IMG/VR virus record: IMGVR_UViG_3300029391_000001
Span: 19,880-83,879 of that record
From: a virus
Direction: 5' to 3' (one strand)
Length of the DNA: 64,000 bases
This document shows positions 1 through 64,000 of this stretch, one piece after another (within the stretch, counting starts at the first letter, position 1; each line of letters begins with the position of its first letter). Below the pieces are notes generated by a model that worked only from the letters and a program-made list of their open reading frames with translations, was not told the origin of the DNA and did no database searches. The translations under genes were made by a program, and so were the position numbers.

Positions 1-1069
1 CATCATTCTTTATAAATGTAAGTGTAGGAGTTAATAAAGCAGTTCCCACTTCTACTATTTGAGAAGTAAAACTATAATAAAGCTATGGGTATACTAAATC
101 TCTAACTACTGTTGGAAACAGTAAAGTATCAATAATTTCATTAAAGGGCTTGCCCTTAAGTTTCTCTACTGTAGTCCCTTCAATTACTGTTGAAGTAGTA
201 TCATCTGGGAGTTCCGTCTAATAAGTAGCTATAGTTTCTAAGTTAGTTTGTATATTAGTAATACTTTCAGTATTAGTTTCTACTTTAGTATTTGTCTCTT
301 GTTGTGCTTCCTAAGTTTTCTATACTTCTTTCTTTGTTTCTTCTAGAGCAGGTTCAAGATTCTTAACATAGATACCTGGAAGGATAATAGAAGAGGTTTC
401 CTCTCCAATCTCCTATTCTATTAAATGAATAGCATTATCTTCCTAAGTAGATAAAATCACCTCTAAAGAATTATCTTCCTTTAGTTCTATAGTTTTGGAA
501 TTTTGGAGACTATTCTTAATCCAATTAAGAATGTTTTTATCAACATCTATATTCTCAATAGCATTATTCAACTCAACTATAGCTTCATTGATTTTTACTA
601 TTTCTTCAGATAGATTATTAATCCCTTTTCTATTAGTATCAATTTCTCGTTGTAAATCCTCCTTCAATACAGATATAGAAGTTCTAATATTGCTTATATC
701 GACTTTCAGTTCTTCTATTGCTTCTGTATTAGATTCATATTCACTAATAAAGTATAGGGCATAGTCTAGGGCATCCTTCACAGTATTAATACCTTCTGCA
801 ACGTCACTAGTATAGGTCCATTTTTGTTCTATATACTATACTAGGTCTTTTTGCAGTTCTATGGTTCCACTAATGTTTCCCCACAATAGACTCTACTCAT
901 CAGCAATACCTAAGTTCTTTCTTACTTTAGCTTTTTCTAGTTCTGTCCTATATTCTCCTAAATAGTTATTTCTTAAGAGAGGTATAGGCTCACATTTTAT
1001 AGGCTTACCCTTTTTACCACAAGGCACTATATCTGCGTTACTTACCGAAGTGTAAATAGACTGTATCAT
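1..1069 (-). CDS. coiled-coil virion/tail-fibre-like protein (3' part runs off window start); TAG read as sense
   Basis: ATG at 1067-1069 (minus), same frame as ORF fragment 443..781; heptad-rich sequence; multiple in-frame TAG. Confidence 0.45.
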
Positions 1070-1224
1070 TCTAGTTTAATAATTGCTATTTAATAAATTC
1101 GTGATTATCTAGTCTTACAGGTAGGTTAATAAAACAAATTAGATTAAGAATATCTTGATAATCTGGTTTATATCCCTTTTTGAGTTTTCTTAGAAAATCC
1201 TCATACCTTTTAATAGCCTTTCTC

Positions 1225-1956
1225 TTAAGAGCATCCACAACCTATACGTTTATGTCCATGGTGGTGATTATCACAGAATCCTCCACAGGTACGGAACATC
1301 GCTAGTAATCTCTCAGCCTCCATGAATTGTTTAAAGCATATTAAATAATCTATAATGTTAAGAGTCATCCATATGAAATCTCGAGCAAATATATCTGCTT
1401 CCTAATCTCTAGTTAGACACTTATTTAGTAAAGCATCAAAGAGTTTCTTACAATAATTAATGTAACACTACTACAAGTTTCCTGTAAAGAAAACATCTAC
1501 CTTACATTTTTTTATAGTAGTTCCTTCTATGTTTCGTTCAAGAACTTCTTTAACTGTACACTCTTCTAGCTTACCTTCTACTTCTTTATATAATTTTTCT
1601 CCATCAGTAACATAGATAGTCTCATAGTATTCCTTGTATTCGTCCGATGAATTTTCATACCATTTCATATTAGGAATAATGATATGGTCTACTACGTAAT
1701 AACCATCATCCTTGACCTTAAACATACACGAGTCTAAGTCTTCTGTATGGTCATTAAGTAGGACATCTATCAGAGTAGCATCACTTATACTAACTTTGAT
1801 GATAGTATTCAAGGTAGCACTCTCACTATACTTATAGGAGTCGTAAGAAGTTACTACCTCTACATCTTCATCAATATACTAGCCATATTCTTTTGAGAAA
1901 TCTTCTATCAGTATTTCCCCATTAATTTGGGTATGTATATCAATACTAAATTCCAT
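1225..1956 (-). CDS. hypothetical virion protein with C-terminal Cys/His cluster (CGGFCDNHHHGH...); TAG read as sense
   Basis: ATG 1954-1956, TAA 1225-1227, 732 nt in frame; contains ORF fragment 1471..1812; ~4 in-frame TAG. Confidence 0.45.
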
Positions 1957-1966
1957 ATTGTAATAA

Positions 1967-2698
1967 TTAAGACTCAATAGGCCACTAGCCATATTGAGCA
2001 GGGGTAGAAAAAGGTTTCCATTTACCTGCTTGTCTTATTCGTCTAGACATGAAGACGGAAGTAAATGATAAACTAATATCTTGAGGATAATCTGTCCAGG
2101 TATAAGACTATCCATCTGGAGTAGGAGGTAATTTATCAATCCCAGAGGAGGGCTGTCCATTCCAGTAGTAGTTATAGTCATAGGCTTTAATAGAGGTTAC
2201 TTCTGTGGTTTCTCTCCCGTCAGAATCTATATAGAGAGGATCTCCTTTTTTATTCGTTTTTTGTTTATACTCTATAACTGGTGTTATTCCCTCGGTTCTA
2301 GTATATATAGTCTATATAATAGTAGAGACATCACTCGCTACTATTTCATAGATAGTAGTTCCCTATGATTCATCAGCTCCCTAAAAAGTAAATTTAGTTC
2401 TTTTCCATATATATGGATTCTCTTCTGTTGGAAGCTCAAAAGTATCAGACCACTACTTACTTGATAGTTTTATTTCAGATTCATCGGCAGTATTAGCAGG
2501 GAGATAATGTATTTTAATAATAATACTATTAACTGCTTCACTTGAACCGGATAAATCTGATACCTACTTAAATAATTTTTTTAAGTCGTCTTCTACATTT
2601 GATTTAGAACCGGAAGCATTACTTATAATTACTGTCCCATCAGAGATAGGATAAATCTACTACTAATCTTTGTTGTATACAATTGTTCCAGTTGCCAT
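1967..2698 (-). CDS. hypothetical virion protein; contains three consecutive TAG codons
   Basis: ATG 2696-2698 right after portal stop; TAA 1967-1969; 732 nt in frame; plus-strand ctactacta at 2657-2665 = TAG TAG TAG in frame. Confidence 0.4.
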
Positions 2699-2699
2699 A

Positions 2700-4871
2700 T
2701 TAATGTATTTGTCTTATTTTGTCATTATATGGATTTCCATCATGAAGCTAAGCCAACTCTATTTCAGTTCTTTTTTCTTCAATATCCATTTGTCTATCTT
2801 TATAAGTAGAATCAGACTGAGCTTTAAGCCAGTTAACTTTATATTCTAACTGCATCTTCTACTATTCTAATCCCAGTCTCTATTCATCTAAGCTTTCAAT
2901 CTTTTGCTGAGCTTTCTATAATTCTTGCTGTAACTACTAAGCCTATTGAGAGGTTTCTTCTAATTTTTCTTGTAGTTGCTGAAGCTGATTATTTTCCTCT
3001 TTGCGAACTTGAACAGCTTTCTTAACCTTATATTTAAGGTCTGTCAGACTCTTAGATGTAAGAGCCTCAAAAATAATATCTGGATCCATCTGTTGATTTT
3101 TTACGAACTCTGGAATGATTGCTTTTATAGTCTATAAATCTTCCATCACTTCTGAACTAGCAGTAATATGAATATCGTAGTCAGTAACAGTAAAATACTC
3201 AGGAAGTGCGGTGAATATCTGTTGATATTTATCCCCAAGTATAATAGTTCCAGTTAATCCTTTCTTATAAGTAACTTTAGCCTAATTAAGACTATCTAGT
3301 AGTATCTCGCAGGTTATTAAATCCATCTGCTAAAAATAGTGCTTAGTTACTATATACGAGTTAGCTACTCCCTACTTAATATTAGTAACTGCATCTCTAG
3401 TTTCTATACCGTTAAGTCGTTCCCTAAATACTCCAGTTATTGATGATGTAGTTTGTTCTACTGATTGAATAGCTAGTTCAATAGCCTATACAGCCTATGC
3501 TTTTAAGGTATCATCAAATCCGTTATATATCTAGTTTGGAGCTTGCTGTCCGTCATTCCTACCTTCTTGGCTTGAGTCTATCCACATGATACCACCTTTT
3601 TTATAAGCTAACCATTTTTGTACTCGTTCTGGCCATTTAACTCCTAAGTTGGTAGGCAACAGAGACATATCCATAATAACTCCAGCAGTACCACTATTAG
3701 CTATTAGATTATCTCTATAATAGTTTAATAAGTCGTATCTATCCTACAGATGTGCACATTTTAATATAAGAGAATAAGGCTACTAAGAGCGATTTAAGAA
3801 ATATACTCCATTTACCGATAAAGAACAGAAGTTGGGATTATCTTTAGACCTCATAACAGTCTTGTCTAATCCTCTAAGAATATATATCTCTTCTCCTATT
3901 CTGATAGTATTGTATCTCTACATCACAAAATCATCATCTGTTTCAATCCATTCAACATCATAGACTGGGATTAACTAGAACCTATGAGCACTATATTCAT
4001 TGTCTGGATAGCCGGGAATGGTTTCATGATTCTAATCTTCATTTACTACTGTACAAGTATCTCCATATACTCTTCTATAAACAGCAGCTGAATCATCAGC
4101 TCGCCATTCATCTTTTAGTCTTCTTAAATCTTCTCTAGATATTTCTTTGCCATATTTAGCTAAAATCTAACTCTTACTCATCCACTTTCTTACTACAACT
4201 CTATATGAGTTCCTTACATATGGAGATTCTGGATTTCTATCAACAAATGTATTAAGTGGGTTTAATACCTCTATTTCAATATTAGTTCCAGAAGCCGATG
4301 ATTTCACTCTAAAGAATGTATAACCAGTAATTAATAAGTCTGTTAGTAACTAACGTAACTTAGTAATTAAATCGGTTTCTCTGGATTGCATAATATAATG
4401 TACTATATTCTAAGCTGCAATTTCATATTGAGAAATAAAGGATTGGTCAATATCCTATATAATTTTATCTAACTAAGTCTTTACAGCTTTATCAGTAATA
4501 TCCTTGCCATCAATAAACTTAAGAATTGAATTACTTAAATGGTCTTTCAAAAACTTTACTATTCCCTTGGTTATTTCTAGCTATTTTTCTCTTGTTATAT
4601 TACTGATAGTATCTGAATCTTTGCAAGAAATTTTCGGAAGTATAGGAGTTCCTAAATATTCTCCAACTAGAGCATCTACGTGTTTCTTTAATAAAGGCGT
4701 AAACTCTACCGAAGTGGGGCTACCTATTCCGAAGTTTTCTTCCAGATAACGGAACTATTCAGGATCTCTTTTACCATTATAATAATTATAAGCTTTCTGT
4801 AACTCATACTTATCATATACAAGTTCCGCAATAGCCTCGTTTGTCTTGTCTATTAATTCCTTCTCTTTCAT
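2700..4871 (-). CDS. portal protein (SPP1 gp6-like); about 30 in-frame TAG codons
   Basis: N-terminus MKEKELIDKTNEAIAELVYDKYELQKAYNYYNGK resembles, from memory, a YY.G motif near the SPP1 gp6-like portal N-terminus; lies just downstream of terminase; 2172 nt in one frame ending TAA 2700-2702; spot-checked mid-gene. Confidence 0.6.
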
Positions 4872-5091
4872 AACATAAATTATGTTGTTCTGGAGGAAGT
4901 TTAGTAGCGTTATAATACTTAACTCTTTGCAACTTCCTACTTCTTAATTCTTCCTTAATAAATGGCAGAAATTCTTCGTCTGGTAAATCTGCTATTATTA
5001 CTAATGGCATTTCTGACCTATCAAAGTTAAAAGAGACTTTATACCCAACTGGGTCTAAACTCTCAATATCTAGTCCGCCTATATACTCCAT
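4813..5091 (-). CDS. small hypothetical protein overlapping the terminase 3' end and the portal 5' end
   Basis: ORF fragment 4813..5274 frame; TGA 4813-4815; internal Met at 5089-5091 is my guess for the real start. Confidence 0.3.
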   Translation of the reverse strand: MEYIGGLDIESLDPVGYKVSFNFDRSEMPLVIIADLPDEEFLPFIKEELRSRKLQRVKYYNATKLPPEQHNLCYEREGINRQDKRGYCGTCI

Positions 5092-7426
5092 TTTGTACAA
5101 GTCCCTCATATATTCTAGGATCACTTGTTTCAACTCTGTATGGGTCATCATATTCGTTTCTTTGCATATTAAGTTCAGGAGTTTTCTTAGTTGGAATAAC
5201 TCCAAATCTTTTAATTCCTCTCTCGTCGTAATAGTAACCAAAATCTTGGAACTATTCAACTTCTTTCTCCACAAGTACGGGCTGTCTTCCTGATAGCTCT
5301 TGGTCTGCTAACTCAGTCATACCTACAGCGGCTACAATATCATACTTACCCTTATTTTCATCATTATATGCAGTGAACTATTCTAGCATTTCTTCGAACC
5401 ATATAGTATGGCAATAGTCTTCTATAAAGGCGGCTGTTAAATCAGTATGCTATTCGATTATAGTTTTTGTAGCAGGAGTTCCATACTATTTAGTAGTTCC
5501 ATTTCTGACATTAGTTAGAGTAGCTCTTGGGCGCTTCATAAAATAGTTAAGGCATCCTTTTTCTCTAGCCCAAGTAACCATACCCATACGAGTAGCTTCT
5601 ATATTTATTTTACAATTATAATAGCGAGCTAAACACATAGCTATTTTATAGGCTTCTCTGATGTCTCCAGGTCTATCCTTGTACATAGCAACATACTGAG
5701 GGTCATTCATACCAAACGCACGTTTCTTAATCGTTATGCAGAAATCAGACGGGTCTCTGGTTTCCTTAGAAGTCTAATTCGCTCCAATATCAATACCGTC
5801 TATACCTGCTACGTATAAGTCTCGCATCTCTTTATAAACTGGAACTTCAAAATCCTAGCCATTATCTTCTGCCTCCTATCTAAGCTTTTCCATTTGTTCT
5901 TTATATAAGTCAGACCATATTGGATGCTCTAGAATTTTTACTTTGCCATTGCTGTTAGGAATCCATTTAAAACCATCAATATTATCCTAAGTATGTTTAT
6001 TATTTTTGTAAAAATAATCAATATAACCACATTCGGGTCTTGGGCCAATTTGTTTAAGTCTTATATTAGCTATCTATTCGGCAACTAAAATTTTATTAAA
6101 CTTATTAACACCTTCTAGATTAAATGCTTCTTCTGCATTCCAACAACGTTCAGCGCATTTCTTTAGGTAGTCTTCTGGTACAGCTAACAGATTATCTCGC
6201 TCCTCCTATAAGAATTTCTTATATTCCACAGTATTACATACTCCTCTGTGGTCCATAAATTCTGGATTCAAAGATTGTATAAAGTATGGAATAAAGAATC
6301 CACTCTCTATAGTAGTCCCATCCTAAGTCCAATTATGTCTAAATGGAAGAATCTTATATGCTCTTGGATTATAGTAAATCTTTTTTAAGCCCTCTAGAGG
6401 AGCACCCATATCACCGCCAGTACCTCCAAACAACATTGTTCCACGAGGCATACCTTGAACTTCACAAAGTTCTTGACCTTGTACCACAGCGGTATCAAGT
6501 CCAGGCCAGGAACCAGCTTCATCATATATTAATAAATCTACACGGTCTCCACGAATATTAGATGGTTTAGCTCCGTTAATTGCTACAACCTCAGATTTAA
6601 ATCCTACGTCTTCAAACTAACCATTTATTTTGATTTGTTTACCTGATTTCTTTCTCAAATCCTGGTCAATAAGTCGCAATTTAAAAAATCCTCCTCCAGT
6701 ACAGGTATTTAAGAATGTAAGAGCATTATCAAACTTACTAAAGGTACCCTTAAGGAAGGTATCATTAAAGCAAGTAATCATAACCCTACTTCTTCTAATA
6801 ACAGAGTACATACGAGCAGAAAGAGAGGCGTTTATTTCAGAGAATCCAATAGAACGAGCTTTCATTAAAGCTGCGTGCTTGTGTAGCACTCTAGCCATCT
6901 ATAGATAATGAAAGAACATATAATGTGATGCAAAGAATATTGGGAAGTCATTATCAGTACCCTCACCAGAGGCTTTCTGCTAGTCAATAGTAGGTAACTA
7001 ATAGAAATTTAAGAAGAAGTAATTATCTCCAGTAATGGTGTATCCATTAACTGTCATTCCATACTTACATCTTCTATATTGCTCTTTCCAAAATTCGTTG
7101 TACCGCTTACTATCTCTAAGGTAGGGACAGTATTGACCAGTTCGTTTATATACTTCCCTAGTCTCGGTAAACCAATCTGGATTAAAGTCCAATCCATGAG
7201 TTTCGTCAATAGGTCTGTATCCAGTTATTTCATAAGATAAGGTAGGGTCAAATACTTCTATTTTATCTCCTATTTTAACATCCCAATAGTCAGAATTTCT
7301 GACCCTTTCCTCTCTTATTTTCTATACTAATTCTCTAGCTTCTTTAGCATCCTCTTTCTATTCTTTTTCTCTTACCTAATCTACAATATTCTATATTTCT
7401 TCAGGTAATATCTTTTTTCTTGGCAT
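5063..7426 (-). CDS. terL: terminase large subunit; about 20 in-frame TAG codons
   Basis: Hand translation gives LLIYDEAG (Walker B-like), a GIDGIDIG nuclease-like motif, and continuous sequence across every TAG; ATG 7424-7426; TGA 5063-5065; 2364 nt in one frame. Confidence 0.75.
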
Positions 7427-7428
7427 AA

Positions 7429-7989
7429 TTAAAAGTCTCCTGGGTCAAAACCATCCACAGCTCCAGCTCTAACAGTAGATTGTTCAGTAAGTTCTTTCTT
7501 AACCTAGTCTTCTAGTGTTATGAGTTCTTCATGAACTTTGTGAAGGGTAGCCATTTCCTTCATTACTTTTTCAGCCTGGAATACTGGTTTGCCGTTATTA
7601 TCACGCTCATTTAAATCTACAATAGTTTCGAAATAATCAATAAACTAGTCTGCAGCTCTTTTAGCTGCTTCTAGTAATTTTATTGACTTGTTTGAATCTT
7701 GTAACGCTCTGTATTTCCTACAAGCTTCTCTAAATATAGGGTCATTAAATTCCGACTCTGTCAATCCAGAATCGCTAATAGCTTCGTCATGTCGTTCATG
7801 TTCCGAATACTAACTGTATGGACTTTTCCAGTCTATAGCTAAATAAATGTAAGATAGTTCTCTAGTAGCTCTATCCTTTTCTGCAGATTTATCCCTCTAG
7901 ATTAAAGCCTTAAATTCCTTAACTAGCAATATCTCTGGTTCATTTATTTCTAGCTATTTAGTTAAAGTGTTATAGTTAAATACATTCAT
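7429..7989 (-). CDS. putative terminase small subunit, by position only; 5 in-frame TAG
   Basis: Ends TAA 7429-7431, 2 nt before the terL ATG; 561 nt in frame; no recognisable motif. Confidence 0.4.
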
Positions 7990-8026
7990 AATCATTAATC
8001 ATTATCATACACATTAGATAATCTTA

Positions 8027-8605
8027 TTATTTCTTTTTCATTTTGGAACCGCACTTATTGACTTTCATTTTTGAGCCACAAGCGTCTTTCTTAGCATATT
8101 GTTTTCTGTCAGGAACCCATTTTCCTCCCTGGAAATTACCCTTATGTCCTTTATTGGCCATGATTTCCTAATCATTGTATTTATTGATTGATATAGAATC
8201 TCTTGAGGCTTCGTCTCTAGCAGATTTCATATCTTTCTTATACTAAGCTCTTCCAGCCTTAAATTTATCAACTTCATTAGCTTTCTTAGTAACTTTAGTT
8301 CCTTTTTGTGCTTTCTGGCAAGCTTTACAGATTCTACCGCCTTGCTTAAAATATACAAGCTCTTCTCCTTCTGGACATACTCCTTTTAGCTTCTTATAAT
8401 ACTCAAGCTTAGCTCCAAGCCTAGCCATTACTCCTCCTTGCATTTTCCGCATAAATTCCTGATACTTAGCTTTAATGCCGTCTTCACCTAATTGTTCAGC
8501 ATAAGCTTGTAAATCCTATTCAGATTGTACTTGTATTCCCTACGCAGCGGCATCTTGTATTAGATATGCCATAAATGCTTTTTGTAATTCTTTCTAGTTA
8601 GCCAT
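8027..8605 (-). CDS. lysine-rich hypothetical protein; 4 in-frame TAG
   Basis: ATG 8603-8605, TAA 8027-8029, 579 nt in frame; contains ORF fragment 8243..8452. Confidence 0.45.
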
Positions 8606-8760
8606 TACTCTTCTACTTTAATTAAATCCTTAGTATTAAACACTGCTTCCTACATAAGTCCGGAATCAGTAAACCATCTACATCTTAATCCTCGTAATCC
8701 TTGGTTATCTTTAAATAAAGCTGCTTCTCTTCTTAGAACAAGCATAACTGGAGAATGCAT
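8605..8760 (-). CDS. small hypothetical protein
   Basis: ATG 8758-8760; TAA overlaps the next ATG (TAATG); one in-frame TAG. Confidence 0.25.
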
Positions 8761-8815
8761 TACTTTACACTACCGTAAAGTAACACAATCCCCAGGCTTA
8801 AAATAAACTTTTTCA

Positions 8816-9418
8816 TCAATTGTTTCCATACTTCAATTCGTTTCTTCTTTCAGTTAGCTTTTCGTTAACTACAGCCATAATTCTGTTCTCATTAACTACA
8901 ACAAATCCAAACTTGTAGAACGGAACCATGCACTCGCTAGCTATTGTATAGAATACTATATCTCCAGGTTTTAGGAACTCACACTTGTACCCAACCTCAA
9001 TAACAGTACCCACTTTAATAAATTGTTGTTCTTCTTCTATTTCTCCTGTTTCATTAGATTTATATGTTGGAGCAAATCCACCTAAGTCTGTAATTAATCC
9101 ACTCTTAGTAGTTTTAATTTTTTGAAACGGATTTTGTTCGAAAGGTTTAATTAATGCATACCCATACATGGGCATAATTTCTACACCATTCATATCCTCA
9201 GATAATGATTTGGCGTAAGATTCTAAAGCTGCATTATGTTTAGAGAATTTATCTTCTAGTTCATCTACTGCTGTATTGAATCTTTCCTGTTTTTCTCTTA
9301 ATAAAGTTTTATCTGCAGCTTCTCCATTTACTATAAGGTGCTGTCCTGTACCTTCCATACCAGTTATAGCTAGTGCTAGTTTCTCATTACTGTTCAATTC
9401 TGTTCTTAAAGTTTCCAT
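8816..9418 (-). CDS. hypothetical protein; C-terminal half GroES/Gp31-like (KPGDIVFY)
   Basis: Intact ORF ATG..TGA; GroES-like motif pattern in C-terminal half. Confidence 0.4.
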   Translation of the reverse strand: METLRTELNSNEKLALAITGMEGTGQHLIVNGEAADKTLLREKQERFNTAVDELEDKFSKHNAALESYAKSLSEDMNGVEIMPMYGYALIKPFEQNPFQKIKTTKSGLITDLGGFAPTYKSNETGEIEEEQQFIKVGTVIEVGYKCEFLKPGDIVFYTIASECMVPFYKFGFVVVNENRIMAVVNEKLTERRNELKYGNN

Positions 9419-9426
9419 AATTCATT

Positions 9427-9765
9427 TTACCATTTACATAAATCACAATGTTCATCTTCTATTCTAGTTTTGTTCTCTAGTATACAACCACACTCCTCAC
9501 ATACTTCTCCAAATGAAGTCTGTAATTTATGAGGACAAGTATTACAAATATTTAATCTTGTGGTTGCTAAATCTTGATTAATTCCAAATATATGGAAATA
9601 TATACTCTTCAATATTACTAAAGGTTTAGTAAATATTGCTTTAATCCATTTCTTTGACATCTTTTCAGTAGGTTCTTGAGTCATAAGTATATAAGCCTTA
9701 GTAGGGTTAGCCATTACTGGAGTCCCATATAGTAATAAATTATTTACCATTTCTTCGCAGGACAA
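9427..9765 (-). CDS. Cys-rich zinc-ribbon protein
   Basis: CxxC...CxxC pairs. Confidence 0.45.
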   Translation of the reverse strand: MSCEEMVNNLLLYGTPVMANPTKAYILMTQEPTEKMSKKWIKAIFTKPLVILKSIYFHIFGINQDLATTRLNICNTCPHKLQTSFGEVCEECGCILENKTRIEDEHCDLCKW

Positions 9766-9959
9766 TGCTTCTTCTCATTAGGTATCTTTAATTCCAGTAG
9801 ACATCCGCATCCTTTTATATATCCTTCTTTTGGACCAATACTTATGTCATTGTTTTCTGGATTTAAATACAACTGTCCATTACATATTGCATCTTCTTGA
9901 TTACATATTGGACAGCGTCTACATATTTTCCATCTTTCTTCTATTTCCTCTAGTGTCAT
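9744..9959 (-). CDS. Cys-rich zinc-ribbon protein
   Basis: CRRCPIC...CxxC motifs. Confidence 0.4.
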   Translation of the reverse strand: MTLEEIEERWKICRRCPICNQEDAICNGQLYLNPENNDISIGPKEGYIKGCGCLLELKIPNEKKHCPAKKW

Positions 9960-9961
9960 AA

Positions 9962-10876
9962 TTAATATTCAATACGTTGACGTTTCTTTTTATTTTCTGC
10001 CAATATAGATTCTTTCTTGTAAAAAGAAAGCATTCTTATTACTTCATCTTTTAAATATGGTAAGTGATATACTGTCATGTTGTCACTGTGGTCGAAGTGT
10101 ACTAAAACTAAGTCTTCAATTTCAAATTCTGGGTTTTTCTTCTGAATCATCCAGGCGTAAGTACTTAGCTGAAGGGTATAATGCCAATAATTAACATCAT
10201 CTAAATTATTTAGAGGATACTTCATCTTAACTGATGTCTTAGTTTTAGAATTAAAGAAACTCTTTGTTTCTATTTTTTTATTAGTCTTCCAGTCGCCAAT
10301 AATTATCTTATTACCTCTTTTAACTAATAAGTCAATTTGTCCAGCTATTCTTAGTTTTCCGTCCTCAGATACTCTAGAGATTAGATACTCAGGATATACC
10401 CCATTCTCCAAATCTAGATTGTTATAGTCTTTTATACACTCAAACTTACCACCTATTTGATATTTACTTAGATCTATATCCTTCTTCTTTTTGTAAAAAG
10501 AGTTTTCCAAATCTGCATGGATTCTAGTTCCTCTCTCGCAAGAGTTTCTGTTCTCCATATCCCATGCATCTAAGATAGCTTGTTGTTCTTTATTAAACTC
10601 GTCTTCTGTAATGTTATGAAGTTCAAGTAGAACTTTGTCAAATTTCTTAGTATTCAGCAGAGATTTTTTCTCGATAGCCCAATCTTCTTTAGGTAGAAGT
10701 TTCTCTAGTGCTTTATAAGCTGACCAGAACTCTTTATCAAAGGGTTGGGTGAAAGAATGAATTAAAGTCGTTACAGATATAAATTTCTGTTCTGGCTTTG
10801 TAACATCATAATAAATATGAGCTTCCTCTTCGAAAGCTATGTTCCCATTTTGTTTTGTAATTTTACTTTTGTCCAT
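9962..10876 (-). CDS. PD-(D/E)XK family nuclease
   Basis: GQIDLLVKRGNKIIIGDWKT (D..E.K motif). Confidence 0.55.
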   Translation of the reverse strand: MDKSKITKQNGNIAFEEEAHIYYDVTKPEQKFISVTTLIHSFTQPFDKEFWSAYKALEKLLPKEDWAIEKKSLLNTKKFDKVLLELHNITEDEFNKEQQAILDAWDMENRNSCERGTRIHADLENSFYKKKKDIDLSKYQIGGKFECIKDYNNLDLENGVYPEYLISRVSEDGKLRIAGQIDLLVKRGNKIIIGDWKTNKKIETKSFFNSKTKTSVKMKYPLNNLDDVNYWHYTLQLSTYAWMIQKKNPEFEIEDLVLVHFDHSDNMTVYHLPYLKDEVIRMLSFYKKESILAENKKKRQRIEY

Positions 10877-10990
10877 TAGTCATAATTCATTTAATCATTT
10901 ATCACATTTATCTATATTTATTTGATACTTTTCAAGTATATTAATATTCTTTGTAAGATACAAATCAATAAATAATACATTATATTAAAA

Positions 10991-11333
10991 ATGTCTAATA
11001 TGACAAAAATGGTAACATTTGAATGTCCAATTTTTAAAAACGGGTCAGGCATTCATATTAAAGAGAAAAACAAAGGTAAATTTACTGCCTCTGCTAAGGC
11101 TGCAGGATAGTCTGTACAGGAACATGCTAAATCTGTACTAAACAATCCTAATGCTACTCCTCTTCAGAAGAAGCGTGCTAACTTTGCTAGAAACGTGGCT
11201 AAATGGAAACACGAAGATGGAGCTAAGATACATAAACCAAGTGGACATAGATCTATTCTAGATAATGGATGGATTCCTACTACTAGATTAAAGAAAGGAA
11301 ATTATGGATTAATTAAAACAAGAAAGCAATGAG
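10991..11333 (+). CDS. hypothetical protein; one in-frame TAG
   Basis: ATG..TGA in one frame verified codon by codon; TAG at 11108-11110. Confidence 0.45.
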
Positions 11334-11407
11334 CGCTGTAGTTAAATTAATTAAAGAATTTATACTTAAGATATATCTTTATTTACTATTTATATTTAAT
11401 AAGTAAT

Positions 11408-11599
11408 ATGGACTATAATAGAGCAACTCTTTATGCGGCTACTGGTCGTACTTTATTACTCCCTGGCTGGAAAGGGTATTTTTATTGGGACTATACTAAG
11501 AATGAATTAAATTTTAGAAATGGAGACTATCATTTAGATAACAAATAGCTCAAGGAGAAAGGAGTTATGGAACGTAATGATTGGTATTATATAATATGA
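11408..11599 (+). CDS. small hypothetical protein; one in-frame TAG
   Basis: Frame-consistent ATG..TGA. Confidence 0.3.
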
Positions 11600-11988
11600 T
11601 AATTAAAAATAATATTATACCGTTTGGAGGTTATAAAGTAATTAATCTGTTTGGATTAATATTTACTAAGTCGGATTTGACTGATGAGGATAAGAATCAC
11701 GAGAATATCCATTCAGTATAGATTTTAGAATGTGCAATAGCGTTTGCAATACTTATATCTATATTATTTGGATTAGAATGGGTATGGTTAGCTATTCCAT
11801 CTTTCTATATCTGGTATGGATTAGAGTATTTAATTATACGACTATTAAGACTTAAAGATTCTCAAAATGATTGCTACAGAGATGTAAGCTTTGAAGAAGA
11901 AGCTTATATGAATGAAGACAATTTACAGTATCTAGAAGGATAGAGAAAGATGTTTTCATGGATAAAATATCTAAAAGTTAATGCATAA
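11596..11988 (+). CDS. membrane protein with HEXXH motif, putative zincin-like metallopeptidase; two in-frame TAG
   Basis: HENIH motif plus hydrophobic helices; ATGA overlap with the upstream gene. Confidence 0.4.
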
Positions 11989-12032
11989 CAAAATAGGCGA
12001 ACTTAGACAATTAAGTCTAGGCTCGCCTATTT

Positions 12033-12245
12033 TTATTTACTATTATACGTACAAGTGATTCTGTTTGGCTCTTCCCACCAAGGTTTATCTGAAAGTGGAG
12101 TTCTGATGCTATTGGGCCAATTTATAATTGGAGTAGTTTCCTCTACTATAGCCTCCATTATTTTAAATAATGTATCCAAGTCTAGCTCTGGAAGCAGCTC
12201 ATGAATATTAGTTATTGTTTTCTTATAATTTATCATACCCTTCAA
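12033..12245 (-). CDS. hypothetical protein
   Basis: ORF track. Confidence 0.35.
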   Translation of the reverse strand: MKGMINYKKTITNIHELLPELDLDTLFKIMEAIVEETTPIINWPNSIRTPLSDKPWWEEPNRITCTYNSK

Positions 12246-12591
12246 AAGTGTCGTTAATAATTGCTTTCTCTATTGTAGTATCTTTATATAAACCATGTTG
12301 TAGTATATTTCTTACTTGATGGTCTACTTGATTCCATATATCTAATAATATAGAAGAATCATCTGAAAGACTATATTGTGGATAGCTAGCCCTTAAACTG
12401 CTAAGTACTTTGCCATTAATGTAAATGTCAAATACGAAATTTTTTATATCATCTGTAGTTTCTCCAGAAATTCCTGCAGCTCTTTGTAAAAGTTTAAGAG
12501 CCTTTTCATATACTTCCCTTTCTTCACGCTCAATTCTTGAAGAATTGAACATCATCATATTTGCGGCTACTGACATATTAGTACGATACAC
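12223..12591 (-). CDS. hypothetical protein
   Basis: ORF track. Confidence 0.4.
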   Translation of the reverse strand: MYRTNMSVAANMMMFNSSRIEREEREVYEKALKLLQRAAGISGETTDDIKNFVFDIYINGKVLSSLRASYPQYSLSDDSSILLDIWNQVDHQVRNILQHGLYKDTTIEKAIINDTFEGYDKL

Positions 12592-12740
12592 TTAGCTTAT
12601 TTAAGTTGTCTAGATAATCTAAGAACCATTGTTCGTTTTGTTTTCCTTCTTCTACAATAGTATTAATTAAAGATTCTGTAGCTAATAGTGTTATTTCTGC
12701 TAGCTCCTCTAATTCCGATTTAGTAAGTTCGTTATATTTT

Positions 12741-13055
12741 TCAATCAAGTTTAACATAATCCATCCAGTCTTTTATATATGATTTACATTCTTCCAAATC
12801 TGGATAGATACTTGTTATAGAGCATCCAGTTTTCGGATTTTTAAAGTGGTGCATCTTAGCCTCTTCTTTTTTCTCCTCTTCTGTATTTCTATTTAATGTT
12901 CTATTCCAATAGTTGTACTTTTCATCTAACATTTCCATATTACATTCCTCTAATATTTTCATATTAGGGTTATTCATTATCTTGTCGTATTTTCTCTTTA
13001 AATTAGAGACTTTGACAACATCATTTCCATTTAATACAACTGCACACTGTTTCAT
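12741..13055 (-). CDS. hypothetical protein
   Basis: ORF track. Confidence 0.4.
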   Translation of the reverse strand: MKQCAVVLNGNDVVKVSNLKRKYDKIMNNPNMKILEECNMEMLDEKYNYWNRTLNRNTEEEKKEEAKMHHFKNPKTGCSITSIYPDLEECKSYIKDWMDYVKLD

Positions 13056-13279
13056 TTCAATACCTTATAAGTACATATCTTGCCTATCTGTTTTCCTTGA
13101 ATTGTTATTTGCGGAAGAAAATAGCAGGCTTGATTCTCAAATTCTTGAGGTACAAAGATATAATCAAACTTACTTCCAACTACCTTCTCACAAACTTTAT
13201 TCCAATCGTCTCCCTCTTCTATAATAAGAGTTTTAGCTCCTGTTGGAGTTACTACATAATTCTCATTTAATTTTATCAT
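13052..13279 (-). CDS. hypothetical protein (ORF trimmed to internal Met)
   Basis: The 5' extension in the ORF track is translation of the suppressor tRNA T-arm. Confidence 0.35.
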   Translation of the reverse strand: MIKLNENYVVTPTGAKTLIIEEGDDWNKVCEKVVGSKFDYIFVPQEFENQACYFLPQITIQGKQIGKICTYKVLK

Positions 13280-13296
13280 AACTATTAATTTTGGCG

Positions 13297-13368
13297 TTGC
13301 CCTACTAGGATTCGAACCCAGACTAAATGATTTAGAGTCATCTGTGCTGACCATTACACCATAGGGCA
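13297..13368 (-). tRNA. suppressor tRNA, anticodon CUA (reads TAG); Gln-type body
   Basis: Full cloverleaf: acceptor tgcccta/tagggca (U1:A72), D-arm gtgt/gcac, anticodon stem gatga/tcatt, loop cuCUAaa, T-arm ctggg-ttcgaat-cctag. Nearly identical in architecture to tRNA-Gln(TTG) at 27771. Confidence 0.8.
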
Positions 13369-13506
13369 GTAACTTATTTCTCTTTTAGAGATTTATTTTC
13401 TGCTGCCAATTTCTCTAGTTCTTTTCTTAATTGTTCATTTTCGTGAAATAAAGCCTGCATAGTAGCGTTGATATTAGCTAATAGTATTCTCATTTGAGCA
13501 ACCTAT

Positions 13507-13908
13507 TCATACATAAGCTTTCAGTTGTTCAATTCTCTTTTTAGCTATATCTGACAATGCCATTTTAAATTTAGCAATACCAGCTCTTACTGTTTCTAAC
13601 TTGCCGCTTTCTAAGCATTCTTGTATTTTATGAACTTCAAGCTCTCCTAGATATTCGCATACATCTATAAATAAATCATCATCTAGAGATTCTAAATATT
13701 TCTGGAATTGGTCTACCTCTTTATTAGCTAGACAGCTTTCTTCCTTCTATCTTTCATAAGATATTAATAAGAACAAAGAATCGTCGGTAGATTCGGACTT
13801 AATAGTTAGCCCATTACCAGACATATAATATTCTTGATTCGTATTAATTGCCTCAACTAGCTATTTAAACTAGTCCTAATTTAACAATGTTTCTAAGTCT
13901 GTAATCAT
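13507..13908 (-). CDS. hypothetical protein; 4 in-frame TAG
   Basis: Hand-translated ATG 13906-13908 to TGA 13507-13509; 402 nt in frame. Confidence 0.4.
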
Positions 13909-14070
13909 AATTGTTTTCTTTTTAGTTATATACAACAATAACCTCCGAAAAGTTAAACGCAAAGTTAAAAAATTCTAATTCAAATATTATACATATTTTA
14001 TATATTAAGGGGAAAGTCGGTACAGGTACTTTATATAAATAGCCCCCTGGGGTTATTATAAATTCCGACT

Positions 14071-14649
14071 TTAAAAATTGGTGATGTTATTATATAGGTC
14101 AGAAATTAGCTTTTTAAATTCTTCTGTAGACATATCATTTTTCATGGCATTTACTCTATTGGTTGTAATTACAACATTTCCTTCTATATATCCTAAATTA
14201 CTATCTATTCTATCTAAGGAATAGTCTTCGTAATTTTCTGGCACCAATCCAGTGTAATAGTCTTTATACTCTTGTTTTAATAGTAGTTCTTTTATATATT
14301 CTAACGTTAGATTGTATTCTAATACTTTACTTCTTCTTCTCTTACACTGGGAAGACTTCTTTAATAGAAATTGAGCTATCATATTATCTTGAGTTTTTTC
14401 ATTAGATTCTAATTTCTTAATATTCTTATTTGTTTTGTATCCAAATTCTGTCTTGATTGCATTTTCTGGTTTTAGTCCTTTCACTATATTAAATTCGCCA
14501 ATTATATTAAATAAACTATCCTCTTCTAATGTCTCTAAGATTCCATTTACTGAACGTAAAAAATTCCATCCATTTTCGTTCCCATTTACTCTCCTAGCCA
14601 TTTCTTTCTTAGAAAGGTCTTCTGTTATATTTTGTTCTACACATCTCAA
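14071..14649 (-). CDS. HNH-like endonuclease (weak)
   Basis: SLDRID...GY.EGN...N..K pattern. Confidence 0.35.
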   Translation of the reverse strand: MRCVEQNITEDLSKKEMARRVNGNENGWNFLRSVNGILETLEEDSLFNIIGEFNIVKGLKPENAIKTEFGYKTNKNIKKLESNEKTQDNMIAQFLLKKSSQCKRRRSKVLEYNLTLEYIKELLLKQEYKDYYTGLVPENYEDYSLDRIDSNLGYIEGNVVITTNRVNAMKNDMSTEEFKKLISDLYNNITNF

Positions 14650-14912
14650 TAAGAAATCTTTCTGAGAATTAGAAAGTCTAATATAAATTCTGGACAGTCT
14701 ATATGTTTTAATATTTTATATCTATTATAAAATCCGTTTATTGTGTGGTTTTCTATATATTTCAGTTCTACTAAATCTTTTAACATCTGCGGAATGTTTT
14801 TAGTAGCAAATCCAAATTTATGATTTAATTCTGACCCACTAAAATGAGAAAATTCTCCGTTTTCTTCATAGGCGTTTATTACCGCCAGTAGTACATTTAA
14901 ATTTCTTTTCAT
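14646..14912 (-). CDS. hypothetical protein
   Basis: ORF track. Confidence 0.35.
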   Translation of the reverse strand: MKRNLNVLLAVINAYEENGEFSHFSGSELNHKFGFATKNIPQMLKDLVELKYIENHTINGFYNRYKILKHIDCPEFILDFLILRKISY

Positions 14913-15168
14913 ATTTATTCAGTTTAATGTTATTACTTATCTATACAAGAATATCGGAGGGTCAAAGTTAAAATTATCAAAAATACTAACTCCAGCATAA
15001 TGTCAGTATTTTACATTAAGACGAAAATGAGGATAGGTATTACTTATGAAAAACTTACATAGTGGCTGTAGCGCGTGCCCACAACCCCTTTAGTCCCCCC
15101 CTGTATATTGATATAAAACTAAAACAAAAACAACTCACAGTATTAACAAATTAAAAATTTTTAGTATT

Positions 15169-15615
15169 ATGACACTCGAAGAATTGAAAGACCAGAACGT
15201 AAGCGCAGTAGAAAGAGCTAAGGCAGTAGTATCAGCATTGGGACTGAAAGGTGATGAACGCTCAGTTGTTGTCGGCTTGTCAAAGGGCGATAAGTTTAAG
15301 TTGGTAGCAATGAACAAGGTAGATTTGCCTGCAAATGCCAACCAACCAAACCAAAGCAACTTTACACCAATCACATTTAGCACTGACACAGGTGCAACCA
15401 TTGGTGCAAAACACTTTGCGGGCGTAGAAATCGACGACGATGCTCCGGCAATCGGTTCAACTCCGTTGGAAAATGCCGCTTTCCTTGTTTATTGCATTGA
15501 CCACAATGTAACATTTAAGGTAGACAAAAAGGTAACGGAAGACATTGAAGCTACCACTGACCGCCAAGCCTACAAGAAAAATACTTACAAGCTGGTAGTG
15601 GAAGACTATGATTAA
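15169..15615 (+). CDS. hypothetical protein; first plus-strand gene after a divergent intergenic region
   Basis: ORF track; 256-nt AT-rich gap upstream. Confidence 0.5.
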   Translation: MTLEELKDQNVSAVERAKAVVSALGLKGDERSVVVGLSKGDKFKLVAMNKVDLPANANQPNQSNFTPITFSTDTGATIGAKHFAGVEIDDDAPAIGSTPLENAAFLVYCIDHNVTFKVDKKVTEDIEATTDRQAYKKNTYKLVVEDYD

Positions 15616-16628
15616 AAGATTGGGGAGAAATCCCCTTTCTTTTACATACAAATAATCTTTGTAGAAATGGACATAAGAAAAAAGTTTAAGACTATAAAGT
15701 GTTTGTATAATTGGGGCATAATCTATGACCCAAAGACTAATGAAAAGTTAAATTTCAAATCCAAACGTGTTTATTGCGTAACTTCTTGGGCTTGGATTAT
15801 GACCTATCAAAAGTCAGAAGAAGATATTCCTGAGATAATTAGGATAGTCTTTGTAGATTAACTCTAAGGTACTATGAGTTTTAAATAAAGTGCCCACATG
15901 AACCCCATCATCGGAACGTTGGTTAACGGGGAAAACAACATTACAACAAATCAAATCAAAGTTTTTGTTTAGTTTTAGGATTATATCTGGCAGCTTGGAA
16001 AGACAAGCAAAATCTTTATACCTATCTGCTAATAGGTTTAGTGTTCAACGCGAACATTCGGTAAAAGAAGGAAATTGTACACTCAAAAAGACCCTCAATT
16101 TCCGGACTTTTTCCGATTTTCAAAAAATCCGCCAGAGTAGGAGTTATATAGCTCACACTCTCTATGGACATTATTTAGTATTTAGCCTATAAAAAGGCAA
16201 CAAAAAGCGAGGCTACGCAGAAGAGCCTAACACCAAAAATAACTGCTACAAATTCTATGTGCATATTCGCAAACTTGAGCACTATAGGATTTAGGTTGAG
16301 CTGTAAGGATTGGTCACTTATAGCAATATTATGAGTACTGCTGATATGTCAGTGACCGTACATATCACATATAAAATATGTTATACAATTATGTTAGAAG
16401 TTGCCAGGTCTAAGAAGCCTGATTAAAATCTCTAGATAGTAAGAGAGAACCTCATAAGGGTTCATTTTCCATCTCGAACCTATTCGCAAGTTTATAGACT
16501 AGCTATCTATAAATTTAGTGATGGAATACCAACGAAGTTGGTGTTCCCGCTTTGCGAACGTTGATAACGTCCTCAGCATGGAAAACTGAGAAATAATCTC
16601 CTATCTTATTCTAGATATAGATAGGATT

Positions 16629-16685
16629 TCCCTACTGGTGCGTCTCCCGCTGGAGAAGATTCTGGTTCAAGTCCAGAGTAGGGAA
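16629..16685 (+). ncRNA. tRNA-like minihelix (acceptor stem, tetraloop hairpin, T-arm; no D or anticodon arm)
   Basis: tccctac/gtaggga 7-bp acceptor; T-arm tctgg-ttcaagt-ccaga; internal hairpin tctcc-cgct-ggaga. Confidence 0.4.
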
Positions 16686-16827
16686 CTACTAAGTTGCAAT
16701 ATTCATATTATTGTCGGACCATAATGGGTATGCCCTGAGACTATGCAGTTGTTGTGAAATAACTCAAAGTATTGTGGCACAGGAAGGTCTAGTCGTCACT
16801 TTGCTCATTTTATTAATTTTCATTTTG

Positions 16828-16852
16828 ACTAAAAGGCACAGCGGTGCCTTTA
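16828..16852. terminator. hairpin aaaggcac-agcg-gtgccttt, possible bidirectional terminator
   Basis: Perfect 8-bp stem with a T/A run. Confidence 0.35.
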
Positions 16853-17271
16853 CTCTCAAGATAAGAACAACCTTTACGTGGTTTGAGAGATAAGTAAGCT
16901 ACTTCAGCTGAAACTAATAGTTCTAGTAACAATTAAAAATATTTACCATGAAAGAGAAAATGAAACGTATTGAGGAGTACACTAAAGCAATGAGAGAGCT
17001 ACTAGATAAACTCTTGGAGCAAAACCCAGATCTATGATGAAATATGGGGAGCTTATGTTGCAGGCATGAAGGTGTTCTTATAACTCCTATTCTAGCTGAG
17101 AATTAAAACTAGCTGGCTTTTATTACTCTTTGTAAAAGCTCAAAAATTAAAAAGAGAAATCTAGAACGGTAAGCCCGGTTCTCTTCATCCTTTAACTGAT
17201 TTAGAAGTAAAACAGAAATTAGTTGGCAGCCTGGAATAGACAGGCATTTTTAACTAAAAATTATAGAAAAA

Positions 17272-17736
17272 ATGAACACAGTAGAAATTAACAGCTTAAA
17301 GAAGTATTCAGAGTTTACAACAACATTTCGTATTCCATTCAAAAAGGCAAATGATGTAGAAGCTAAATGCTATACGCCTATGGATGTAATTGACGCTTGG
17401 AAAGAAGTATGCATACAGGCGTTAGAAATGAGAATGGAGGCGTGTCTGTTAATGTTGCTCAAGAACAGAGATCGAGTGATAGAATCTGACGAAGAATGTG
17501 TTGTTTTCAGAAAACCCAACGGACATCTTCATTTCTTCAACCACTCCAGCTTTCAGGCTATGGAAGCTCTAGTAGTAGCTCTTGTAGTAGAGGGTCCTAT
17601 AGTACTCGACTCCCTCCTAGTAGACCTATTATTGAAGGCTTTGTACTGGATTCCAGAAAAGTTGAAAAAAGATCATCAAGAATTTGGATTTGGAGAATTA
17701 ATAAGCTGTTTGACCTGCCTAGCCTACAAAGCTTAG
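17272..17736 (+). CDS. hypothetical protein
   Basis: ORF track. Confidence 0.45.
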   Translation: MNTVEINSLKKYSEFTTTFRIPFKKANDVEAKCYTPMDVIDAWKEVCIQALEMRMEACLLMLLKNRDRVIESDEECVVFRKPNGHLHFFNHSSFQAMEALVVALVVEGPIVLDSLLVDLLLKALYWIPEKLKKDHQEFGFGELISCLTCLAYKA

Positions 17737-17899
17737 GCTGAATAAAAAACTCAATAACTTCCCAAGACATTGAGGGCACCAGTTTCTTATGAATAAATAC
17801 TCTGAAAAGCCTATATGGGCAGGACAGAGCCTCGAAAGTCTTAGACCAGAGAGATAGTAAGTTTTAGGTGTAAAATGCGATTAATAAAAGAAAAAGATT

Positions 17900-18151
17900 A
17901 TGGAACAGTATTTAGATGCAAAAATTAAGAGATTTACTCAAAAGCAATTATTCAAGAAAATAACTAAAGTTAAAACTATGCTAGGTTTAGGAGGATTACA
18001 TCCTGAGAAATACCTAGAAGTTGTACCCGAACATAAAAATTGTGTCCTAGTTGACTTCAATCCAGCAGATGCATTAGTAAGAAGAAATTCTCTTATTGGA
18101 GAGTTTGATTTACTTACTAATTCTCCAGCGGAGAGACGAGAGAACAATTGA
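17900..18151 (+). CDS. hypothetical protein
   Basis: ORF track. Confidence 0.4.
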   Translation: MEQYLDAKIKRFTQKQLFKKITKVKTMLGLGGLHPEKYLEVVPEHKNCVLVDFNPADALVRRNSLIGEFDLLTNSPAERRENN

Positions 18152-18341
18152 GTGGTTGGCAAAGAATTTCCCAGAACTTGATATTCCAAGAAATTACGTG
18201 TTTATAAATGATACAAGATGTAAGGAGATTGGATATCGTCAGTATGTTAAACGTATGTATGATCCAACTAGAGACAGATTCTTAGACATATACAGAGATT
18301 CTGGAGATAACATGATTACCGGACTAATTAAAATCCTCTGA
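18096..18341 (+). CDS. hypothetical protein
   Basis: ORF track. Confidence 0.35.
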   Translation: MESLIYLLILQRRDERTIEWLAKNFPELDIPRNYVFINDTRCKEIGYRQYVKRMYDPTRDRFLDIYRDSGDNMITGLIKIL

Positions 18342-18406
18342 TGAGTCTTTGAAAATTAAGACGAAACTACCCATCTTTGGGTAGTCAGGATTAAAAAGAA
18401 AAAGAA

Positions 18407-18607
18407 ATGAGAAAGTACAACAGATTAAATTGCGATTCAACTGTTCGCGCAAGATTTATAGATACTTGGGGACGAGTAATAACTTTAGTCGGAACCCATG
18501 CCTTCGAATATGCCATTCACATAGAAGGAGTAAGAACAGTTACTGAAACATTTGAGAATGGAACATTAGCAAGAAAAAGATTTAACGAATTAAAAAAGAA
18601 ACCATGA
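18407..18607 (+). CDS. hypothetical protein
   Basis: ORF track. Confidence 0.4.
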   Translation: MRKYNRLNCDSTVRARFIDTWGRVITLVGTHAFEYAIHIEGVRTVTETFENGTLARKRFNELKKKP

Positions 18608-18837
18608 GAAAGAGATTTAAGATGAGCAGAATTGCTTCATCAGACAACTATGAGTTGTCAAGAAAGATTCGCGCAATGTACCTCCAAAGATTTCACGAAG
18701 AGAACATAGAAGTGATTACAGAGATTTCATCTACATTAGTAATTAAAGAACAAAAGTATATTCGGGTATTTGGGAAGTTAATTCCTGTTTCCGAAGAAGA
18801 ATTGAGAATACATAACACTTTAATATCTGTGAGATGA
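18604..18837 (+). CDS. hypothetical protein
   Basis: ORF track; ATGA overlap. Confidence 0.4.
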   Translation: MRKRFKMSRIASSDNYELSRKIRAMYLQRFHEENIEVITEISSTLVIKEQKYIRVFGKLIPVSEEELRIHNTLISVR

Positions 18838-19076
18838 TGGAAGATTTGTTAACAATAGTAAGATGGGCAATAACATTGCCTGTTTGGTTGCTAGAACATA
18901 TACTTAAGGCTATGACCTTAATAGTTCTGGTATTGGTAATCATCGTCATGGCGGTATTATATCCGCTATTTCGGTCTATCTGGCGTAAGACAGGACAGTC
19001 TACGATTTTTAAGTATGCAACAAAATGGAGAGGAAACTATCCGCTAACCAAAAAAGTATTTGACTTATGGCAATGA
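18834..19076 (+). CDS. small membrane protein
   Basis: Two hydrophobic helices. Confidence 0.4.
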   Translation: MMEDLLTIVRWAITLPVWLLEHILKAMTLIVLVLVIIVMAVLYPLFRSIWRKTGQSTIFKYATKWRGNYPLTKKVFDLWQ

Positions 19077-19353
19077 TGAGAAGAATTACCGAAATAAACG
19101 GTGAGATAATTGTGGTAGAAACTATGATTATCGTAGGAGAGATAGTATTGATTACAGTACAAATAAATGGAGAACTAGTTCGCTATGAAATATTATCTGT
19201 TAGACAGTTATGGGAAGGTCGTTAGGGCCTTCTCAAGCTGGTCTGAGGCTAACAAATTTCGTATAACTAGAAATAGACCAGATTGGAGGATTGTATGACA
19301 TACATCGTTGTATTTATAATATTAATCATCATGTGGAAAATGATTGAAGACGA

Positions 19354-20313
19354 ATGAAAACAGTATTAACCCATACAGGAAAAATCTATGTTGATACAGA
19401 ACATAGACTAGAGTTCTTAACTGTAGGAGACTATGGTAAGGAGAACAACATCAAGGCTGATTTCTTAGGTCTAACTAAGGAAATCAATGGAGTAGAGAAT
19501 ACAGCAGTAGACCTAAGCAAGAAATGGGTAGCAACTATTTCAACTCAGAAAGGCTGTCCTATGCATTGTAAATTCTGTGATGTTCCCAAGTTTGGATTCT
19601 ATGGAAATGCTTCTATAGAAGATATGGATAGACAAATCCGAACTATTATAGAAGGCGAAAGTGTCAGAGAAACAGACAGGTTTAATGTACACTTTGCTAG
19701 AATGGGAGAACCAACATGGAATGATAATGTATTAGCATTTGGACTTGCTCTCAGAGGTATGGTTAAGTCTGCAGGGTTAATAGCTAAAACTGTTCATCCA
19801 GTAGTTTCCACGATGCTTCCGAAAGCAAATAATAAGCTTGGAAACTTCTTACAGGTTTGGTGTAGCATAAAAAATGAGTTCTACAATGGAGAAGCAGGCT
19901 TGCAGTTTTCAATCAATTCTACAGACGATGAACAGAGAAATGAGCTGTTTGACTCTAAGAGTTTGTCACTAGCACAAATTTCTCGGTTGGCTGACGAGTT
20001 ACCAATGCCGGTAGGCAGAAAGTATACTCTAAACTTTCCAGTAACCTCACAAACTATTCTCGATGCGAAGGAATTGTCAAAGCTATTTGATAGGGAGAAA
20101 TTTATTGTTAAAATCACTCCTATACATGAAACAGCTTCTGCTATAGAGAATGGTTTCCAGGTAACTGGATACTCTGATTATGACGTTTATCGTCGCTTTG
20201 AACAACCTTTATTGAAAGAAGGTTGGGATGTTATAGTGTTTGTTCCATCTAAGGAGGAAGATTCTGACCGAATTACTTGTGGGAACGCACTAATCTCTGA
20301 AGAGAAGATTTAA
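19354..20313 (+). CDS. radical SAM domain protein
   Basis: CPMHCKFC = CxxxCxxC cluster. Confidence 0.55.
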   Translation: MKTVLTHTGKIYVDTEHRLEFLTVGDYGKENNIKADFLGLTKEINGVENTAVDLSKKWVATISTQKGCPMHCKFCDVPKFGFYGNASIEDMDRQIRTIIEGESVRETDRFNVHFARMGEPTWNDNVLAFGLALRGMVKSAGLIAKTVHPVVSTMLPKANNKLGNFLQVWCSIKNEFYNGEAGLQFSINSTDDEQRNELFDSKSLSLAQISRLADELPMPVGRKYTLNFPVTSQTILDAKELSKLFDREKFIVKITPIHETASAIENGFQVTGYSDYDVYRRFEQPLLKEGWDVIVFVPSKEEDSDRITCGNALISEEKI

Positions 20314-20375
20314 CAATTCTTAACTAAGAGAAATCTAGATTATACTATATAATAGTAGGCAAACTCTTAGTTATC

Positions 20376-20447
20376 CTTTCCTTAGTTCAATGGATAGAAC
20401 CTCTGTCTTCTAAACAGATAATTCCAGTTCGAATCTGGAAGGAAAGA
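20376..20447 (+). tRNA. tRNA-Arg(TCT)
   Basis: Cloverleaf by hand; loop cuUCUaa. Confidence 0.75.
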
Positions 20448-20454
20448 CTATTAT

Positions 20455-20525
20455 TCTCCCTTAGCTCAACGGTAGAGCTTTCGACTTTTAATCGAAAGAC
20501 AAGAGTTCGACTCTCTTAGGGAGAA
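20455..20525 (+). tRNA. tRNA-Lys(TTT)
   Basis: Cloverleaf by hand; loop cuUUUaa; CCA encoded. Confidence 0.75.
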
Positions 20526-20705
20526 CCAACTTTAAATAATTAAGCTATGATAAATGTAGACGAATTAAGAAACAAAAAGTAGCTCGGAGAGCGTATAGCC
20601 ATTGGTGAATTATCAAAATATGGATTAGATATTTTATTACCAATGTCTGACAATCTACCATTTGATTTTGTTATATATTATAATAACAAGTTTTACAGAA
20701 CTTAG

Positions 20706-20918
20706 GTGAAAACTACTGCGAGTAAAACTGTAAATAACTCGTTGAACTTTAGTTTAACAAGTAATAATTATAACAAAGGGACCGTTCACAAATACAACGA
20801 GGATGAAATAGATATTATGATATGTTGCGACCTTCATAACATCTATATATTTCCAGAATGTGATGTTGCTAATAGAAATTCTATTACTATTAGGGAGGAA
20901 CCTCCAGCTAATAATTAG
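20706..20918 (+). CDS. hypothetical protein
   Basis: ORF track. Confidence 0.35.
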   Translation: MKTTASKTVNNSLNFSLTSNNYNKGTVHKYNEDEIDIMICCDLHNIYIFPECDVANRNSITIREEPPANN

Positions 20919-21071
20919 ACAAAAGGTATAAACTTTGCAAAAGATTGCATCATATCTATAGAAAGATTAAATTATACTTTCTCTAAGATAGAGAAATAAT
21001 TCCCTATTAATAGGGAAGTCTTTTTCTTTTATTCTGCTAGTAAACATTTGTTGTGAAACACGTGTTTGCAT

Positions 21072-21144
21072 CTGGGTATAGTCGAGTTGGTAAGATGCTA
21101 CATTTGGGATGTAGAGACCGCAGGTTCGAGTCCTGCTATCCAGA
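21072..21144 (+). tRNA. tRNA-Pro(TGG)
   Basis: Cloverleaf; loop uuUGGga. Confidence 0.7.
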
Positions 21145-21349
21145 CAAGAAGTAATCAACATTCACTATTAGTACAGCAATTAGGACTGTAGGGTGCCTTT
21201 TAGATGAATCCCTGATTACTCCAATTAACAGAGGTGAGTTCCCTTAAAATTGTTACCACGCACTAGTGCGGCTACTAGAGGACTTGGGGTGCCAAGAGGA
21301 AGAATTGTAGTAGCTATGTTAATTAGAACAAATCTGTTAATTGCTTTAT

Positions 21350-21433
21350 GGGATAGCGCCAACGATGGAGAGTTGGGACGGACTGTAAATCCGTTGCCTT
21401 TAGGCTTAGTAGGTTCGAATCCTACCTATCCCA
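21350..21433 (+). tRNA. tRNA-Tyr(GTA), type II
   Basis: Long variable arm; loop cuGUAaa. Confidence 0.7.
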
Positions 21434-21460
21434 CAATTATGTAAAATAACTTACCAAAAG

Positions 21461-21661
21461 ATGATAAGAATTTCTAGAATTGTAGCTAAGGATAGAATAG
21501 CAGATTTGCTAGACTTGAATTTCGTATCTAAGATAACTCTTAGACAAGGATTCAAAAATCCTGCAATTTGCAGAGTGGAAATCTATCTCCAAGTAGATAA
21601 TGATACAGAATACTTTAATAGTGTTATGAGTAACATTGTTGACTGGGGGAAAGGAGCGTAA
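21461..21661 (+). CDS. hypothetical protein
   Basis: ORF track. Confidence 0.35.
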   Translation: MIRISRIVAKDRIADLLDLNFVSKITLRQGFKNPAICRVEIYLQVDNDTEYFNSVMSNIVDWGKGA

Positions 21662-22037
21662 TTGTAATATTGCTGTTACCACAGCAAATATGGCTCTACA
21701 TGATGGATTTATTAAAGAGTCTGCATTTGATGACTTTGATTATCCTATGCCAAAAAAGTATAAGGACTTATGCAGCGTATATTCTGACGAATATTTTAGA
21801 CTATTTAATAGGAGAAAGATATAATGGAAGACAAATATGAAGGGCTATCTGATGAAGAACTCAAAGAAATCTTCGAAGATATGCAGGCAGACTATTGGAT
21901 AGATTATTATCAATCTATCTATGAATAAAACCCTATTAGCGAGACCTAGGATATGGATTTTAGAAATATGTATACCCACTGCATATAGGTTAGTCATATT
22001 TAAATGAGGAAACCAGGGTTCTCTACTAGGTCGATTC

Positions 22038-22121
22038 GGGATTGTAACCGGTAATTGGTAGCCGCGCAGACTGTAAATCTGCTCTCTTTTGAGACTGGAG
22101 GTTCGAGTCCTCCCAATCCCA
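22038..22121 (+). tRNA. second type II tRNA with GTA anticodon (Tyr-like); D-arm irregular
   Basis: Acceptor gggattg/caatccc, T-arm ggagg-ttcgagt-cctcc, loop cuGUAaa, long variable arm; I could not pair the D-stem cleanly. Confidence 0.5.
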
Positions 22122-22139
22122 CACTAATTTCAATATATT

Positions 22140-22355
22140 ATGATGATATTTGTATATTCAGCATTTATATACGTAATAAGCACGTACATAGTTGGCCTTT
22201 ATATGGCAGTAAATGAACGATTTGTTACAGTTAGAAGACTCGCAATAATGGCATTACCAGTAATAAATACTATATTTGTTATTGTAATACTATTATTTGA
22301 TATTAAACCATTTATAAAAACAGTTATAAACGAATTTAAAGAAATTACAAAATGA
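22140..22355 (+). CDS. small membrane protein
   Basis: Hydrophobic. Confidence 0.4.
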   Translation: MMIFVYSAFIYVISTYIVGLYMAVNERFVTVRRLAIMALPVINTIFVIVILLFDIKPFIKTVINEFKEITK

Positions 22356-22361
22356 CAAATT

Positions 22362-22613
22362 ATGAGTACGGAGAAGGATACTTACCAGAAATCTGGTACT
22401 AGTGTAGTATTTCAAAAAGAAATTAAGCAGTGTAGAGAATGTCCGCACTGCTTAATTGTTCCTGACCCAGATCCTAATGACTGGTTCAATGATGACGACG
22501 AGAAAGCGCTCTGTAAGGAGTCTGAGAATAAACTAATTGAAGGAATGTTAAGACCTTACGAAAGGGTATTAATTCCGGATTGGTGTCCATTAAAAACTAA
22601 TAAACAAAAATGA
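22362..22613 (+). CDS. Cys-containing hypothetical protein
   Basis: ORF track. Confidence 0.4.
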   Translation: MSTEKDTYQKSGTSVVFQKEIKQCRECPHCLIVPDPDPNDWFNDDDEKALCKESENKLIEGMLRPYERVLIPDWCPLKTNKQK

Positions 22614-23074
22614 ATAGAATTAAGACAAAAGCCTATCTTGAGGTAACTTTAGAGCAGGCACGCGAATGGTATGAAAGCGGTAATGAAGACTTGAAGAAAT
22701 TAGCTCTTACTGCATTTAGTGAGGAAATGCTAATTCCTTCCTTTAAAGAGATAGTAGAGTCTGAAGAAGATTATGGTTTTTGGAATACATTAGTATGTCC
22801 TCCAAGCATGACAGAACAACTCAGTTCTCTAGCTAGTTTACAAATAGTTGCTAACTATCTAAATAAAGGATGGATCAAAACAGAAGGTAATACTGGCTAT
22901 TTTCTTGGAAGGGGTTCTTCTCTATCTGGAAAGACGGAAACTGATATAAAAGGAGTGTACGTCGTTATGCATCAAAACGTAAAATATCCAGGTGTTGTTT
23001 ATTTTAGAACTGTAGCTGATGTACAGAAAGCGGTGAAGATACTAGGAAAGAAGTTGCTGCCGCTATTCGAATAA
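22610..23074 (+). CDS. hypothetical protein
   Basis: ORF track. Confidence 0.45.
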   Translation: MNRIKTKAYLEVTLEQAREWYESGNEDLKKLALTAFSEEMLIPSFKEIVESEEDYGFWNTLVCPPSMTEQLSSLASLQIVANYLNKGWIKTEGNTGYFLGRGSSLSGKTETDIKGVYVVMHQNVKYPGVVYFRTVADVQKAVKILGKKLLPLFE

Positions 23075-23080
23075 TTTGAT

Positions 23081-23154
23081 GGTGTTATTAGTTCAGTTGG
23101 CAGAACGCTACATTGTGGCTGTAGAGGTCAGCGGTTCGAGTCCGCTATAACACC
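23081..23154 (+). tRNA. tRNA-His(GTG)
   Basis: Extra 5' G(-1) pairing with discriminator C; loop uuGUGgc. Confidence 0.75.
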
Positions 23155-23184
23155 CTAATCATGTTTTATTAAATATTATAACGA

Positions 23185-23745
23185 ATGAAAAAGACAATTG
23201 AAATTGAATGTCCAGATGGTTATAAACCCATCTATAATGCCGAAACTGGCAATGTTGAAATCGTTCCAGAAAACATTATGGGACGGATAAGAACCTATGA
23301 GGATGCTGTAAACTATCTAGGGTGTGTTACTAGAGATACTATTTACTACAATAGATCTGTAAATTCTCTAGCTAAGTTGCAGACAGTCTTGGATGCGCTA
23401 AATGAAGGTCACAAGTTCAATCTGTTAACTGGTACTATATGGTATCCCTGGGTTCGCTTCTTTAGAATGAAATCAGTTCCGAAGGATGCAGAAGTCATTG
23501 GTCACTTCCGTTATCAGGGCGAGAAATTCGCGTTGGTGGGCGGCTGCGCGGTTGTTGGCGGCAATGCGGGTCTCGGCTCTTTCTATTCTTTCCATGGCGT
23601 CGGCAGTGCCTATTCCTTTGTCGGGATGCTTGTGTGCAAATCTGAAGAGATTGCCAAATACGTATCAACCCAGTTTGGAAAGCTAGTGTTCGATGCTTGT
23701 TTTGCAAGACATTTCAAGGGTGAAGAATTTGAATGGCTTGACTAA
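23185..23745 (+). CDS. hypothetical protein
   Basis: ORF track. Confidence 0.45.
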   Translation: MKKTIEIECPDGYKPIYNAETGNVEIVPENIMGRIRTYEDAVNYLGCVTRDTIYYNRSVNSLAKLQTVLDALNEGHKFNLLTGTIWYPWVRFFRMKSVPKDAEVIGHFRYQGEKFALVGGCAVVGGNAGLGSFYSFHGVGSAYSFVGMLVCKSEEIAKYVSTQFGKLVFDACFARHFKGEEFEWLD

Positions 23746-24217
23746 TGAAAAAGTTCCTTGTAATTATGCTTGCTATGCTCTGGATGAGCGTAGCAGCATT
23801 TCTCAGATAACTCAGGAAGATTATGATAAGTTACCCAATGAGACTAGAACTCAAATTGAGAAGATAACAACAGAGAAGGCTATAAAGGGTGAAATCAAGG
23901 AAGTTTCTGAGTATGCAAATCTCGGTAAGGAGATTGGAGTAGCCGTTAATGAAACTTTGAAGGCAGTTGAAGATTCAGCCATAAGAATAGCAGAATCCAA
24001 CCTGGGACAAACAGCAATAACTATCGTAGTATGGAAACTTCTCTATAAGGAGATAGCTGGAATTGTAGTAGGCACCATACTATTAGGAATATCAGTATTT
24101 ATGCTACTAACTGGTAGAGGAAAACTATCCAAAAACGATGAAGATGCTGGAGGTTGGATAAGTGTGGTAGGAGGAGCTGTATTCTTTATATCTTCAATGA
24201 TTTGTATATTTGGCTGA
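23693..24217 (+). CDS. membrane protein
   Basis: C-terminal TM helices. Confidence 0.4.
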   Translation: MLVLQDISRVKNLNGLTNEKVPCNYACYALDERSSISQITQEDYDKLPNETRTQIEKITTEKAIKGEIKEVSEYANLGKEIGVAVNETLKAVEDSAIRIAESNLGQTAITIVVWKLLYKEIAGIVVGTILLGISVFMLLTGRGKLSKNDEDAGGWISVVGGAVFFISSMICIFG

Positions 24218-24312
24218 GGAGCAATCCAGGCTATAGGCTGGTGTATTCTAGCTATATTCTGTGTATTATTGCTTCTTGGTATGATTCTTAGCTAGTCATA
24301 AGACTAGCTTTT

Positions 24313-24393
24313 GGAAGGGTGGCAGAGTCAGGTTTATTGCAACGGTCTTGAAAACCGTCGGGCGTCCCCAGGGTTCGAATCCCTGTCCTTCCG
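24313..24393 (+). tRNA. tRNA-Ser(TGA)
   Basis: Type II; loop cuUGAaa. Confidence 0.7.
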
Positions 24394-24399
24394 CAATAT

Positions 24400-24473
24400 A
24401 TAGGATTGGTGTTTAACGGTTAGCACGTCGGTCTCCAAAACCGAAAGTAAGGGTTCGAATCCTTTATCCTATG
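24400..24473 (+). tRNA. tRNA-Trp(CCA)
   Basis: Cloverleaf; loop cuCCAaa. Confidence 0.7.
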
Positions 24474-24496
24474 CAAATATCAATAACTAAAAACTT

Positions 24497-24715
24497 ATGA
24501 AGAGAATTAGATTAATTTGTATGATGGCTGTTGTAGCAATAGTTACGGCAGTCTGTTGTTCGTTTACTTCTAGGGAAGACCGAAATCATTTTTCGGTTAT
24601 AAAGGTATATACCGACCCTAATAGTCACATGAATGTCTATAGAGTCTCCGTTCCTGGGAGAGTGTATTACGTACTTCATAATACGACTCAAGGAGGGTTA
24701 TGTAAATTACAATGA
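24497..24715 (+). CDS. small membrane protein
   Basis: N-terminal TM helix. Confidence 0.4.
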   Translation: MKRIRLICMMAVVAIVTAVCCSFTSREDRNHFSVIKVYTDPNSHMNVYRVSVPGRVYYVLHNTTQGGLCKLQ

Positions 24716-25239
24716 GCGAAACTTATTATCTCTTAGCAGCCATTTCGTATGGCATTTTTATTGTTCAGTTCATACTCTCTTGGTTTGGTGGCGACACTGA
24801 CTTAGATGTAGATTTAGATGGAGAATTGGACATGGATGTGAGTGATATTGTCTCTTTTAAAGGACTAGTACATTTTGTAATGGGAGCAAGTGGATGGCTT
24901 TGTATTAAGCATTCCGTTTCTCATTCTATAGAATGGTACGATTATTTAATCGCATTAATATGCGGTATTCTTTTTGTGGTTATACTTTACTACTTATATA
25001 AACTTTGTTTAAAACTCCAACATCAAGTTATTCCTGAAAAGGGTGAAGCCTTAGTTGGGAGAATTGGAACAATCACTATCCCTAATGATATTTCTGGTGG
25101 TAGTTCTGTTATCTTAGTTGAGATAAATGGAATGCTTCAAGAATTGTCAGCTTATGCTGAAGAAGAGCATAAGACGTATAAAAACGGGGACAAAGTGAGA
25201 ATTTCAAAATTTGAGAATGGAAAGTATTATTTTAACTAA
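24712..25239 (+). CDS. NfeD-like membrane protein (partner of SPFH proteins)
   Basis: TM helices plus C-terminal OB-fold-like domain; sits immediately upstream of the SPFH gene. Confidence 0.5.
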   Translation: MSETYYLLAAISYGIFIVQFILSWFGGDTDLDVDLDGELDMDVSDIVSFKGLVHFVMGASGWLCIKHSVSHSIEWYDYLIALICGILFVVILYYLYKLCLKLQHQVIPEKGEALVGRIGTITIPNDISGGSSVILVEINGMLQELSAYAEEEHKTYKNGDKVRISKFENGKYYFN

Positions 25240-25254
25240 AAAGAATTTTTAAAG

Positions 25255-27228
25255 ATGACAACAGAAACTCTTATTGTAGCGGGTGTTATTGTACTCTTAG
25301 TAGTTGTAACTTTTATCGGACTTTTGTCTCGGTATCGTAAGTGTGCTAGTGATGAAATCCTGGTAGTATTTGGTAAGGCAGGAAAGAAGAAGGTAGTTAA
25401 CGAGAAGACTGGTAAAACGGAGGAAGTTATACTGCCGTCTAAAATCATCCACGGCGGAGGTACATTCGTAATGCCTGTCATTCAAGACTGGGCTAAAATG
25501 TCCTTGAAACCTATTCAGATTCAGGTAATGGTAGAGGGAGTATCCAGCCAAATGATTAAGGTTAGGATTCCTGTGACATTAACTACTGGTATAGGAACCG
25601 ATCAAGTACTAATGCAAAACGCTGCAAGCAGATTCTTAACAGCTAAAACTTCTGAAATCTCAGACCAAATCAAGGATATTCTCATTGGTGAAGTGAGAAG
25701 CTTGATGGCAACAATGACGATTGAGGAAATAAATGCTGATAGAATCAAATTTATCGGCAAGGCAAAAGAGAATATTGAAACTGAGTTGAACAAGGTAGGT
25801 TTCAGTATTATCAATATTAACAACGCTGATATCTCGGACGATGCAAACTATATCAAGAATCTTGGTCAGAAAGCTGCAACTAAAGCTCTTGCTCAGGCAC
25901 AGGCTGACATTGCAGAAGAGAAAAAGAAAGGAGATATTCAGATTGCAGAAACCAACAAGCAACGTGAAATTGCTGTAGCAGACGCTGAGAAAGAGCGTGA
26001 AACTACTGTTGCTCAGACTAGACAAGAGCAAGAGGTTCGTGTGGCAGAGATTAACCAGGAGAAGGAAATCAAACTTGCAGAAGCTGAGAAGAATAAGCAA
26101 TCAGGTATTGCTAATCAGAAAGCTGAACAAGCTGCCAATATTGCTAAAGCTAATACTGCAGCGGAATCAGAGAAAGCTAAAGCAGAAGCTGAGAAAATTT
26201 CAGCTATAGCTAAAGCTCAAGCAGAAGCCGATTCTAACAGAGCAGAGTCTGAATCACTGGCTGAGGCTAATGTAGCTAAGGCTAAAGCAGAAGCTGACTC
26301 TAAGAAAGCAGAAGCAGAAGCAGAGAAACAAACTCGTATTGCTCAGGCTAAACAAAAACAGGAAGCTGAGACGCAAAAGGCAATTAACGAACAGGAAGCT
26401 GCAGTTGCTAAGTATGAGTCAGACAAGCGTGTAAAGGCAGCTGAAGCTGATAAGATTGCAGGAGTGGCAGAACAAAATGCCACAATTGAAGTCTCTAAAG
26501 CTAAGGGAGAGGCCGAGAAAGCTAAGGCTGAAGCTGAAAAGGTAGCAGGAACTTCTAAGGTAGAAGCTCAAATGACTATCGAGAAAACTAAGCAAGAAAA
26601 GCAACTGGAAGTAAACGAAGCAGCTGCATTGGCTATGGAAGCTAAGCTTCATGCTGAGACGATTGTTCCTGCTCAAAAGGAGAAGGAACGTATCACGATT
26701 GAAGCAGAAGCTGTTAAGCAGAAAGCTGTACTTGAAGCAGAAGCTAAGGCTGCTGAAATTCTGAAAGAAGCAGAAGCTAAAGCGAATGCTACAAAGTTGC
26801 AGCTAGAAGCCGAAGCTGAAGGTACAAGAAAGAAACTGCTTGCTGAAGCTGAGGGTAAGAGAGCATCTTTGATGGCTGAGGCTGATAAAGTCCAGGCTAT
26901 TGAAATGGCTCCTGCTCTGGCAGTCCAGAAGATGATTGAATCTGGCTTGACTCCTGAAATGGTGGTTCAGTACAAGACAGTTGACCAGTTGACAGGTATT
27001 GCAGAAGCATCTGCTCAGATGTTTGAACACGTTCACCTTGGACAGGTTACTGTTTATGGTAACGAGAATACCGCTGGTAACTTCATGGCTAAAACTGCTG
27101 AGAACTTGAATCCTGCGTTCGACTTGCTTCGCTCTATACCTTTCGCTGATACACTGAAAAGTGTTCTCGGCAAGAAAGAGTTGGAGGAGAAGAAAGCTGA
27201 AACAACTGAGTTTGAAGAAGTGAAGTAA
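25255..27228 (+). CDS. SPFH/band-7 flotillin-like protein with long Ala/Glu/Lys-rich coiled-coil
   Basis: N-terminal TM plus SPFH domain; AEAEKAKAEAEK repeats. Confidence 0.65.
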   Translation: MTTETLIVAGVIVLLVVVTFIGLLSRYRKCASDEILVVFGKAGKKKVVNEKTGKTEEVILPSKIIHGGGTFVMPVIQDWAKMSLKPIQIQVMVEGVSSQMIKVRIPVTLTTGIGTDQVLMQNAASRFLTAKTSEISDQIKDILIGEVRSLMATMTIEEINADRIKFIGKAKENIETELNKVGFSIININNADISDDANYIKNLGQKAATKALAQAQADIAEEKKKGDIQIAETNKQREIAVADAEKERETTVAQTRQEQEVRVAEINQEKEIKLAEAEKNKQSGIANQKAEQAANIAKANTAAESEKAKAEAEKISAIAKAQAEADSNRAESESLAEANVAKAKAEADSKKAEAEAEKQTRIAQAKQKQEAETQKAINEQEAAVAKYESDKRVKAAEADKIAGVAEQNATIEVSKAKGEAEKAKAEAEKVAGTSKVEAQMTIEKTKQEKQLEVNEAAALAMEAKLHAETIVPAQKEKERITIEAEAVKQKAVLEAEAKAAEILKEAEAKANATKLQLEAEAEGTRKKLLAEAEGKRASLMAEADKVQAIEMAPALAVQKMIESGLTPEMVVQYKTVDQLTGIAEASAQMFEHVHLGQVTVYGNENTAGNFMAKTAENLNPAFDLLRSIPFADTLKSVLGKKELEEKKAETTEFEEVK

Positions 27229-27234
27229 TTCACA

Positions 27235-27285
27235 GCGAAGGGGCTTTACAATTTCAATAGTAAAGTATAACAAAAGCCCCTTCGC
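27235..27285 (+). terminator. hairpin gcgaaggggcttt...aaagccccttcgc after the SPFH gene
   Basis: 13-bp inverted repeat. Confidence 0.4.
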
Positions 27286-27290
27286 AATTT

Positions 27291-27368
27291 GGAGGTATGG
27301 GTGAGTGGCTTAAACCACCGTCCTGCTAAGACGGAGGGCCTTCGGGTCCCCGAATCCAGCTGCCTCCG
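27291..27368 (+). tRNA. tRNA-Ser(GCT)-like with non-canonical T-arm
   Basis: Acceptor ggaggta/tgcctcc, D-arm, anticodon stem ccgtc/gacgg, loop cuGCUaa; I could not fold the T-arm region (gggtccccgaatcc) canonically. Confidence 0.45.
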
Positions 27369-27384
27369 CTTAATAAAATTTGTT

Positions 27385-27666
27385 ATGGAAGAAAGAATTG
27401 AAATCTTTAAGTCTCTTCATAAGTCATTTCTTGATATGCTTATGGATGATACTTGGTTAATGGAAGAGCCTATTGACGTAGCTGAAACAGAAGCTTGCTG
27501 GAGATGGGCAATAGAATTAGGAGATGAAACTGTTCCGGTAGAAAAATTTGAGGAAGAATTTAAGTTTTCTTTACAAGATTTAACTAACTGGTGGAACAAA
27601 AAAGTATTAGAGATTGAGTATCTAATTACATGGGACGATAGCTCAGTAGGTAGAGCGCTGGACTGA
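27385..27666 (+). CDS. hypothetical protein (ORF trimmed to ATG after the tRNA)
   Basis: ORF track; 5' part overlaps the tRNA. Confidence 0.4.
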   Translation: MEERIEIFKSLHKSFLDMLMDDTWLMEEPIDVAETEACWRWAIELGDETVPVEKFEEEFKFSLQDLTNWWNKKVLEIEYLITWDDSSVGRALD

Positions 27667-27708
27667 AAATCCAGGACGATAGCGGCAGTTCGATCCTGCC
27701 TCGTCCCA
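27632..27708 (+). tRNA. tRNA-Phe(GAA)
   Basis: Loop cuGAAaa. Confidence 0.7.
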
Positions 27709-27770
27709 CGCATTGTGTGTTTTCATGGTAAATATGGGCTTAACGGTTCGAGAGAATAGTTAAGCTAAAC

Positions 27771-27842
27771 TGGGCTATGGTGTAATGGTAGTCACATCAG
27801 ATTTTGGTTCTGAGAGTCCAGGTTCGAGTCCTGGTAGCCCAA
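27771..27842 (+). tRNA. tRNA-Gln(TTG)
   Basis: U1:A72; loop uuUUGgu. Confidence 0.7.
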
Positions 27843-28003
27843 CTAAATACAGCTTCGCTAGGGAGACCTAGCCTTGCATACCAAGAGGCGGTAAAGTCAG
27901 CTGAATAAATCCGTTGCGGTATTACCTAGTAATAATCTAAAGCTAGCTAAAGAATAACTAGGAACATAAGGGTAGTAAGGCTGTATTTCTAAATTATATA
28001 ATT

Positions 28004-28165
28004 ATGGATAAGAAGAATTATAGAAAAGTAGTTAAAATCTGTGAGAAAGGCAGATGTAAAGTGAGAGAAAATTCATTTGGAGTTTGTTGGTGTGTAAGAT
28101 GTGGTAAATTACATTCTGATGCTCCAGCTAAGTTAAAACCTGAAGAGCAAATCATAGTAAAATGA
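28004..28165 (+). CDS. small zinc-ribbon protein (53 aa)
   Basis: CxxxxC...CxxC; below the ORF-track size cutoff. Confidence 0.35.
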   Translation: MDKKNYRKVVKICEKGRCKVRENSFGVCWCVRCGKLHSDAPAKLKPEEQIIVK

Positions 28166-28365
28166 AAGTAATAATTAATAGCTGTTTACTTACAGAGCTG
28201 CTGAAGAACTTCCAAACTTCTCTAGATAATATGAGAGTTATTGGAGAGACATATTCTGTAGAAGATATGAATGAGCTGGTTGAGGAGTTTTCTAAGTTTA
28301 ATATAAAGCCTGATGATATTATTGGTAAAACTATAATATTTAAATGTCAATCAATAAGTGCTTAA
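28162..28365 (+). CDS. hypothetical protein
   Basis: ORF track. Confidence 0.4.
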   Translation: MKVIINSCLLTELLKNFQTSLDNMRVIGETYSVEDMNELVEEFSKFNIKPDDIIGKTIIFKCQSISA

Positions 28366-28618
28366 CGTAACTTCTTTCAATATTGGGGAGATAACTAGTA
28401 AAGTATCTCTAAATACTCCCAGTAGCGGAATAATCCAGAGGTCTCATCCTAGAAGTAAATTCGTAAGATTTCATTCTAGGTCTCCTATGTCAGAATATGC
28501 ATTCTCTAGTAGACTAAGTAAGGATGGGCCGGAAATTGTGGTATTGCAGATTATGGTATTTGGTAATGATGAATTGCTAGTTGAATATGTCTGCGAACAG
28601 GAACTAACAGTAGAATAG
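28358..28618 (+). CDS. hypothetical protein
   Basis: ORF track. Confidence 0.35.
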   Translation: MLNVTSFNIGEITSKVSLNTPSSGIIQRSHPRSKFVRFHSRSPMSEYAFSSRLSKDGPEIVVLQIMVFGNDELLVEYVCEQELTVE

Positions 28619-28742
28619 GTTATTAGACCGGTAAATAACCTTCCGTAGCCAGTCGGACGTTGGGAGCTTATAGTCCTACGATAGTGAGACTAAATCGGAC
28701 CTATAGCTCAGCCAGGTCAGAGCAACTAATTATGAGTCAGAT

Positions 28743-28819
28743 AGGGACGTATCCCCTCAAGCTTATACCTTGTAGAAAGGGTAGTTGGTCGCACGTGGGT
28801 TCAAACCCCACCGTCCCTA
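28743..28819 (+). tRNA. non-canonical 77-nt tRNA-like gene (perfect acceptor and T-arm; anticodon hairpin with 8-10-nt loop uuGUAGaaag)
   Basis: agggacg/cgtccct acceptor, gtggg-ttcaaac-cccac T-arm; no standard D-arm or 7-nt anticodon loop; a tRNA 5'-half-like fragment (ggaccta ta gctcagccaggtcagagc) lies just upstream at 28699-28742. Confidence 0.35.
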
Positions 28820-28841
28820 CAACTTTTATTTATTAAGTAAT

Positions 28842-29006
28842 ATGAAAGAGTTAAGTGAAATTATTCAGGAAATGGTAGACAATGGCAATTCCATGGGTCA
28901 AATGGACCTAAAAACTGCCATAGTGTTTGTTACAGAGGCTTACGAATCCGGCATAGAAAAGGCTCGTTCTCTCATAACTAATGAACATAACGAGGAGGAT
29001 TACTAA
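28842..29006 (+). CDS. small hypothetical protein
   Basis: ORF trimmed to ATG after the tRNA-like element. Confidence 0.4.
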   Translation: MKELSEIIQEMVDNGNSMGQMDLKTAIVFVTEAYESGIEKARSLITNEHNEEDY

Positions 29007-30418
29007 TGACCGTAGAGGAATTAGAAGGTAAGCTGACTAGTATCTACCATGAATTTGCTGAAACAATCTCTGAAAATGAGACTGATGAGCAAATAGTTGC
29101 CCGTTCTAAAGAGTGGTTTGTAAAAAGACTCTCAGAGGAAACTGATAACAAAGAAGCTATAGAATCTATAGCTAATCAATTAGTAGGATGTCTCAAACAG
29201 GCATCTGTTTTAAGTAACTTAGAAAAAGAAAAAATGAACAAAGTTTGGATGTGTTCTGGGTCTACATATACCCAGGTAAGCTCAGGCTATAGCGTTGAGC
29301 AGTCTCTCCCAGTTGGAATCTACAGTATTTGTCTGACAATGACAGGTTATCACCTAGACAGATATGCGGATAAGTTTGTATTCCCGTACAAAATGTATGG
29401 TTTGCAGGAAGATTTCATAGACCATGTAATCAAAACTTATAATAACACAGAAGGAAACTTGGGAATCATGTTTACTGGTACAAAAGGTACTGGAAAGACT
29501 GTCACAGCTAAAGAATTAGCTAATAAGTTGAACCTTCCTGTTATTATCGTAAAGGATATAGGAGACCATAATCAATCTATGATTGAGTTTCTCTCTGGTA
29601 TTGAGGGAGACTGTGTTCTCTTCCTAGATGAGTTTGAAAAGAACTTCAGCGAGTCGGATTCTACAATCCTCCAAATTATGGATGGAGTTTATAACTCTAA
29701 GTATCGTAAGGTATTCTTGTTGACTACTAATGCAATGTCTATCAACGAGAATATGGTAGGACGTCCGTCTAGAATCCGCTACGTCAAGAAGTTTGAAAAT
29801 CTTGATTTGAAGGTTGTAAACGAATATCTAGACGATGCCCTGGAGGTTCCAGAAGCACGTCAAGATTTACTTGACTTCATTGATTCTTTGACTATATCAA
29901 CTATTGATATTCTCAAAACTATAGTTAATGAAGTTAACATTCATGGAATTGAAGGTTTGAAAAAGGCTAAGAGTTTCTTCAACGTAGTAACTAATGAGTA
30001 TGAGTATTCTTGTATCAGAGGTTACGCTTACACTGGAGAAATTGAACAAGACAAGAATAAGTTCTCTATTGAAAACTTCTCCAAGGCTGTTGAGAGATTT
30101 AATAATCCTATACCTAAGCCTATTGTTGATGACGAGGATAACTGTACTATAGAGGAAAGAAAAGCCCTCAACGAATACTATGAGTATCGTCGTCATAACT
30201 TCCACAGCCTGTCGTATAACTTTATCTATTCTTCTACCAAGTTCAGCAATCTTAAGGTAGGAGACGACTTCTACAATGACGAGATTATCGCTATTGACAA
30301 GAAGTTGAATGTTATTGTTACTAAGGACGGTGGCAAAATTAACTACTGGTGGATTAAAGATCCTAACAGTAAACCATCTCTGTATCGTACAGGAAGATAC
30401 GATTCTTTGGTACTTTAA
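29006..30418 (+). CDS. AAA+ ATPase
   Basis: Walker A GTKGTGKT, Walker B VLFLDEFE. Confidence 0.55.
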   Translation: MTVEELEGKLTSIYHEFAETISENETDEQIVARSKEWFVKRLSEETDNKEAIESIANQLVGCLKQASVLSNLEKEKMNKVWMCSGSTYTQVSSGYSVEQSLPVGIYSICLTMTGYHLDRYADKFVFPYKMYGLQEDFIDHVIKTYNNTEGNLGIMFTGTKGTGKTVTAKELANKLNLPVIIVKDIGDHNQSMIEFLSGIEGDCVLFLDEFEKNFSESDSTILQIMDGVYNSKYRKVFLLTTNAMSINENMVGRPSRIRYVKKFENLDLKVVNEYLDDALEVPEARQDLLDFIDSLTISTIDILKTIVNEVNIHGIEGLKKAKSFFNVVTNEYEYSCIRGYAYTGEIEQDKNKFSIENFSKAVERFNNPIPKPIVDDEDNCTIEERKALNEYYEYRRHNFHSLSYNFIYSSTKFSNLKVGDDFYNDEIIAIDKKLNVIVTKDGGKINYWWIKDPNSKPSLYRTGRYDSLVL

Positions 30419-30423
30419 AAACT

Positions 30424-30446
30424 GGGGGAGCTAGTCTCCCCTTTAT
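30424..30446 (+). terminator. hairpin ggggag-ctagt-ctcccc followed by T-run
   Basis: Intrinsic-terminator shape after the ATPase gene. Confidence 0.45.
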
Positions 30447-30520
30447 GTCTGGATGCCTGAGTGGTCTAAGGGAACGGTCTGCAAAACCGTGTTTCGTGGG
30501 TTCGAATCCCACTCCAGATT
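30447..30520 (+). tRNA. tRNA-Cys(GCA)
   Basis: Loop cuGCAaa; U73. Confidence 0.7.
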
Positions 30521-30540
30521 CTACACTAATTTATTTGCCT

Positions 30541-30969
30541 ATGGACAGAAAATTAAGAAGAGAGCTTTCTAAAAGAAAGTGGATTTCTAGAGCTAAAAAA
30601 GTTTATAACTCTTGCGGGAAGTTCTATATCCCGGTAAACGGAATTAAAGCCAGTGTTCAGTATAATGTTCCTATTTTCAGAAATAGAGCACTGAGAATTT
30701 GTGAATCAATTACGGATTTTCTTAATGATTCCAAGTATGCCAAAATGCTTAAGAATTGCACTTCTCCCTACAGAAGTAAGATGATGCAGTACGAATATAA
30801 GAAAGAGAATAGAAAAGATAGATATAAGGCTAAGAAAGATATCCAGGAAGGTATTCAGGAATATGAGTCCAGGGACAATCTTTCATGCTCATCATGTATA
30901 TTCTATGATGGAGGTCTATGCGAGAAAGGATTATTAACGACAGATGATTGTCCAGAATATTGGGATTAA
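30541..30969 (+). CDS. hypothetical Cys-containing protein (ORF trimmed after the tRNA)
   Basis: ORF track. Confidence 0.4.
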   Translation: MDRKLRRELSKRKWISRAKKVYNSCGKFYIPVNGIKASVQYNVPIFRNRALRICESITDFLNDSKYAKMLKNCTSPYRSKMMQYEYKKENRKDRYKAKKDIQEGIQEYESRDNLSCSSCIFYDGGLCEKGLLTTDDCPEYWD

Positions 30970-31331
30970 TTATGGATAAATATATTAATGGAAATTTAAT
31001 AAAGAGGATACTAGTTTTTAAAACTAGAAAACATCCAGAATGGAAGCATAGAATAGCGGATACCAAATTTTTATTCTGGAAAAGGCATATTGATTATTGG
31101 TATCTTCTAGACCCATGCTTTGGGACTTACTCTGAGAAAGGGATGCTCGAATCAATTAGTAAGAGAACGTCCTTCTACAAGGATGGAATAGTATACCAGA
31201 AGCCGCATATTATTCTAGAGTTCTCTGAGAGACATGATGAGTCTATCTATTTTGATAGTGATGAGGAAATGGAAGGCTGGTTTGAGTCTTTCAGGCAAGA
31301 ATTTGGAAAACCATTTATTTATATAGAATAA
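30948..31331 (+). CDS. hypothetical protein
   Basis: ORF track. Confidence 0.4.
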   Translation: MSRILGLIMDKYINGNLIKRILVFKTRKHPEWKHRIADTKFLFWKRHIDYWYLLDPCFGTYSEKGMLESISKRTSFYKDGIVYQKPHIILEFSERHDESIYFDSDEEMEGWFESFRQEFGKPFIYIE

Positions 31332-31452
31332 TACCTTTATCCCAGTTTAGAGCTTAGCTCAAGTAGTGAAGAACAGTAGCTATTGGTTAAAACGAGGTGG
31401 AGTGCCAGACGAAAGACTGGAATTAACATAGTTTAACTTTGAATCTCCGACT

Positions 31453-31794
31453 ATGCGGAGTATCATTATGGCAGAATTGATTTTCTTACCTAATGGAAAA
31501 TGCGATTTGAAATTTCATGCTAACATCAAAAACTTTAAAAGAGTTGAGATTGTGAAGCATAAGAAGAACTTCTTCAGGGTCTATGTAGACCGCAACGATA
31601 GCGTTTATGACGTGAAACGGTGCGAAGTCATCACTTGGAAGACCATAGAGAGAGGGAAAAGAAAGGTGAATGTTCCTGACAAGGTTGACGAGGTACGTGA
31701 TGTACATCTGTTTGACAAGACTAAGGGAAATCCGTTCAAGATTGCGGTTACTAAAATAATCGGCGAGATTGAGGCACAGGAATTACTATCTTAA
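31453..31794 (+). CDS. hypothetical protein
   Basis: ORF track. Confidence 0.4.
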   Translation: MRSIIMAELIFLPNGKCDLKFHANIKNFKRVEIVKHKKNFFRVYVDRNDSVYDVKRCEVITWKTIERGKRKVNVPDKVDEVRDVHLFDKTKGNPFKIAVTKIIGEIEAQELLS

Positions 31795-31802
31795 GATAGC
31801 GT

Positions 31803-31830
31803 TTAGGAGAGTATCGTATAACTCTCCTTA
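31803..31830 (+). terminator. hairpin aggagagt-atcgtata-actctcct
   Basis: 8-bp stem right after a CDS. Confidence 0.35.
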
Positions 31831-31831
31831 T

Positions 31832-31907
31832 GCAGATGTGGTGTTAATGGTTTGAGCACGTCAGACTTCCAATCTGAAGGGGAGAGTTCGAGTCTCTCTA
31901 TCTGCAC
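31832..31907 (+). tRNA. tRNA-Gly(TCC)
   Basis: Loop cuUCCaa; long D-loop. Confidence 0.6.
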
Positions 31908-31911
31908 ATTT

Positions 31912-31983
31912 GTAGGTATAGCACAACGGTTAGTGCATCGGCTTGCCATGCCGAGGATGTGAGTTCGATTCTCATTACCTACT
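31912..31983 (+). tRNA. tRNA-Gly(GCC)
   Basis: Loop uuGCCau. Confidence 0.7.
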
Positions 31984-32167
31984 CAAAATTTAAGTTTTAT
32001 GAAAATAAAGTGTACAGTATGTAATAAAGAATTTTATTATCCAGACCACCATGTGTTTATCTGTAGCGAATGTGCGGAGAAGGCTCTAGGTAGGGAAATA
32101 ACTGATAAGGATATTAATGATTCATTATTTAATATCCCATTTAGAGAGAAGTACTTTAAATCTTAAT

Positions 32168-32252
32168 ATCCGTGTGGGTGAATGGTTTAGCCATCAGTCT
32201 GCAAAACTGAAAAGAGAAATCTTTAATGAGGGTTCGAATCCCTCCACGGATT
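32168..32252 (+). tRNA. type II (long variable arm) tRNA with GCA anticodon and U73; Cys-like identity in a Ser/Leu-type body
   Basis: Perfect acceptor atccgtg/cacggat, T-arm gaggg-ttcgaat-ccctc, anticodon stem tcagt/actga, loop cuGCAaa, variable-arm hairpin aaaga-gaaa-tcttt. Confidence 0.55.
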
Positions 32253-32272
32253 CTAATTTTAAATTTAAAAAT

Positions 32273-32908
32273 ATGGCATATATTTATTGCATTACAAATT
32301 TAATTAATAGCAAGCGATACGTAGGAAAAACTACTACTTCTATAGAAGAGCGCTGGAAGGAACATTGTTATGACTTTTAGAAAGAAAGATGCAACAAAAG
32401 ACCTTTATATGATGCCATGAATAAGTATGGTGTTGAGAACTTTATGATAGAGGAATTGGAATATGTAGATAGTAACTCTGAATTATCTGAAAGAGAAATC
32501 TATTGGATAAAAGAGCTAGGAACTTATGGTTCTAATGGGTACAATGCCTCTAAAGGAGGAGATGGCACTATTCTATACAATCATAGTGAAATTGTAGAAT
32601 TAGCTAGATTGGGATATACTAGTTCTTAGATACAAGAAAAAATAGGGTGCTGTAAAGACACTATTTACAAAGTTTTGAAGGCAAATAATATAAAAATTAG
32701 AAAAAGTAACGCAAAGTTAATTGCTTAGTATGACTTAGCAGGTAATTTTATACAGGTATTCTTTGGTTCCAGAGAAGCTTAGGAATGGTTAATTAATAAC
32801 GGAATTACTGACAATAAATCTGCATAGAGTCATATTATAGGATGCTGTAAGAATAAAACCAAATCATAGTATGGCTACATTTGGAAATATCTTCCAGAGC
32901 CTATTTAA
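32273..32908 (+). CDS. GIY-YIG homing endonuclease with C-terminal NUMOD-like DNA-binding region; 5 in-frame TAG
   Basis: YIYCITN...KRYVGKT GIY-YIG motif; verified codon by codon to TAA 32906-32908; AQYDL matches, as I recall, a conserved Y-Q-YDL segment in GIY-YIG relatives when TAG = Q. Confidence 0.7.
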
Positions 32909-33054
32909 TCTTTAAATCACTGTTTCGACATTTTCAGTCTAAATGCCGTGTCTGGAGACGTTACCAACCAGTCGTGCTATACGGTTAGAATAGTCCGTGC
33001 CTCACTGGTGATAGAGGCATCCCTGGGTAGCGGATGTAAAGTAGCTGCCAATAT

Positions 33055-33132
33055 CGTGGAGTAGAGAAGTGGTCATCTCGCTAGGCTCATAACCTAGAAA
33101 TCGTCATAAACGGTTCGAATCCTACCTCCGCA
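33055..33132 (+). tRNA. tRNA-Met(CAT)-like, possibly initiator type (C1.A72 mismatch), with degenerate T-stem
   Basis: Acceptor cgtggag/ctccgca, D-arm gaga/tctc, anticodon ctagg-cuCAUaa-cctag; T-loop ttcgaat present but stem weak and 6 extra nt. Confidence 0.4.
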
Positions 33133-33377
33133 ACGAAACTCCTTTTGTGGCTCTGAATTAGATTAATTATTAACAATTTTAAACTTTGATGTTATGAAGA
33201 AAGTAATTAATGTTGTGAAGAAAGCTGCTAAGTGGTATTTTGAACAGAGTTCTAAGAGCTATACATGGTTAGTTTCTGGAACTATTCCGCCTCCTTATAG
33301 AGGTCTAGAGTAAAGATACTACTAAAAGGTAAGTACCAAAGGGGTACTTATCTACACCCGTGGAGAAAATTAACTAT

Positions 33378-33449
33378 TGGGGTATAGTTCAAAGGTCAGA
33401 ACTTTTGACTGTTAATCAAAGAATCATGGTTCGAGTCCATGTGCCCCAG
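33378..33449 (+). tRNA. tRNA-Asn(GTT)
   Basis: Loop cuGUUaa. Confidence 0.7.
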
Positions 33450-33978
33450 CTATTGACCTTATATTAGATTATGCATCAGTGTGATTATTGTTGTTGGTAC
33501 TACAGTGGAAATTGTGATTGTCCATATGTAATGAAGAAACAAGCGTGTGAAAATGCTTTGAAAACTAAAGAGAGAAATGAAAGACCTATTAGAAAAGTAC
33601 AAAATGTTTCAAACTCCAAAACTAGCTAATGAGATTTCATGGAAAGACATGAAGGAATTTAACTCTTATATGAAAGAAGTAGTTCGTGATTATAAGATTA
33701 AACAGGCTAAATCAATTCAGAGTGCTAGAAACGTAATAATATCCTGACCTGGCAAGGTAAAAATCCATTCGGGGTTTAAGTTGAAGCCAGTCCCTGCGAA
33801 ATCATAGAGACCTTTTCTGACACGATAGTCGATGAACTGAGAGAGTAGCATGGTTGTGAACTTATGCTACTAGAACATGATTCAAACAAAAAAAACTTAT
33901 CTGGTGTTGTTAAGTTATGGAATCTTAACAGTGGAAATTTATGGGTATGTCACCAATTAAAAAGAAAATCCCAAAAAT

Positions 33979-34051
33979 GGGCCGTTAGCTCAAATGGCTA
34001 GAGTGCTGGTTTTGCACACCGGAAGATAGGGTTCGAGTCCCTGCGTGTCCA
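33979..34051 (+). tRNA. tRNA-Ala(TGC), G3.U70 present; acceptor base imperfect
   Basis: Loop uuUGCac; T-arm taggg-ttcgagt-ccctg. Confidence 0.55.
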
Positions 34052-34255
34052 CAAACTTTATTTAAAAAATTATGAAAGTATATGTAGTAAATTATCACCC
34101 AGCTAATGCTCCTCAAAATTATGAAACTGATTGCCAAATCTTCTTAGACAAGAAACAGGCAGAGAAGTATAAAGAGGCTAAGGAAAAAGAGTTTCCTATT
34201 AGATGGGGAGGAGAGTATAATCATTGTAAACTAATTAAAAAGCATTTGTAATATC

Positions 34256-34319
34256 GCGGGATGATAGCAGAGGTAGCTAGTCAGGCTCATAACCTGAAGG
34301 TCGTCGGTTCGAATCCCGT
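34256..34319 (+). tRNA. truncated or aberrant tRNA-Met(CAT)-like element
   Basis: Good acceptor gcgggat/atcccgt, D-arm, anticodon tcagg-cuCAUaa-cctga, but only 15 nt where variable loop plus T-arm should be. Confidence 0.3.
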
Positions 34320-34352
34320 TACTAAGTTATTTTTAACAATTAAAATTAGATT

Positions 34353-34778
34353 ATGGATTTCAAGAATCTTACAAAGGAATCTCTTCCGAAAGAATTTCAG
34401 GAGAGAATCGAACGTTTCAATCGTTTGTTCGTTGAAGCTGGTGATGGTACATTTGAAGAAAATGACCTATTTGGTTATGAAATGGCTTGTATAAAGCAAG
34501 CCCTATCATTCTCTGAGTTTTTCAAAGAAATGAGTCTAGAGGAATGTAAAGCCTTCTATGAGAAATATCCTAGCTTATTTGAGCTGATTGAGGCTATCAA
34601 AGACAAACTTCCGTACTTTGATAATGGTCATAGTGGAAACTCTATGAGCATGAGTTGGATGCTATACAGGTGTTATAAGGAGAAACCTGAACTTGTTCCT
34701 TATATGCACGGTTGTTTAGCCCAACTTGTTGGGGACGAGGGCTATCATGATAACCGTTCTGATGTTCCAAAACTATGA
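34353..34778 (+). CDS. hypothetical protein
   Basis: ORF track. Confidence 0.45.
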   Translation: MDFKNLTKESLPKEFQERIERFNRLFVEAGDGTFEENDLFGYEMACIKQALSFSEFFKEMSLEECKAFYEKYPSLFELIEAIKDKLPYFDNGHSGNSMSMSWMLYRCYKEKPELVPYMHGCLAQLVGDEGYHDNRSDVPKL

Positions 34779-35284
34779 GTGTAATACAACAAGTTTATTT
34801 AGCTGAAGCTGGTTATTCTATTTACATAAAGGGAATTAAACCAGATAAGGATAATGAATGTTCTGGTGAGATTACTATAAATGGTAATCCCACTAGATTA
34901 GAGAGAAAAGAACGCTATCATATTGATGGCAGTATGCTTGAGCATAAAGATTCAGAAATGTGTCGTAGTTGCTGGGAAGAACTTAATGGAATTGGTAACA
35001 AAACATTAGGTTATTATACATCTGGGCAGAAGTACTTATCATCTAAATGTCAAGAAATAAGGACTAATGCTCGTAGAGTATTAGAAAGTTCCGAACGTGA
35101 GAAAGTATGTCAATATTGTCATAATCATGAATTTGATGCAATACTTGAAGTACATCATCTTAAAGGAATATTAGAATTTGACGAAGACACTCTTATTAAG
35201 GAGATTAACAACGAGAATAATTTAGTATGGTTATGTCCGAATCACCATATTATGTTAGAGAAGGGTTTAATTAGTCTGGAGTAA
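34775..35284 (+). CDS. HNH endonuclease
   Basis: CxxC...EVHHLKG...N.LVWLCPNHH. Confidence 0.65.
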   Translation: MSVIQQVYLAEAGYSIYIKGIKPDKDNECSGEITINGNPTRLERKERYHIDGSMLEHKDSEMCRSCWEELNGIGNKTLGYYTSGQKYLSSKCQEIRTNARRVLESSEREKVCQYCHNHEFDAILEVHHLKGILEFDEDTLIKEINNENNLVWLCPNHHIMLEKGLISLE

Positions 35285-35295
35285 TCCAGTTACAC

Positions 35296-35367
35296 CGAGG
35301 GTTAGTTCAGTGGTAGAATAGTGCACTGTCTATGCGAAGGTCACCAGTTCGAGTCTGGTACTCTCGG
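35296..35367 (+). tRNA. tRNA-Asp(GTC)
   Basis: Loop cuGUCua. Confidence 0.6.
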
Positions 35368-35405
35368 CACTGTGAAGGTTGGGGTTCGAATCCCCCAGCC
35401 TCGGC
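35368..35405 (+). other. tRNA 3'-end fragment (T-arm tgggg-ttcgaat-ccccc plus agcctcgg)
   Basis: Partial duplicate of a tRNA 3' portion between Asp and Thr tRNAs. Confidence 0.3.
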
Positions 35406-35411
35406 ATTTAT

Positions 35412-35484
35412 TCCCCTGTAGTTTAGTTGGTTAGAACACGTGATTTGTAATCTCGAGACCTCGGTTCGAATCCGAGTGGGGGAT
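35412..35484 (+). tRNA. tRNA-Thr(TGT)
   Basis: Loop uuUGUaa; one U.U mismatch in the anticodon stem. Confidence 0.6.
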
Positions 35485-35511
35485 CTTAACCATTAAATTA
35501 GATTAATTTTT

Positions 35512-36186
35512 ATGACTAGATTAGAAAAGTATTTAGTAGCAACTGCTACTGAGATTATCGAAGCGGAAACAACTGTTTCTCGCTACTTTGTCATTGGAAA
35601 CGTCAAAGTTAGAGTATCAGACCATTTAAGTAAAATGAGTGATGCAGACTTACAAGTGATTATTCCATTGAACGGAGGGACTAAGTATATAGTTACTGTT
35701 AAGGATAGTCCTGGAAAATTTCTTGTATGGAATGCAACTCAAATAAAAGACTTTATTCCTTCATTGCAGATTATTAAGGGCTTGAAGGAAGGAGTGCAAC
35801 TTAAGCCAAAACCTAAAGACTCTGCAGTTCAGAAGATTCAGCTAGCATTAAATAATAGTAATACCGATGGAGGTTCGTTAACGTTTGATGGTACTATTAT
35901 TGAGTCTAGATTGAAAGAAAAGCAACTTACTTCCAAACAGCGGGAAGTTTTCAGGAGAACTAAATCTACTTGGGATATTTCTCAGATTGGGACATTACCC
36001 AGTATGATTAAAGTAGATTTAGGATTGTCAAATGGTTCTGTAAACGAAGATGTGCAGATATTTCTAACTTGTACATCTTTAACCTACAAAGAAATTCTGA
36101 ACATTTATAAAATAATAGTTGTTGATAACCGTATGGTTCCAACTATTAAACTGTTGCAAGAAGCTTATAGCTTGATTGTGCAGTAG
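35512..36186 (+). CDS. hypothetical protein
   Basis: ORF track. Confidence 0.45.
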   Translation: MTRLEKYLVATATEIIEAETTVSRYFVIGNVKVRVSDHLSKMSDADLQVIIPLNGGTKYIVTVKDSPGKFLVWNATQIKDFIPSLQIIKGLKEGVQLKPKPKDSAVQKIQLALNNSNTDGGSLTFDGTIIESRLKEKQLTSKQREVFRRTKSTWDISQIGTLPSMIKVDLGLSNGSVNEDVQIFLTCTSLTYKEILNIYKIIVVDNRMVPTIKLLQEAYSLIVQ

Positions 36187-36189
36187 GAT

Positions 36190-36261
36190 AGCGCCATCAT
36201 CTAATGGTTAGGATTCAGGCTTTTCACGCCTGCCATACGGGTTCGAATCCCGTTGGCGTTA
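36190..36261 (+). tRNA. tRNA-Glu(TTC)
   Basis: Loop uuUUCac. Confidence 0.7.
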
Positions 36262-36266
36262 CTATG

Positions 36267-36301
36267 TACCCCAGCAGCGAAAGTTGTTGGGGTATTTTTT
36301 G
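36267..36301 (+). terminator. intrinsic terminator hairpin (ccccagca...ttgttgggg) plus T-run
   Basis: GC stem followed by T-run after the tRNA array. Confidence 0.5.
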
Positions 36302-36312
36302 TTTAATTTAAT

Positions 36313-36639
36313 TTGTGTTTAATGCGAAAAACATTTGAGTTTGTAAAGGTTGGAGGAGTCTGGTTCTATTGGTGGCCAGATTACGACGGAACACCAGAGG
36401 AACTAGCAATGGTTGGTGGTGCAGATGAACTTCTTGATTCTCTAGATAATAAGTTTGTTAGATTGCAGATGGTTGACCCAGCTGCAGCTAAGATAACGTT
36501 GTCTAAAATTGAGGAGGATGAATGTGGAGCAACTTACTTATGCAAAAGTAAGAATTACAATGACAGGGTATGGATTTGTGCTGTAACTCTATCAGTATTC
36601 GGGGAATATCCTCAAAATATTTACCTAAAAGATATGTAA
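36313..36639 (+). CDS. hypothetical protein
   Basis: ORF track. Confidence 0.4.
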   Translation: MCLMRKTFEFVKVGGVWFYWWPDYDGTPEELAMVGGADELLDSLDNKFVRLQMVDPAAAKITLSKIEEDECGATYLCKSKNYNDRVWICAVTLSVFGEYPQNIYLKDM

Positions 36640-36642
36640 AAA

Positions 36643-37068
36643 ATGAAAACGTTAAATGAGATTTTAGACAATTACAAAGACTATGCCGTAGTTCTCGATG
36701 ACCGTTTCGGTTCTAGATTAGCAAAGTTTTTAACAGAAGAGCAGTTAGAAAAAATAGGCTTCAAGTACGATGGTGATGAGCCTTATCCAGAGCCTAAGGA
36801 ATGGACTAGAGGGAATATCCTAGAGCAACTTAAGTCTGACGTAGAGTTTGGTTTTGAGAAGGCTCTAGACCAGAGAGGCATTTCAGCTAGCCTAATGTTC
36901 TACGTGGTACTAAGATGGAATCAAGTTCTAGAAGAGGGCTTAGAGAATTATCCTGAAGAGAATTATGCTATGTATGGGTTGCCTTTGTTTAAGGCTACTG
37001 CTGTAAAGTACGGATGGGAGAATACTATAGGCGACGATAATGGGGACGAAGAGTTCTACAATGAGTAG
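36643..37068 (+). CDS. hypothetical protein
   Basis: ORF track. Confidence 0.45.
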   Translation: MKTLNEILDNYKDYAVVLDDRFGSRLAKFLTEEQLEKIGFKYDGDEPYPEPKEWTRGNILEQLKSDVEFGFEKALDQRGISASLMFYVVLRWNQVLEEGLENYPEENYAMYGLPLFKATAVKYGWENTIGDDNGDEEFYNE

Positions 37069-37264
37069 CGCTATGAAGGAATCTTCTATACTTAAAGCAA
37101 TTTCTGACGCTATTGAAGAATACGAGGAAAATCAACAAAGACGAATAGACCTGTTAGAGAGTAAAATTCTGCTATTTGAGAGAGAAAGGGAGGCTTTTAT
37201 TCGGCATTTGAGAGAAGGAAACATTCAATTATTAAAGGATTATCTAGGAATTAAAGATGAGTAA
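37040..37264 (+). CDS. hypothetical protein
   Basis: ORF track. Confidence 0.35.
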   Translation: MGTKSSTMSSAMKESSILKAISDAIEEYEENQQRRIDLLESKILLFEREREAFIRHLREGNIQLLKDYLGIKDE

Positions 37265-37580
37265 GTACTATTTAATTAAGGAATGTAATAATATTCCTTT
37301 TATCTTAGGACAGTTCGATAGTATTGAAGAGGCTGAGGCCGCTCTTCCTTCTACAAATAAGAAGGGAGCTAAGCACTTTGTCGTTTGTTCTACAGAGCAA
37401 TTAAAGTCAGCAAGGGCGGCTATATCCTACTTACAAGAAGAACTTAGAAAGAGTCGAGAGGAGGTACGGCAATGGAGGGATTTAGAACTTAAAACAAGGC
37501 TAGATTTCTCAAACCAAATCTGTGAATTATCGAAGATAGCTAATCTAACTGTAGAGGACCTAACTAAAGTATTGTTATGA
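37257..37580 (+). CDS. hypothetical protein
   Basis: ORF track. Confidence 0.4.
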   Translation: MSKYYLIKECNNIPFILGQFDSIEEAEAALPSTNKKGAKHFVVCSTEQLKSARAAISYLQEELRKSREEVRQWRDLELKTRLDFSNQICELSKIANLTVEDLTKVLL

Positions 37581-37879
37581 TAGTAAGTTCTCCTTTTGAT
37601 AAAGATTTGCTTGGACATGAGATAAGGGGTGTAAATACATCTTACTACGGACTTTCTGCATTGCAGGCTGTAATAAATCATGACGGAATCCGTCAAGATA
37701 TTGCAAAATATATGTATAGAGACTGCATTGTAGATGGAGGACGAAAAGGAGTAATCATAGGATTTGAGGATAATAATCAATTCTTTGATTACTACTATAT
37801 AGTCTATGTGCCAGAGCTAAATACTACTGTATATCAATTAGCTAATGATGCGAGATTTATTAATTCAATTGAGATATGA
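37577..37879 (+). CDS. hypothetical protein
   Basis: ORF track. Confidence 0.4.
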   Translation: MIVSSPFDKDLLGHEIRGVNTSYYGLSALQAVINHDGIRQDIAKYMYRDCIVDGGRKGVIIGFEDNNQFFDYYYIVYVPELNTTVYQLANDARFINSIEI

Positions 37880-37934
37880 AAGTATATTATATTTCAATTC
37901 CCACGGCAATATGGCGGGCAAGTCCCTATAAACT

Positions 37935-38531
37935 ATGAGAAGATCTCTCCTCTTTTTTCTAGAGAAGAAAGACGCTATAGAATGGGCGGTAACTCAAAAT
38001 TACTGGGATATTAGATTAATAGAAGAAGAAGTTTTTATGAAAAAGAAAGTTTTAATTATCCTCATGATTAGTATTGTATTCGGATTTGCAACTGGTTATT
38101 CTTTGCATCATCTGATACATTTCAATCAGAAACAGGAGGAAATGGTATTGCTGCCAGAGCATCCATTCTACTTATTGGATGAAGTAAACGAAGAAGTATT
38201 GTACAATACTTTGAAGCATTACGATTTTCCAAATCCAGCAATTATAACAGCTCAGGCTGTTCTGGAATCTGGCAATTTTAAATCGAAACTTTGTAAGGAC
38301 AATAACAATCTGTTCGGGTTGTATAACTCCAGAACAATGTCTTACTTCAAGTTCGATAGTTGGATAAGCTGTGTGTTCGCTTATAAGCAATTTATCCTTA
38401 GTAAGTATAACCCAGAAGAGGATTATTACAAATTCCTAGACAGAATTGGCTACGCTGAGGATTCCTTGTATGAAAGTAAAGTTAAGGAATTGGAATTAGA
38501 TATACTTAATAAATATGGAAGCTCAAATTGA
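37935..38531 (+). CDS. glucosaminidase-domain (FlgJ/mannosyl-glycoprotein endo-beta-N-acetylglucosaminidase-like) peptidoglycan hydrolase with N-terminal TM
   Basis: ITAQAVLESGNFKS...NNLFGLY motif. Confidence 0.55.
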   Translation: MRRSLLFFLEKKDAIEWAVTQNYWDIRLIEEEVFMKKKVLIILMISIVFGFATGYSLHHLIHFNQKQEEMVLLPEHPFYLLDEVNEEVLYNTLKHYDFPNPAIITAQAVLESGNFKSKLCKDNNNLFGLYNSRTMSYFKFDSWISCVFAYKQFILSKYNPEEDYYKFLDRIGYAEDSLYESKVKELELDILNKYGSSN

Positions 38532-38781
38532 AGAAGCTATCAAATTTAGAAAGAAAGCTAATTTCAAGATATTAACTAGATTGAGTCAAATCATTGACCA
38601 ATATCCTTATCTAAGATTTCACCAAATTCTTATGATATATAAGATTAGTGAGCTGGGAGTGGATAAGTTCAATGAGGAGAGTGTAGAAACTTTGAAGAAG
38701 CTAGAGCATGAAATGGTGGAAAAAGGAATTAGTAAGATTACTAGTAATAGTTCTGATGGGAACAATACTATTAGTAACTAG
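38515..38781 (+). CDS. hypothetical protein
   Basis: ORF track. Confidence 0.35.
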   Translation: MEAQIEEAIKFRKKANFKILTRLSQIIDQYPYLRFHQILMIYKISELGVDKFNEESVETLKKLEHEMVEKGISKITSNSSDGNNTISN

Positions 38782-38862
38782 GGAAGTAATGGGTTTTGAG
38801 ACCGCAGTTATGACTGGTCTAACTATTATATTATGCAATCAAATATTTAACGAATAAAGATT

Positions 38863-39102
38863 ATGAATTTTAAAGATTTCAAGAAAGATGTAGAGTCTGC
38901 TTTCAATGCTATGATTGCAGATAATTTATTTGTAGTTAATGTAGACAAAGACCTTTTGTGGATGAGTTATCTCCTCTCCTTTGAGGACGAAACAATTCGA
39001 CAAGATCACAATTGTAATGCTTGTAAGTCTTTCATACGTCACTATGGTAAGGTAGTCGCTATAGACCCCTCAAACCTACAAGGTGAAAACCTTCTGGGAT
39101 GA
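38863..39102 (+). CDS. hypothetical protein (possibly the 5' part of the next gene via a frameshift)
   Basis: 20-nt overlap with 39083..40867 in a different frame. Confidence 0.3.
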   Translation: MNFKDFKKDVESAFNAMIADNLFVVNVDKDLLWMSYLLSFEDETIRQDHNCNACKSFIRHYGKVVAIDPSNLQGENLLG

Positions 39103-40867
39103 TGTTCACACTCCTGGCTATGAAAAGACCGCATCGGATTTGGCTAAACTCGTTAAGGAAGCCGGAATAGGAGATATATTCATTCAGGATGTTAATGAGT
39201 TTCACGGTTGTGACCATAATGTGCAACTTCTTCCTGATGGAACTACTAGAACTTGGACTCACTTGTACGTGACTATTCCTAACAAGTTTAAATTCAACAA
39301 GAGAGTACATCATTTCGATTCTGCCGCAGGTTATCGCGGAGATGCTAGAGCTGGTGTCTTTGAACGCTCTCTTTCCGAGCTTAAACTAAGTGCGGTAGAA
39401 ACCGTAATTGAGTTGATAGAGGATAATAATCTCTATCGCGGAGAGGAGTTCCTAAAGACTCTGCAAGAGTTCAGAAGAACTATGCTTGAGGCCGATAATC
39501 TCTCACCAGAGGTTCGCACTAACTATTGTTGGTTTAACTTCAAATCTCCAATAGCTAAGATTAGAAATACAGCTATGGGAACTCTACTGATTGACTTAAG
39601 TAATGGTGTGGACCTGGAAAGAGCTGTTAAGTCTTATGAGAACATTATGGCTCCATCTAACTATAAGAGACCTACTGCTCTTATTACTAAGAAACAAATT
39701 GAGGCTGCTCAGAAGAAGGTTGAAGAACTTGGGTTAACTGATGCCCTTCCTCGCCGTCATGCTCGTGTAGAAGATATTTCTGTGAATGATGTTCTATTCG
39801 TAAATAGAGATACTAGAGCAAAGATGAAGGGAGGAATGTTTGATATGCTCTCCGAAACTTCTACAGTAAACCCAAAAGAGTTTACCAAAGCCCAAGAGGT
39901 TTCTGCTGATGCCTTTGTCAAGAATATACTTCCGGGAGCTAAGGAGGTTTCTATCTTGGTAGAGAACAGACACATTCCCAACTTTGTTACTCTGACTGCT
40001 CCTGAAAATCCGGATGCTGGACAGTTGTTTAAGTGGAATAACAACTTTGCTTGGGTTTATAATGGTTCTGTAGCCGATTCCTTCAAGGAGAAGGTAAAGG
40101 CTGCTGGTGGAAATGTAGACGGTTTCATGAGATGCTCTCTTCACTGGTTTAACTATGATGACCTTCATGTAACCGAACCTGGTGGAAGAGAAATCTATTA
40201 TGGAAGCAAAACTGGTTATACTGGAGGAACTCTTGATGTTGACATGAATGCAGGTTCCGGAAAAACTAGAGATGCTGTTGAGAACATCATATGGACAGAC
40301 CCTAGCAGACTAAGACCGGGAGATTATGTGGTAAGAGTGCATAACTTCTATAAGAGGGAAAGTATTGATTTTGGTTTCGAAATGGAAATCGAGATTAATG
40401 GAGAACTTCACAAATTCCAGTATGGAAAAGTAGTTCTGAGCAAGGAATACATTGAAGTTGCTCGTATCCATGTTGATGGACAAAGAAACATTTCCATGAC
40501 TCCTACTATTAAAGAGGGTTCTACATCGTTCAAATCTACTAACGAGTGGGGAATTGATACAATGAAATTCCAGAAGGTTTCTTGTATTATGTTCTCTCCT
40601 AATCATTGGGAAGGCAACGCTATAGGAAACAAGCATCTGTTCTTTATGATAGATGGATGCAAGAATCCAGACCCTGTTAGAGGTTTCTTTAATGAATATC
40701 TGAGAGCTGACCTTGAAAAGGAGCATAGAAGAGTGTTTGAAGCTCTTGGTTCTAGAGCAAAAGCTGAGTACAGTGATGACCAGTTGAGTGGATTGGGATT
40801 TTCTAGCACATCACACAATGATGTTGTTGTAAAAGTTGATAATAAATCATTTAAAATCATTTTCTAA
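39083..40867 (+). CDS. large hypothetical protein (594 aa)
   Basis: ORF track. Confidence 0.5.
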   Translation: MKTFWDDVHTPGYEKTASDLAKLVKEAGIGDIFIQDVNEFHGCDHNVQLLPDGTTRTWTHLYVTIPNKFKFNKRVHHFDSAAGYRGDARAGVFERSLSELKLSAVETVIELIEDNNLYRGEEFLKTLQEFRRTMLEADNLSPEVRTNYCWFNFKSPIAKIRNTAMGTLLIDLSNGVDLERAVKSYENIMAPSNYKRPTALITKKQIEAAQKKVEELGLTDALPRRHARVEDISVNDVLFVNRDTRAKMKGGMFDMLSETSTVNPKEFTKAQEVSADAFVKNILPGAKEVSILVENRHIPNFVTLTAPENPDAGQLFKWNNNFAWVYNGSVADSFKEKVKAAGGNVDGFMRCSLHWFNYDDLHVTEPGGREIYYGSKTGYTGGTLDVDMNAGSGKTRDAVENIIWTDPSRLRPGDYVVRVHNFYKRESIDFGFEMEIEINGELHKFQYGKVVLSKEYIEVARIHVDGQRNISMTPTIKEGSTSFKSTNEWGIDTMKFQKVSCIMFSPNHWEGNAIGNKHLFFMIDGCKNPDPVRGFFNEYLRADLEKEHRRVFEALGSRAKAEYSDDQLSGLGFSSTSHNDVVVKVDNKSFKIIF

Positions 40868-40869
40868 TT

Positions 40870-41208
40870 ATGTACAAACAAGCGTCTAAAATGAAGTTGC
40901 GCTTTGCAACTAGTAAAGGTAATTTGAGTGTGGAAGATTTGTGGGACTTAAGTCTGCCTGCATTGGACAGACTGGCAGTGTCCTATGACGAAGAATTAGC
41001 CAAGAGTCCTAGAAAATCTTTCATAACTAATGATACTCCTAGCAATAGCGAACTGGAGTTAAAGTTCAACATTGTGAAAGATGTTATCACTGATAAGCTG
41101 AAAGACAAGGCCGCTAGAGAAGCAGCTAAAGATAAGGCAGCTGAGAAGGCACGCCTGACTGAACTGCTGGCTAAGAAACAGTCTGAGAAAATGGAAAGTA
41201 TGTCCTAA
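40870..41208 (+). CDS. hypothetical protein
   Basis: ORF track. Confidence 0.4.
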   Translation: MYKQASKMKLRFATSKGNLSVEDLWDLSLPALDRLAVSYDEELAKSPRKSFITNDTPSNSELELKFNIVKDVITDKLKDKAAREAAKDKAAEKARLTELLAKKQSEKMESMS

Positions 41209-41209
41209 G

Positions 41210-41524
41210 ATGAAATCAGACAACGACTTGCAGAACTCGGATAATTGTGTCGTATTGAAAACAGTTAGTCCACAAATCTTAGATAAACTAAGGGAAAGTG
41301 GATTGACTGTTTGTACGTGTTGTGAATTTCCTGGTACAGCCTGGTTAGTATTCAGACCAAATATGCCTACATCGGATATTCACGGTGAGGGGTATGATTT
41401 CGAAGAGATAGGACTTTTTGGAACAGAGGCTGTTCTCAAATACTTCGAAGCTAACACTCCGAATTATGTAGATTGCGGAACTGATGTCGATAAATTTATT
41501 AACATTTGTTTGCAGTTTAAATAA
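41210..41524 (+). CDS. hypothetical protein
   Basis: ORF track. Confidence 0.4.
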   Translation: MKSDNDLQNSDNCVVLKTVSPQILDKLRESGLTVCTCCEFPGTAWLVFRPNMPTSDIHGEGYDFEEIGLFGTEAVLKYFEANTPNYVDCGTDVDKFINICLQFK

Positions 41525-41610
41525 GTTAACGGTTTTTAACTTTGAATTTAACACTTGTACTGTTATTATAGTAAGTTGATTAGCGGTACGTGAGTATAGC
41601 TAATTACTAT

Positions 41611-41696
41611 GCCCGAATGGTGGAATTGGTAGACACGTCAGATTTAAGCTCTGATGCCCAGTAATGGGCGTGTGGGTTCGAGTCCCACTTCGGGTA
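41611..41696 (+). tRNA. tRNA-Leu(TAA)
   Basis: Type II; loop uuUAAgc. Confidence 0.7.
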
Positions 41697-41887
41697 CTAA
41701 TTTAATATCAATAATATGGAAAGATATATAGAAGAACTTATTGAAATATATAGAAAAAATACTCTAAAGTCAGATGAAGAATTAGAATCTCTGAAGAGTT
41801 TACTTAGAAATGTTCATCGTGATGGATTTATAGCAGGAGAAGAATCAATAATTAATGTTGTGGATAAACTAACAAAACGTAACTAAT

Positions 41888-42799
41888 ATGAACAGTGTAT
41901 TTTTTGGAAATGAAGGGTTGACTTCTACGTCAGCAAACTTCTATGCGAACATCGCACAAGAAATGATTCAAGCAGCACAGGAACGCTTGAATAATGTGAA
42001 ATTCTTTCAAGTATCTGTAGCCTCTATCGGTGGAGGAGAAAAGCAGTTAATGACAGTAGGACAAAAGTCCCTTGACTTTATAAAAGATGATTTGGAAAAG
42101 GTCGCTGCCATGAATAGTTTTTGTGCTTGGGTACGAGAAGCTATTAAAGAGAAAGAAGGAATGATTGGCAAAGTATCTGCTACTATGCTTGATGATTGGG
42201 CAGAAAGTCAGGGAATAGGACTGCCAGAGCAGCCTAAGTATCCAGAAGCTCTACCTTCTCCGACTGAAGAGACTATCATAAAGTCGTGGGATATTAACAA
42301 GAGAAATAAATTCCTAAGATTAGAGGCGTTTGCTTCTACCTATGGAAAGTATATTCATCCAAAAGGAGCCTTTAGTAAAGCACGAAAAGAAGTTCATGCA
42401 GCTGAGAATTGTCCTATCTATAAGGAAGGCTCTGGAAGAGATTTAATTCTCTACTACCAAGACCCTACCATCGAAGTAGAAAAAGTGGACAATATGTTCA
42501 TGTCTCTTCAAGACACCTATCGTTCTTACGAGAAGGAGTTAAATGCTCTTAAAGCTGAGCTTAAGGAGGAGGTTAATAAACTTTCTAACACTCAAGAACA
42601 AGAGTATCGTGAGAAAATGGCTGAATTTAAAGCAAAATACGACAAATATACCTCCGAATTAGGAGAGTTGAGAAGTCGTTTCAATAGTTGGAAAACTTCT
42701 GAAATGGAACGTATTTCCAAACTAAAAATCGCTTTGCCTAAGAATCTTTTAGATATTTTCGAAGAGATTAGGAGACAAGGCGACTCTTCCTCTAAGTAA
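41888..42799 (+). CDS. hypothetical protein
   Basis: ORF track. Confidence 0.5.
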   Translation: MNSVFFGNEGLTSTSANFYANIAQEMIQAAQERLNNVKFFQVSVASIGGGEKQLMTVGQKSLDFIKDDLEKVAAMNSFCAWVREAIKEKEGMIGKVSATMLDDWAESQGIGLPEQPKYPEALPSPTEETIIKSWDINKRNKFLRLEAFASTYGKYIHPKGAFSKARKEVHAAENCPIYKEGSGRDLILYYQDPTIEVEKVDNMFMSLQDTYRSYEKELNALKAELKEEVNKLSNTQEQEYREKMAEFKAKYDKYTSELGELRSRFNSWKTSEMERISKLKIALPKNLLDIFEEIRRQGDSSSK

Positions 42800-42849
42800 T
42801 TAGAGGACTTCCGTAGGAAGCTAACATAACATACTTAACAGGAATAATT

Positions 42850-43089
42850 ATGAACAGTATATTCTTAAATCCGCATGGATTTAATCTTTATTCGCTGGCT
42901 ACACAAAAATTTACAACCTACTCTCTAATTGAGAGTCTTTGTCTTTGTTAGTGTAGCTAGGTCTTTGACTACGGCTTCATCTTTGCCTGCGCGTTAGCTT
43001 CCTACATAGCTCGTCAACCACGTGTTGAAGGAGTTACGGAATCCCCTTCGGGATTCTAGCCTTTTGCTTCAGTTACAAGTAATCTTTAA
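42850..43089 (+). CDS. small hypothetical protein; 3 in-frame TAG
   Basis: Frame verified, ATG to TAA 240 nt; shares an MNS N-terminus with the upstream gene. Confidence 0.35.
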
Positions 43090-43186
43090 ACTTGGTGACT
43101 ATTATCCCAAATTCTCAACAAGATGAAGAGGGAGGTTGACCAACCTAATAATGGTACAAGCTCTTCGGAGTGATAGGAGTGGGGAA

Positions 43187-43228
43187 AGTATCTGGTGAAG
43201 CACAGATACTGGAACCACTCTTTTTTTT
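43187..43228 (+). terminator. hairpin agtatctg...cagatact followed by T8
   Basis: 8-bp inverted repeat plus T-run. Confidence 0.3.
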
Positions 43229-43268
43229 GATAGATAAAATGATTATTAACTAATTTAAATTAAGAAAA

Positions 43269-43442
43269 ATGAAGAAAGTACTATTGCTTTTCGGAATGGT
43301 TGCACTGATGTCTGCTTGTGCAGGTAATACAAAAACTCAGGCTCCAGAAAACGATTCTATCGCAATCGTTAAAGAAGTTGCTGACACAATGAGTGTAGAC
43401 ACTCTAGGTGTGGATAGTCTTGTAATTGATAGTATTCAGTAA
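43269..43442 (+). CDS. small lipoprotein (signal peptide with lipobox MSAC)
   Basis: MKKVLLLFGMVALMSAC; below the ORF-track cutoff. Confidence 0.4.
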   Translation: MKKVLLLFGMVALMSACAGNTKTQAPENDSIAIVKEVADTMSVDTLGVDSLVIDSIQ

Positions 43443-43443
43443 T

Positions 43444-43761
43444 ATGGATTTTATCGCAACCAGAGTCAATGAACTCTTAAGTAGGGTATCTCCTATTAAG
43501 CGATGGCTTATTTCCGATGTTGCGAATGAATACTACCGTGAAGGTTATCAAGATGGTCAGAAGCTAGTCTATAGAAATGTATTGAAAGGTAACGCATTGA
43601 AAGAATTTATTGAAATTCTTAATCATTGTGGAATCAAATTGAGTTACAATCTGCGGAAAGGAGGTTTAATTGTCAGTGTGAGACCTGACAAACTTCCCAA
43701 TCTGCAACGTCTCGTTGAATGTTATAAAAATGAAAGTAAAGAAGACAAGAAATTTCAGTGA
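43444..43761 (+). CDS. hypothetical protein
   Basis: ORF trimmed to ATG. Confidence 0.4.
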   Translation: MDFIATRVNELLSRVSPIKRWLISDVANEYYREGYQDGQKLVYRNVLKGNALKEFIEILNHCGIKLSYNLRKGGLIVSVRPDKLPNLQRLVECYKNESKEDKKFQ

Positions 43762-44104
43762 TGCCCCACCTCTTGATGTTCAGTATAACTACATCATGGA
43801 GAACTTTGACTTTGACAAGGTTCTAGAATATATGAGTTGGGACAAGAGTCATAGAACATATGACGATGATGGGAAATGTGTAGGAAAGTCTCCTTGGAGG
43901 ATGTATATAAGTCCTGGAGAGTATAGAGTTCCATCTATTTCTGACCTAAGAGCACTAGCTAGAGACTTACTTACGCAAGTAATAAGAAATTATAGAAACA
44001 GTAAATCAACATTTGTTTCTATATCTACTGGGCCATTTAAGGCTATGTGTAGATATGGTATGCTAGAGTTGATTGGTGTTATAGAATCTTGGAGCGATGA
44101 TTGA
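43715..44104 (+). CDS. hypothetical protein
   Basis: ORF track. Confidence 0.4.
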   Translation: MNVIKMKVKKTRNFSDAPPLDVQYNYIMENFDFDKVLEYMSWDKSHRTYDDDGKCVGKSPWRMYISPGEYRVPSISDLRALARDLLTQVIRNYRNSKSTFVSISTGPFKAMCRYGMLELIGVIESWSDD

Positions 44105-44492
44105 GTTCAATGAAGTGTTCTGTTTAGATTTAAAAGATGATTTTGAGGAATTAGGAAGGCATGAGAGAAATTTCGAGCTAGATGAATTCATTCAGAAGGA
44201 TTTGAGTAGAGCTTTTGCTTTTGGTTATTGTCACTTAGATTGGATAAAAGAAAAAATGTGGTTTCCAGTCTCTATTAGAAAAGCCTTGAGGCATCTTGGA
44301 GATAATTTGGAAGACTTTATTCCACAAATTAAGTGGCTTAATGGGAAGTATGGAGCTGTAGGAAAGAGAGTTAGAATAAGTGATTACGCAAACTATATTT
44401 TAGATAATATATTTTGTGATAACCAAGACGACCTGCTAAAGATAGCAATACTACTAGGAACTAATCTCAGGACTAATACTCAGAATGAGTAA
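44097..44492 (+). CDS. hypothetical protein
   Basis: ORF track. Confidence 0.4.
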   Translation: MIEFNEVFCLDLKDDFEELGRHERNFELDEFIQKDLSRAFAFGYCHLDWIKEKMWFPVSIRKALRHLGDNLEDFIPQIKWLNGKYGAVGKRVRISDYANYILDNIFCDNQDDLLKIAILLGTNLRTNTQNE

Positions 44493-44946
44493 TTTAGAGG
44501 TCTTTACTGACGGAGCTTTTAGTTCATCTAGAAATACAGGAGGAGTAGGAGTTGTATTCGTAATTGATGGGAAAAAATCCTATGAATTTAGCAAGATGAT
44601 TCCAAATACTACTAACAACAAATGTGAGTTGTTAGCTGTAATATATGCTCTCAATGCAGTAAGCCGTAAGATAGAATCTCTTACTATCTATTCAGATTCT
44701 CAGTATGTCATAGGATGTGCTACAAAAGGATGGAAAAGAAAAAAGAATGTAGAGTTGTGGAACTTATATGACAAGGTTTTTGCTAAGGCAAGCCAGTTTT
44801 GCCCTGACATAAAATTTTGTTGGGTTAAGGGACATACTTCAAATTCTGATTTCTTTTCTGAGATGAATAATTTAGCAGATAAATTAGCAGTTGAAGCAAG
44901 TCAAGAATATGAAACTAAGAAAGAACAAAAACAAGAGACTCATTAA
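44485..44946 (+). CDS. ribonuclease H
   Basis: TDGA...NN.AEL.A...AL...YSDS...W..GH motif pattern. Confidence 0.65.
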   Translation: MSNLEVFTDGAFSSSRNTGGVGVVFVIDGKKSYEFSKMIPNTTNNKCELLAVIYALNAVSRKIESLTIYSDSQYVIGCATKGWKRKKNVELWNLYDKVFAKASQFCPDIKFCWVKGHTSNSDFFSEMNNLADKLAVEASQEYETKKEQKQETH

Positions 44947-45325
44947 AGAGGCTATGAAGTTCTATCCGTTTGATTATGGTTTTGTTCTCTCCCTAGAGAA
45001 ACAAGCTTTAATTAGAATGTATGAATACTTCAAAGTATCTAGAATTGCTGAAGGTAACGAAGTTGTTGAAAAGAATCTAAAACTCGCACTAGGACTTTTA
45101 GATATTGTTCTAGAGATAGATTCTGCCTATCATTGTGATTTCAGACCTGGGTCTGAAGGATTCGTAGATAGGCACATAAACATTAAGAACTGGAAACGAT
45201 TCTGGCCTAAAGCTGCTGATCTTGATTTGAGTAAACCTATTCTTCAAGACCATTTAAGAAGAGAAAAAGCCTGGTACTTGTACAATAAACTTAGGTTTGA
45301 ACGTATGAGAACTTGGTGGGATTAA
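44891..45325 (+). CDS. hypothetical protein
   Basis: ORF track. Confidence 0.4.
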   Translation: MKQVKNMKLRKNKNKRLIKEAMKFYPFDYGFVLSLEKQALIRMYEYFKVSRIAEGNEVVEKNLKLALGLLDIVLEIDSAYHCDFRPGSEGFVDRHINIKNWKRFWPKAADLDLSKPILQDHLRREKAWYLYNKLRFERMRTWWD

Positions 45326-45341
45326 TTTAACTAATTTAATT

Positions 45342-46358
45342 ATGAAGAGAATTTTTAGTATTATTTGTTTGTGTTTGATGTGTGCATTTGCTAGCGCACA
45401 AGTTGTTGAGACTGGAAGTATGAAGGATAACTGGTATATTTCTGGTAATGTTGGAACTACTATTTGGGATAACCATAGAAGTTGGGCAGAACCAAATGAT
45501 GTACTAGTAAACATTGCTATTGGTAAGGAGATTACTCCTATCTTTGGCTTGGAGTTAGACATGATGGCTGGAATGAACCAAGGAAATAAAACATTCTTTG
45601 ATTCACATAATTTGACAGCTAACGTTACTACCAATCTTACTAACCTGATATGTGGATATAACGGAGATAGGCGTCTGTTTGAGCCTATACTAATCGTTGG
45701 TGCTGGTTGGTATCATACTTATGGAGATGTCTATAATAATGTATCCGCCCGTGGAGCCGTTAGATGTAACTTTAATATCTCTAATAGATGGGCATTAAAT
45801 GTTACTCCTGAGTATATGTTACTTCCCAAGACTTCTCCTCTGAATCATGAGTTTAACGTCTATATTGGTGCTACCTATCGCTTTAAGTCTAGCAAAGGGG
45901 ACTTTCCAATTATGAAGTTGTATAGTGATGCCGAGGTTGAAAGCCTAAACGCTTCTATTAATGAGTTGAGAGCCAAGAATGAGGAACTTATGGCTCGTAA
46001 ACCAATAGAAATTGTTAAGACGGACACAATCGAAATTACTAAAGTAGAGCTTTTGACTCCAAAAATTCAATTCCTTCAAAATTCTTCAGAGATTTCTAAA
46101 ACTTCCAATGTGGCTGTCTCAGAACTAGCTTCCTATATTTCTAATAGTGGAAAAACTTATGTGATTGAGGGATATGCTTCGGAAGAAGGTCCAGAAGAGT
46201 TTAATAATAACCTTGCTGTAGCTAGGGCAGAATCTATGAAGAAGGCTCTGATTAGCTATGGTGCTCCAGAGGATAAATTGGTTGTTAAGGGATGCGGAAT
46301 TACCACTGAATTTGGAGATAATGAATTTAATCGTATCGTAATAATTTCCGAACAATGA
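45342..46358 (+). CDS. OmpA-family outer-membrane protein (signal peptide, beta-barrel-like N-terminus, C-terminal OmpA domain)
   Basis: MKRIFSIICLCLMCAFASAQ signal peptide; ...ATYRF; C-terminal NNNLAVARAES...G peptidoglycan-binding-like region. Confidence 0.55.
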   Translation: MKRIFSIICLCLMCAFASAQVVETGSMKDNWYISGNVGTTIWDNHRSWAEPNDVLVNIAIGKEITPIFGLELDMMAGMNQGNKTFFDSHNLTANVTTNLTNLICGYNGDRRLFEPILIVGAGWYHTYGDVYNNVSARGAVRCNFNISNRWALNVTPEYMLLPKTSPLNHEFNVYIGATYRFKSSKGDFPIMKLYSDAEVESLNASINELRAKNEELMARKPIEIVKTDTIEITKVELLTPKIQFLQNSSEISKTSNVAVSELASYISNSGKTYVIEGYASEEGPEEFNNNLAVARAESMKKALISYGAPEDKLVVKGCGITTEFGDNEFNRIVIISEQ

Positions 46359-46599
46359 AGTATAAGAAAAAAGTAGCTTGGTTAAAAGCAAAGCAAGCAT
46401 GGTGGGATAAACAAGGAAAAGACTTTCAGGCTGCAACTACCAGACCTGGGTCTATTAAAACTCGATAAATCATGATTGCGTTTATAATTGTGTGCATAAT
46501 GTTTGCCGCGTATATTTATTATGACCCGTATGTAGATATTACAGAGGATAATGTACTACTATGGTATAATAAAAGCGGCAATAGAGAATATATTATTCT

Positions 46600-46812
46600 A
46601 TGGTCGAGAAAAACTTAATTAAGGCATTTGTTGCCGTTCTATTAATCGTTGTAATTTACAACGTCAGCTTATGGTTATTATCCGAATCATTGTATGCTGC
46701 AAATATCTTGGGGTTGTTACTATTACTAGTGGCAATCCCAAGTTTAGTTTATAGGATATTCAAATATATTAAGAAACATTATTTAAATAAGGAAAATGAA
46801 GACAATTATTAA
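46600..46812 (+). CDS. small membrane protein
   Basis: Two TM helices. Confidence 0.4.
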   Translation: MVEKNLIKAFVAVLLIVVIYNVSLWLLSESLYAANILGLLLLLVAIPSLVYRIFKYIKKHYLNKENEDNY

Positions 46813-47623
46813 GCTTTTGTGTGTATTAACTTTGGTGTTTGGCTTGTCTAGTTGTGGCTACGAGAGAATTGATGCTGGTTACGAAGGCATTAAGGTGAAT
46901 CTATACGGAGACGGTAAGGGAGTAGACGATGTGTCTCTTGTTACTGGCGCGGTGTGGTATAATCCTGTTACTACGGCTGTATATGAATATCCTACATTCG
47001 TACAGACTGTGGACTATCCTCCTTTCAGTATTAATGCTAAAGATGGATCATCATTTACTGTAGACCCTACAATTTCTTTGAAGATTGTTGACGGGAAATC
47101 ACCAGAAGTATTTAAGAAGTATAGAAAGGAAGATATTGTAGAGGTAATTAACACTACTTTGTATAATTACGTAAAGAATGCTTTTCGCATTCAGCTGAAT
47201 AACTATACTACTGATGAACTAGTAAGTAAACGTGAGGAGTTTGAGAAGTCTATAGAAGATAGACTGTCAAAGGAACTCTTGGCTGAGAATTTTCAGCTTG
47301 AACAAATGACTTCTGGTCTTCAATATCCACAGACGCTAGTCAATTCTATTGATGCTAAGAATGCTGCAATTCAACAGGCTTTGAAGGCAGAGAATGAAGT
47401 TAAGACTATTGAGGCAGAAGCTAAAAAGAAAGTAGCAGCTGCACAAGGAGAGGCAGAAGCTCTTAAGATTAAGGGTGATGCAGAAGCTGAATATAATAGA
47501 AAGATTTCAGCATCTTTGTCAGTTCTCATAGTTCAGCAGGGTATGATTAAGAAGTGGGATGGAAAACTTCCTACTTATGGTCAGGTTCCCACCTTATTTA
47601 AAGATGTAGCTAATAACAAATGA
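46796..47623 (+). CDS. SPFH/band-7 (prohibitin/HflK-like) lipoprotein
   Basis: Lipobox LSSC plus SPFH-like domain plus coiled-coil. Confidence 0.55.
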   Translation: MKTIIKLLCVLTLVFGLSSCGYERIDAGYEGIKVNLYGDGKGVDDVSLVTGAVWYNPVTTAVYEYPTFVQTVDYPPFSINAKDGSSFTVDPTISLKIVDGKSPEVFKKYRKEDIVEVINTTLYNYVKNAFRIQLNNYTTDELVSKREEFEKSIEDRLSKELLAENFQLEQMTSGLQYPQTLVNSIDAKNAAIQQALKAENEVKTIEAEAKKKVAAAQGEAEALKIKGDAEAEYNRKISASLSVLIVQQGMIKKWDGKLPTYGQVPTLFKDVANNK

Positions 47624-47967
47624 TGTATCTAGTAATATGCACTGTGATGGTAATCATCACGGTGCTTATCTTGAAAGATACCCATGTAACCGTTTATTAC
47701 AATGGGTATAGCAGAAGTGTGGCACTTATAGAAGAAGACTATGACCTTAAAGTTCCAGTGTGGCTAGTTTTAGTAATACTAATCCTAGGATTTATCCCAG
47801 TACTGAACATTATGCTATACACAGTAGGATATTTATTCTATATAGTTCATGCTGTGTGGAATCCAGATAAGTTGTCTGGATATACACATAAGTTCAATCT
47901 AAGAGGAAATAATTTTCTAACTAGAATAGTGAAGAAGATATGGAAATTCTTAAATGTATGTGTATAA
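47620..47967 (+). CDS. membrane protein
   Basis: TM helices. Confidence 0.4.
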   Translation: MMYLVICTVMVIITVLILKDTHVTVYYNGYSRSVALIEEDYDLKVPVWLVLVILILGFIPVLNIMLYTVGYLFYIVHAVWNPDKLSGYTHKFNLRGNNFLTRIVKKIWKFLNVCV

Positions 47968-48464
47968 CACTGAGACATCTTAGGCGAATACTTAGACATA
48001 AGTTTTGGGTAGCTTATTACTGTTTTCAGTTAGGTTTATACAAACAGGGCATCTTGCACGACTTATCTAAATTCGGATGGTATGAGTTCTCTCGTTCTGT
48101 AAAATTTTACGATGATGACACATCTCCCTTAAACAAGGAAAAAGAAATTCTAGGATATTCTAGGTCTTATTTACATCACAGAGGAAGAAATCCACACCAT
48201 TATGAATACTGGGTAACTAAGCTAGACATTGGCGGTGTTCCAGTGAAGATGCCTAAAGAGTATGCTCTAGAATTGGTATGCGATTATCTGGCTGCTGGTA
48301 AAGTATACAACGGTAATAGTTTTCAAGGAGAATATAACTGGTGGATTAAGTATATAAATTCTCCTAGGGCTATCCATCCAGAAACGAAGGAATTTATCAC
48401 TCAGTGTTTTAAGAATTTAGCTAGTGGTAAAGGCATGAAAAGTTTATTAACAATTAGTTATTAA
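47940..48464 (+). CDS. hypothetical protein
   Basis: ORF track. Confidence 0.45.
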   Translation: MEILKCMCITLRHLRRILRHKFWVAYYCFQLGLYKQGILHDLSKFGWYEFSRSVKFYDDDTSPLNKEKEILGYSRSYLHHRGRNPHHYEYWVTKLDIGGVPVKMPKEYALELVCDYLAAGKVYNGNSFQGEYNWWIKYINSPRAIHPETKEFITQCFKNLASGKGMKSLLTISY

Positions 48465-48477
48465 AATAATTTTTAGA

Positions 48478-50028
48478 ATGGAAATAATTAATGCTACAGA
48501 TGGTTACAAGTTGGGCCATCACAGAATGTACCCCGAAGGTACTGAACAAGTTTATAGTAACTGGACTCCTAGAAGTAATAAATACTTCCCAGAAGCAACC
48601 GAAGGTTCAGTAGTATTTGGTATTCAATACCTAATCAAAGAATATCTCATTAAACAGTTTGAGAAAAACTTCTTTAATCTACCAAAGAAGGAAGCTGTGG
48701 AGATGTTCTATCGTAGAGTAAACAACTTTGTTGGTATTGAATCCGTTGGGTACAGACATATTGAAGCTTTATATGACCTTGGGTATCTACCAATTCGCAT
48801 AAAGGCTCTTCCTGAAGGTTCTGTGTGCCCTATTCGGGTTCCCATGATGACCATTACAAATACTCTACCCGAGTTCTTTTGGTTAACTAACTACTTAGAG
48901 ACTATTATCAGCTGTACCTTGTGGATGCCATGCACATCTGCTACTAGAGCTAGGCTTTATAAGAAAGAGCTACATCGTCATGCTTGCAAGACTGGTTTTC
49001 CAACAGATGTAAATCTTGGTTTTTGTTGTCATGATTTCTCAATGCGAGGTATGGCGGGAATGGAAGCCGCAATTATATCTGGTATGGCGCATATGACTTC
49101 TTTTGTGGGAAGTGAAACTATTCCAGCTATTGCTGCTTTGGAAGAATATTATGGAGCTAATTCAGACGAGGAATTGATTGCTGCTACAGTTCCAGCAACA
49201 GAACACTCTGTAATGTGTGCTGGAGGGGAGGAAGATGAGCTGGGCACTTTCAAACGTCTAATTAATGATTTGTATCCTTCTGGGTTTGTTTCTATTGTAT
49301 CTGATACTTGGGATTTCTGGAATGTAATTGAAAATTTCTTGCCCAAGCTGAAGAAAGACATTATGGCTCGTGATGGTAGAGTAGTAATCCGTCCTGATAG
49401 TGGAGACCCAGTAGATATAATCTGCGGGTTGAGAACTAATCCTCACTTCAATACCAGAATGAAAGAAGGTAAGTATTATTGCTGCTATGCTCCGTTTAAC
49501 GACGATGCAGAGTATGTTGAAGTGTCCGAAGGTCAATATTATGGGGCATATTATATGCTTGGTAAAATCTTCGGATGGAATACTACTTCAAAGGATTACC
49601 GTTATCCTAGCACTAAGGTTGGTCTGCTTTATGGAGATTCTATTACTCTAGAACGTCAAAAGCAAATCTACTTGAGATTAGAAAACGCTCATATGGCGGC
49701 TTGTAATCTCGTTCTTGGAGTAGGTTCATATTCCTATCAGTATGCAAGTAGAGATAGTCTTGGGTTTGCTATTAAGGCTACTGCTTGCGTAGTAAATGGC
49801 GAGTTGAAAGAAATCTTCAAACATCCTAAAACTGATGATGGTACTAAGAACTCTTTGAAAGGTTTGATTGCTGTCTATAAAGGTCTGGATGGGAAGTATA
49901 CTGCTACCGACCAGGTCTCAATCGAGGAAGAAAAAGATGGATACTTAGAGACTGTCTTTGAAGATGGTATCTTGAAGAAAGAATATTCTCTTGAAGAAAT
50001 CAGACAAAGAATTGACCATGGACTTTAA
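48478..50028 (+). CDS. nadV: nicotinamide phosphoribosyltransferase family protein (NadV/NAMPT or NARP1 Namat homolog)
   Basis: TDGYKLGHH..YPEGT...VYS.WTPR N-terminal signature. Confidence 0.75.
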   Translation: MEIINATDGYKLGHHRMYPEGTEQVYSNWTPRSNKYFPEATEGSVVFGIQYLIKEYLIKQFEKNFFNLPKKEAVEMFYRRVNNFVGIESVGYRHIEALYDLGYLPIRIKALPEGSVCPIRVPMMTITNTLPEFFWLTNYLETIISCTLWMPCTSATRARLYKKELHRHACKTGFPTDVNLGFCCHDFSMRGMAGMEAAIISGMAHMTSFVGSETIPAIAALEEYYGANSDEELIAATVPATEHSVMCAGGEEDELGTFKRLINDLYPSGFVSIVSDTWDFWNVIENFLPKLKKDIMARDGRVVIRPDSGDPVDIICGLRTNPHFNTRMKEGKYYCCYAPFNDDAEYVEVSEGQYYGAYYMLGKIFGWNTTSKDYRYPSTKVGLLYGDSITLERQKQIYLRLENAHMAACNLVLGVGSYSYQYASRDSLGFAIKATACVVNGELKEIFKHPKTDDGTKNSLKGLIAVYKGLDGKYTATDQVSIEEEKDGYLETVFEDGILKKEYSLEEIRQRIDHGL

Positions 50029-50455
50029 TCATCCTTTTGGGAAAGAAGCTTGCAAGAAACGACTATTAGAAGAGTATCATAAATACAGAAAGCTAATAGT
50101 CGCTTTCGATTTTGATAATACTATTTTCGATTACCATAATACTGGCGGAGATTATAGTTGCGTTATAGAACTACTTAAAGAATGCTCACTTCTAGGTTTT
50201 GAAATGATTTTATTCACCACTGATGAAGATGATTATAAAATTATGGCAAAGCAGACAATTTGTATGCGATTAGGAATAGCAAATATTACTTCTAATACTT
50301 TATCTGCTCCAAACATTAGTAGTTCTATATTCTCTAAATCTAAGAAACCTTATTACAATATCCTCCTAGATGATAGGGCAGGTCTAGAAGAAAGTTATGA
50401 AATCTTAAAATATGTAGTAGATGAAATTAAACTTAATCAACAAGGAAATCAGTGA
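49991..50455 (+). CDS. HAD-superfamily hydrolase
   Basis: FDFDNTIFD (DxDxT). Confidence 0.45.
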   Translation: MKKSDKELTMDFNHPFGKEACKKRLLEEYHKYRKLIVAFDFDNTIFDYHNTGGDYSCVIELLKECSLLGFEMILFTTDEDDYKIMAKQTICMRLGIANITSNTLSAPNISSSIFSKSKKPYYNILLDDRAGLEESYEILKYVVDEIKLNQQGNQ

Positions 50456-51230
50456 AATTAAGTACGATGTTACTAGATTTCCTGATGGAGAGCCTCAGTT
50501 TTTCCTTACTGAGGAATTAAACAGAAAGGAATCTATTGATGTCATTTGTAGAATATCTAATACTGAGGATTTATTCCTCTTAATACAAGTAGGAGATATT
50601 TTAGATAGACAAGAAGTAGAATGGGATTTACATATTACTTATTTAATGTCTATGCGTATGGATAGAGTAATGAGTTTTAATCGTCCATTCTCCTTGAAAG
50701 TAGTATGTAATATGTTAAATAGCTTAGGCTATAGAAACATATATGTTCTTGAGGCACATTCTAGTAGAACTTTTCATCTTCTTGGTGACAGATGTTTACC
50801 TTGGGAATTTGGACACCACTCTTGGATTCCAGCCCAAAGTAATATCGTGTTCCCAGACCATGGGGCGAAGGACAGATATGGAAGTAACTATTCTCACTAT
50901 GGTTATTTAGTCTTCAAAAAGGAAAGAAATCTAGAGACTGGAAGAATTGAGTCCTTTGAAATAGAGGAGTCTAAGAATTGCTACTATTCTACATTTGTGT
51001 TCATTGATGACTTGTGTGATGCTGGAGGAACTTTCCTAGGAGAGCTTAAGGTTCTCAAAGAGAGATATCCAAATAGCAAGTTTATCATAATCGTATGTCA
51101 TGCAGTTAATGATAAAGGCCTGGTTAATATGTGTAATAATTTTGACCAGGTTATTGTATCTAATTCTCATAGGGATATTAATTATCGTCCCAGCAACGAG
51201 AACTTAACTGTAATAGACGTTTGTAAATAA
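50421..51230 (+). CDS. ribose-phosphate pyrophosphokinase family protein (Prs or ADPR-PP synthetase homolog)
   Basis: FPDGE; DDLCDAGGT PRPP-binding-like motif. Confidence 0.55.
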   Translation: MKLNLINKEISEIKYDVTRFPDGEPQFFLTEELNRKESIDVICRISNTEDLFLLIQVGDILDRQEVEWDLHITYLMSMRMDRVMSFNRPFSLKVVCNMLNSLGYRNIYVLEAHSSRTFHLLGDRCLPWEFGHHSWIPAQSNIVFPDHGAKDRYGSNYSHYGYLVFKKERNLETGRIESFEIEESKNCYYSTFVFIDDLCDAGGTFLGELKVLKERYPNSKFIIIVCHAVNDKGLVNMCNNFDQVIVSNSHRDINYRPSNENLTVIDVCK

Positions 51231-51239
51231 CAAAATAAA

Positions 51240-51542
51240 ATGGTAATTGAAGGTCCTTTTTACAGACTTACCCCCATTAGTGAATCTTCTCCGAGGTTTG
51301 ACTTGGAATTGTTGTATGATATTGGTGGGAAAAATCCGAGAAAAGAATTTAAAGTGGAGGGCTACGGCTATCCCCTAGAAGCTGCTATAGAGCGATGTCG
51401 CCATTATGCAGTAAGAAAAAAGTTCGGAAAAGATGAAGTTATAACTTTAGGTAGGTACTTAGATGAGTTTAAAAAGGCAAAGGAGGAAATTAAACTCGAA
51501 GTCTCAGGAGATTCAGGAGATTCTAGCGGAGAGGCTGAATAA
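51240..51542 (+). CDS. hypothetical protein
   Basis: ORF track. Confidence 0.4.
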   Translation: MVIEGPFYRLTPISESSPRFDLELLYDIGGKNPRKEFKVEGYGYPLEAAIERCRHYAVRKKFGKDEVITLGRYLDEFKKAKEEIKLEVSGDSGDSSGEAE

Positions 51543-51936
51543 GCTTTGTAGATTCTTAGATGAGGAATATGACGTTAATTGTGGAGGGTGTTGCTATATA
51601 GCATACTGTCTAGCCAGGCTACTAAGTAGAGATAAATTCAAGTTCAAAGTCATTATTTACGAGGATTATGAACTAGAAGAAAAGTTTAGCGAAGTAGCGA
51701 GAAGTCATTATCATTATGCGATTTCTATTGGAAAGTACACCATAAACGCAGCAGATTGTGATGATGACGATAGCTTTTGCAGAAATGTGTATACTGGTGT
51801 AAAAGCTTCCGAACTACTATCTCACTATCAGAAATGTAGCTGGAATGACTGTTATAATACTCAAAAGAATCAATTCATTTTTAAGACTATAAAGGTATTT
51901 TATGACGACCTCACGGAGGACTTACGAGAAGGATAA
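51463..51936 (+). CDS. Cys-rich hypothetical protein
   Basis: ORF track. Confidence 0.4.
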   Translation: MSLKRQRRKLNSKSQEIQEILAERLNKLCRFLDEEYDVNCGGCCYIAYCLARLLSRDKFKFKVIIYEDYELEEKFSEVARSHYHYAISIGKYTINAADCDDDDSFCRNVYTGVKASELLSHYQKCSWNDCYNTQKNQFIFKTIKVFYDDLTEDLREG

Positions 51937-52186
51937 ACAGATTGTGCATACGCATGATAAGTTTATCTACTGTAGTTCAGTATATCAAATATGGAGCTGG
52001 GGAGCTGCTCTAATGGAAGAAAAATACTACTCTTCTAATAAACCCATTGTATTGAAAAAGAATCAACTATGCTGTAAGAGGAAGAAATACTCTCTGCATA
52101 GGTTCTTTGAATTACAATTTGCTCCCGAAGAATATTTAATTAATAACGGTTTTAAAATTGTAGAAAATGAAACAGGATGTGATTGA
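51902..52186 (+). CDS. hypothetical protein
   Basis: ORF track. Confidence 0.35.
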   Translation: MTTSRRTYEKDKQIVHTHDKFIYCSSVYQIWSWGAALMEEKYYSSNKPIVLKKNQLCCKRKKYSLHRFFELQFAPEEYLINNGFKIVENETGCD

Positions 52187-52751
52187 GTACATGGTAGACT
52201 CATTTGTAGACTTTAAGGGTGAAGAACGTAAAATTGTAGCTTGTGCTTTAAGTCAGGCTGCTGAAGTAAGTGAGGATGATTGTGTCTTAGCAGTAGGTTG
52301 GGTGGCTCCCGATGAATACATATGCACAAATGATCCGGACTATGCTAGAATCTGTAGAGTAGTAACCGTTGGTATTGCAGTATGTAATCCTAGTGATACC
52401 TTCGATTTGGCTAAGGGACAGAAGAAGGCTTACGATAAGGCTCTTCATGATCCAAAGTGTCCAGCTATTTATACTACATCTAGAGGTGTAGCAGGTAAAG
52501 TGCTGGTAAAAGCATTCTTGGAACAGGAGCTTACTTTCTTGAAAGAAAATCCAGAGCGTATCATTAAGGGATATAACCAAATGAAAGCTCGGTTTGAAAG
52601 AAAAGAAGCCCTCAAAAATGAAATCAAAAATCTCTCTGATAAAGAGAAGCAAGCTTTGAATCTAGCTAAAGAAGGTATAGATGTAGTTAAATGCGCTGAA
52701 CTGGTAACTAAAGCCAAGGCAATAGGCGTTGATCTGAATGAACAGGACTAA
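52167..52751 (+). CDS. hypothetical protein
   Basis: ORF track. Confidence 0.45.
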   Translation: MKQDVIEYMVDSFVDFKGEERKIVACALSQAAEVSEDDCVLAVGWVAPDEYICTNDPDYARICRVVTVGIAVCNPSDTFDLAKGQKKAYDKALHDPKCPAIYTTSRGVAGKVLVKAFLEQELTFLKENPERIIKGYNQMKARFERKEALKNEIKNLSDKEKQALNLAKEGIDVVKCAELVTKAKAIGVDLNEQD

Positions 52752-53043
52752 GTTTTGCTATATCTTAATAGCCTTGATGGGATTGTTAATTATTTATTTG
52801 CTAATACCTAAGAAGGAAACCACAGTTTCTCCACCTAATGTGCAGGAAATAGTAAGGGATTCTATAATTAGAGATAGCATCTATATAGTTAACGATTCCA
52901 TCGTGGAGAAAATTAAGTATATAGACAAAGAGTATGATGAGAAAGTATCTACTATTATGTCTAGTTCTGATAGCATCAATTTGTGCTTTTTCTCAGAATA
53001 CATCGACCGTTACAATAACCAGCGAGCAACTAAAAACAACTAA
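52738..53043 (+). CDS. membrane-anchored hypothetical protein
   Basis: N-terminal TM. Confidence 0.35.
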   Translation: MNRTKFCYILIALMGLLIIYLLIPKKETTVSPPNVQEIVRDSIIRDSIYIVNDSIVEKIKYIDKEYDEKVSTIMSSSDSINLCFFSEYIDRYNNQRATKNN

Positions 53044-53308
53044 TCTGATATTTGCTGAGCATCAGAAGTTGTCTGAAACTGTTCCGTTATTGAATAAGCG
53101 AATAACTAATCTAGAACTAATAAATAAGAGTTGGGAAAAAACGGATTCTCTTCGTAGAGTTCAGTTACTGTATTATGGAAACATAATTGAAGATAAAAAT
53201 AGATCTATTGAAGGTCTTAATAAGTCTTTAAAAAAGAAGCAGAATGTCATTAAATATGGCACTGCTGGTTCATGTGTATTAATATTATTATGCCTATTAC
53301 TGAAGTAA
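52934..53308 (+). CDS. secreted or membrane coiled-coil protein
   Basis: Signal peptide plus C-terminal TM. Confidence 0.35.
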   Translation: MMRKYLLLCLVLIASICAFSQNTSTVTITSEQLKTTNLIFAEHQKLSETVPLLNKRITNLELINKSWEKTDSLRRVQLLYYGNIIEDKNRSIEGLNKSLKKKQNVIKYGTAGSCVLILLCLLLK

Positions 53309-53481
53309 TGTTTAAGGACAAAGATGGTTTTCACTACAAACATCCTGAACGTAGCTGCACTAGGTGTAAGAATTACCCTTGCTTGCCTAACATGGATAAG
53401 CTGCAAGGAGACTTCGCTTCTTATGGTTGTAGGAAGTTCGAGGATATTAATACATTTGAAGTGTGGAAACCAAAGAAGTAA
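53272..53481 (+). CDS. Cys-rich small protein
   Basis: ORF track. Confidence 0.3.
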   Translation: MCINIIMPITEVMFKDKDGFHYKHPERSCTRCKNYPCLPNMDKLQGDFASYGCRKFEDINTFEVWKPKK

Positions 53482-53786
53482 CTTACCATGTCAAATTTGT
53501 TGCTGAATGTGAGGACGGGATGGGATACGCTAATTATGTCTTTGAAAGGCTAGAATATGATAATCTAGATTACAAGGATATAATGTGTGTTCGATTCCCG
53601 AATTGGAACCAGTGTTCTATGAAATTAGGAGATGTCGGCTATGTTTCACTAAGATACGTAGAAGAAGGCATCGATAAATGGTACGATGGTAAAGATTTTG
53701 TTCCATACAAGGATAGTAATATAATTTTCTTGAAATTTATTCATGAAAAGCCTATCATTGAAGATGGACAAATATTATTAGATTAA
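53463..53786 (+). CDS. hypothetical protein
   Basis: ORF track. Confidence 0.4.
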   Translation: METKEVTYHVKFVAECEDGMGYANYVFERLEYDNLDYKDIMCVRFPNWNQCSMKLGDVGYVSLRYVEEGIDKWYDGKDFVPYKDSNIIFLKFIHEKPIIEDGQILLD

Positions 53787-53831
53787 CATTAAAAAGGAGA
53801 TAAACTATGAAGTATTTTTAAAGAATAATTT

Positions 53832-54695
53832 ATGACTGTATTAGGAGATAAGCTGAGAGAGGCTTTGAGCGATAAAGCAAACGACGTTAATAGCTATGTA
53901 TGGAAAGGACCTAAGGTAAATGGGGTCCAGGAGGAAATTAAATTGGTAGACGCAGGTTATGACCAGCTGAGACGATTCTACAATCATTGTGAACAAATGT
54001 TGTACAACTCTGATACCAAGAATCCGGGTCGTGTAACATTACTCGGAATTGTGTCCGACCAAATACAAAGATGTCGTGCAGAGCTTCTTATTAGATGGCT
54101 TAGAGCTGAAAAGCAATACACAAACACACGTTGTTTGGAAGACTTGAAAGCTGTTATCAAAAACAATAAGGAAGTGTTAACTAATGAGGCTATTAAGGTC
54201 TATCCAATTGGAGAAATTCTTAATGGAATCCCTGTAGAGTTTAGAGAAGTACCAGTAAGTTTAGTTATGGATGCTTGTTTAGATTCCTTGGGATTGTTTG
54301 ACAACTCTCATTTGACGCTTAACTTCATTGTAAAAATGGGACTGTGGTTTACACAGCAAGAAATGCAGAAAGACTTGTATCGTAAAGACCCAGTGACAGG
54401 TAAAGCTGTTAACAGACTGTTAGTAGTAAGTAAGGAACTTCGTTTGAATCCTTCTATAGCTCTGAAAATCTGTGATACTGGATTAAGTTATGCTGAGTTT
54501 AGATCTATGTGTAGATTGAAACGAGATAAATATGCTAACTTAACTAGTGATCAGCTCAGACTGCTATCAAACAAAGTTCTTTATCGCTTCCAAAATCAAT
54601 GCGAGAACCAGGCTAAACAATGGAAGGATAAGATGGAAGAAATCAAGAAAGTTGCAGAACTTAAAGGATGGGACATCACTAGGAATATAGATTGA
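53832..54695 (+). CDS. hypothetical protein
   Basis: ORF track. Confidence 0.45.
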   Translation: MTVLGDKLREALSDKANDVNSYVWKGPKVNGVQEEIKLVDAGYDQLRRFYNHCEQMLYNSDTKNPGRVTLLGIVSDQIQRCRAELLIRWLRAEKQYTNTRCLEDLKAVIKNNKEVLTNEAIKVYPIGEILNGIPVEFREVPVSLVMDACLDSLGLFDNSHLTLNFIVKMGLWFTQQEMQKDLYRKDPVTGKAVNRLLVVSKELRLNPSIALKICDTGLSYAEFRSMCRLKRDKYANLTSDQLRLLSNKVLYRFQNQCENQAKQWKDKMEEIKKVAELKGWDITRNID

Positions 54696-55969
54696 TGAAA
54701 GACCTCTTTACTCCTGTTACTCGTGATGAGCGACAGGAGCAATGTAAGAGAGCCTGGTTATTACATAAAGGAAGAGGCACCATAGAAGCCTGTACAGGCT
54801 TTGGTAAAACACGATGTGCTATTAATTGTTTAAAGGCTGTTCTATCTAAATATCCTACTATTAGAGCATTGGTAGTAGTCCCCACGGAACTTTTAAAGAA
54901 TCAGTGGATAGATATATTAGATAAGGAAGGTCTAGGGTTAAATACAGAGGTGCAAGTTGTAAATACTACAGCAAAGAATGGATACGAATGTGACTTTTTA
55001 ATCATTGATGAAATCCATAGAACTGCTGCTGAGACTTTACAATTTGTATTTAGTAAGGTTAAATACAAGTTAATTCTTGGACTAACTGCTACTCTGGAAA
55101 GACTTGACGGTAGACATACTATAGTCGAGAAATATTGCCCTGTAGTTGATAGCGTAACTATTGAAGTAGCCAAAGCCAATGGTTGGGTATCTGATTTTAC
55201 TGAATATCAAGTAATTATCACAGCAGAAGACATCGAAAGCTATCGAGAGCAAAATAGGGAATTTATAAGACATTTTGAATTCTTTAACTTTGATTTTGGA
55301 CTCGCAATGAGTATGGTTGGTAAAGACGGCCTCAGAAATAGGCTTAATTACAGAAATCAGATTTGTAGTAGTTCGGATAAAGCTGAGCTGTCTAATGCTT
55401 TGAAGCAGATTACCTTTCATTCTATGGCTTTTATGAGAGCTTTACAAGCTAGAAAAAAGTTTATCCATAATCATCCGGCTAAATTAGAAGTGGCTAGGGA
55501 GATTATTGCTCACAGAGCAGACAAGAAAATTATTACATTCTCTGCTAACACTGCAATGGCAGAGAAGATAGGAGTAGGATATGTTTACACTGGCAAAGAA
55601 AGTAAAAAACAAAACAGAATTACACTTGAGGAGTTCGCCCTACTAGACAAGGGCGTGATTAATAGCTGTAAATTGGCTATTGAAGGTTTTGATTGTCCCG
55701 GTCTATCGGTCGGGATAATGCTTGGAGTTGACTCTAGTAGCACAAAAAGCACTCAAGCCGCTGGTAGGGTCATTAGAAAAGAAGGTTCTAAATACTCTGA
55801 AATATTCACATTAGTGCTAGAAGATACCGTTGAACAAGAATGGTTTAAGAAGTCTCATCAAAAGAGCGAGTATGTTACTATTGATGTAGATAACTTACGA
55901 AAGTTACTTAATGGAGAGCCTTGGGAACCTTACAAGAAAAAATTGCAGAATTTTACCTATCGTTTTTAA
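54692..55969 (+). CDS. SF2 DEAD/DEAH-box DNA helicase
   Basis: GFGKT Walker A; LIIDEIH motif II. Confidence 0.6.
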   Translation: MMKDLFTPVTRDERQEQCKRAWLLHKGRGTIEACTGFGKTRCAINCLKAVLSKYPTIRALVVVPTELLKNQWIDILDKEGLGLNTEVQVVNTTAKNGYECDFLIIDEIHRTAAETLQFVFSKVKYKLILGLTATLERLDGRHTIVEKYCPVVDSVTIEVAKANGWVSDFTEYQVIITAEDIESYREQNREFIRHFEFFNFDFGLAMSMVGKDGLRNRLNYRNQICSSSDKAELSNALKQITFHSMAFMRALQARKKFIHNHPAKLEVAREIIAHRADKKIITFSANTAMAEKIGVGYVYTGKESKKQNRITLEEFALLDKGVINSCKLAIEGFDCPGLSVGIMLGVDSSSTKSTQAAGRVIRKEGSKYSEIFTLVLEDTVEQEWFKKSHQKSEYVTIDVDNLRKLLNGEPWEPYKKKLQNFTYRF

Positions 55970-55971
55970 TT

Positions 55972-56139
55972 ATGGAAACTTATTACACTAAAAAAGAGTT
56001 TAATGAGATGAAGTCTGCTTTGACTAAGAAGTGCAAAGCATTGGAAACTAAAGTTAGTAAGCTTACCGCTGAATTGAAGGAATTAAAGAAGGACTATGCA
56101 GTACTTCTTGAAACTGCCAGCGAAAAAGTTGAGGACTAA
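55972..56139 (+). CDS. small coiled-coil protein
   Basis: ORF trimmed to ATG. Confidence 0.3.
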   Translation: METYYTKKEFNEMKSALTKKCKALETKVSKLTAELKELKKDYAVLLETASEKVED

Positions 56140-56226
56140 AGTTTATCACGTAACCAAGTTTTAACGCTTTAACAAGTAAACTAGACTTGGTGTATAGATT
56201 AGTAGAAAATCTATTAATTTGTACAC

Positions 56227-56832
56227 GTGAAAAATCTTGAACTGAAACAGCAACTTTTGTTTTGTGAAAAATATAGCATAAACCCAAGTGAGCTGTTGTT
56301 GTTAGAAATTCTTCTTATCGCCCAAGAGGGTGATGAACCCGAAATTGTCCACGAGTATTTCTCTTCTAGAGTATGCGCTCGTGGTTTTACAATAGAACTA
56401 TTAACTGGACTTCGCGATGCTGGAGTTATTCATAAATCCTATAAGATTCCTGAGAAAGGGTCTGTATTTAACCCACTAGATGTTCCTCTAAATAAGTTAG
56501 TTGTGAAAGACTTTTATAAGTGTTCATTCGACTTAGGTAAGGAATTGTGGGATACTTATCCATTATTTGGAATAGTTAATAATACACAAGTGGGTCTGAA
56601 AAGCGTATCTAAGAAATTTGATACAATTGAAGACTTCTATAGGTTTTATGGTAAAACTATCAGATGGAAGCCAGAAACTCATAACCATATTATAGAGTTA
56701 GTTAAGTGGGCTAATGAACACAATATATTGTGTACCACAATAGCTAATTTTGTAATAGACCATAAGTGGGAAGAACTAGAGGCATTAAAGAATGAAGGCG
56801 GAGTTAATTATGATTCTATGAGATTACTATGA
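56227..56832 (+). CDS. hypothetical protein (possible helicase loader; position only)
   Basis: Upstream of the DnaB-like gene. Confidence 0.35.
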   Translation: MKNLELKQQLLFCEKYSINPSELLLLEILLIAQEGDEPEIVHEYFSSRVCARGFTIELLTGLRDAGVIHKSYKIPEKGSVFNPLDVPLNKLVVKDFYKCSFDLGKELWDTYPLFGIVNNTQVGLKSVSKKFDTIEDFYRFYGKTIRWKPETHNHIIELVKWANEHNILCTTIANFVIDHKWEELEALKNEGGVNYDSMRLL

Positions 56833-57923
56833 TTTCTGATAAACTTCTCAATGAAATTGATAGAGGTAGACAGGGACTAAATCATGGTATTTCTATGAAA
56901 CTTCCTAAGCTAGAGAGTATTATTGATGGAGTTACTAGGGAAACCTATACTTTAATTCTATCAAACTCTGGTGCAGGTAAGACTTCGTTTGCCTTATATG
57001 CTTATGTATATCGACCACTAATGGAACATCTTGATGATGATGATTTTAAGGTATTATATTTCAGTCTTGAAATGGGAGAAGTAGCTTTGTATATTAAGCT
57101 GTTATCCATATATATATTTGAGACCTATGGAATCCAACTATCTTTTAAGAAGATATTGTCAAGAGAAAAAGAATATATTTTATCTGATGAGCATTATGAC
57201 TTAGTTAAGCAATGTATGCCTTGGATAGATAAGATTAGTAAGAAGTTAGAAATCTATGACAAGAAGGTAACTCCGAAGAAGGTATATGCCATCTTGAAAA
57301 CTAGGTTGGAGGAAATGGGAACCTTTTCTGAAAGTGAAACCCGCCTCGTCTATACTCCAAATAATCCTAATCTTATTTATAATGTAGTTGTAGACCATAT
57401 TGGTCTTGTTGGTACAAAGCCTGATATTGATTTGTTGTCTAGCTATCTTCTTTTTCTTAGAGATAAGTGTTTTATTAGTCCTGTAGTAATACAGCAAGCT
57501 AATAGAGAGCAGGGAAATATTGAGAGGTTTAAACAAGGCAAAAGTGCGTTTACTATTCACGATGCTAAGGATTCAGGTAATACTGTGCAAGATTGTAATA
57601 TCATGATTGCATTGTATAATCCTCACAGAGATGGATTGAAGACTTATAAACATTACAATATTGAGTATCTAGGCTCTTATTATAGGAGTATTATGGTACT
57701 TAAGAACCGATATGGGGATTGCGATGTTGAGGTTGGAGTAAACTTCTTTGGATGGATTAATATGTTCTACGAGCTGCCGAAGCCCGATGAAATTTATGAT
57801 TATGAGAGATATACAAGTCCAAACTATATATTAGAAGATAATAGTTCTATTGTAGAACAGGAGCTAGATGATATTACAGAATTAGATAATTCAAATTCGA
57901 ATTTTAATTTTGCATTAGAATAA
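56829..57923 (+). CDS. DnaB-like replicative helicase
   Basis: NSGAGKTSFAL Walker A; RecA-like C-terminal domain pattern. Confidence 0.55.
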   Translation: MISDKLLNEIDRGRQGLNHGISMKLPKLESIIDGVTRETYTLILSNSGAGKTSFALYAYVYRPLMEHLDDDDFKVLYFSLEMGEVALYIKLLSIYIFETYGIQLSFKKILSREKEYILSDEHYDLVKQCMPWIDKISKKLEIYDKKVTPKKVYAILKTRLEEMGTFSESETRLVYTPNNPNLIYNVVVDHIGLVGTKPDIDLLSSYLLFLRDKCFISPVVIQQANREQGNIERFKQGKSAFTIHDAKDSGNTVQDCNIMIALYNPHRDGLKTYKHYNIEYLGSYYRSIMVLKNRYGDCDVEVGVNFFGWINMFYELPKPDEIYDYERYTSPNYILEDNSSIVEQELDDITELDNSNSNFNFALE

Positions 57924-58618
57924 TGGCTGCTGAAACAATTGCTATCGTAGGTGAATCAGGTACTGGAAAAAGTACAAGTTTAAGAAATCTTAATCCCGAA
58001 ACTACTTTTATTATAAGTACTACGGGTAAACCCCTTCCCTTCCGTGCATGGAAGAAGAAGTATATTCCCATCAAAATCGAAGGAAAGAACGTGAGTGGTA
58101 ACTACTATGTAAGTTCAAAGTGGGACCAAATACTGAAAATTCTTCAAATTATTGATAAGATGATGCCGCACATTAAGCAGGTAATCATTGATGACTTCCA
58201 ATATGTTCTCTCTTATGAGTTCGTTGATAGAGCAACTGAAGTTGGTTATACTAAGTTTAGTGAATTAGCTCAACACGCTATGGAAATTCTGAGATATTCA
58301 GAAAAGATGAGAGAGGATTGCAAAATGATCTTCTTGACTCACTCAGAAAATGTTGGAGACAACGTTAATCCTAAGTATGTTATCAAGACTGTTGGTAAGT
58401 TGCTGTCTGAAAAAGTAACCTTGGAAGGTTTGTTTACATATATCTTCTTTACTAAAGTAAACGAAGGAGACTCCGGTAGAATGGAGTATAAGCTTATCAC
58501 TAACAATGATGGTAGCTGTGTAGCAAAGACTTCTTTGGGAATGTTTGAAGACTTAGAAATTGATAATGATTTGGATGAGATTATTAAAGTTATTGACGCT
58601 TATAACGAAGGGGAATAA
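57923..58618 (+). CDS. P-loop ATPase (RecA-like/Sak4-like)
   Basis: IVGESGTGKST Walker A. Confidence 0.4.
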   Translation: MAAETIAIVGESGTGKSTSLRNLNPETTFIISTTGKPLPFRAWKKKYIPIKIEGKNVSGNYYVSSKWDQILKILQIIDKMMPHIKQVIIDDFQYVLSYEFVDRATEVGYTKFSELAQHAMEILRYSEKMREDCKMIFLTHSENVGDNVNPKYVIKTVGKLLSEKVTLEGLFTYIFFTKVNEGDSGRMEYKLITNNDGSCVAKTSLGMFEDLEIDNDLDEIIKVIDAYNEGE

Positions 58619-59193
58619 TGAAATTAGACATACTGTTTCACTATGATGTGAATGAGCAAACGGGTGAAATCACCTATATTGGTAAAGAAGAAATCCATGT
58701 TGACACCGTAGCTACTAAGAAAGCTGCAAGTAGTAAATCTTCATCTGCTAAGGTAGATGAAAATCCTGAACCTATTATTACGCTTGATTCTAACAAGTTG
58801 ATTTTGACCCAAGGGGCAGTAGACTTGTTACAAGTCTGTGCAGATTGTCGTGTAGACATCAAGTATAAGAAAAAGGATAAGAAGGCAGTTCCTATTATTG
58901 GAACCGATGCTGCTTTCGGTACTAAGGCTGGAAACAAGCTGACTAAAAGTAATACTGTAAGTTATAGAGGAGCTGCTAACGAAAAGCTTTCTGCTTACGG
59001 TACTGTCTTTAAGTTGGAACCTACAGAGGATAAAGGAATTTATTATCTGATAGGAGACAAGGTACAGGAGTCAAATCCTGTGCCGGAAGAGATAATTGAT
59101 ATCGAAAAAGAACTCGATATAGAAGCATTAGATAATTTAAACATAGACGAAGATGACAAAAACTTAGAAAAATTTGATTTTAATTTGAATTAA
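58618..59193 (+). CDS. hypothetical protein
   Basis: ORF track. Confidence 0.4.
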   Translation: MKLDILFHYDVNEQTGEITYIGKEEIHVDTVATKKAASSKSSSAKVDENPEPIITLDSNKLILTQGAVDLLQVCADCRVDIKYKKKDKKAVPIIGTDAAFGTKAGNKLTKSNTVSYRGAANEKLSAYGTVFKLEPTEDKGIYYLIGDKVQESNPVPEEIIDIEKELDIEALDNLNIDEDDKNLEKFDFNLN

Positions 59194-59195
59194 TT

Positions 59196-59891
59196 ATGGC
59201 ATTTAATTTTGGTATATCAGCAGACTCAGCAGTAAGAAACACACGTCGTCCTTTAACCCCTTGGAATATCCATGATGTAAAATTCATGGGTTGCGAAATC
59301 AAGGAATTTGATGGGAAGAAGGACCCAACAGCCCACTATAAAGTTTTGTCTATCAATTTTGAGAACGAAGATGGTTACTTCTCAGTAACTCAATTCTTCC
59401 CGAAAGCTGGTGATGATGAGAGACGAGAATTTGATAGTAAGAATGGTGGAAAGGTAGTGATGCCCTCCAACTTCGAAACTTTGATGGCTGTAGTTAAACA
59501 GACTGCGCAGGTTCTTAACCCTGCAGGATTCGAAAAGATGCAAGCAGCTAGCTCTAAGTTTAAGAGCTTCGACGATGTAGCTAAGGCTTTGATTACAATC
59601 ACTGAGAAGGTGAAGGGAACAGAGACTAAGTTGAAGTTGATTGGTAGAAACCGTGACGGTAAGGTAGTTGCTGATATACCGCGTATTGTTGGTATTAACA
59701 AACAGGGTGAGTCGTTCATTTCTGATAACTATATTGGCGATAAGCTGTTCTTCTCTGACTATGAGGAAGGAGAACGTCAGAAATATCTGAAGGCTAAGCC
59801 TACTGAAATGAAGTCAGAAGATCCAATTGCAGATGTAGCAGGAGTAGACCAAGCTCCAGCAGATGATTTGGACATCACTGACTTACTCTAA
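59196..59891 (+). CDS. hypothetical protein (possible ssDNA-binding or annealing protein by position)
   Basis: Acidic C-terminus; position in replication module. Confidence 0.3.
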   Translation: MAFNFGISADSAVRNTRRPLTPWNIHDVKFMGCEIKEFDGKKDPTAHYKVLSINFENEDGYFSVTQFFPKAGDDERREFDSKNGGKVVMPSNFETLMAVVKQTAQVLNPAGFEKMQAASSKFKSFDDVAKALITITEKVKGTETKLKLIGRNRDGKVVADIPRIVGINKQGESFISDNYIGDKLFFSDYEEGERQKYLKAKPTEMKSEDPIADVAGVDQAPADDLDITDLL

Positions 59892-59925
59892 TGATTTGTT
59901 AGTAGAGTAATTCATAAATTCCTTA

Positions 59926-60945
59926 GTGACCATGTTTGATTATACTTTTGAACCAAAAATTACTAAGGAATTTCTTCTATCTAAAAACAATGAGGAGACT
60001 TACATGACTTATTATCTGGGCATCCCAGTTAAGAAAGGATTGTTTAAGTCTCCTTTGCGTAGTGACAGTCATGTCACTTGCAGTTTCTTTAGAGGAAAAT
60101 CTGGAAACTTGTATTTTAAAGACTTTGCTTCTGGAAAATGTCTCACATTCGAAGGAGTAGTTATGGAAAAGTATAATTGTAACTACCACACTGCTTTAAG
60201 GATTATAGCTAAAGACTTTGGATATACGAAAGATTCTTCCGTAAAGAAAGTTGCAGTGAAAATCCAGCCTAAGTTTGAAGAAGAGAAACAGACTTTTATT
60301 CAGATAGAGGCTAAGGAGTTCTCAGAACCTGAGTTGAAGTGGTGGGGAAGCTTTGGTATTACTAAAGATATTCTACATAGGTTTAAGGTATACAGTTGTA
60401 GTACTGTATTCTTAAATGGAAATATATATGCACAGTCTGCCCAACATAGTCCTATCTATGGATATTATTTTGGGAAGAAAGAGAACATCGAGCAATGGCG
60501 TATTTATATGCCAAAACGAAAGGAGTTTAGATTCATAGGTAATGTTTCTACTAAGACTATTCAAGGCTATAAACAATTAGCTAAGACTGGAAAACTGGTA
60601 GTAATAACTAAGTCTATGAAAGATGTAATGTGTTTATATTCTTTAGGAATACCAGCTATAGCTCCCAACTCTGAGACTCAGTTTGTTTCTGACAAAGTTT
60701 TAGAAGAATTAAAGCAGAGATTCAAATACATTGTGTTGCTATATGATAATGACCTAACTGGAGTTCGTTTTACTAATAAGATTAGGAAACAACATCCAGA
60801 ATTAATCGTATCAATGATTCCCAGAAACACAGGAGCTAAGGATATAAGTGATTACTATAGGGACTATGGAAGAAAAGCTACTCAGGAGTTGATTAAGTTA
60901 ACTATTGACAAATTTAAAAGAAATGGTATTTTACGTAGTAATTAA
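59926..60945 (+). CDS. DnaG-like primase (TOPRIM domain)
   Basis: ...LVVITKSMKD.MCLYSLGIPAIAP...LLYDNDLTG. Confidence 0.5.
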   Translation: MTMFDYTFEPKITKEFLLSKNNEETYMTYYLGIPVKKGLFKSPLRSDSHVTCSFFRGKSGNLYFKDFASGKCLTFEGVVMEKYNCNYHTALRIIAKDFGYTKDSSVKKVAVKIQPKFEEEKQTFIQIEAKEFSEPELKWWGSFGITKDILHRFKVYSCSTVFLNGNIYAQSAQHSPIYGYYFGKKENIEQWRIYMPKRKEFRFIGNVSTKTIQGYKQLAKTGKLVVITKSMKDVMCLYSLGIPAIAPNSETQFVSDKVLEELKQRFKYIVLLYDNDLTGVRFTNKIRKQHPELIVSMIPRNTGAKDISDYYRDYGRKATQELIKLTIDKFKRNGILRSN

Positions 60946-61099
60946 TGATACTGGAGAAAACTTTATTTCTGGAGACGAAGAAGCACTAATATCCAAATTT
61001 CCTAGACAGACAGTATATAGGTGTGAGCTTCCAGCCGGAGCGTGTGTAAATACACAAGACTTATTGGACTTTATAAATGAGCAACTCGTTATTGACTAG
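60905..61099 (+). CDS. hypothetical protein
   Basis: ORF track. Confidence 0.35.
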   Translation: MTNLKEMVFYVVINDTGENFISGDEEALISKFPRQTVYRCELPAGACVNTQDLLDFINEQLVID

Positions 61100-61149
61100 A
61101 GAAACCCTAGAGATGTAAAGTTAATGAAAAAATAAATAGAATAAACGGA

Positions 61150-61695
61150 ATGAAAAAGTAGACTAATACAAGTGTTACAGCTACATTTAAAAATGGAGAA
61201 AAGAAAACCTTCGAAACTATAGAAGAAGCCTCAGAAGTAACTGGCTTAGAGATAAACTCTATTAAAGCTAGGGCTAATAAACCTGGCTCTGGAGCTAAAT
61301 CGAAAGATGGAATTACCTTTGAATGGGCAGATCCTGCAGTTAGAAGAAGTAAGCAAGCGAAGAAAAGTAAACAAAAAGGTTCTCAATATGAGTTAGAAAT
61401 AATTCATAAATTGAGAGATGTTGGATATGAAGGATGTGTATCTAGTAGAAGCCAGAACAAACTGGCTGATGCTGACAAAATAGATATTGTTGATATGAAC
61501 AATGAACTTCCAGTTAATATCCAAGCCAAGTTTACCCAAAATATGCCAAACTATTTTGACATTAGGGACGCTTGTAGTGATAAATCTAAACCGTTCTGTA
61601 TATGTTGGAAGAAGGCAGGAAAGAACGGGGCACCTAGCGTGGGTCAAGTAGCTGTAATACCTATAGAATATTTTTATGAATTGCTTAAGAAATGA
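61150..61695 (+). CDS. hypothetical protein with NUMOD-like HTH N-terminal region; one in-frame TAG (extends ORF 61411..61695 upstream)
   Basis: Frame verified 61150-61410 with no TAA/TGA; TAG at 61159-61161; the alternative start is Met 61411. Confidence 0.35.
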
Positions 61696-61940
61696 AAAAG
61701 TTAATAGTTAAAGGTCCAATTCCTACGATTAAGAACTGTGTAGTTAATGACTTTGATGACGAGTATGCCCTCTATTTGAGGACAGCTAAGAAGAATTGGA
61801 GAACTGAGGAAGCATTTTCTCTAGAATTTGACTCTACATTATCTGATTTGAAAAAGAGTCACTTTGTCTACGTGGATAGAGAAGACCTTGAACTTTTAAT
61901 TAAGAAGCGATTAAATGTTATTGAAGTAATCGAGTTATGA
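61692..61940 (+). CDS. hypothetical protein
   Basis: ORF track. Confidence 0.4.
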   Translation: MKKLIVKGPIPTIKNCVVNDFDDEYALYLRTAKKNWRTEEAFSLEFDSTLSDLKKSHFVYVDREDLELLIKKRLNVIEVIEL

Positions 61941-62158
61941 ACACATATTTATTTCCATGGCATACAGATGAAGTCTGTAGAATTGGTAAAGTGGTAGCTA
62001 GAAGCTACGAGGATTGTGAAGAAAAAATAAAGAGTATGTATATAAATAAGTACGACGATTTAGATGATCTTCTGGATTATGATGATTTCTGCGAAGAACT
62101 TGCCGATAAACATGGGATATATTTAGGAGAAGTATCTGAGATAAATGAATTTATGTAA
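61937..62158 (+). CDS. hypothetical protein
   Basis: ORF track. Confidence 0.4.
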   Translation: MNTYLFPWHTDEVCRIGKVVARSYEDCEEKIKSMYINKYDDLDDLLDYDDFCEELADKHGIYLGEVSEINEFM

Positions 62159-62663
62159 TCCATTAAGGATAGCGTTAGACTTGGATGACACAATCTTCGA
62201 TTTCTGGGGAGCATATAAAACACTATTCCCTAGAGAATCAGATTTAGTCGAGCACGTAATTACACGAAACGTAGTAAGTCTTTGCTACAACAAGGAGTTT
62301 TGGGAAAATTTACCCTTGCTAGAAAAGCCGAATTTCGAGCCGCATATTTATGCGACTAAAAGAATTAACAGTAAAACTTATACTCGAAATTGTCTAGCTA
62401 AATACAATTTACCCATAAGACCTATTTATCAAATGTATTATCAGCATGGAAATAAGGCTGACTTGATAAAAGGCAAATGCGATGTATTAATCGACGACAG
62501 TATTAGTAATGTGACTATGGCAATAAACTCTGGACTTCCAGCATTGCTAATAGATAGGCCACATAACCAGAATGGAGATCCTTTATTCCGCATTTATAGT
62601 TTAGATATTGACGAAATTAGATTTGCATATGAATTAGAATTAGCAACTTTAGGATGGAATTAA
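62145..62663 (+). CDS. HAD-family 5'(3')-deoxyribonucleotidase-like protein
   Basis: LDLDDTIFDF (DxDxT). Confidence 0.45.
   Translation: MNLCNPLRIALDLDDTIFDFWGAYKTLFPRESDLVEHVITRNVVSLCYNKEFWENLPLLEKPNFEPHIYATKRINSKTYTRNCLAKYNLPIRPIYQMYYQHGNKADLIKGKCDVLIDDSISNVTMAINSGLPALLIDRPHNQNGDPLFRIYSLDIDEIRFAYELELATLGWN

Positions 62664-64000: not shown

Follow-up and report, generated by a model that had tools for sequence, protein, structure and literature searches.

The window (the whole 64,000-nucleotide stretch of DNA analysed here) belongs to a phage of the human gut whose genome comprises approximately 185–190 kb and has a GC content of 35.5%. An "uncultured Clostridium sp." MAG (L187) bins one copy of this phage, which gives a weak hint about its host. 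ARAGORN recognizes 21 tRNA genes in the window, nearly all of them on the plus strand amid small ORFs, and the ORFs include replication genes and an NAD-salvage pair. No gene for a synthetase, a CCA-adding enzyme or tRNA repair was found among the large ORFs of the window, nor a selB/cysS-like gene among the large ORFs scanned. Two of the tRNA genes are assigned to cysteine. The first (30447–30520, plus strand), which the original prediction had described as an ordinary tRNA-Cys(GCA), is indeed seen by both ARAGORN and Rfam; it is a class I molecule with U73, a G1.U72 first pair and a 5-nt variable loop. The second, the subject of this study, is called by ARAGORN at 32168–32253 as tRNA-Cys(GCA) with the anticodon at position 34, and the Rfam tRNA model (RF00005) matches 32168–32252 over its full length with 56.3 bits (E = 8.7e-10), exceeding the gathering threshold of 29 bits.

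A number of other features of the window deserve mention. The NAD-salvage genes lie close together on the plus strand and encode a nicotinamide phosphoribosyltransferase (48478–50028, E = 2e-182) and a ribose-phosphate pyrophosphokinase (50421–51230, E = 2e-51). A RAGATH-14 RNA motif occurs at 16396–16602 (plus strand; 156.6 bits, slightly over the gathering score of 149.1). Two long minus-strand frames (2703–4943 and 5066–7444) contain 28 and 19 in-frame TAG codons, respectively, and, with TAG read as sense, match a portal protein (E = 1.6e-48) and a large terminase (E = 6.2e-63). The strand of these frames also encodes a tRNA (13296–13368, labeled "Pyl" by ARAGORN) with a CUA anticodon, U1:A72 and A73, and only 4 of 55 plus-strand ORFs use TAG as stop. 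The late genes of this phage appear to recode amber, as has been described for gut phages. Among the remaining tRNA genes, an 80-nt tRNA-Met(CAU) (33055–33134, plus strand), conserved across the phage family, has a variable region of 11 nt that seems to be unpaired (AAATCGTCATA) and scores weakly against Rfam (39 bits). Three decayed genes with weak Rfam matches only (34259–34326, 33979–34051, and 28743–28819, plus strand) include a tRNA-Met(CAU) with a 6-nt T-arm deletion relative to L029, a tRNA-Ala(UGC)-like gene with G3.U70 and a damaged acceptor stem, and a weak tRNA-like match where relatives carry tRNA-Leu(UAG). The tRNA-Ser(GCU) and tRNA-Ile(GAU) genes present in relatives do not occur in this genome.

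The gene at 32168–32252 (positions 1–73 of the tRNA, plus strand; CCA not encoded) can be read, from its sequence and the ARAGORN call, as a class II-like 7/5 cloverleaf, that is, one with a 7-bp acceptor and a 5-bp T stem. The acceptor 5' strand ATCCGTG (32168–32174) forms seven of seven Watson-Crick pairs with 32245–32251, starting with A1:U72, and is followed by U8 and G9. The D arm (GGTG-AATGGTTT-AGCC, 32177–32192) parses into a 3-bp stem (G10:C25, G11:C24 and the wobble U12.G23), a G13.A22 mismatch and a 9–10-nt loop, with A14, A15 and G18G19. The anticodon arm TCAGT-CTGCAAA-ACTGA (32194–32210) has a 5/5 stem, U33, the GCA anticodon at 32201–32203 and A36A37A38. The variable region (AAAGA-GAAA-TCTTT plus the unpaired AAT, 32211–32227) comprises 17 nt instead of the 4–5 nt of a class I loop: a 5-bp stem, a GAAA loop and three unpaired 3' nucleotides, the last of which is U48 and forms the Levitt pair A15:U48. 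The T arm GAGGG-TTCGAAT-CCCTC (32228–32244) has a 5/5 stem, and the acceptor 3' strand CACGGAT with the discriminator (32245–32252) closes the molecule. In the RNAfold prediction the acceptor stem forms together with the anticodon, variable and T hairpins, at a minimum free energy of −26.7 kcal/mol (z = −2.59 versus shuffles).

The original prediction had proposed four perfect stems, a variable-arm hairpin (aaaga-gaaa-tcttt) and a GCA anticodon combined with U73. The hairpin is borne out, as RNAfold recovers it and the structure tools do not reject the arm, and so are the anticodon (ARAGORN) and the discriminator (T at 32252). As for the stems, the acceptor (7/7), anticodon (5/5) and T (5/5) helices are perfect, whereas the D stem has only three pairs and the G13.A22 mismatch. 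A 3-bp D stem with a 13:22 mismatch is normal both in tRNA-Cys and in class II tRNAs.

Two features recognized by cysteinyl-tRNA synthetase (CysRS), the GCA anticodon and U73, are present and a third, G1:C72, is absent, A1:U72 standing in its place. G1:C72 is the usual first pair of tRNA-Cys and is read by the CP1 domain of some CysRS enzymes as a minor, species-dependent element. Class I tRNA-Cys, including the companion at 30447, is the closest relative of the gene by sequence: both have GCA, U73, the anticodon loop CTGCAAA (the same in the two tRNAs of this phage), a 3-bp D stem with a 13:22 mismatch and the T loop TTCGAAT. They differ in the variable region (17 nt with a 5-bp hairpin versus 4–5 nt), in the first pair (A1:U72 versus the usual G1:C72) and in the Levitt pair A15:U48. 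CysRS relies chiefly on U73 and the GCA anticodon as determinants (PMC9976931), and sensitivity to the first pair is found in some CysRS enzymes (PMC5389517).

According to reviews, long variable arms are restricted to the Leu, Ser and bacterial Tyr tRNAs, together with tRNA-Sec and a few Sec-like oddities (PMC7609411; PMC9976931). The arm can be compared with those of the genuine class II tRNAs of the same phage family, which differ in the number of unpaired nucleotides 3' of the arm and in the discriminator: one and mostly G73 in Ser (acceptors GGAGGTA or GGAAGGG), two and A73 in Leu, and three and A73 in Tyr. With three unpaired nucleotides and U73, the arm studied here is Tyr-like and not Ser-like. 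It also shares with bacterial and phage tRNA-Tyr a short arm stem and a tetraloop, and its anticodon is one transition away (GUA to GCA). However, the TyrRS determinants A73 and U35 are both absent (U73 and C35 are found instead), and the body of the molecule is not close to the tRNA-Tyr genes of the phage. Within the family, the paralogues that come nearest to it are the class I tRNAs for Cys, Trp and Gly, and a recent origin from a Tyr, Ser or Leu gene of the phage by anticodon change can be ruled out. A Sec-like 8/4 fold is ruled out by the sequence as well: T8 is unable to extend the acceptor, and A26/A44 are unable to extend the anticodon stem.

Two readings had been offered at the outset: an unusual Cys isoacceptor, or a Ser-type tRNA retargeted to UGY codons. 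Comparison with the tRNA-Ser(GCU) genes of relatives speaks against the latter. In most relatives a genuine tRNA-Ser(GCU) with G73 and a GGAGGTA acceptor lies elsewhere, between tRNA-Trp and tRNA-Phe, and its acceptor stem and T arm are unrelated to the gene at 32168, which is not a GCU-anticodon Ser gene in these relatives. The gene lacks G73, a Ser-type arm (a longer stem with at most one unpaired 3' nucleotide) and orthology with Ser-GCU.

The 86-nt sequence of the gene is identical in 17 other assemblies (16 IMG/VR viral contigs and GenBank MT837398), so neither GCA nor U73 is an assembly error. Given these assemblies and the separate Ser-GCU of relatives, a sequencing error or a mutated Ser-GCU is ruled out. 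Using the neighboring AAA ATPase as an anchor, 34 syntenic loci were collected, in which the slot of the gene, after tRNA-Gly(UCC) and tRNA-Gly(GCC), occurs in five states: the 86-nt gene, an 87-nt variant (L048), a second tRNA-Cys of class I, an empty slot (L051) and a broken copy (L040). The variant shows five differences, including A1G (giving G1.U72), a D-loop insertion, an arm-base change and a T-loop change, and keeps GCA, U73 and the fold. Only a 115-nt tRNA module is common to this locus and the window, the context being otherwise different, which indicates that what has been retained is the tRNA itself. In some relatives the slot is filled by an unrelated class I second tRNA-Cys (GCA, U73, C1:G72, 75–76 nt), and the copy in L040 is a clear pseudogene with an 8-nt anticodon-loop deletion and a 25-nt insertion. 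The companion class I tRNA-Cys was found in all 34 related loci examined. The gene is accessory and dispensable in its own phage family, as replacement by a class I gene, absence and breakage attest. Moreover, the 600 nt 3' of the gene are as invariant as the tRNA in 12 of 14 haplotypes, so its perfect conservation is no proof of selection on the tRNA alone.

The slot (window 31990–32990) is a mosaic cassette in which about 930 nt (the tRNA and small ORFs) give way to about 160 nt in L049 and to 133 nt in L051; near it, at 34775–35284, is an ORF for an HNH endonuclease. In some relatives an odd tRNA-like gene of 81–83 nt (TCCGATTTAGCTCAG...AATCGGAAC) is found after tRNA-Gly(GCC) and before the second, class I tRNA-Cys (approximately 12984–13066 in L020, L023, L024, L027, L028, L042 and L047; approximately 12759–12841 in L033 and L035; 12758–12838 in L050). 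Its acceptor, D arm and T arm are normal and its anticodon region is oversized, with inconsistent ARAGORN anticodons (ATA, ACT, AAG); an intron or a loop expansion may be present in it. Several relatives (L019–L028, L042, L045, L047, L049 and L051) also encode an 87-nt tRNA-Asn(GUU, G73) with a 16-nt variable region (CGTGAGAAATCCCATC; for instance L023 13686–13772), where the window has a normal 73-nt tRNA-Asn (33378–33450). The motif GAGAAATC is common to this long tRNA-Asn, the arm of the gene at 32168 and the long-arm Cys tRNAs of unrelated phages.

Long-arm genes of this kind are not confined to one family. A pattern composed of the Cys anticodon loop, a long gap and a T arm matched at least 120 viral contigs, and 66 distinct long-arm GCA tRNAs from very diverse phage contigs, with variable regions of 11–23 nt, could be parsed from the ARAGORN calls among the matches listed. 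The pattern fixes the anticodon and T loops and the sample is that of the matches listed, so class frequencies are rough, and the occurrence of CTGCAAA in all 66 is no independent evidence since the search imposed that loop. U73 is present in 63 of the 66 and G1:C72 in 59 (among the matches listed), which makes A1:U72 in the gene at 32168 atypical. The class can be delimited by a 7/5 fold, GCA, U73, a variable region of at least 10 nt with a short hairpin and about three unpaired 3' nucleotides, and an R15:Y48 Levitt pair, all of which are found in this gene. Among the matches listed, the arm has a median length of 15 nt, stems of 3–4 bp, mostly three unpaired 3' nucleotides and GAAA as its commonest loop, a profile like that of tRNA-Tyr and unlike that of tRNA-Ser (18 nt, 4–7 bp, mostly one unpaired) from the same loci.

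Several observations indicate that the extra helix is selected. Hairpins of at least 3 bp form in 50 of 67 variable regions among the matches listed, versus 26.8 ± 3.5 in shuffles. In a gap-free alignment of 13 long-arm Cys tRNAs, 95.5% of the cells are paired versus 33–44% after sliding of the partners, every one of the five helices covaries and each of the four extra-arm pairs has changed on both sides. The Levitt pair covaries too (among the matches listed, G15:C48 in 55 and A15:U48 in six, including the gene studied here). Judged from these sequence patterns, the long-arm Cys tRNAs are real L-shaped molecules. This bears on the idea that the gene is a neutral relic, a redundant tRNA-Cys copy whose variable-loop insertion was tolerated because the copy was not needed. 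The presence, absence and replacement of the gene in its slot, the pseudogene in L040 and the other decayed tRNA genes in the window are in line with such a history. On the other hand, all stems are intact, with an arm that forms a 5-bp hairpin capped by a GAAA tetraloop, the L048 variant keeps the fold in another context, and dozens of unrelated phages have the same architecture, with compensatory arm changes and an excess of paired variable regions, making decay a very unlikely explanation.

The amino acid identity of the class can be approached through the discriminator. Among the matches listed, discriminators of long-arm tRNAs in the same loci follow the anticodon across isotypes, as they do in short tRNAs: U in 61 of 63 Cys and in 8 of 9 Thr, and A in all Met, Val, Ile and Pro. 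Genuine Ser tRNAs of these loci have G73 in 49 of 59 cases and U73 in 9 of 59, so U73 alone does not exclude recognition by seryl-tRNA synthetase (SerRS). Phage class I tRNA-Cys is the nearest neighbor by core sequence in 38 of 71 long-arm Cys tRNAs among the matches listed. In 36 of 44 tRNA-rich loci among the matches listed, including ten arrays of 15–20 isotypes and a 27-tRNA array (L286), the stretch fetched contains no tRNA-Cys other than the long-arm gene.

These data permit an assessment of the proposal that the gene encodes a Ser-accepting missense tRNA, whose arm would be read by SerRS so that serine is charged and UGU/UGC codons are in part translated as Ser, in the manner suggested for allo-tRNAs. 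In its favor, the arm is long, long-arm tRNAs with G73 or U73 are possible SerRS substrates (Mukai et al., 2017; PMC5389517), some phage tRNA-Ser have U73 as stated above, and a Ser-type GCA tRNA does exist in a bacterial genome. Against it, G73 occurs in none of 63 long-arm Cys tRNAs versus 49 of 59 genuine Ser tRNAs from the same loci (Fisher p = 1.7e-24) and discriminators track anticodons; the gene at 32168 has three unpaired nucleotides where family Ser tRNAs have one, together with other acceptors and G73; the class arms are shorter than Ser arms; the core is closest to class I Cys; and in ten near-complete arrays this form is the sole tRNA-Cys found in the fetched stretch. Serine charging is therefore highly improbable and the retargeting of a Ser-type tRNA finds no backing, while the reading as an unusual Cys isoacceptor gains from the retention of U73 and GCA in the gene's own lineage and in 63 of 66 independent phage long-arm GCA tRNAs among the matches listed, from the ten arrays and from the kinship with class I tRNA-Cys.

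The Ser-type GCA tRNA just mentioned comes from an Acidobacteriota MAG (L230) and is a 96-nt molecule with a GGAGAGA acceptor, a 24-nt variable region, G73 and CCA. A true Ser-type GCA tRNA is thus unlike the phage long-arm molecules, and the L230 gene is a candidate for a Cys-to-Ser missense tRNA or an allo-tRNA-like one. Sec-like 92-nt tRNAs with GCA were also encountered (L166 and L211).

With regard to distribution, when phage tRNA-Cys genes with one common anticodon arm and T arm were sampled irrespective of arm length, 18 of 75 distinct sequences proved to be long-arm (about 24%, a rough figure for the matches listed), 4 intermediate and 53 short. About 85 of 111 listed pattern matches in viral contigs are true long-arm GCA tRNAs, versus about 10 of 120 in cellular assemblies; of the latter (again among the matches listed), three lie in arrays of 20–29 tRNAs per 8 kb and one belongs to the same phage as the window. 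In cellular genomes, the type thus seems to be rare outside tRNA arrays. Long versions (at least 80 nt) of other class I isotypes occur in the same loci, namely Asn, Thr, Met, Val, Gln, Lys, Asp, Pro, Ile, Glu, Arg and Trp, and make up 10.3% of such isotypes in phages with long-arm Cys versus 3.2% in those with only short Cys (OR 3.5, p = 8e-6). The multi-isotype long-arm tRNAs come from diverse viral contigs (L052–L162 and L285–L289) and have discriminators that match their anticodons; L285 alone encodes long Glu, Asp, Asn (two), Cys (two) and Met tRNAs.

Three cultured phages carry 84–89-nt long-arm genes annotated plainly as tRNA-Cys: Xanthomonas phage XacN1 (AP018399, 45202–45290), Pseudomonas phage D6 (OQ363659, 18840–18923) and Rhizobium phage B1VFA (MT770738, 344–427). 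They share the 7/5 fold, GCA, U73 and a long arm with the gene of the window (in their case a 15-nt variable region with a 3-bp stem, a 4-nt loop and about four unpaired nucleotides) and differ in their unrelated sequences, G1:C72, encoded CCA and proteobacterial hosts. The tRNA-Cys of Mycobacterium phage Tonenili is an ordinary 72-nt molecule. BLAST of tRNA-sized queries against GenBank phages returned mostly Tyr, Ser and Asn tRNAs, and two array-sized queries gave no useful homologues. No description of a 7/5 long-arm tRNA-Cys in phages was found in the searchable literature, in which most subscription journals are absent, and the architecture is not discussed in the XacN1 paper or in a 2020 review of non-canonical tRNAs. 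The gene at 32168 is a member of a widespread and apparently undiscussed class of phage 7/5 class II-like tRNA-Cys.

The closest described relatives of this class are the Sec-like selC* tRNA-Cys, which have been shown experimentally to be cysteinylated and used in translation (Mukai et al., 2017; PMC5389517). Both groups have U73, a GCA anticodon and a long arm, and some selC* tRNAs even have A1:U72. However, in selC* tRNAs the acceptor/T arrangement is 8/4 and includes a bulge, the anticodon stem is longer and the anticodon is often UCA. Their genes reside in bacterial chromosomes, often beside selB*/cysS*, whereas the gene of the window lies in a phage tRNA cluster and encodes a plain 7/5 cloverleaf whose anticodon and D stems comprise 5 and 3 bp, respectively. 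Allo-tRNAs (Mukai et al., 2017) likewise combine a long arm with anticodons other than those of Ser, Leu or Tyr, and with G73 or U73. They are distinguished by 8/4 or 9/3 folds, a Sec-like D arm with a tetraloop, predicted or demonstrated Ser acceptance and frequent linkage to toxin-antitoxin loci; in the phage long-arm tRNAs, unlike these, discriminators go with their anticodons and the arm differs from that of Ser tRNAs, and the gene at 32168 has a 7/5 fold and a 3-bp D stem. A different outcome is represented by the nematode nev-tRNAs, which are class II tRNAs with Gly or Ile anticodons that are charged with Leu. They resemble the phage molecules in placing class II architecture on class I anticodons, but their identity has changed to Leu, whereas the evidence gathered here points to retained identity.

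Considering these data together, the gene is probably a functional accessory phage tRNA-Cys of class II-like architecture that would be charged by CysRS. It would be transcribed within the plus-strand cluster of tRNAs and small ORFs, matured by host RNase P and the CCA-adding enzyme, charged with cysteine by the host CysRS via U73 and GCA, and used to decode UGU/UGC. Retention of Cys identity is supported by the tracking of anticodons by discriminators, the arrays in which the long-arm gene is the sole tRNA-Cys, the class I Cys core, the CysRS determinants and the cysteinylated selC* tRNAs. As a counterpoint, A1:U72, where G1:C72 prevails in 59 of 66 class members, may affect charging by some CysRS enzymes. 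The variable arm gives the molecule a class II-like (7/5) architecture, with Tyr-like arm geometry. The reason favored here for its presence is that it may provide a Cys decoder whose body is unlike that of host tRNA-Cys and which would be, for example, less exposed to host tRNA-targeting defenses. Alternatively, CysRS may simply tolerate the arm, since a D stem of 3 bp, as is typical of class II tRNAs, is already a feature of tRNA-Cys.

The main role might also lie outside decoding, the molecule acting, whether charged or not, as a tRNA-shaped decoy, sponge or regulator that could, for instance, titrate a host nuclease recognizing class II arms. The gene is an accessory one, made redundant by the class I tRNA-Cys that occurs in 34 of 34 related loci examined, its arm geometry is Tyr-like, and the window carries an NAD-salvage pair, presumably of the kind that phages use against NAD-depleting defenses, all of which would suit such a role. 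A decoy has no need for a full set of Cys identity and decoding features, yet U33, GCA, A37, U73, the acceptor, the T arm and the Levitt pair are conserved class-wide, the long-arm form is the sole tRNA-Cys in many arrays (in the stretches fetched), and these phages are not linked to any nuclease specific for tRNA-Cys or for the arm; we consider this role unlikely. Beyond the cysteine-decoding role preferred for the single gene, a broader and rather speculative proposal is that Tyr-like extra arms on class I-type tRNAs (most often Cys, but also Asn, Thr, Met, Val, Gln, Lys and others) are a phage-level adaptation that leaves identity unchanged and creates a distinct tRNA pool, which might escape or titrate host tRNA-targeting nucleases or be told apart by phage factors.

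Long-arm 7/5 molecules make up about a quarter of the phage tRNA-Cys sampled, although reviews limit long arms to Leu, Ser, Tyr and Sec-like tRNAs. For annotation, this means that long-arm GCA genes should not be taken as anticodon-mutated Ser or Tyr tRNAs or as evidence of recoding. It also raises the question of why phages add arms to class I tRNAs and whether this is linked to tRNA-targeting defenses, a question that the cultured phages XacN1, D6 and B1VFA make accessible to experiment. If charging with cysteine holds true, these tRNAs would offer natural scaffolds for engineered tRNAs and would imply that CysRS, EF-Tu and the ribosome accept a wider structural range of tRNA.

Follow-up and report, generated by a model that had tools for sequence, protein, structure and literature searches.

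A predicted free-standing GIY-YIG homing endonuclease gene with in-frame TAG codons in the tRNA array of a crAss-like gut phage

Results

Genes at the locus

The window analysed here is a 64,000-nucleotide stretch of DNA (positions 19,880 to 83,879 of IMG/VR record IMGVR_UViG_3300029391_000001) that carries an array of 20 tRNA genes between 20376 and 41697 (ARAGORN). Within the array, on the plus strand, tRNA-Gly(GCC) (31912-31984) is followed by a short TAG-free ORF of 55 aa (31999-32166), by tRNA-Cys(GCA) (32168-32253) and, starting 19 nt past the end of that tRNA gene, by a predicted endonuclease gene (32273-32908). A tRNA-Met lies downstream at 33055-33134. The endonuclease gene is thus inside a phage tRNA cluster and immediately adjoins tRNA genes, as SegB does, and its location in the array was correctly recognised in a preliminary description of this DNA.

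The adjoining tRNA-Cys(GCA) is 86 nt long with U73 (ARAGORN; Rfam tRNA, 56 bits) and folds with a long variable arm containing a 5-bp stem. A second, ordinary tRNA-Cys is encoded at 30447-30521. The short ORF matched the Pfam family Zn_Ribbon_YjdM below its cut-off (E 5.5e-6), and carries a 135-bp in-frame deletion compared to the 100-aa version found in the relatives examined (for example, L003 ORF 5592-5894). The preliminary description had placed the endonuclease between a type-II tRNA(GCA) and an odd structured region. The former is present, while the latter was not recovered: the interval 32909-33054 shows no excess folding over shuffled sequence (z = -0.30), and Rfam gave no match to it. 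Membership of this interval in the element is not supported, its folding being unremarkable and the interval being present in relatives without the endonuclease; since those relatives retain it, the region lies outside the mobile cassette described below.

An intron-encoded arrangement was also rejected, because no Rfam intron family was detected between 20000 and 42000 at E values up to 0.1; the gene sits between complete tRNA genes and is not embedded in a group I intron. A scan for sigma-70 promoters and terminators around the gene returned signals at or only marginally over the level of shuffled sequence, none of them interpretable, with Bacteroidota and phage promoters falling outside the scan.

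A single reading frame with six amber codons

With TAG read as a sense codon (Gln), the gene runs in one frame from the ATG at 32273 to the TAA at 32906-32908 and encodes 211 aa. Translation revealed no in-frame TGA or TAA before the end and no need for a frameshift anywhere in 32273-32908, in agreement with the codon-by-codon reading proposed earlier. The internal TAGs are at codons 36 (32378), 119 (32627), 152 (32726), 170 (32780), 185 (32825) and 199 (32867). These are the six coordinates that the preliminary description had itemised, and the "five" in its heading was a miscount. Under the standard code the gene is split, also as described, into fragments at 32117/32273-32380 and 32417-32629 (70 aa), with nothing of 35 aa or more beyond.

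The 175 codons that follow the first TAG contain neither TAA nor TGA, which has a chance of ~1e-4 given the trinucleotide composition of the window. Downstream of the TAGs the translation is 60-75% identical in amino acid sequence to hundreds of full-length homologues of 209-214 aa; the in-frame TAGs fall at positions where the homologues have sense codons, and conservation continues beyond them. Compared to three paralogues the gene has a dN/dS of ~0.15-0.17, and across codons 120-211 dS is saturated with dN at 0.35-0.45. Judged by these codon comparisons, purifying selection acts on the endonuclease over its whole length, including the part downstream of the TAGs.

TAG accounts for six of the eight Gln-type codons in the gene. 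Codon 152 aligns with a family-invariant Gln; of 23 other distinct homologous genes, 14 use CAA or CAG there and four use TAG. At codons 36 and 119 close paralogues have CAG or CAA. Across the TAG columns of the family, other members carry Gln in 12.8% of cases compared to a background of 2.6%, a five-fold enrichment.

Domain architecture and catalytic residues

The profile search of the recoded translation that had been suggested gave a match to Pfam PF01541 (GIY-YIG) over residues 1-91 (32273-32545), well above the cut-off (E 6e-13; 49.3 bits against 22.6), in a domain that includes the first TAG (codon 36). PHROG 314, "homing endonuclease", matched residues 1-206 (E 4e-31). The best solved relative is the catalytic domain of I-TevI, both by sequence (phmmer, 1MK0/1LN0, E 1.4e-9) and by fold (Foldseek with the homologue model described below, TM 0.73-0.80, probability 1.0, with 1LN0 at 0.80). 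Residues Y5, Y16, R27, H31, E75 and N91 correspond to Y6, Y17, R27, H31, E75 and N90 of I-TevI, and these catalytic Y/Y/R/H/E/N residues are invariant among 43 homologues. The gene is therefore predicted to encode an intact GIY-YIG homing endonuclease with an I-TevI-type domain in which all of the catalytic residues are present.

The C-terminal region was viewed in an AF2 model of P0002, a colinear homologue 75% identical to, and not itself, the window protein (pLDDT 86.8). After a low-confidence linker at aa 98-101, the model contains a confidently predicted, conserved three-helix helix-turn-helix (HTH) module at aa 104-137 (32582-32683; helices 104-112, 117-124 and 128-137), within which TAG codon 119 lies. 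This module matches the HTH of Tn3 resolvase (Foldseek, probability 0.72), and the Pfam matches of the endonuclease to HTH_23, HTH_28 and HTH_7 are all sub-threshold. It is followed by a DNA-binding-type beta-beta-alpha-alpha-beta module at aa 150-206 (32720-32890; pLDDT 90-96) that spans TAG codons 152, 170, 185 and 199. The latter resembles I-HmuI (1U3E) with a Foldseek probability of 0.97 but an E value of 0.1, and aa 150-170 matched NUMOD1 with 16.6 bits, under the Pfam threshold of 22.8. The earlier reading of a complete GIY-YIG plus NUMOD-like enzyme thus stands for its GIY-YIG part, whereas for NUMOD the match falls short of the formal cut-off. The C-terminal DNA-binding half that it postulated is supported in substance by the two modelled modules, with NUMOD1, HTH_23 and HTH_28 all remaining under threshold.

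A mobile 931-bp cassette

The endonuclease gene belongs to a 931-bp cassette (31986-32916, plus strand) that comprises the Zn-ribbon ORF, the long-arm tRNA-Cys and the endonuclease; its left boundary is the 3′ end of tRNA-Gly(GCC). The comparison with relatives lacking the insertion, which the preliminary description had recommended, identified at least five without the endonuclease, each with a normal tRNA-Cys at the site. In IMG/VR the endonuclease junction was found in 14 contigs and the exact junction without the endonuclease in five. The empty alleles have ~164 bp in place of the cassette, consisting of a tRNA-like gene and an ordinary 75-nt tRNA-Cys. Both junctions are sharp: one falls at the 3′ end of tRNA-Gly, the other on the discriminator base of tRNA-Cys.

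A base-by-base comparison of 14 IMG/VR loci gave 99.6-100% identity for the cassette, and the copy in GenBank MT837398 is 99.7% identical; for the endonuclease gene alone, identity among the related contigs that were compared is at least 99.8%. Just left of 31985 identity falls to 83-85% in five of the 14 loci, giving a mosaic pattern. Near-identical endonuclease genes beside flanks that diverge by 15% indicate recent spread, and together with the sharp presence/absence polymorphism they point to lateral transfer.

The long-arm tRNA travels closely with the endonuclease. Its exact sequence occurs in 16 IMG/VR contigs, 13 of which have the endonuclease and two its chimeric derivative; in the sixteenth (L102) the compared locus stops short of the expected endonuclease position. 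Some copies have been altered: in one relative (L019) the endonuclease is frameshifted and the linked tRNA lost, and in two others (L020 and L021) the endonuclease genes are chimeras with a paralogue. Other sites of the same array are occupied by five paralogous endonuclease lineages. No second copy of the endonuclease was found in the window. In eight of ~11 distinct contexts, the subfamily member follows a tRNA gene at a distance of no more than 95 nt, and members also occur beside the suppressor tRNA(CUA) itself (L027 and L030).

Amber suppression and the distribution of TAG

The window phage is a crAss-like gut phage with a genome of ~190 kb that uses TAG as a sense codon. A search of GenBank for close annotated phage relatives yielded as its sole match MT837398, an unannotated fragment of 6,969 bp; in a megablast search, the initial 20 kb of the window gave only matches of 38-55 bp, in crAss-like phages, and the terminase shares only ~27% identity with its counterparts in named crAss-like phages. 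An amber-suppressor tRNA(CUA) is encoded on the minus strand at 13296-13368 (ARAGORN). It has U1-A72, G2-C71, A73 and the D-arm in common with the tRNA-Gln(UUG) of the phage (27771-27843), and among the tRNAs of the window tRNA-Gln is its best match (71%), marginally above tRNA-Thr (70%). TAG is read as Gln in crAss-like phages according to published metaproteomic results (PMC9523058), and the suppressor probably inserts Gln at the TAGs of the endonuclease.

Use of TAG is sharply partitioned in this phage. The late genes contain 71 TAGs in 2,388 codons (3%), making up 51% of TAG, CAA and CAG combined, and the portal gene alone has 28. In plus-strand early genes of 100 aa or more, not one of 8,584 codons is an internal TAG. 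With six TAGs in 211 codons, the endonuclease differs from the early genes (Fisher p = 2e-7) and not from the late genes (p = 1.0), so that it has the TAG density of a late gene despite its place in the early block.

Without read-through, translation would yield only a 35-aa peptide missing E75 and N91. Since the first TAG, at codon 36, precedes both residues, active protein is expected only while tRNA(CUA) suppresses amber codons, and the dependence on a suppressor proposed in the preliminary description is supported to this extent. The terminase, portal and other late genes would require suppression equally, unlike the early genes that surround the endonuclease. Its translation would in this way be tied to the suppression-competent phase, presumably late in infection, even if it is co-transcribed with the tRNA array; production of the endonuclease is probably late.

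Taken together, these observations favour a model in which the gene encodes a free-standing, suppressor-dependent homing endonuclease of the GIY-YIG type that resides in the tRNA array of a crAss-like phage, is translated with TAG as Gln and spreads by homing, and we consider this model likely. During co-infection with a related, cassette-free phage, the endonuclease would cut the empty allele at or near the interval between tRNA-Gly and tRNA-Cys. The target would be an allele such as that of L015 or L018, with tRNA-Gly(GCC), a tRNA-like gene, an ordinary tRNA-Cys and the downstream sequence. In L015, which derives from IMG/VR 3300045988_061744, this stretch lies at about 9460-10010. Recombinational repair from the endonuclease-bearing genome would then copy in the 931-bp cassette, replacing the resident tRNA pair and co-converting flanking DNA. 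The cleavage activity, the target site and homing itself are what the gene content and the allele comparison lead us to propose.

The TAG codons need not have been selected for timing. An active homing endonuclease that has long resided in amber-recoded phages, and that is not needed early, could have acquired TAGs by drift (for example, from CAG, AAG or GAG) until its codon profile came to look like that of a late gene, with no regulatory role. This account is possible, although on balance we do not favour it. TAG positions mostly differ between paralogues, in which TAG counts range from 2 to 9 and codon 36 is the only position in common, and other homologues have E, Q or K at the TAG columns, all of which are single-nucleotide neighbours of TAG. 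With the TAG positions so poorly conserved, tolerant drift fits as well as selected gating, and the late-gene-like density is what drift would produce. Moreover, a neighbouring gene of the array, for a putative HNH endonuclease (34775-35284), is free of TAG, which indicates that amber gating is no general rule for selfish nucleases here. Against drift, the absence of internal TAG from the 8,584 early-gene codons shows that the codon is clearly counter-selected wherever early translation matters, and all five paralogous lineages of the phage group have two to six TAGs, at different positions. Whatever their origin, six TAGs would physically block synthesis in the absence of suppression. Drift and gating are therefore not mutually exclusive.

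Discussion

Under the model of a suppressor-dependent homing endonuclease, the cassette would spread for its own sake. A second possibility is that the enzyme mainly serves the phage, in the manner of T6 SegB, by amplifying or exchanging tRNA genes (here the long-arm tRNA-Cys) in response to tRNA-cleaving defences. SegB amplifies a tRNA-Tyr segment and thereby overcomes Septu, and its homologues show a genome-wide association with tRNA genes (PMC13096335). In the present case the cassette trades an ordinary tRNA-Cys for a structurally different, endonuclease-linked one, and the paralogues adjoin many different tRNA genes, that of the suppressor included. However, neither the window nor the relatives examined show tandem amplification of the segment, no defence system targeting tRNA-Cys was tied to these hosts here, the second tRNA-Cys at 30447-30521 is present anyway, and the similarity to T4 SegB is low and lies mainly in the catalytic domain. 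We regard a primarily phage-serving role as unlikely.

It is very unlikely that the gene is a decaying or domesticated remnant, either a pseudogene with real stops or a DNA-binding protein that no longer cuts: homing endonucleases often degenerate once fixed, the L019 copy has done so, and the cassette is already in most of the sampled relatives (14 versus 5-7), but the intact catalytic residues, the full-length dN/dS, the 211 codons free of TAA and TGA, the near-identical copies in divergent backgrounds and the reading of 28 TAGs in the portal gene of the same phage all argue against decay.

A broader reading of the preferred model is that this is a selfish element locked to one genetic code and coupled to tRNA innovation, which would function only in phages with amber suppression and would carry non-standard tRNA alleles with it, in this case a tRNA-Cys whose long arm is class-II-like. 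We consider this extension doubtful. If it were true, members of the endonuclease family would drive the reshuffling and spread of gut-phage tRNA genes, potentially including the suppressor tRNA that establishes recoding or tRNA variants that resist defences.

For annotation, the locus is a clear case in which standard-code gene calling destroys a real gene, and even the "early" half of such phages, although it otherwise follows the standard code, has to be translated with recoding. For experiment, the 931-bp cassette and its junctions are delimited by natural alleles that have or lack the endonuclease, which provides a concrete substrate for tests of cleavage, of homing and of a function of the linked long-arm tRNA-Cys.

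Current understanding is not overturned by the endonuclease. Both of the underlying ideas have been published: a SegB-type endonuclease in a tRNA array (T4) and an endonuclease with recoded stops (Agate phages). T4 segB lies between tRNA genes (tRNA-Ile, 41 nt, segB, 5 nt, tRNA-Arg), and the inheritance of this tRNA region is driven by its product, which recognises a T-psi-C motif (PMC2330249). Both enzymes are ~210-220 aa long, with a GIY-YIG domain followed by a C-terminal region that in the window endonuclease is a putative DNA-binding one, and each is the product of a free-standing gene that directly follows a tRNA gene within a phage tRNA array. For either gene, related phages that lack it have a different tRNA complement at the site, and the inherited unit is the whole segment with its tRNA genes, as far as can be read from the DNA in the case of the window. 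The two proteins are only 27% identical (BLASTP, E 8e-11, 19% gaps), with convincing similarity confined to the N-terminal domain. Orthology was rejected, as similarity does not extend over the full length. The endonuclease is accordingly an analogue and distant relative of T4 SegB, and the window phage is crAss-like rather than T-even. Full-length homologues that are 30-34% identical, from Enterococcus and Staphylococcus phages, bear the name "putative SegB" as an annotation given by their depositors. The locus brings large crAss-like gut phages into the SegB-type partnership of endonuclease and tRNA array.

The endonucleases of T4 are confined to middle or late times, and translation of I-TevI to late times (PMC2988022). 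T4 achieves this with a late promoter and with a hairpin in which the ribosome-binding site is sequestered, whereas in the window endonuclease amber codons are proposed to take this role. I-TevI (T4 td intron; 1MK0/1LN0) has the same catalytic domain fold and all of the same catalytic residues, and it is modular, with a DNA-binding tail that includes an element of the helix-turn-helix type, as is predicted for the window endonuclease. That element is at the end of an I-TevI-type tail, whereas here the modelled HTH comes first and the beta-beta-alpha-alpha-beta module follows. The window endonuclease further differs in being intergenic, with no group I intron detected around it, and in having a tail without an I-TevI-type zinc finger by sequence.

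The phage itself resembles code-15 crAss-like phages (PMC9523058; zeta, PMC12386605), which have a suppressor tRNA(CUA), one strand with TAG-rich structural and packaging genes and another with TAG-free replication genes and the tRNA array, and several homing endonuclease genes, which vary among close relatives. Amber-coded free-standing endonucleases of the tRNA array are not singled out in those descriptions. The window matches this organisation in encoding its own tRNA(CUA) and in its division into TAG-free early and TAG-rich late genes.

A precedent for timing is found in the Agate phages (Borges et al., bioRxiv 10.1101/2021.08.26.457843), recoded gut phages with an early-region homing endonuclease gene that also contains in-frame recoded stops, for which restriction of timing by those stops has already been proposed. 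There TGA is read as Trp, and the endonuclease is intron-encoded within an early protein gene of another phage clade; here TAG is probably read as Gln, and the gene is free-standing between tRNA genes of a crAss-like phage. With the endonuclease described here, the published proposal of delayed homing endonuclease production through recoded stops would gain an example that is free-standing and based on TAG.

A homing endonuclease gene open through six amber codons

Translated in a single frame, the homing endonuclease (HE) gene at 32273-32908 (+) runs for 211 sense positions to a terminal TAA, with six internal stops on the way. All of the internal stops are TAG (codons 36, 119, 152, 170, 185 and 199, at 32378, 32627, 32726, 32780, 32825 and 32867), and codon-by-codon translation found neither an in-frame TGA or TAA nor a frameshift within 32273-32908 (+). 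The preliminary description had listed exactly these six coordinates, so the "five" of its title was a miscount; it had rightly described a frame that needs no frameshift and stays open to TAA 32906. Standard-code calling splits the gene, as had been stated, and recovers two fragments (32117/32273-32380 and 32417-32629, the latter 70 aa), with no further piece of at least 35 aa behind them. At the composition of the window, a run of 175 codons free of TAA and TGA behind the first TAG would arise by chance in ~1 of 10,000 cases, and the homology evidence makes a chance explanation irrelevant.

For protein searches, TAG was translated as glutamine. Residues 1-91 matched Pfam GIY-YIG (E 6e-13, 49 bits against a cut-off of 22.6) and residues 1-206 matched PHROG 314 'homing endonuclease' (E 4e-31). 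The only solved sequence relative was the I-TevI catalytic domain (E 1.4e-9), with whose catalytic residues Y5, Y16, R27, H31, E75 and N91 of the HE protein align; none of the catalytic residues varies in an alignment of 43 sequences of the family. A database search returned 982 homologues, and most of the matches listed had lengths of 209-214 aa and full-length identities of 60-75%. One entry, P0001, is near-identical to the HE protein, represents 267 member sequences and has TAG already translated as Q.

The structure model used was that of P0002, a colinear homologue 75% identical to the HE protein (pLDDT 86.8). Its N-terminal domain superposes on I-TevI (1LN0; TM 0.80, probability 1.0) and is followed by a disordered linker (aa 98-101), a three-helix HTH (aa 104-137) and a very confident beta-beta-alpha-alpha-beta module (aa 150-206). 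Matches to the tail were weak (I-HmuI at probability 0.97 but E 0.1; Tn3 resolvase HTH), and the model points to a probable modular DNA-binding tail. An enzyme "complete GIY-YIG plus NUMOD-like" had been predicted, with an HMM search of the recoded translation as its check. The GIY-YIG part held in Pfam, PHROG 314 and the I-TevI match, whereas NUMOD1 and HTH scored below the Pfam threshold, so the name NUMOD does not formally apply. The dN/dS ratio of the gene was 0.15-0.17 against three paralogues. Over codons 120-211 dS was saturated while dN was 0.35-0.45, indicating that the part downstream of TAG codons is translated and under selection.

Amber codons in an otherwise standard-code early block

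The genome matches what has been published for crAss-like phages that recode TAG to Gln, with recoded late genes beside early genes that remain compatible with the standard code (10.1101/2021.08.26.457843); zeta crAss-like phages are a published example (PMC12386605), and PMC9523058 gives proteomic proof of TAG-to-Gln recoding in crAss-like phages. Related IMG/VR contigs span 185-193 kb. The window falls into two halves. Minus-strand late genes at 1-8829, including the portal (28 TAG) and a large terminase ~27% identical to crAss-like terminases (19 TAG), contain 71 TAG in 2,388 codons, TAG making up 51% of TAG+CAA+CAG. Plus-strand genes at 17.9-64 kb encode an ATPase, a DnaB-like helicase and nicotinamide phosphoribosyltransferase, and include an array of 20 tRNA genes; across the 8,584 codons of those with 100 aa or more, TAG never occurs internally, and several plus-strand genes apparently terminate with TAG. 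Three early-block ORFs (17272-17745, 35512-36204 and 36643-37095, all (+)) have a single TAG a few codons ahead of TAA; since the TAG sits just before the TAA, they probably terminate at the TAG under the standard code and would be extended slightly under suppression. Many crAss-like phage genomes that are otherwise unrelated (cr113_1, cr115_1 and cr53_1 among them) share ~50 bp of 17741-17795 at 96-100% identity, at positions without annotation, and 18330-18367 is a second short match of this kind.

The suppressor tRNA (anticodon CUA, 13296-13368 (-)) shares U1-A72, G2-C71, A73 and the D-arm with the phage tRNA-Gln, which is its best overall match by a small margin only. In alignment columns where an HE family member has TAG, glutamine occurs five times above background, and HE codon 152 aligns with a family-invariant Gln encoded by CAA/CAG in 14 of 23 other distinct genes. 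Directly upstream of the suppressor on the same strand, the gene at 13507-13908 (-) contains four TAGs, three of them among codons 1-16; the neighbouring genes of the block 8816-14912 are free of TAG.

The HE gene lies in the TAG-free early block, where its 6 TAG in 211 codons (six of its eight Gln-type codons) set it apart from early genes (Fisher test, p = 2e-7) but not from late genes (p = 1.0). The first TAG, at codon 36, precedes the codons for E75 and N91, so that only a 35-aa peptide would be made without suppression; this fits the earlier proposal that the enzyme is made only when the suppressor is present. The sole other clear TAG-bearing case in the array is a 150-aa ORF at 20547-20999 (+), just after tRNA-Lys, which matches Pfam PDDEXK_5 (PD-(D/E)XK_5 endonuclease family; E 8e-21) and has three in-frame TAG with neither CAA nor CAG. 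The ORF probably encodes a second selfish nuclease that depends on amber suppression within this otherwise TAG-free block. A 169-aa ORF at 34775-35284 (+), with a C-terminal HNH_2 match just above cut-off (E 1.6e-4) and no TAG, is a possible third endonuclease of the array, without amber gating.

A 931-bp cassette and its empty allele

The HE gene is carried by GenBank fragment MT837398 and 14 IMG/VR contigs, intact in 13 of the 14. Base-by-base alignment showed 31986-32908 to be 99.6-100% identical across the 14 IMG/VR loci, while directly left of 31985, the 3' end of tRNA-Gly(GCC), identity drops to 83-85% in five of them. The segment is absent from loci L015 and L018 and from three further contigs. 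In this empty allele 164 bp separate tRNA-Gly from TCACTGTTTCGAC and hold a tRNA-like gene, whose anticodon loop is oversized, as well as an ordinary 75-nt tRNA-Cys. The discriminator base of the latter marks the right junction (window 32917, 8 nt past the HE stop codon). The mobile unit is therefore 31986-32916 (931 bp), consisting of a Zn-ribbon ORF, an 86-nt tRNA-Cys(GCA) and the endonuclease, both junctions being fixed by the comparison with insertion-free relatives that the preliminary description had suggested.

The Zn-ribbon ORF, 31999-32166 (+), encodes 55 aa in the window versus 100 aa in the related locus L003 (5592-5894), a shortening due to a 135-bp in-frame deletion between short direct repeats (TTATTAT..AGACCA); inside the extra segment, a G run of locus L005 departs from that of L003 by one base. 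The tRNA-like gene that follows tRNA-Gly(GCC) in HE-less relatives (9621-9701 in both L015 and L018, 9823-9905 in L016) has normal acceptor, D and T arms and an anticodon loop or insert of ~15 nt. ARAGORN called it Leu(aag) in L018 and Tyr(ata) in L016, with no call in L015; possibly this is a tRNA with an intron or some other aberration.

The cassette tRNA-Cys(GCA) (32168-32253 (+), 86 nt, U73) has a class-II-like long variable arm with a 5-bp stem and GAAA loop. It occurs in 16 IMG/VR contigs, with the HE gene or a chimeric derivative in all 15 that could be checked; the 75-nt tRNA-Cys at its position in HE-less relatives is unrelated. The window also has a second, ordinary tRNA-Cys at 30447-30521. 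Elsewhere, 28743-28822 (+) gives a weak tmRNA-like Rfam match (23.8 bits, below gathering score), and 33979-34051 and 34264-34319 (+), matching tRNA models at 37 and 30 bits without an ARAGORN call, may be degenerate or unusual tRNAs.

Three further copies are later stages in the life of the element. In L019 the gene is frameshifted and its linked tRNA lost; L020 and L021 carry a chimera of the HE gene with a paralogue, have lost tRNA-Met and look like recombinants of two tandem endonuclease genes. The paralogue, a GIY-YIG gene 50% identical with 3 TAGs, is a second, tandem insertion directly after tRNA-Met (window 33133/33134) in L001 (2864-3581) and L003 (6862-7579), where a 16-bp repeat of window 33118-33133 borders it. 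Other intergenic sites in this array hold members of five paralogous lineages. Eight of ~11 distinct contexts of the subfamily lie at most 95 nt downstream of a tRNA gene, and two adjoin suppressor tRNA(CUA). More distant members, in L030 (2671-4667) and L027 (about 5900-6837), lie 29 nt and 95 nt downstream of tRNA(CUA), and in L030 the suppressor is flanked by two paralogues. Given this layout, endonucleases of this kind might mobilise suppressor tRNA genes.

Discussion

The best-supported reading of the locus is a free-standing homing endonuclease gene whose translation would depend on amber suppression and would thus presumably fall in the late phase, with glutamine as the presumed inserted amino acid. 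The enzyme would cut the HE-less allele of a co-infecting relative, and recombinational repair would copy in the gene along with its tRNA and small ORF. The main rival, in which a gene that tolerates TAG codons has acquired them incidentally by drift, is less probable, though in its favour TAG positions mostly differ between paralogues and the neighbouring HNH ORF has none; even so, drift leaves the physical consequence unchanged, as without the suppressor there would be no HE protein. Possible, but of low probability, is a part in amplifying tRNA genes or countering defences such as SegB plays (PMC13096335), since no amplification was seen in the window or in the relatives compared. Intact catalytic residues, low dN/dS and recent spread make a pseudogene or domesticated gene unlikely.

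Useful by-products are a defined cassette with its empty site, the strict linkage of the HE gene to a long-arm tRNA-Cys of unusual form, and the frequent placement of the subfamily next to tRNA genes, suppressor tRNAs included. The preliminary description had identified a real feature and read it essentially correctly.

The closest solved structure is I-TevI, and the closest functional analogue is T4 SegB, likewise a GIY-YIG protein of the same size, free-standing and encoded directly after a tRNA gene within a tRNA cluster. SegB recognises a T-psi-C motif and drives inheritance of the tRNA region (PMC2330249). Orthology to SegB was rejected because identity is 27%, mainly in the catalytic domain. 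T4 endonucleases are limited to middle or late times by promoters and by hairpins sequestering the ribosome-binding site (PMC2988022); amber codons would give the HE gene the same timing outcome. Stop-codon delay of an endonuclease has already been published for a TGA-recoded intron endonuclease of Agate phages (10.1101/2021.08.26.457843), as has the co-occurrence of SegB-like and tRNA genes, Bacteroidota phages included (PMC13096335). The HE gene belongs to these known kinds, and the type of system is not new.
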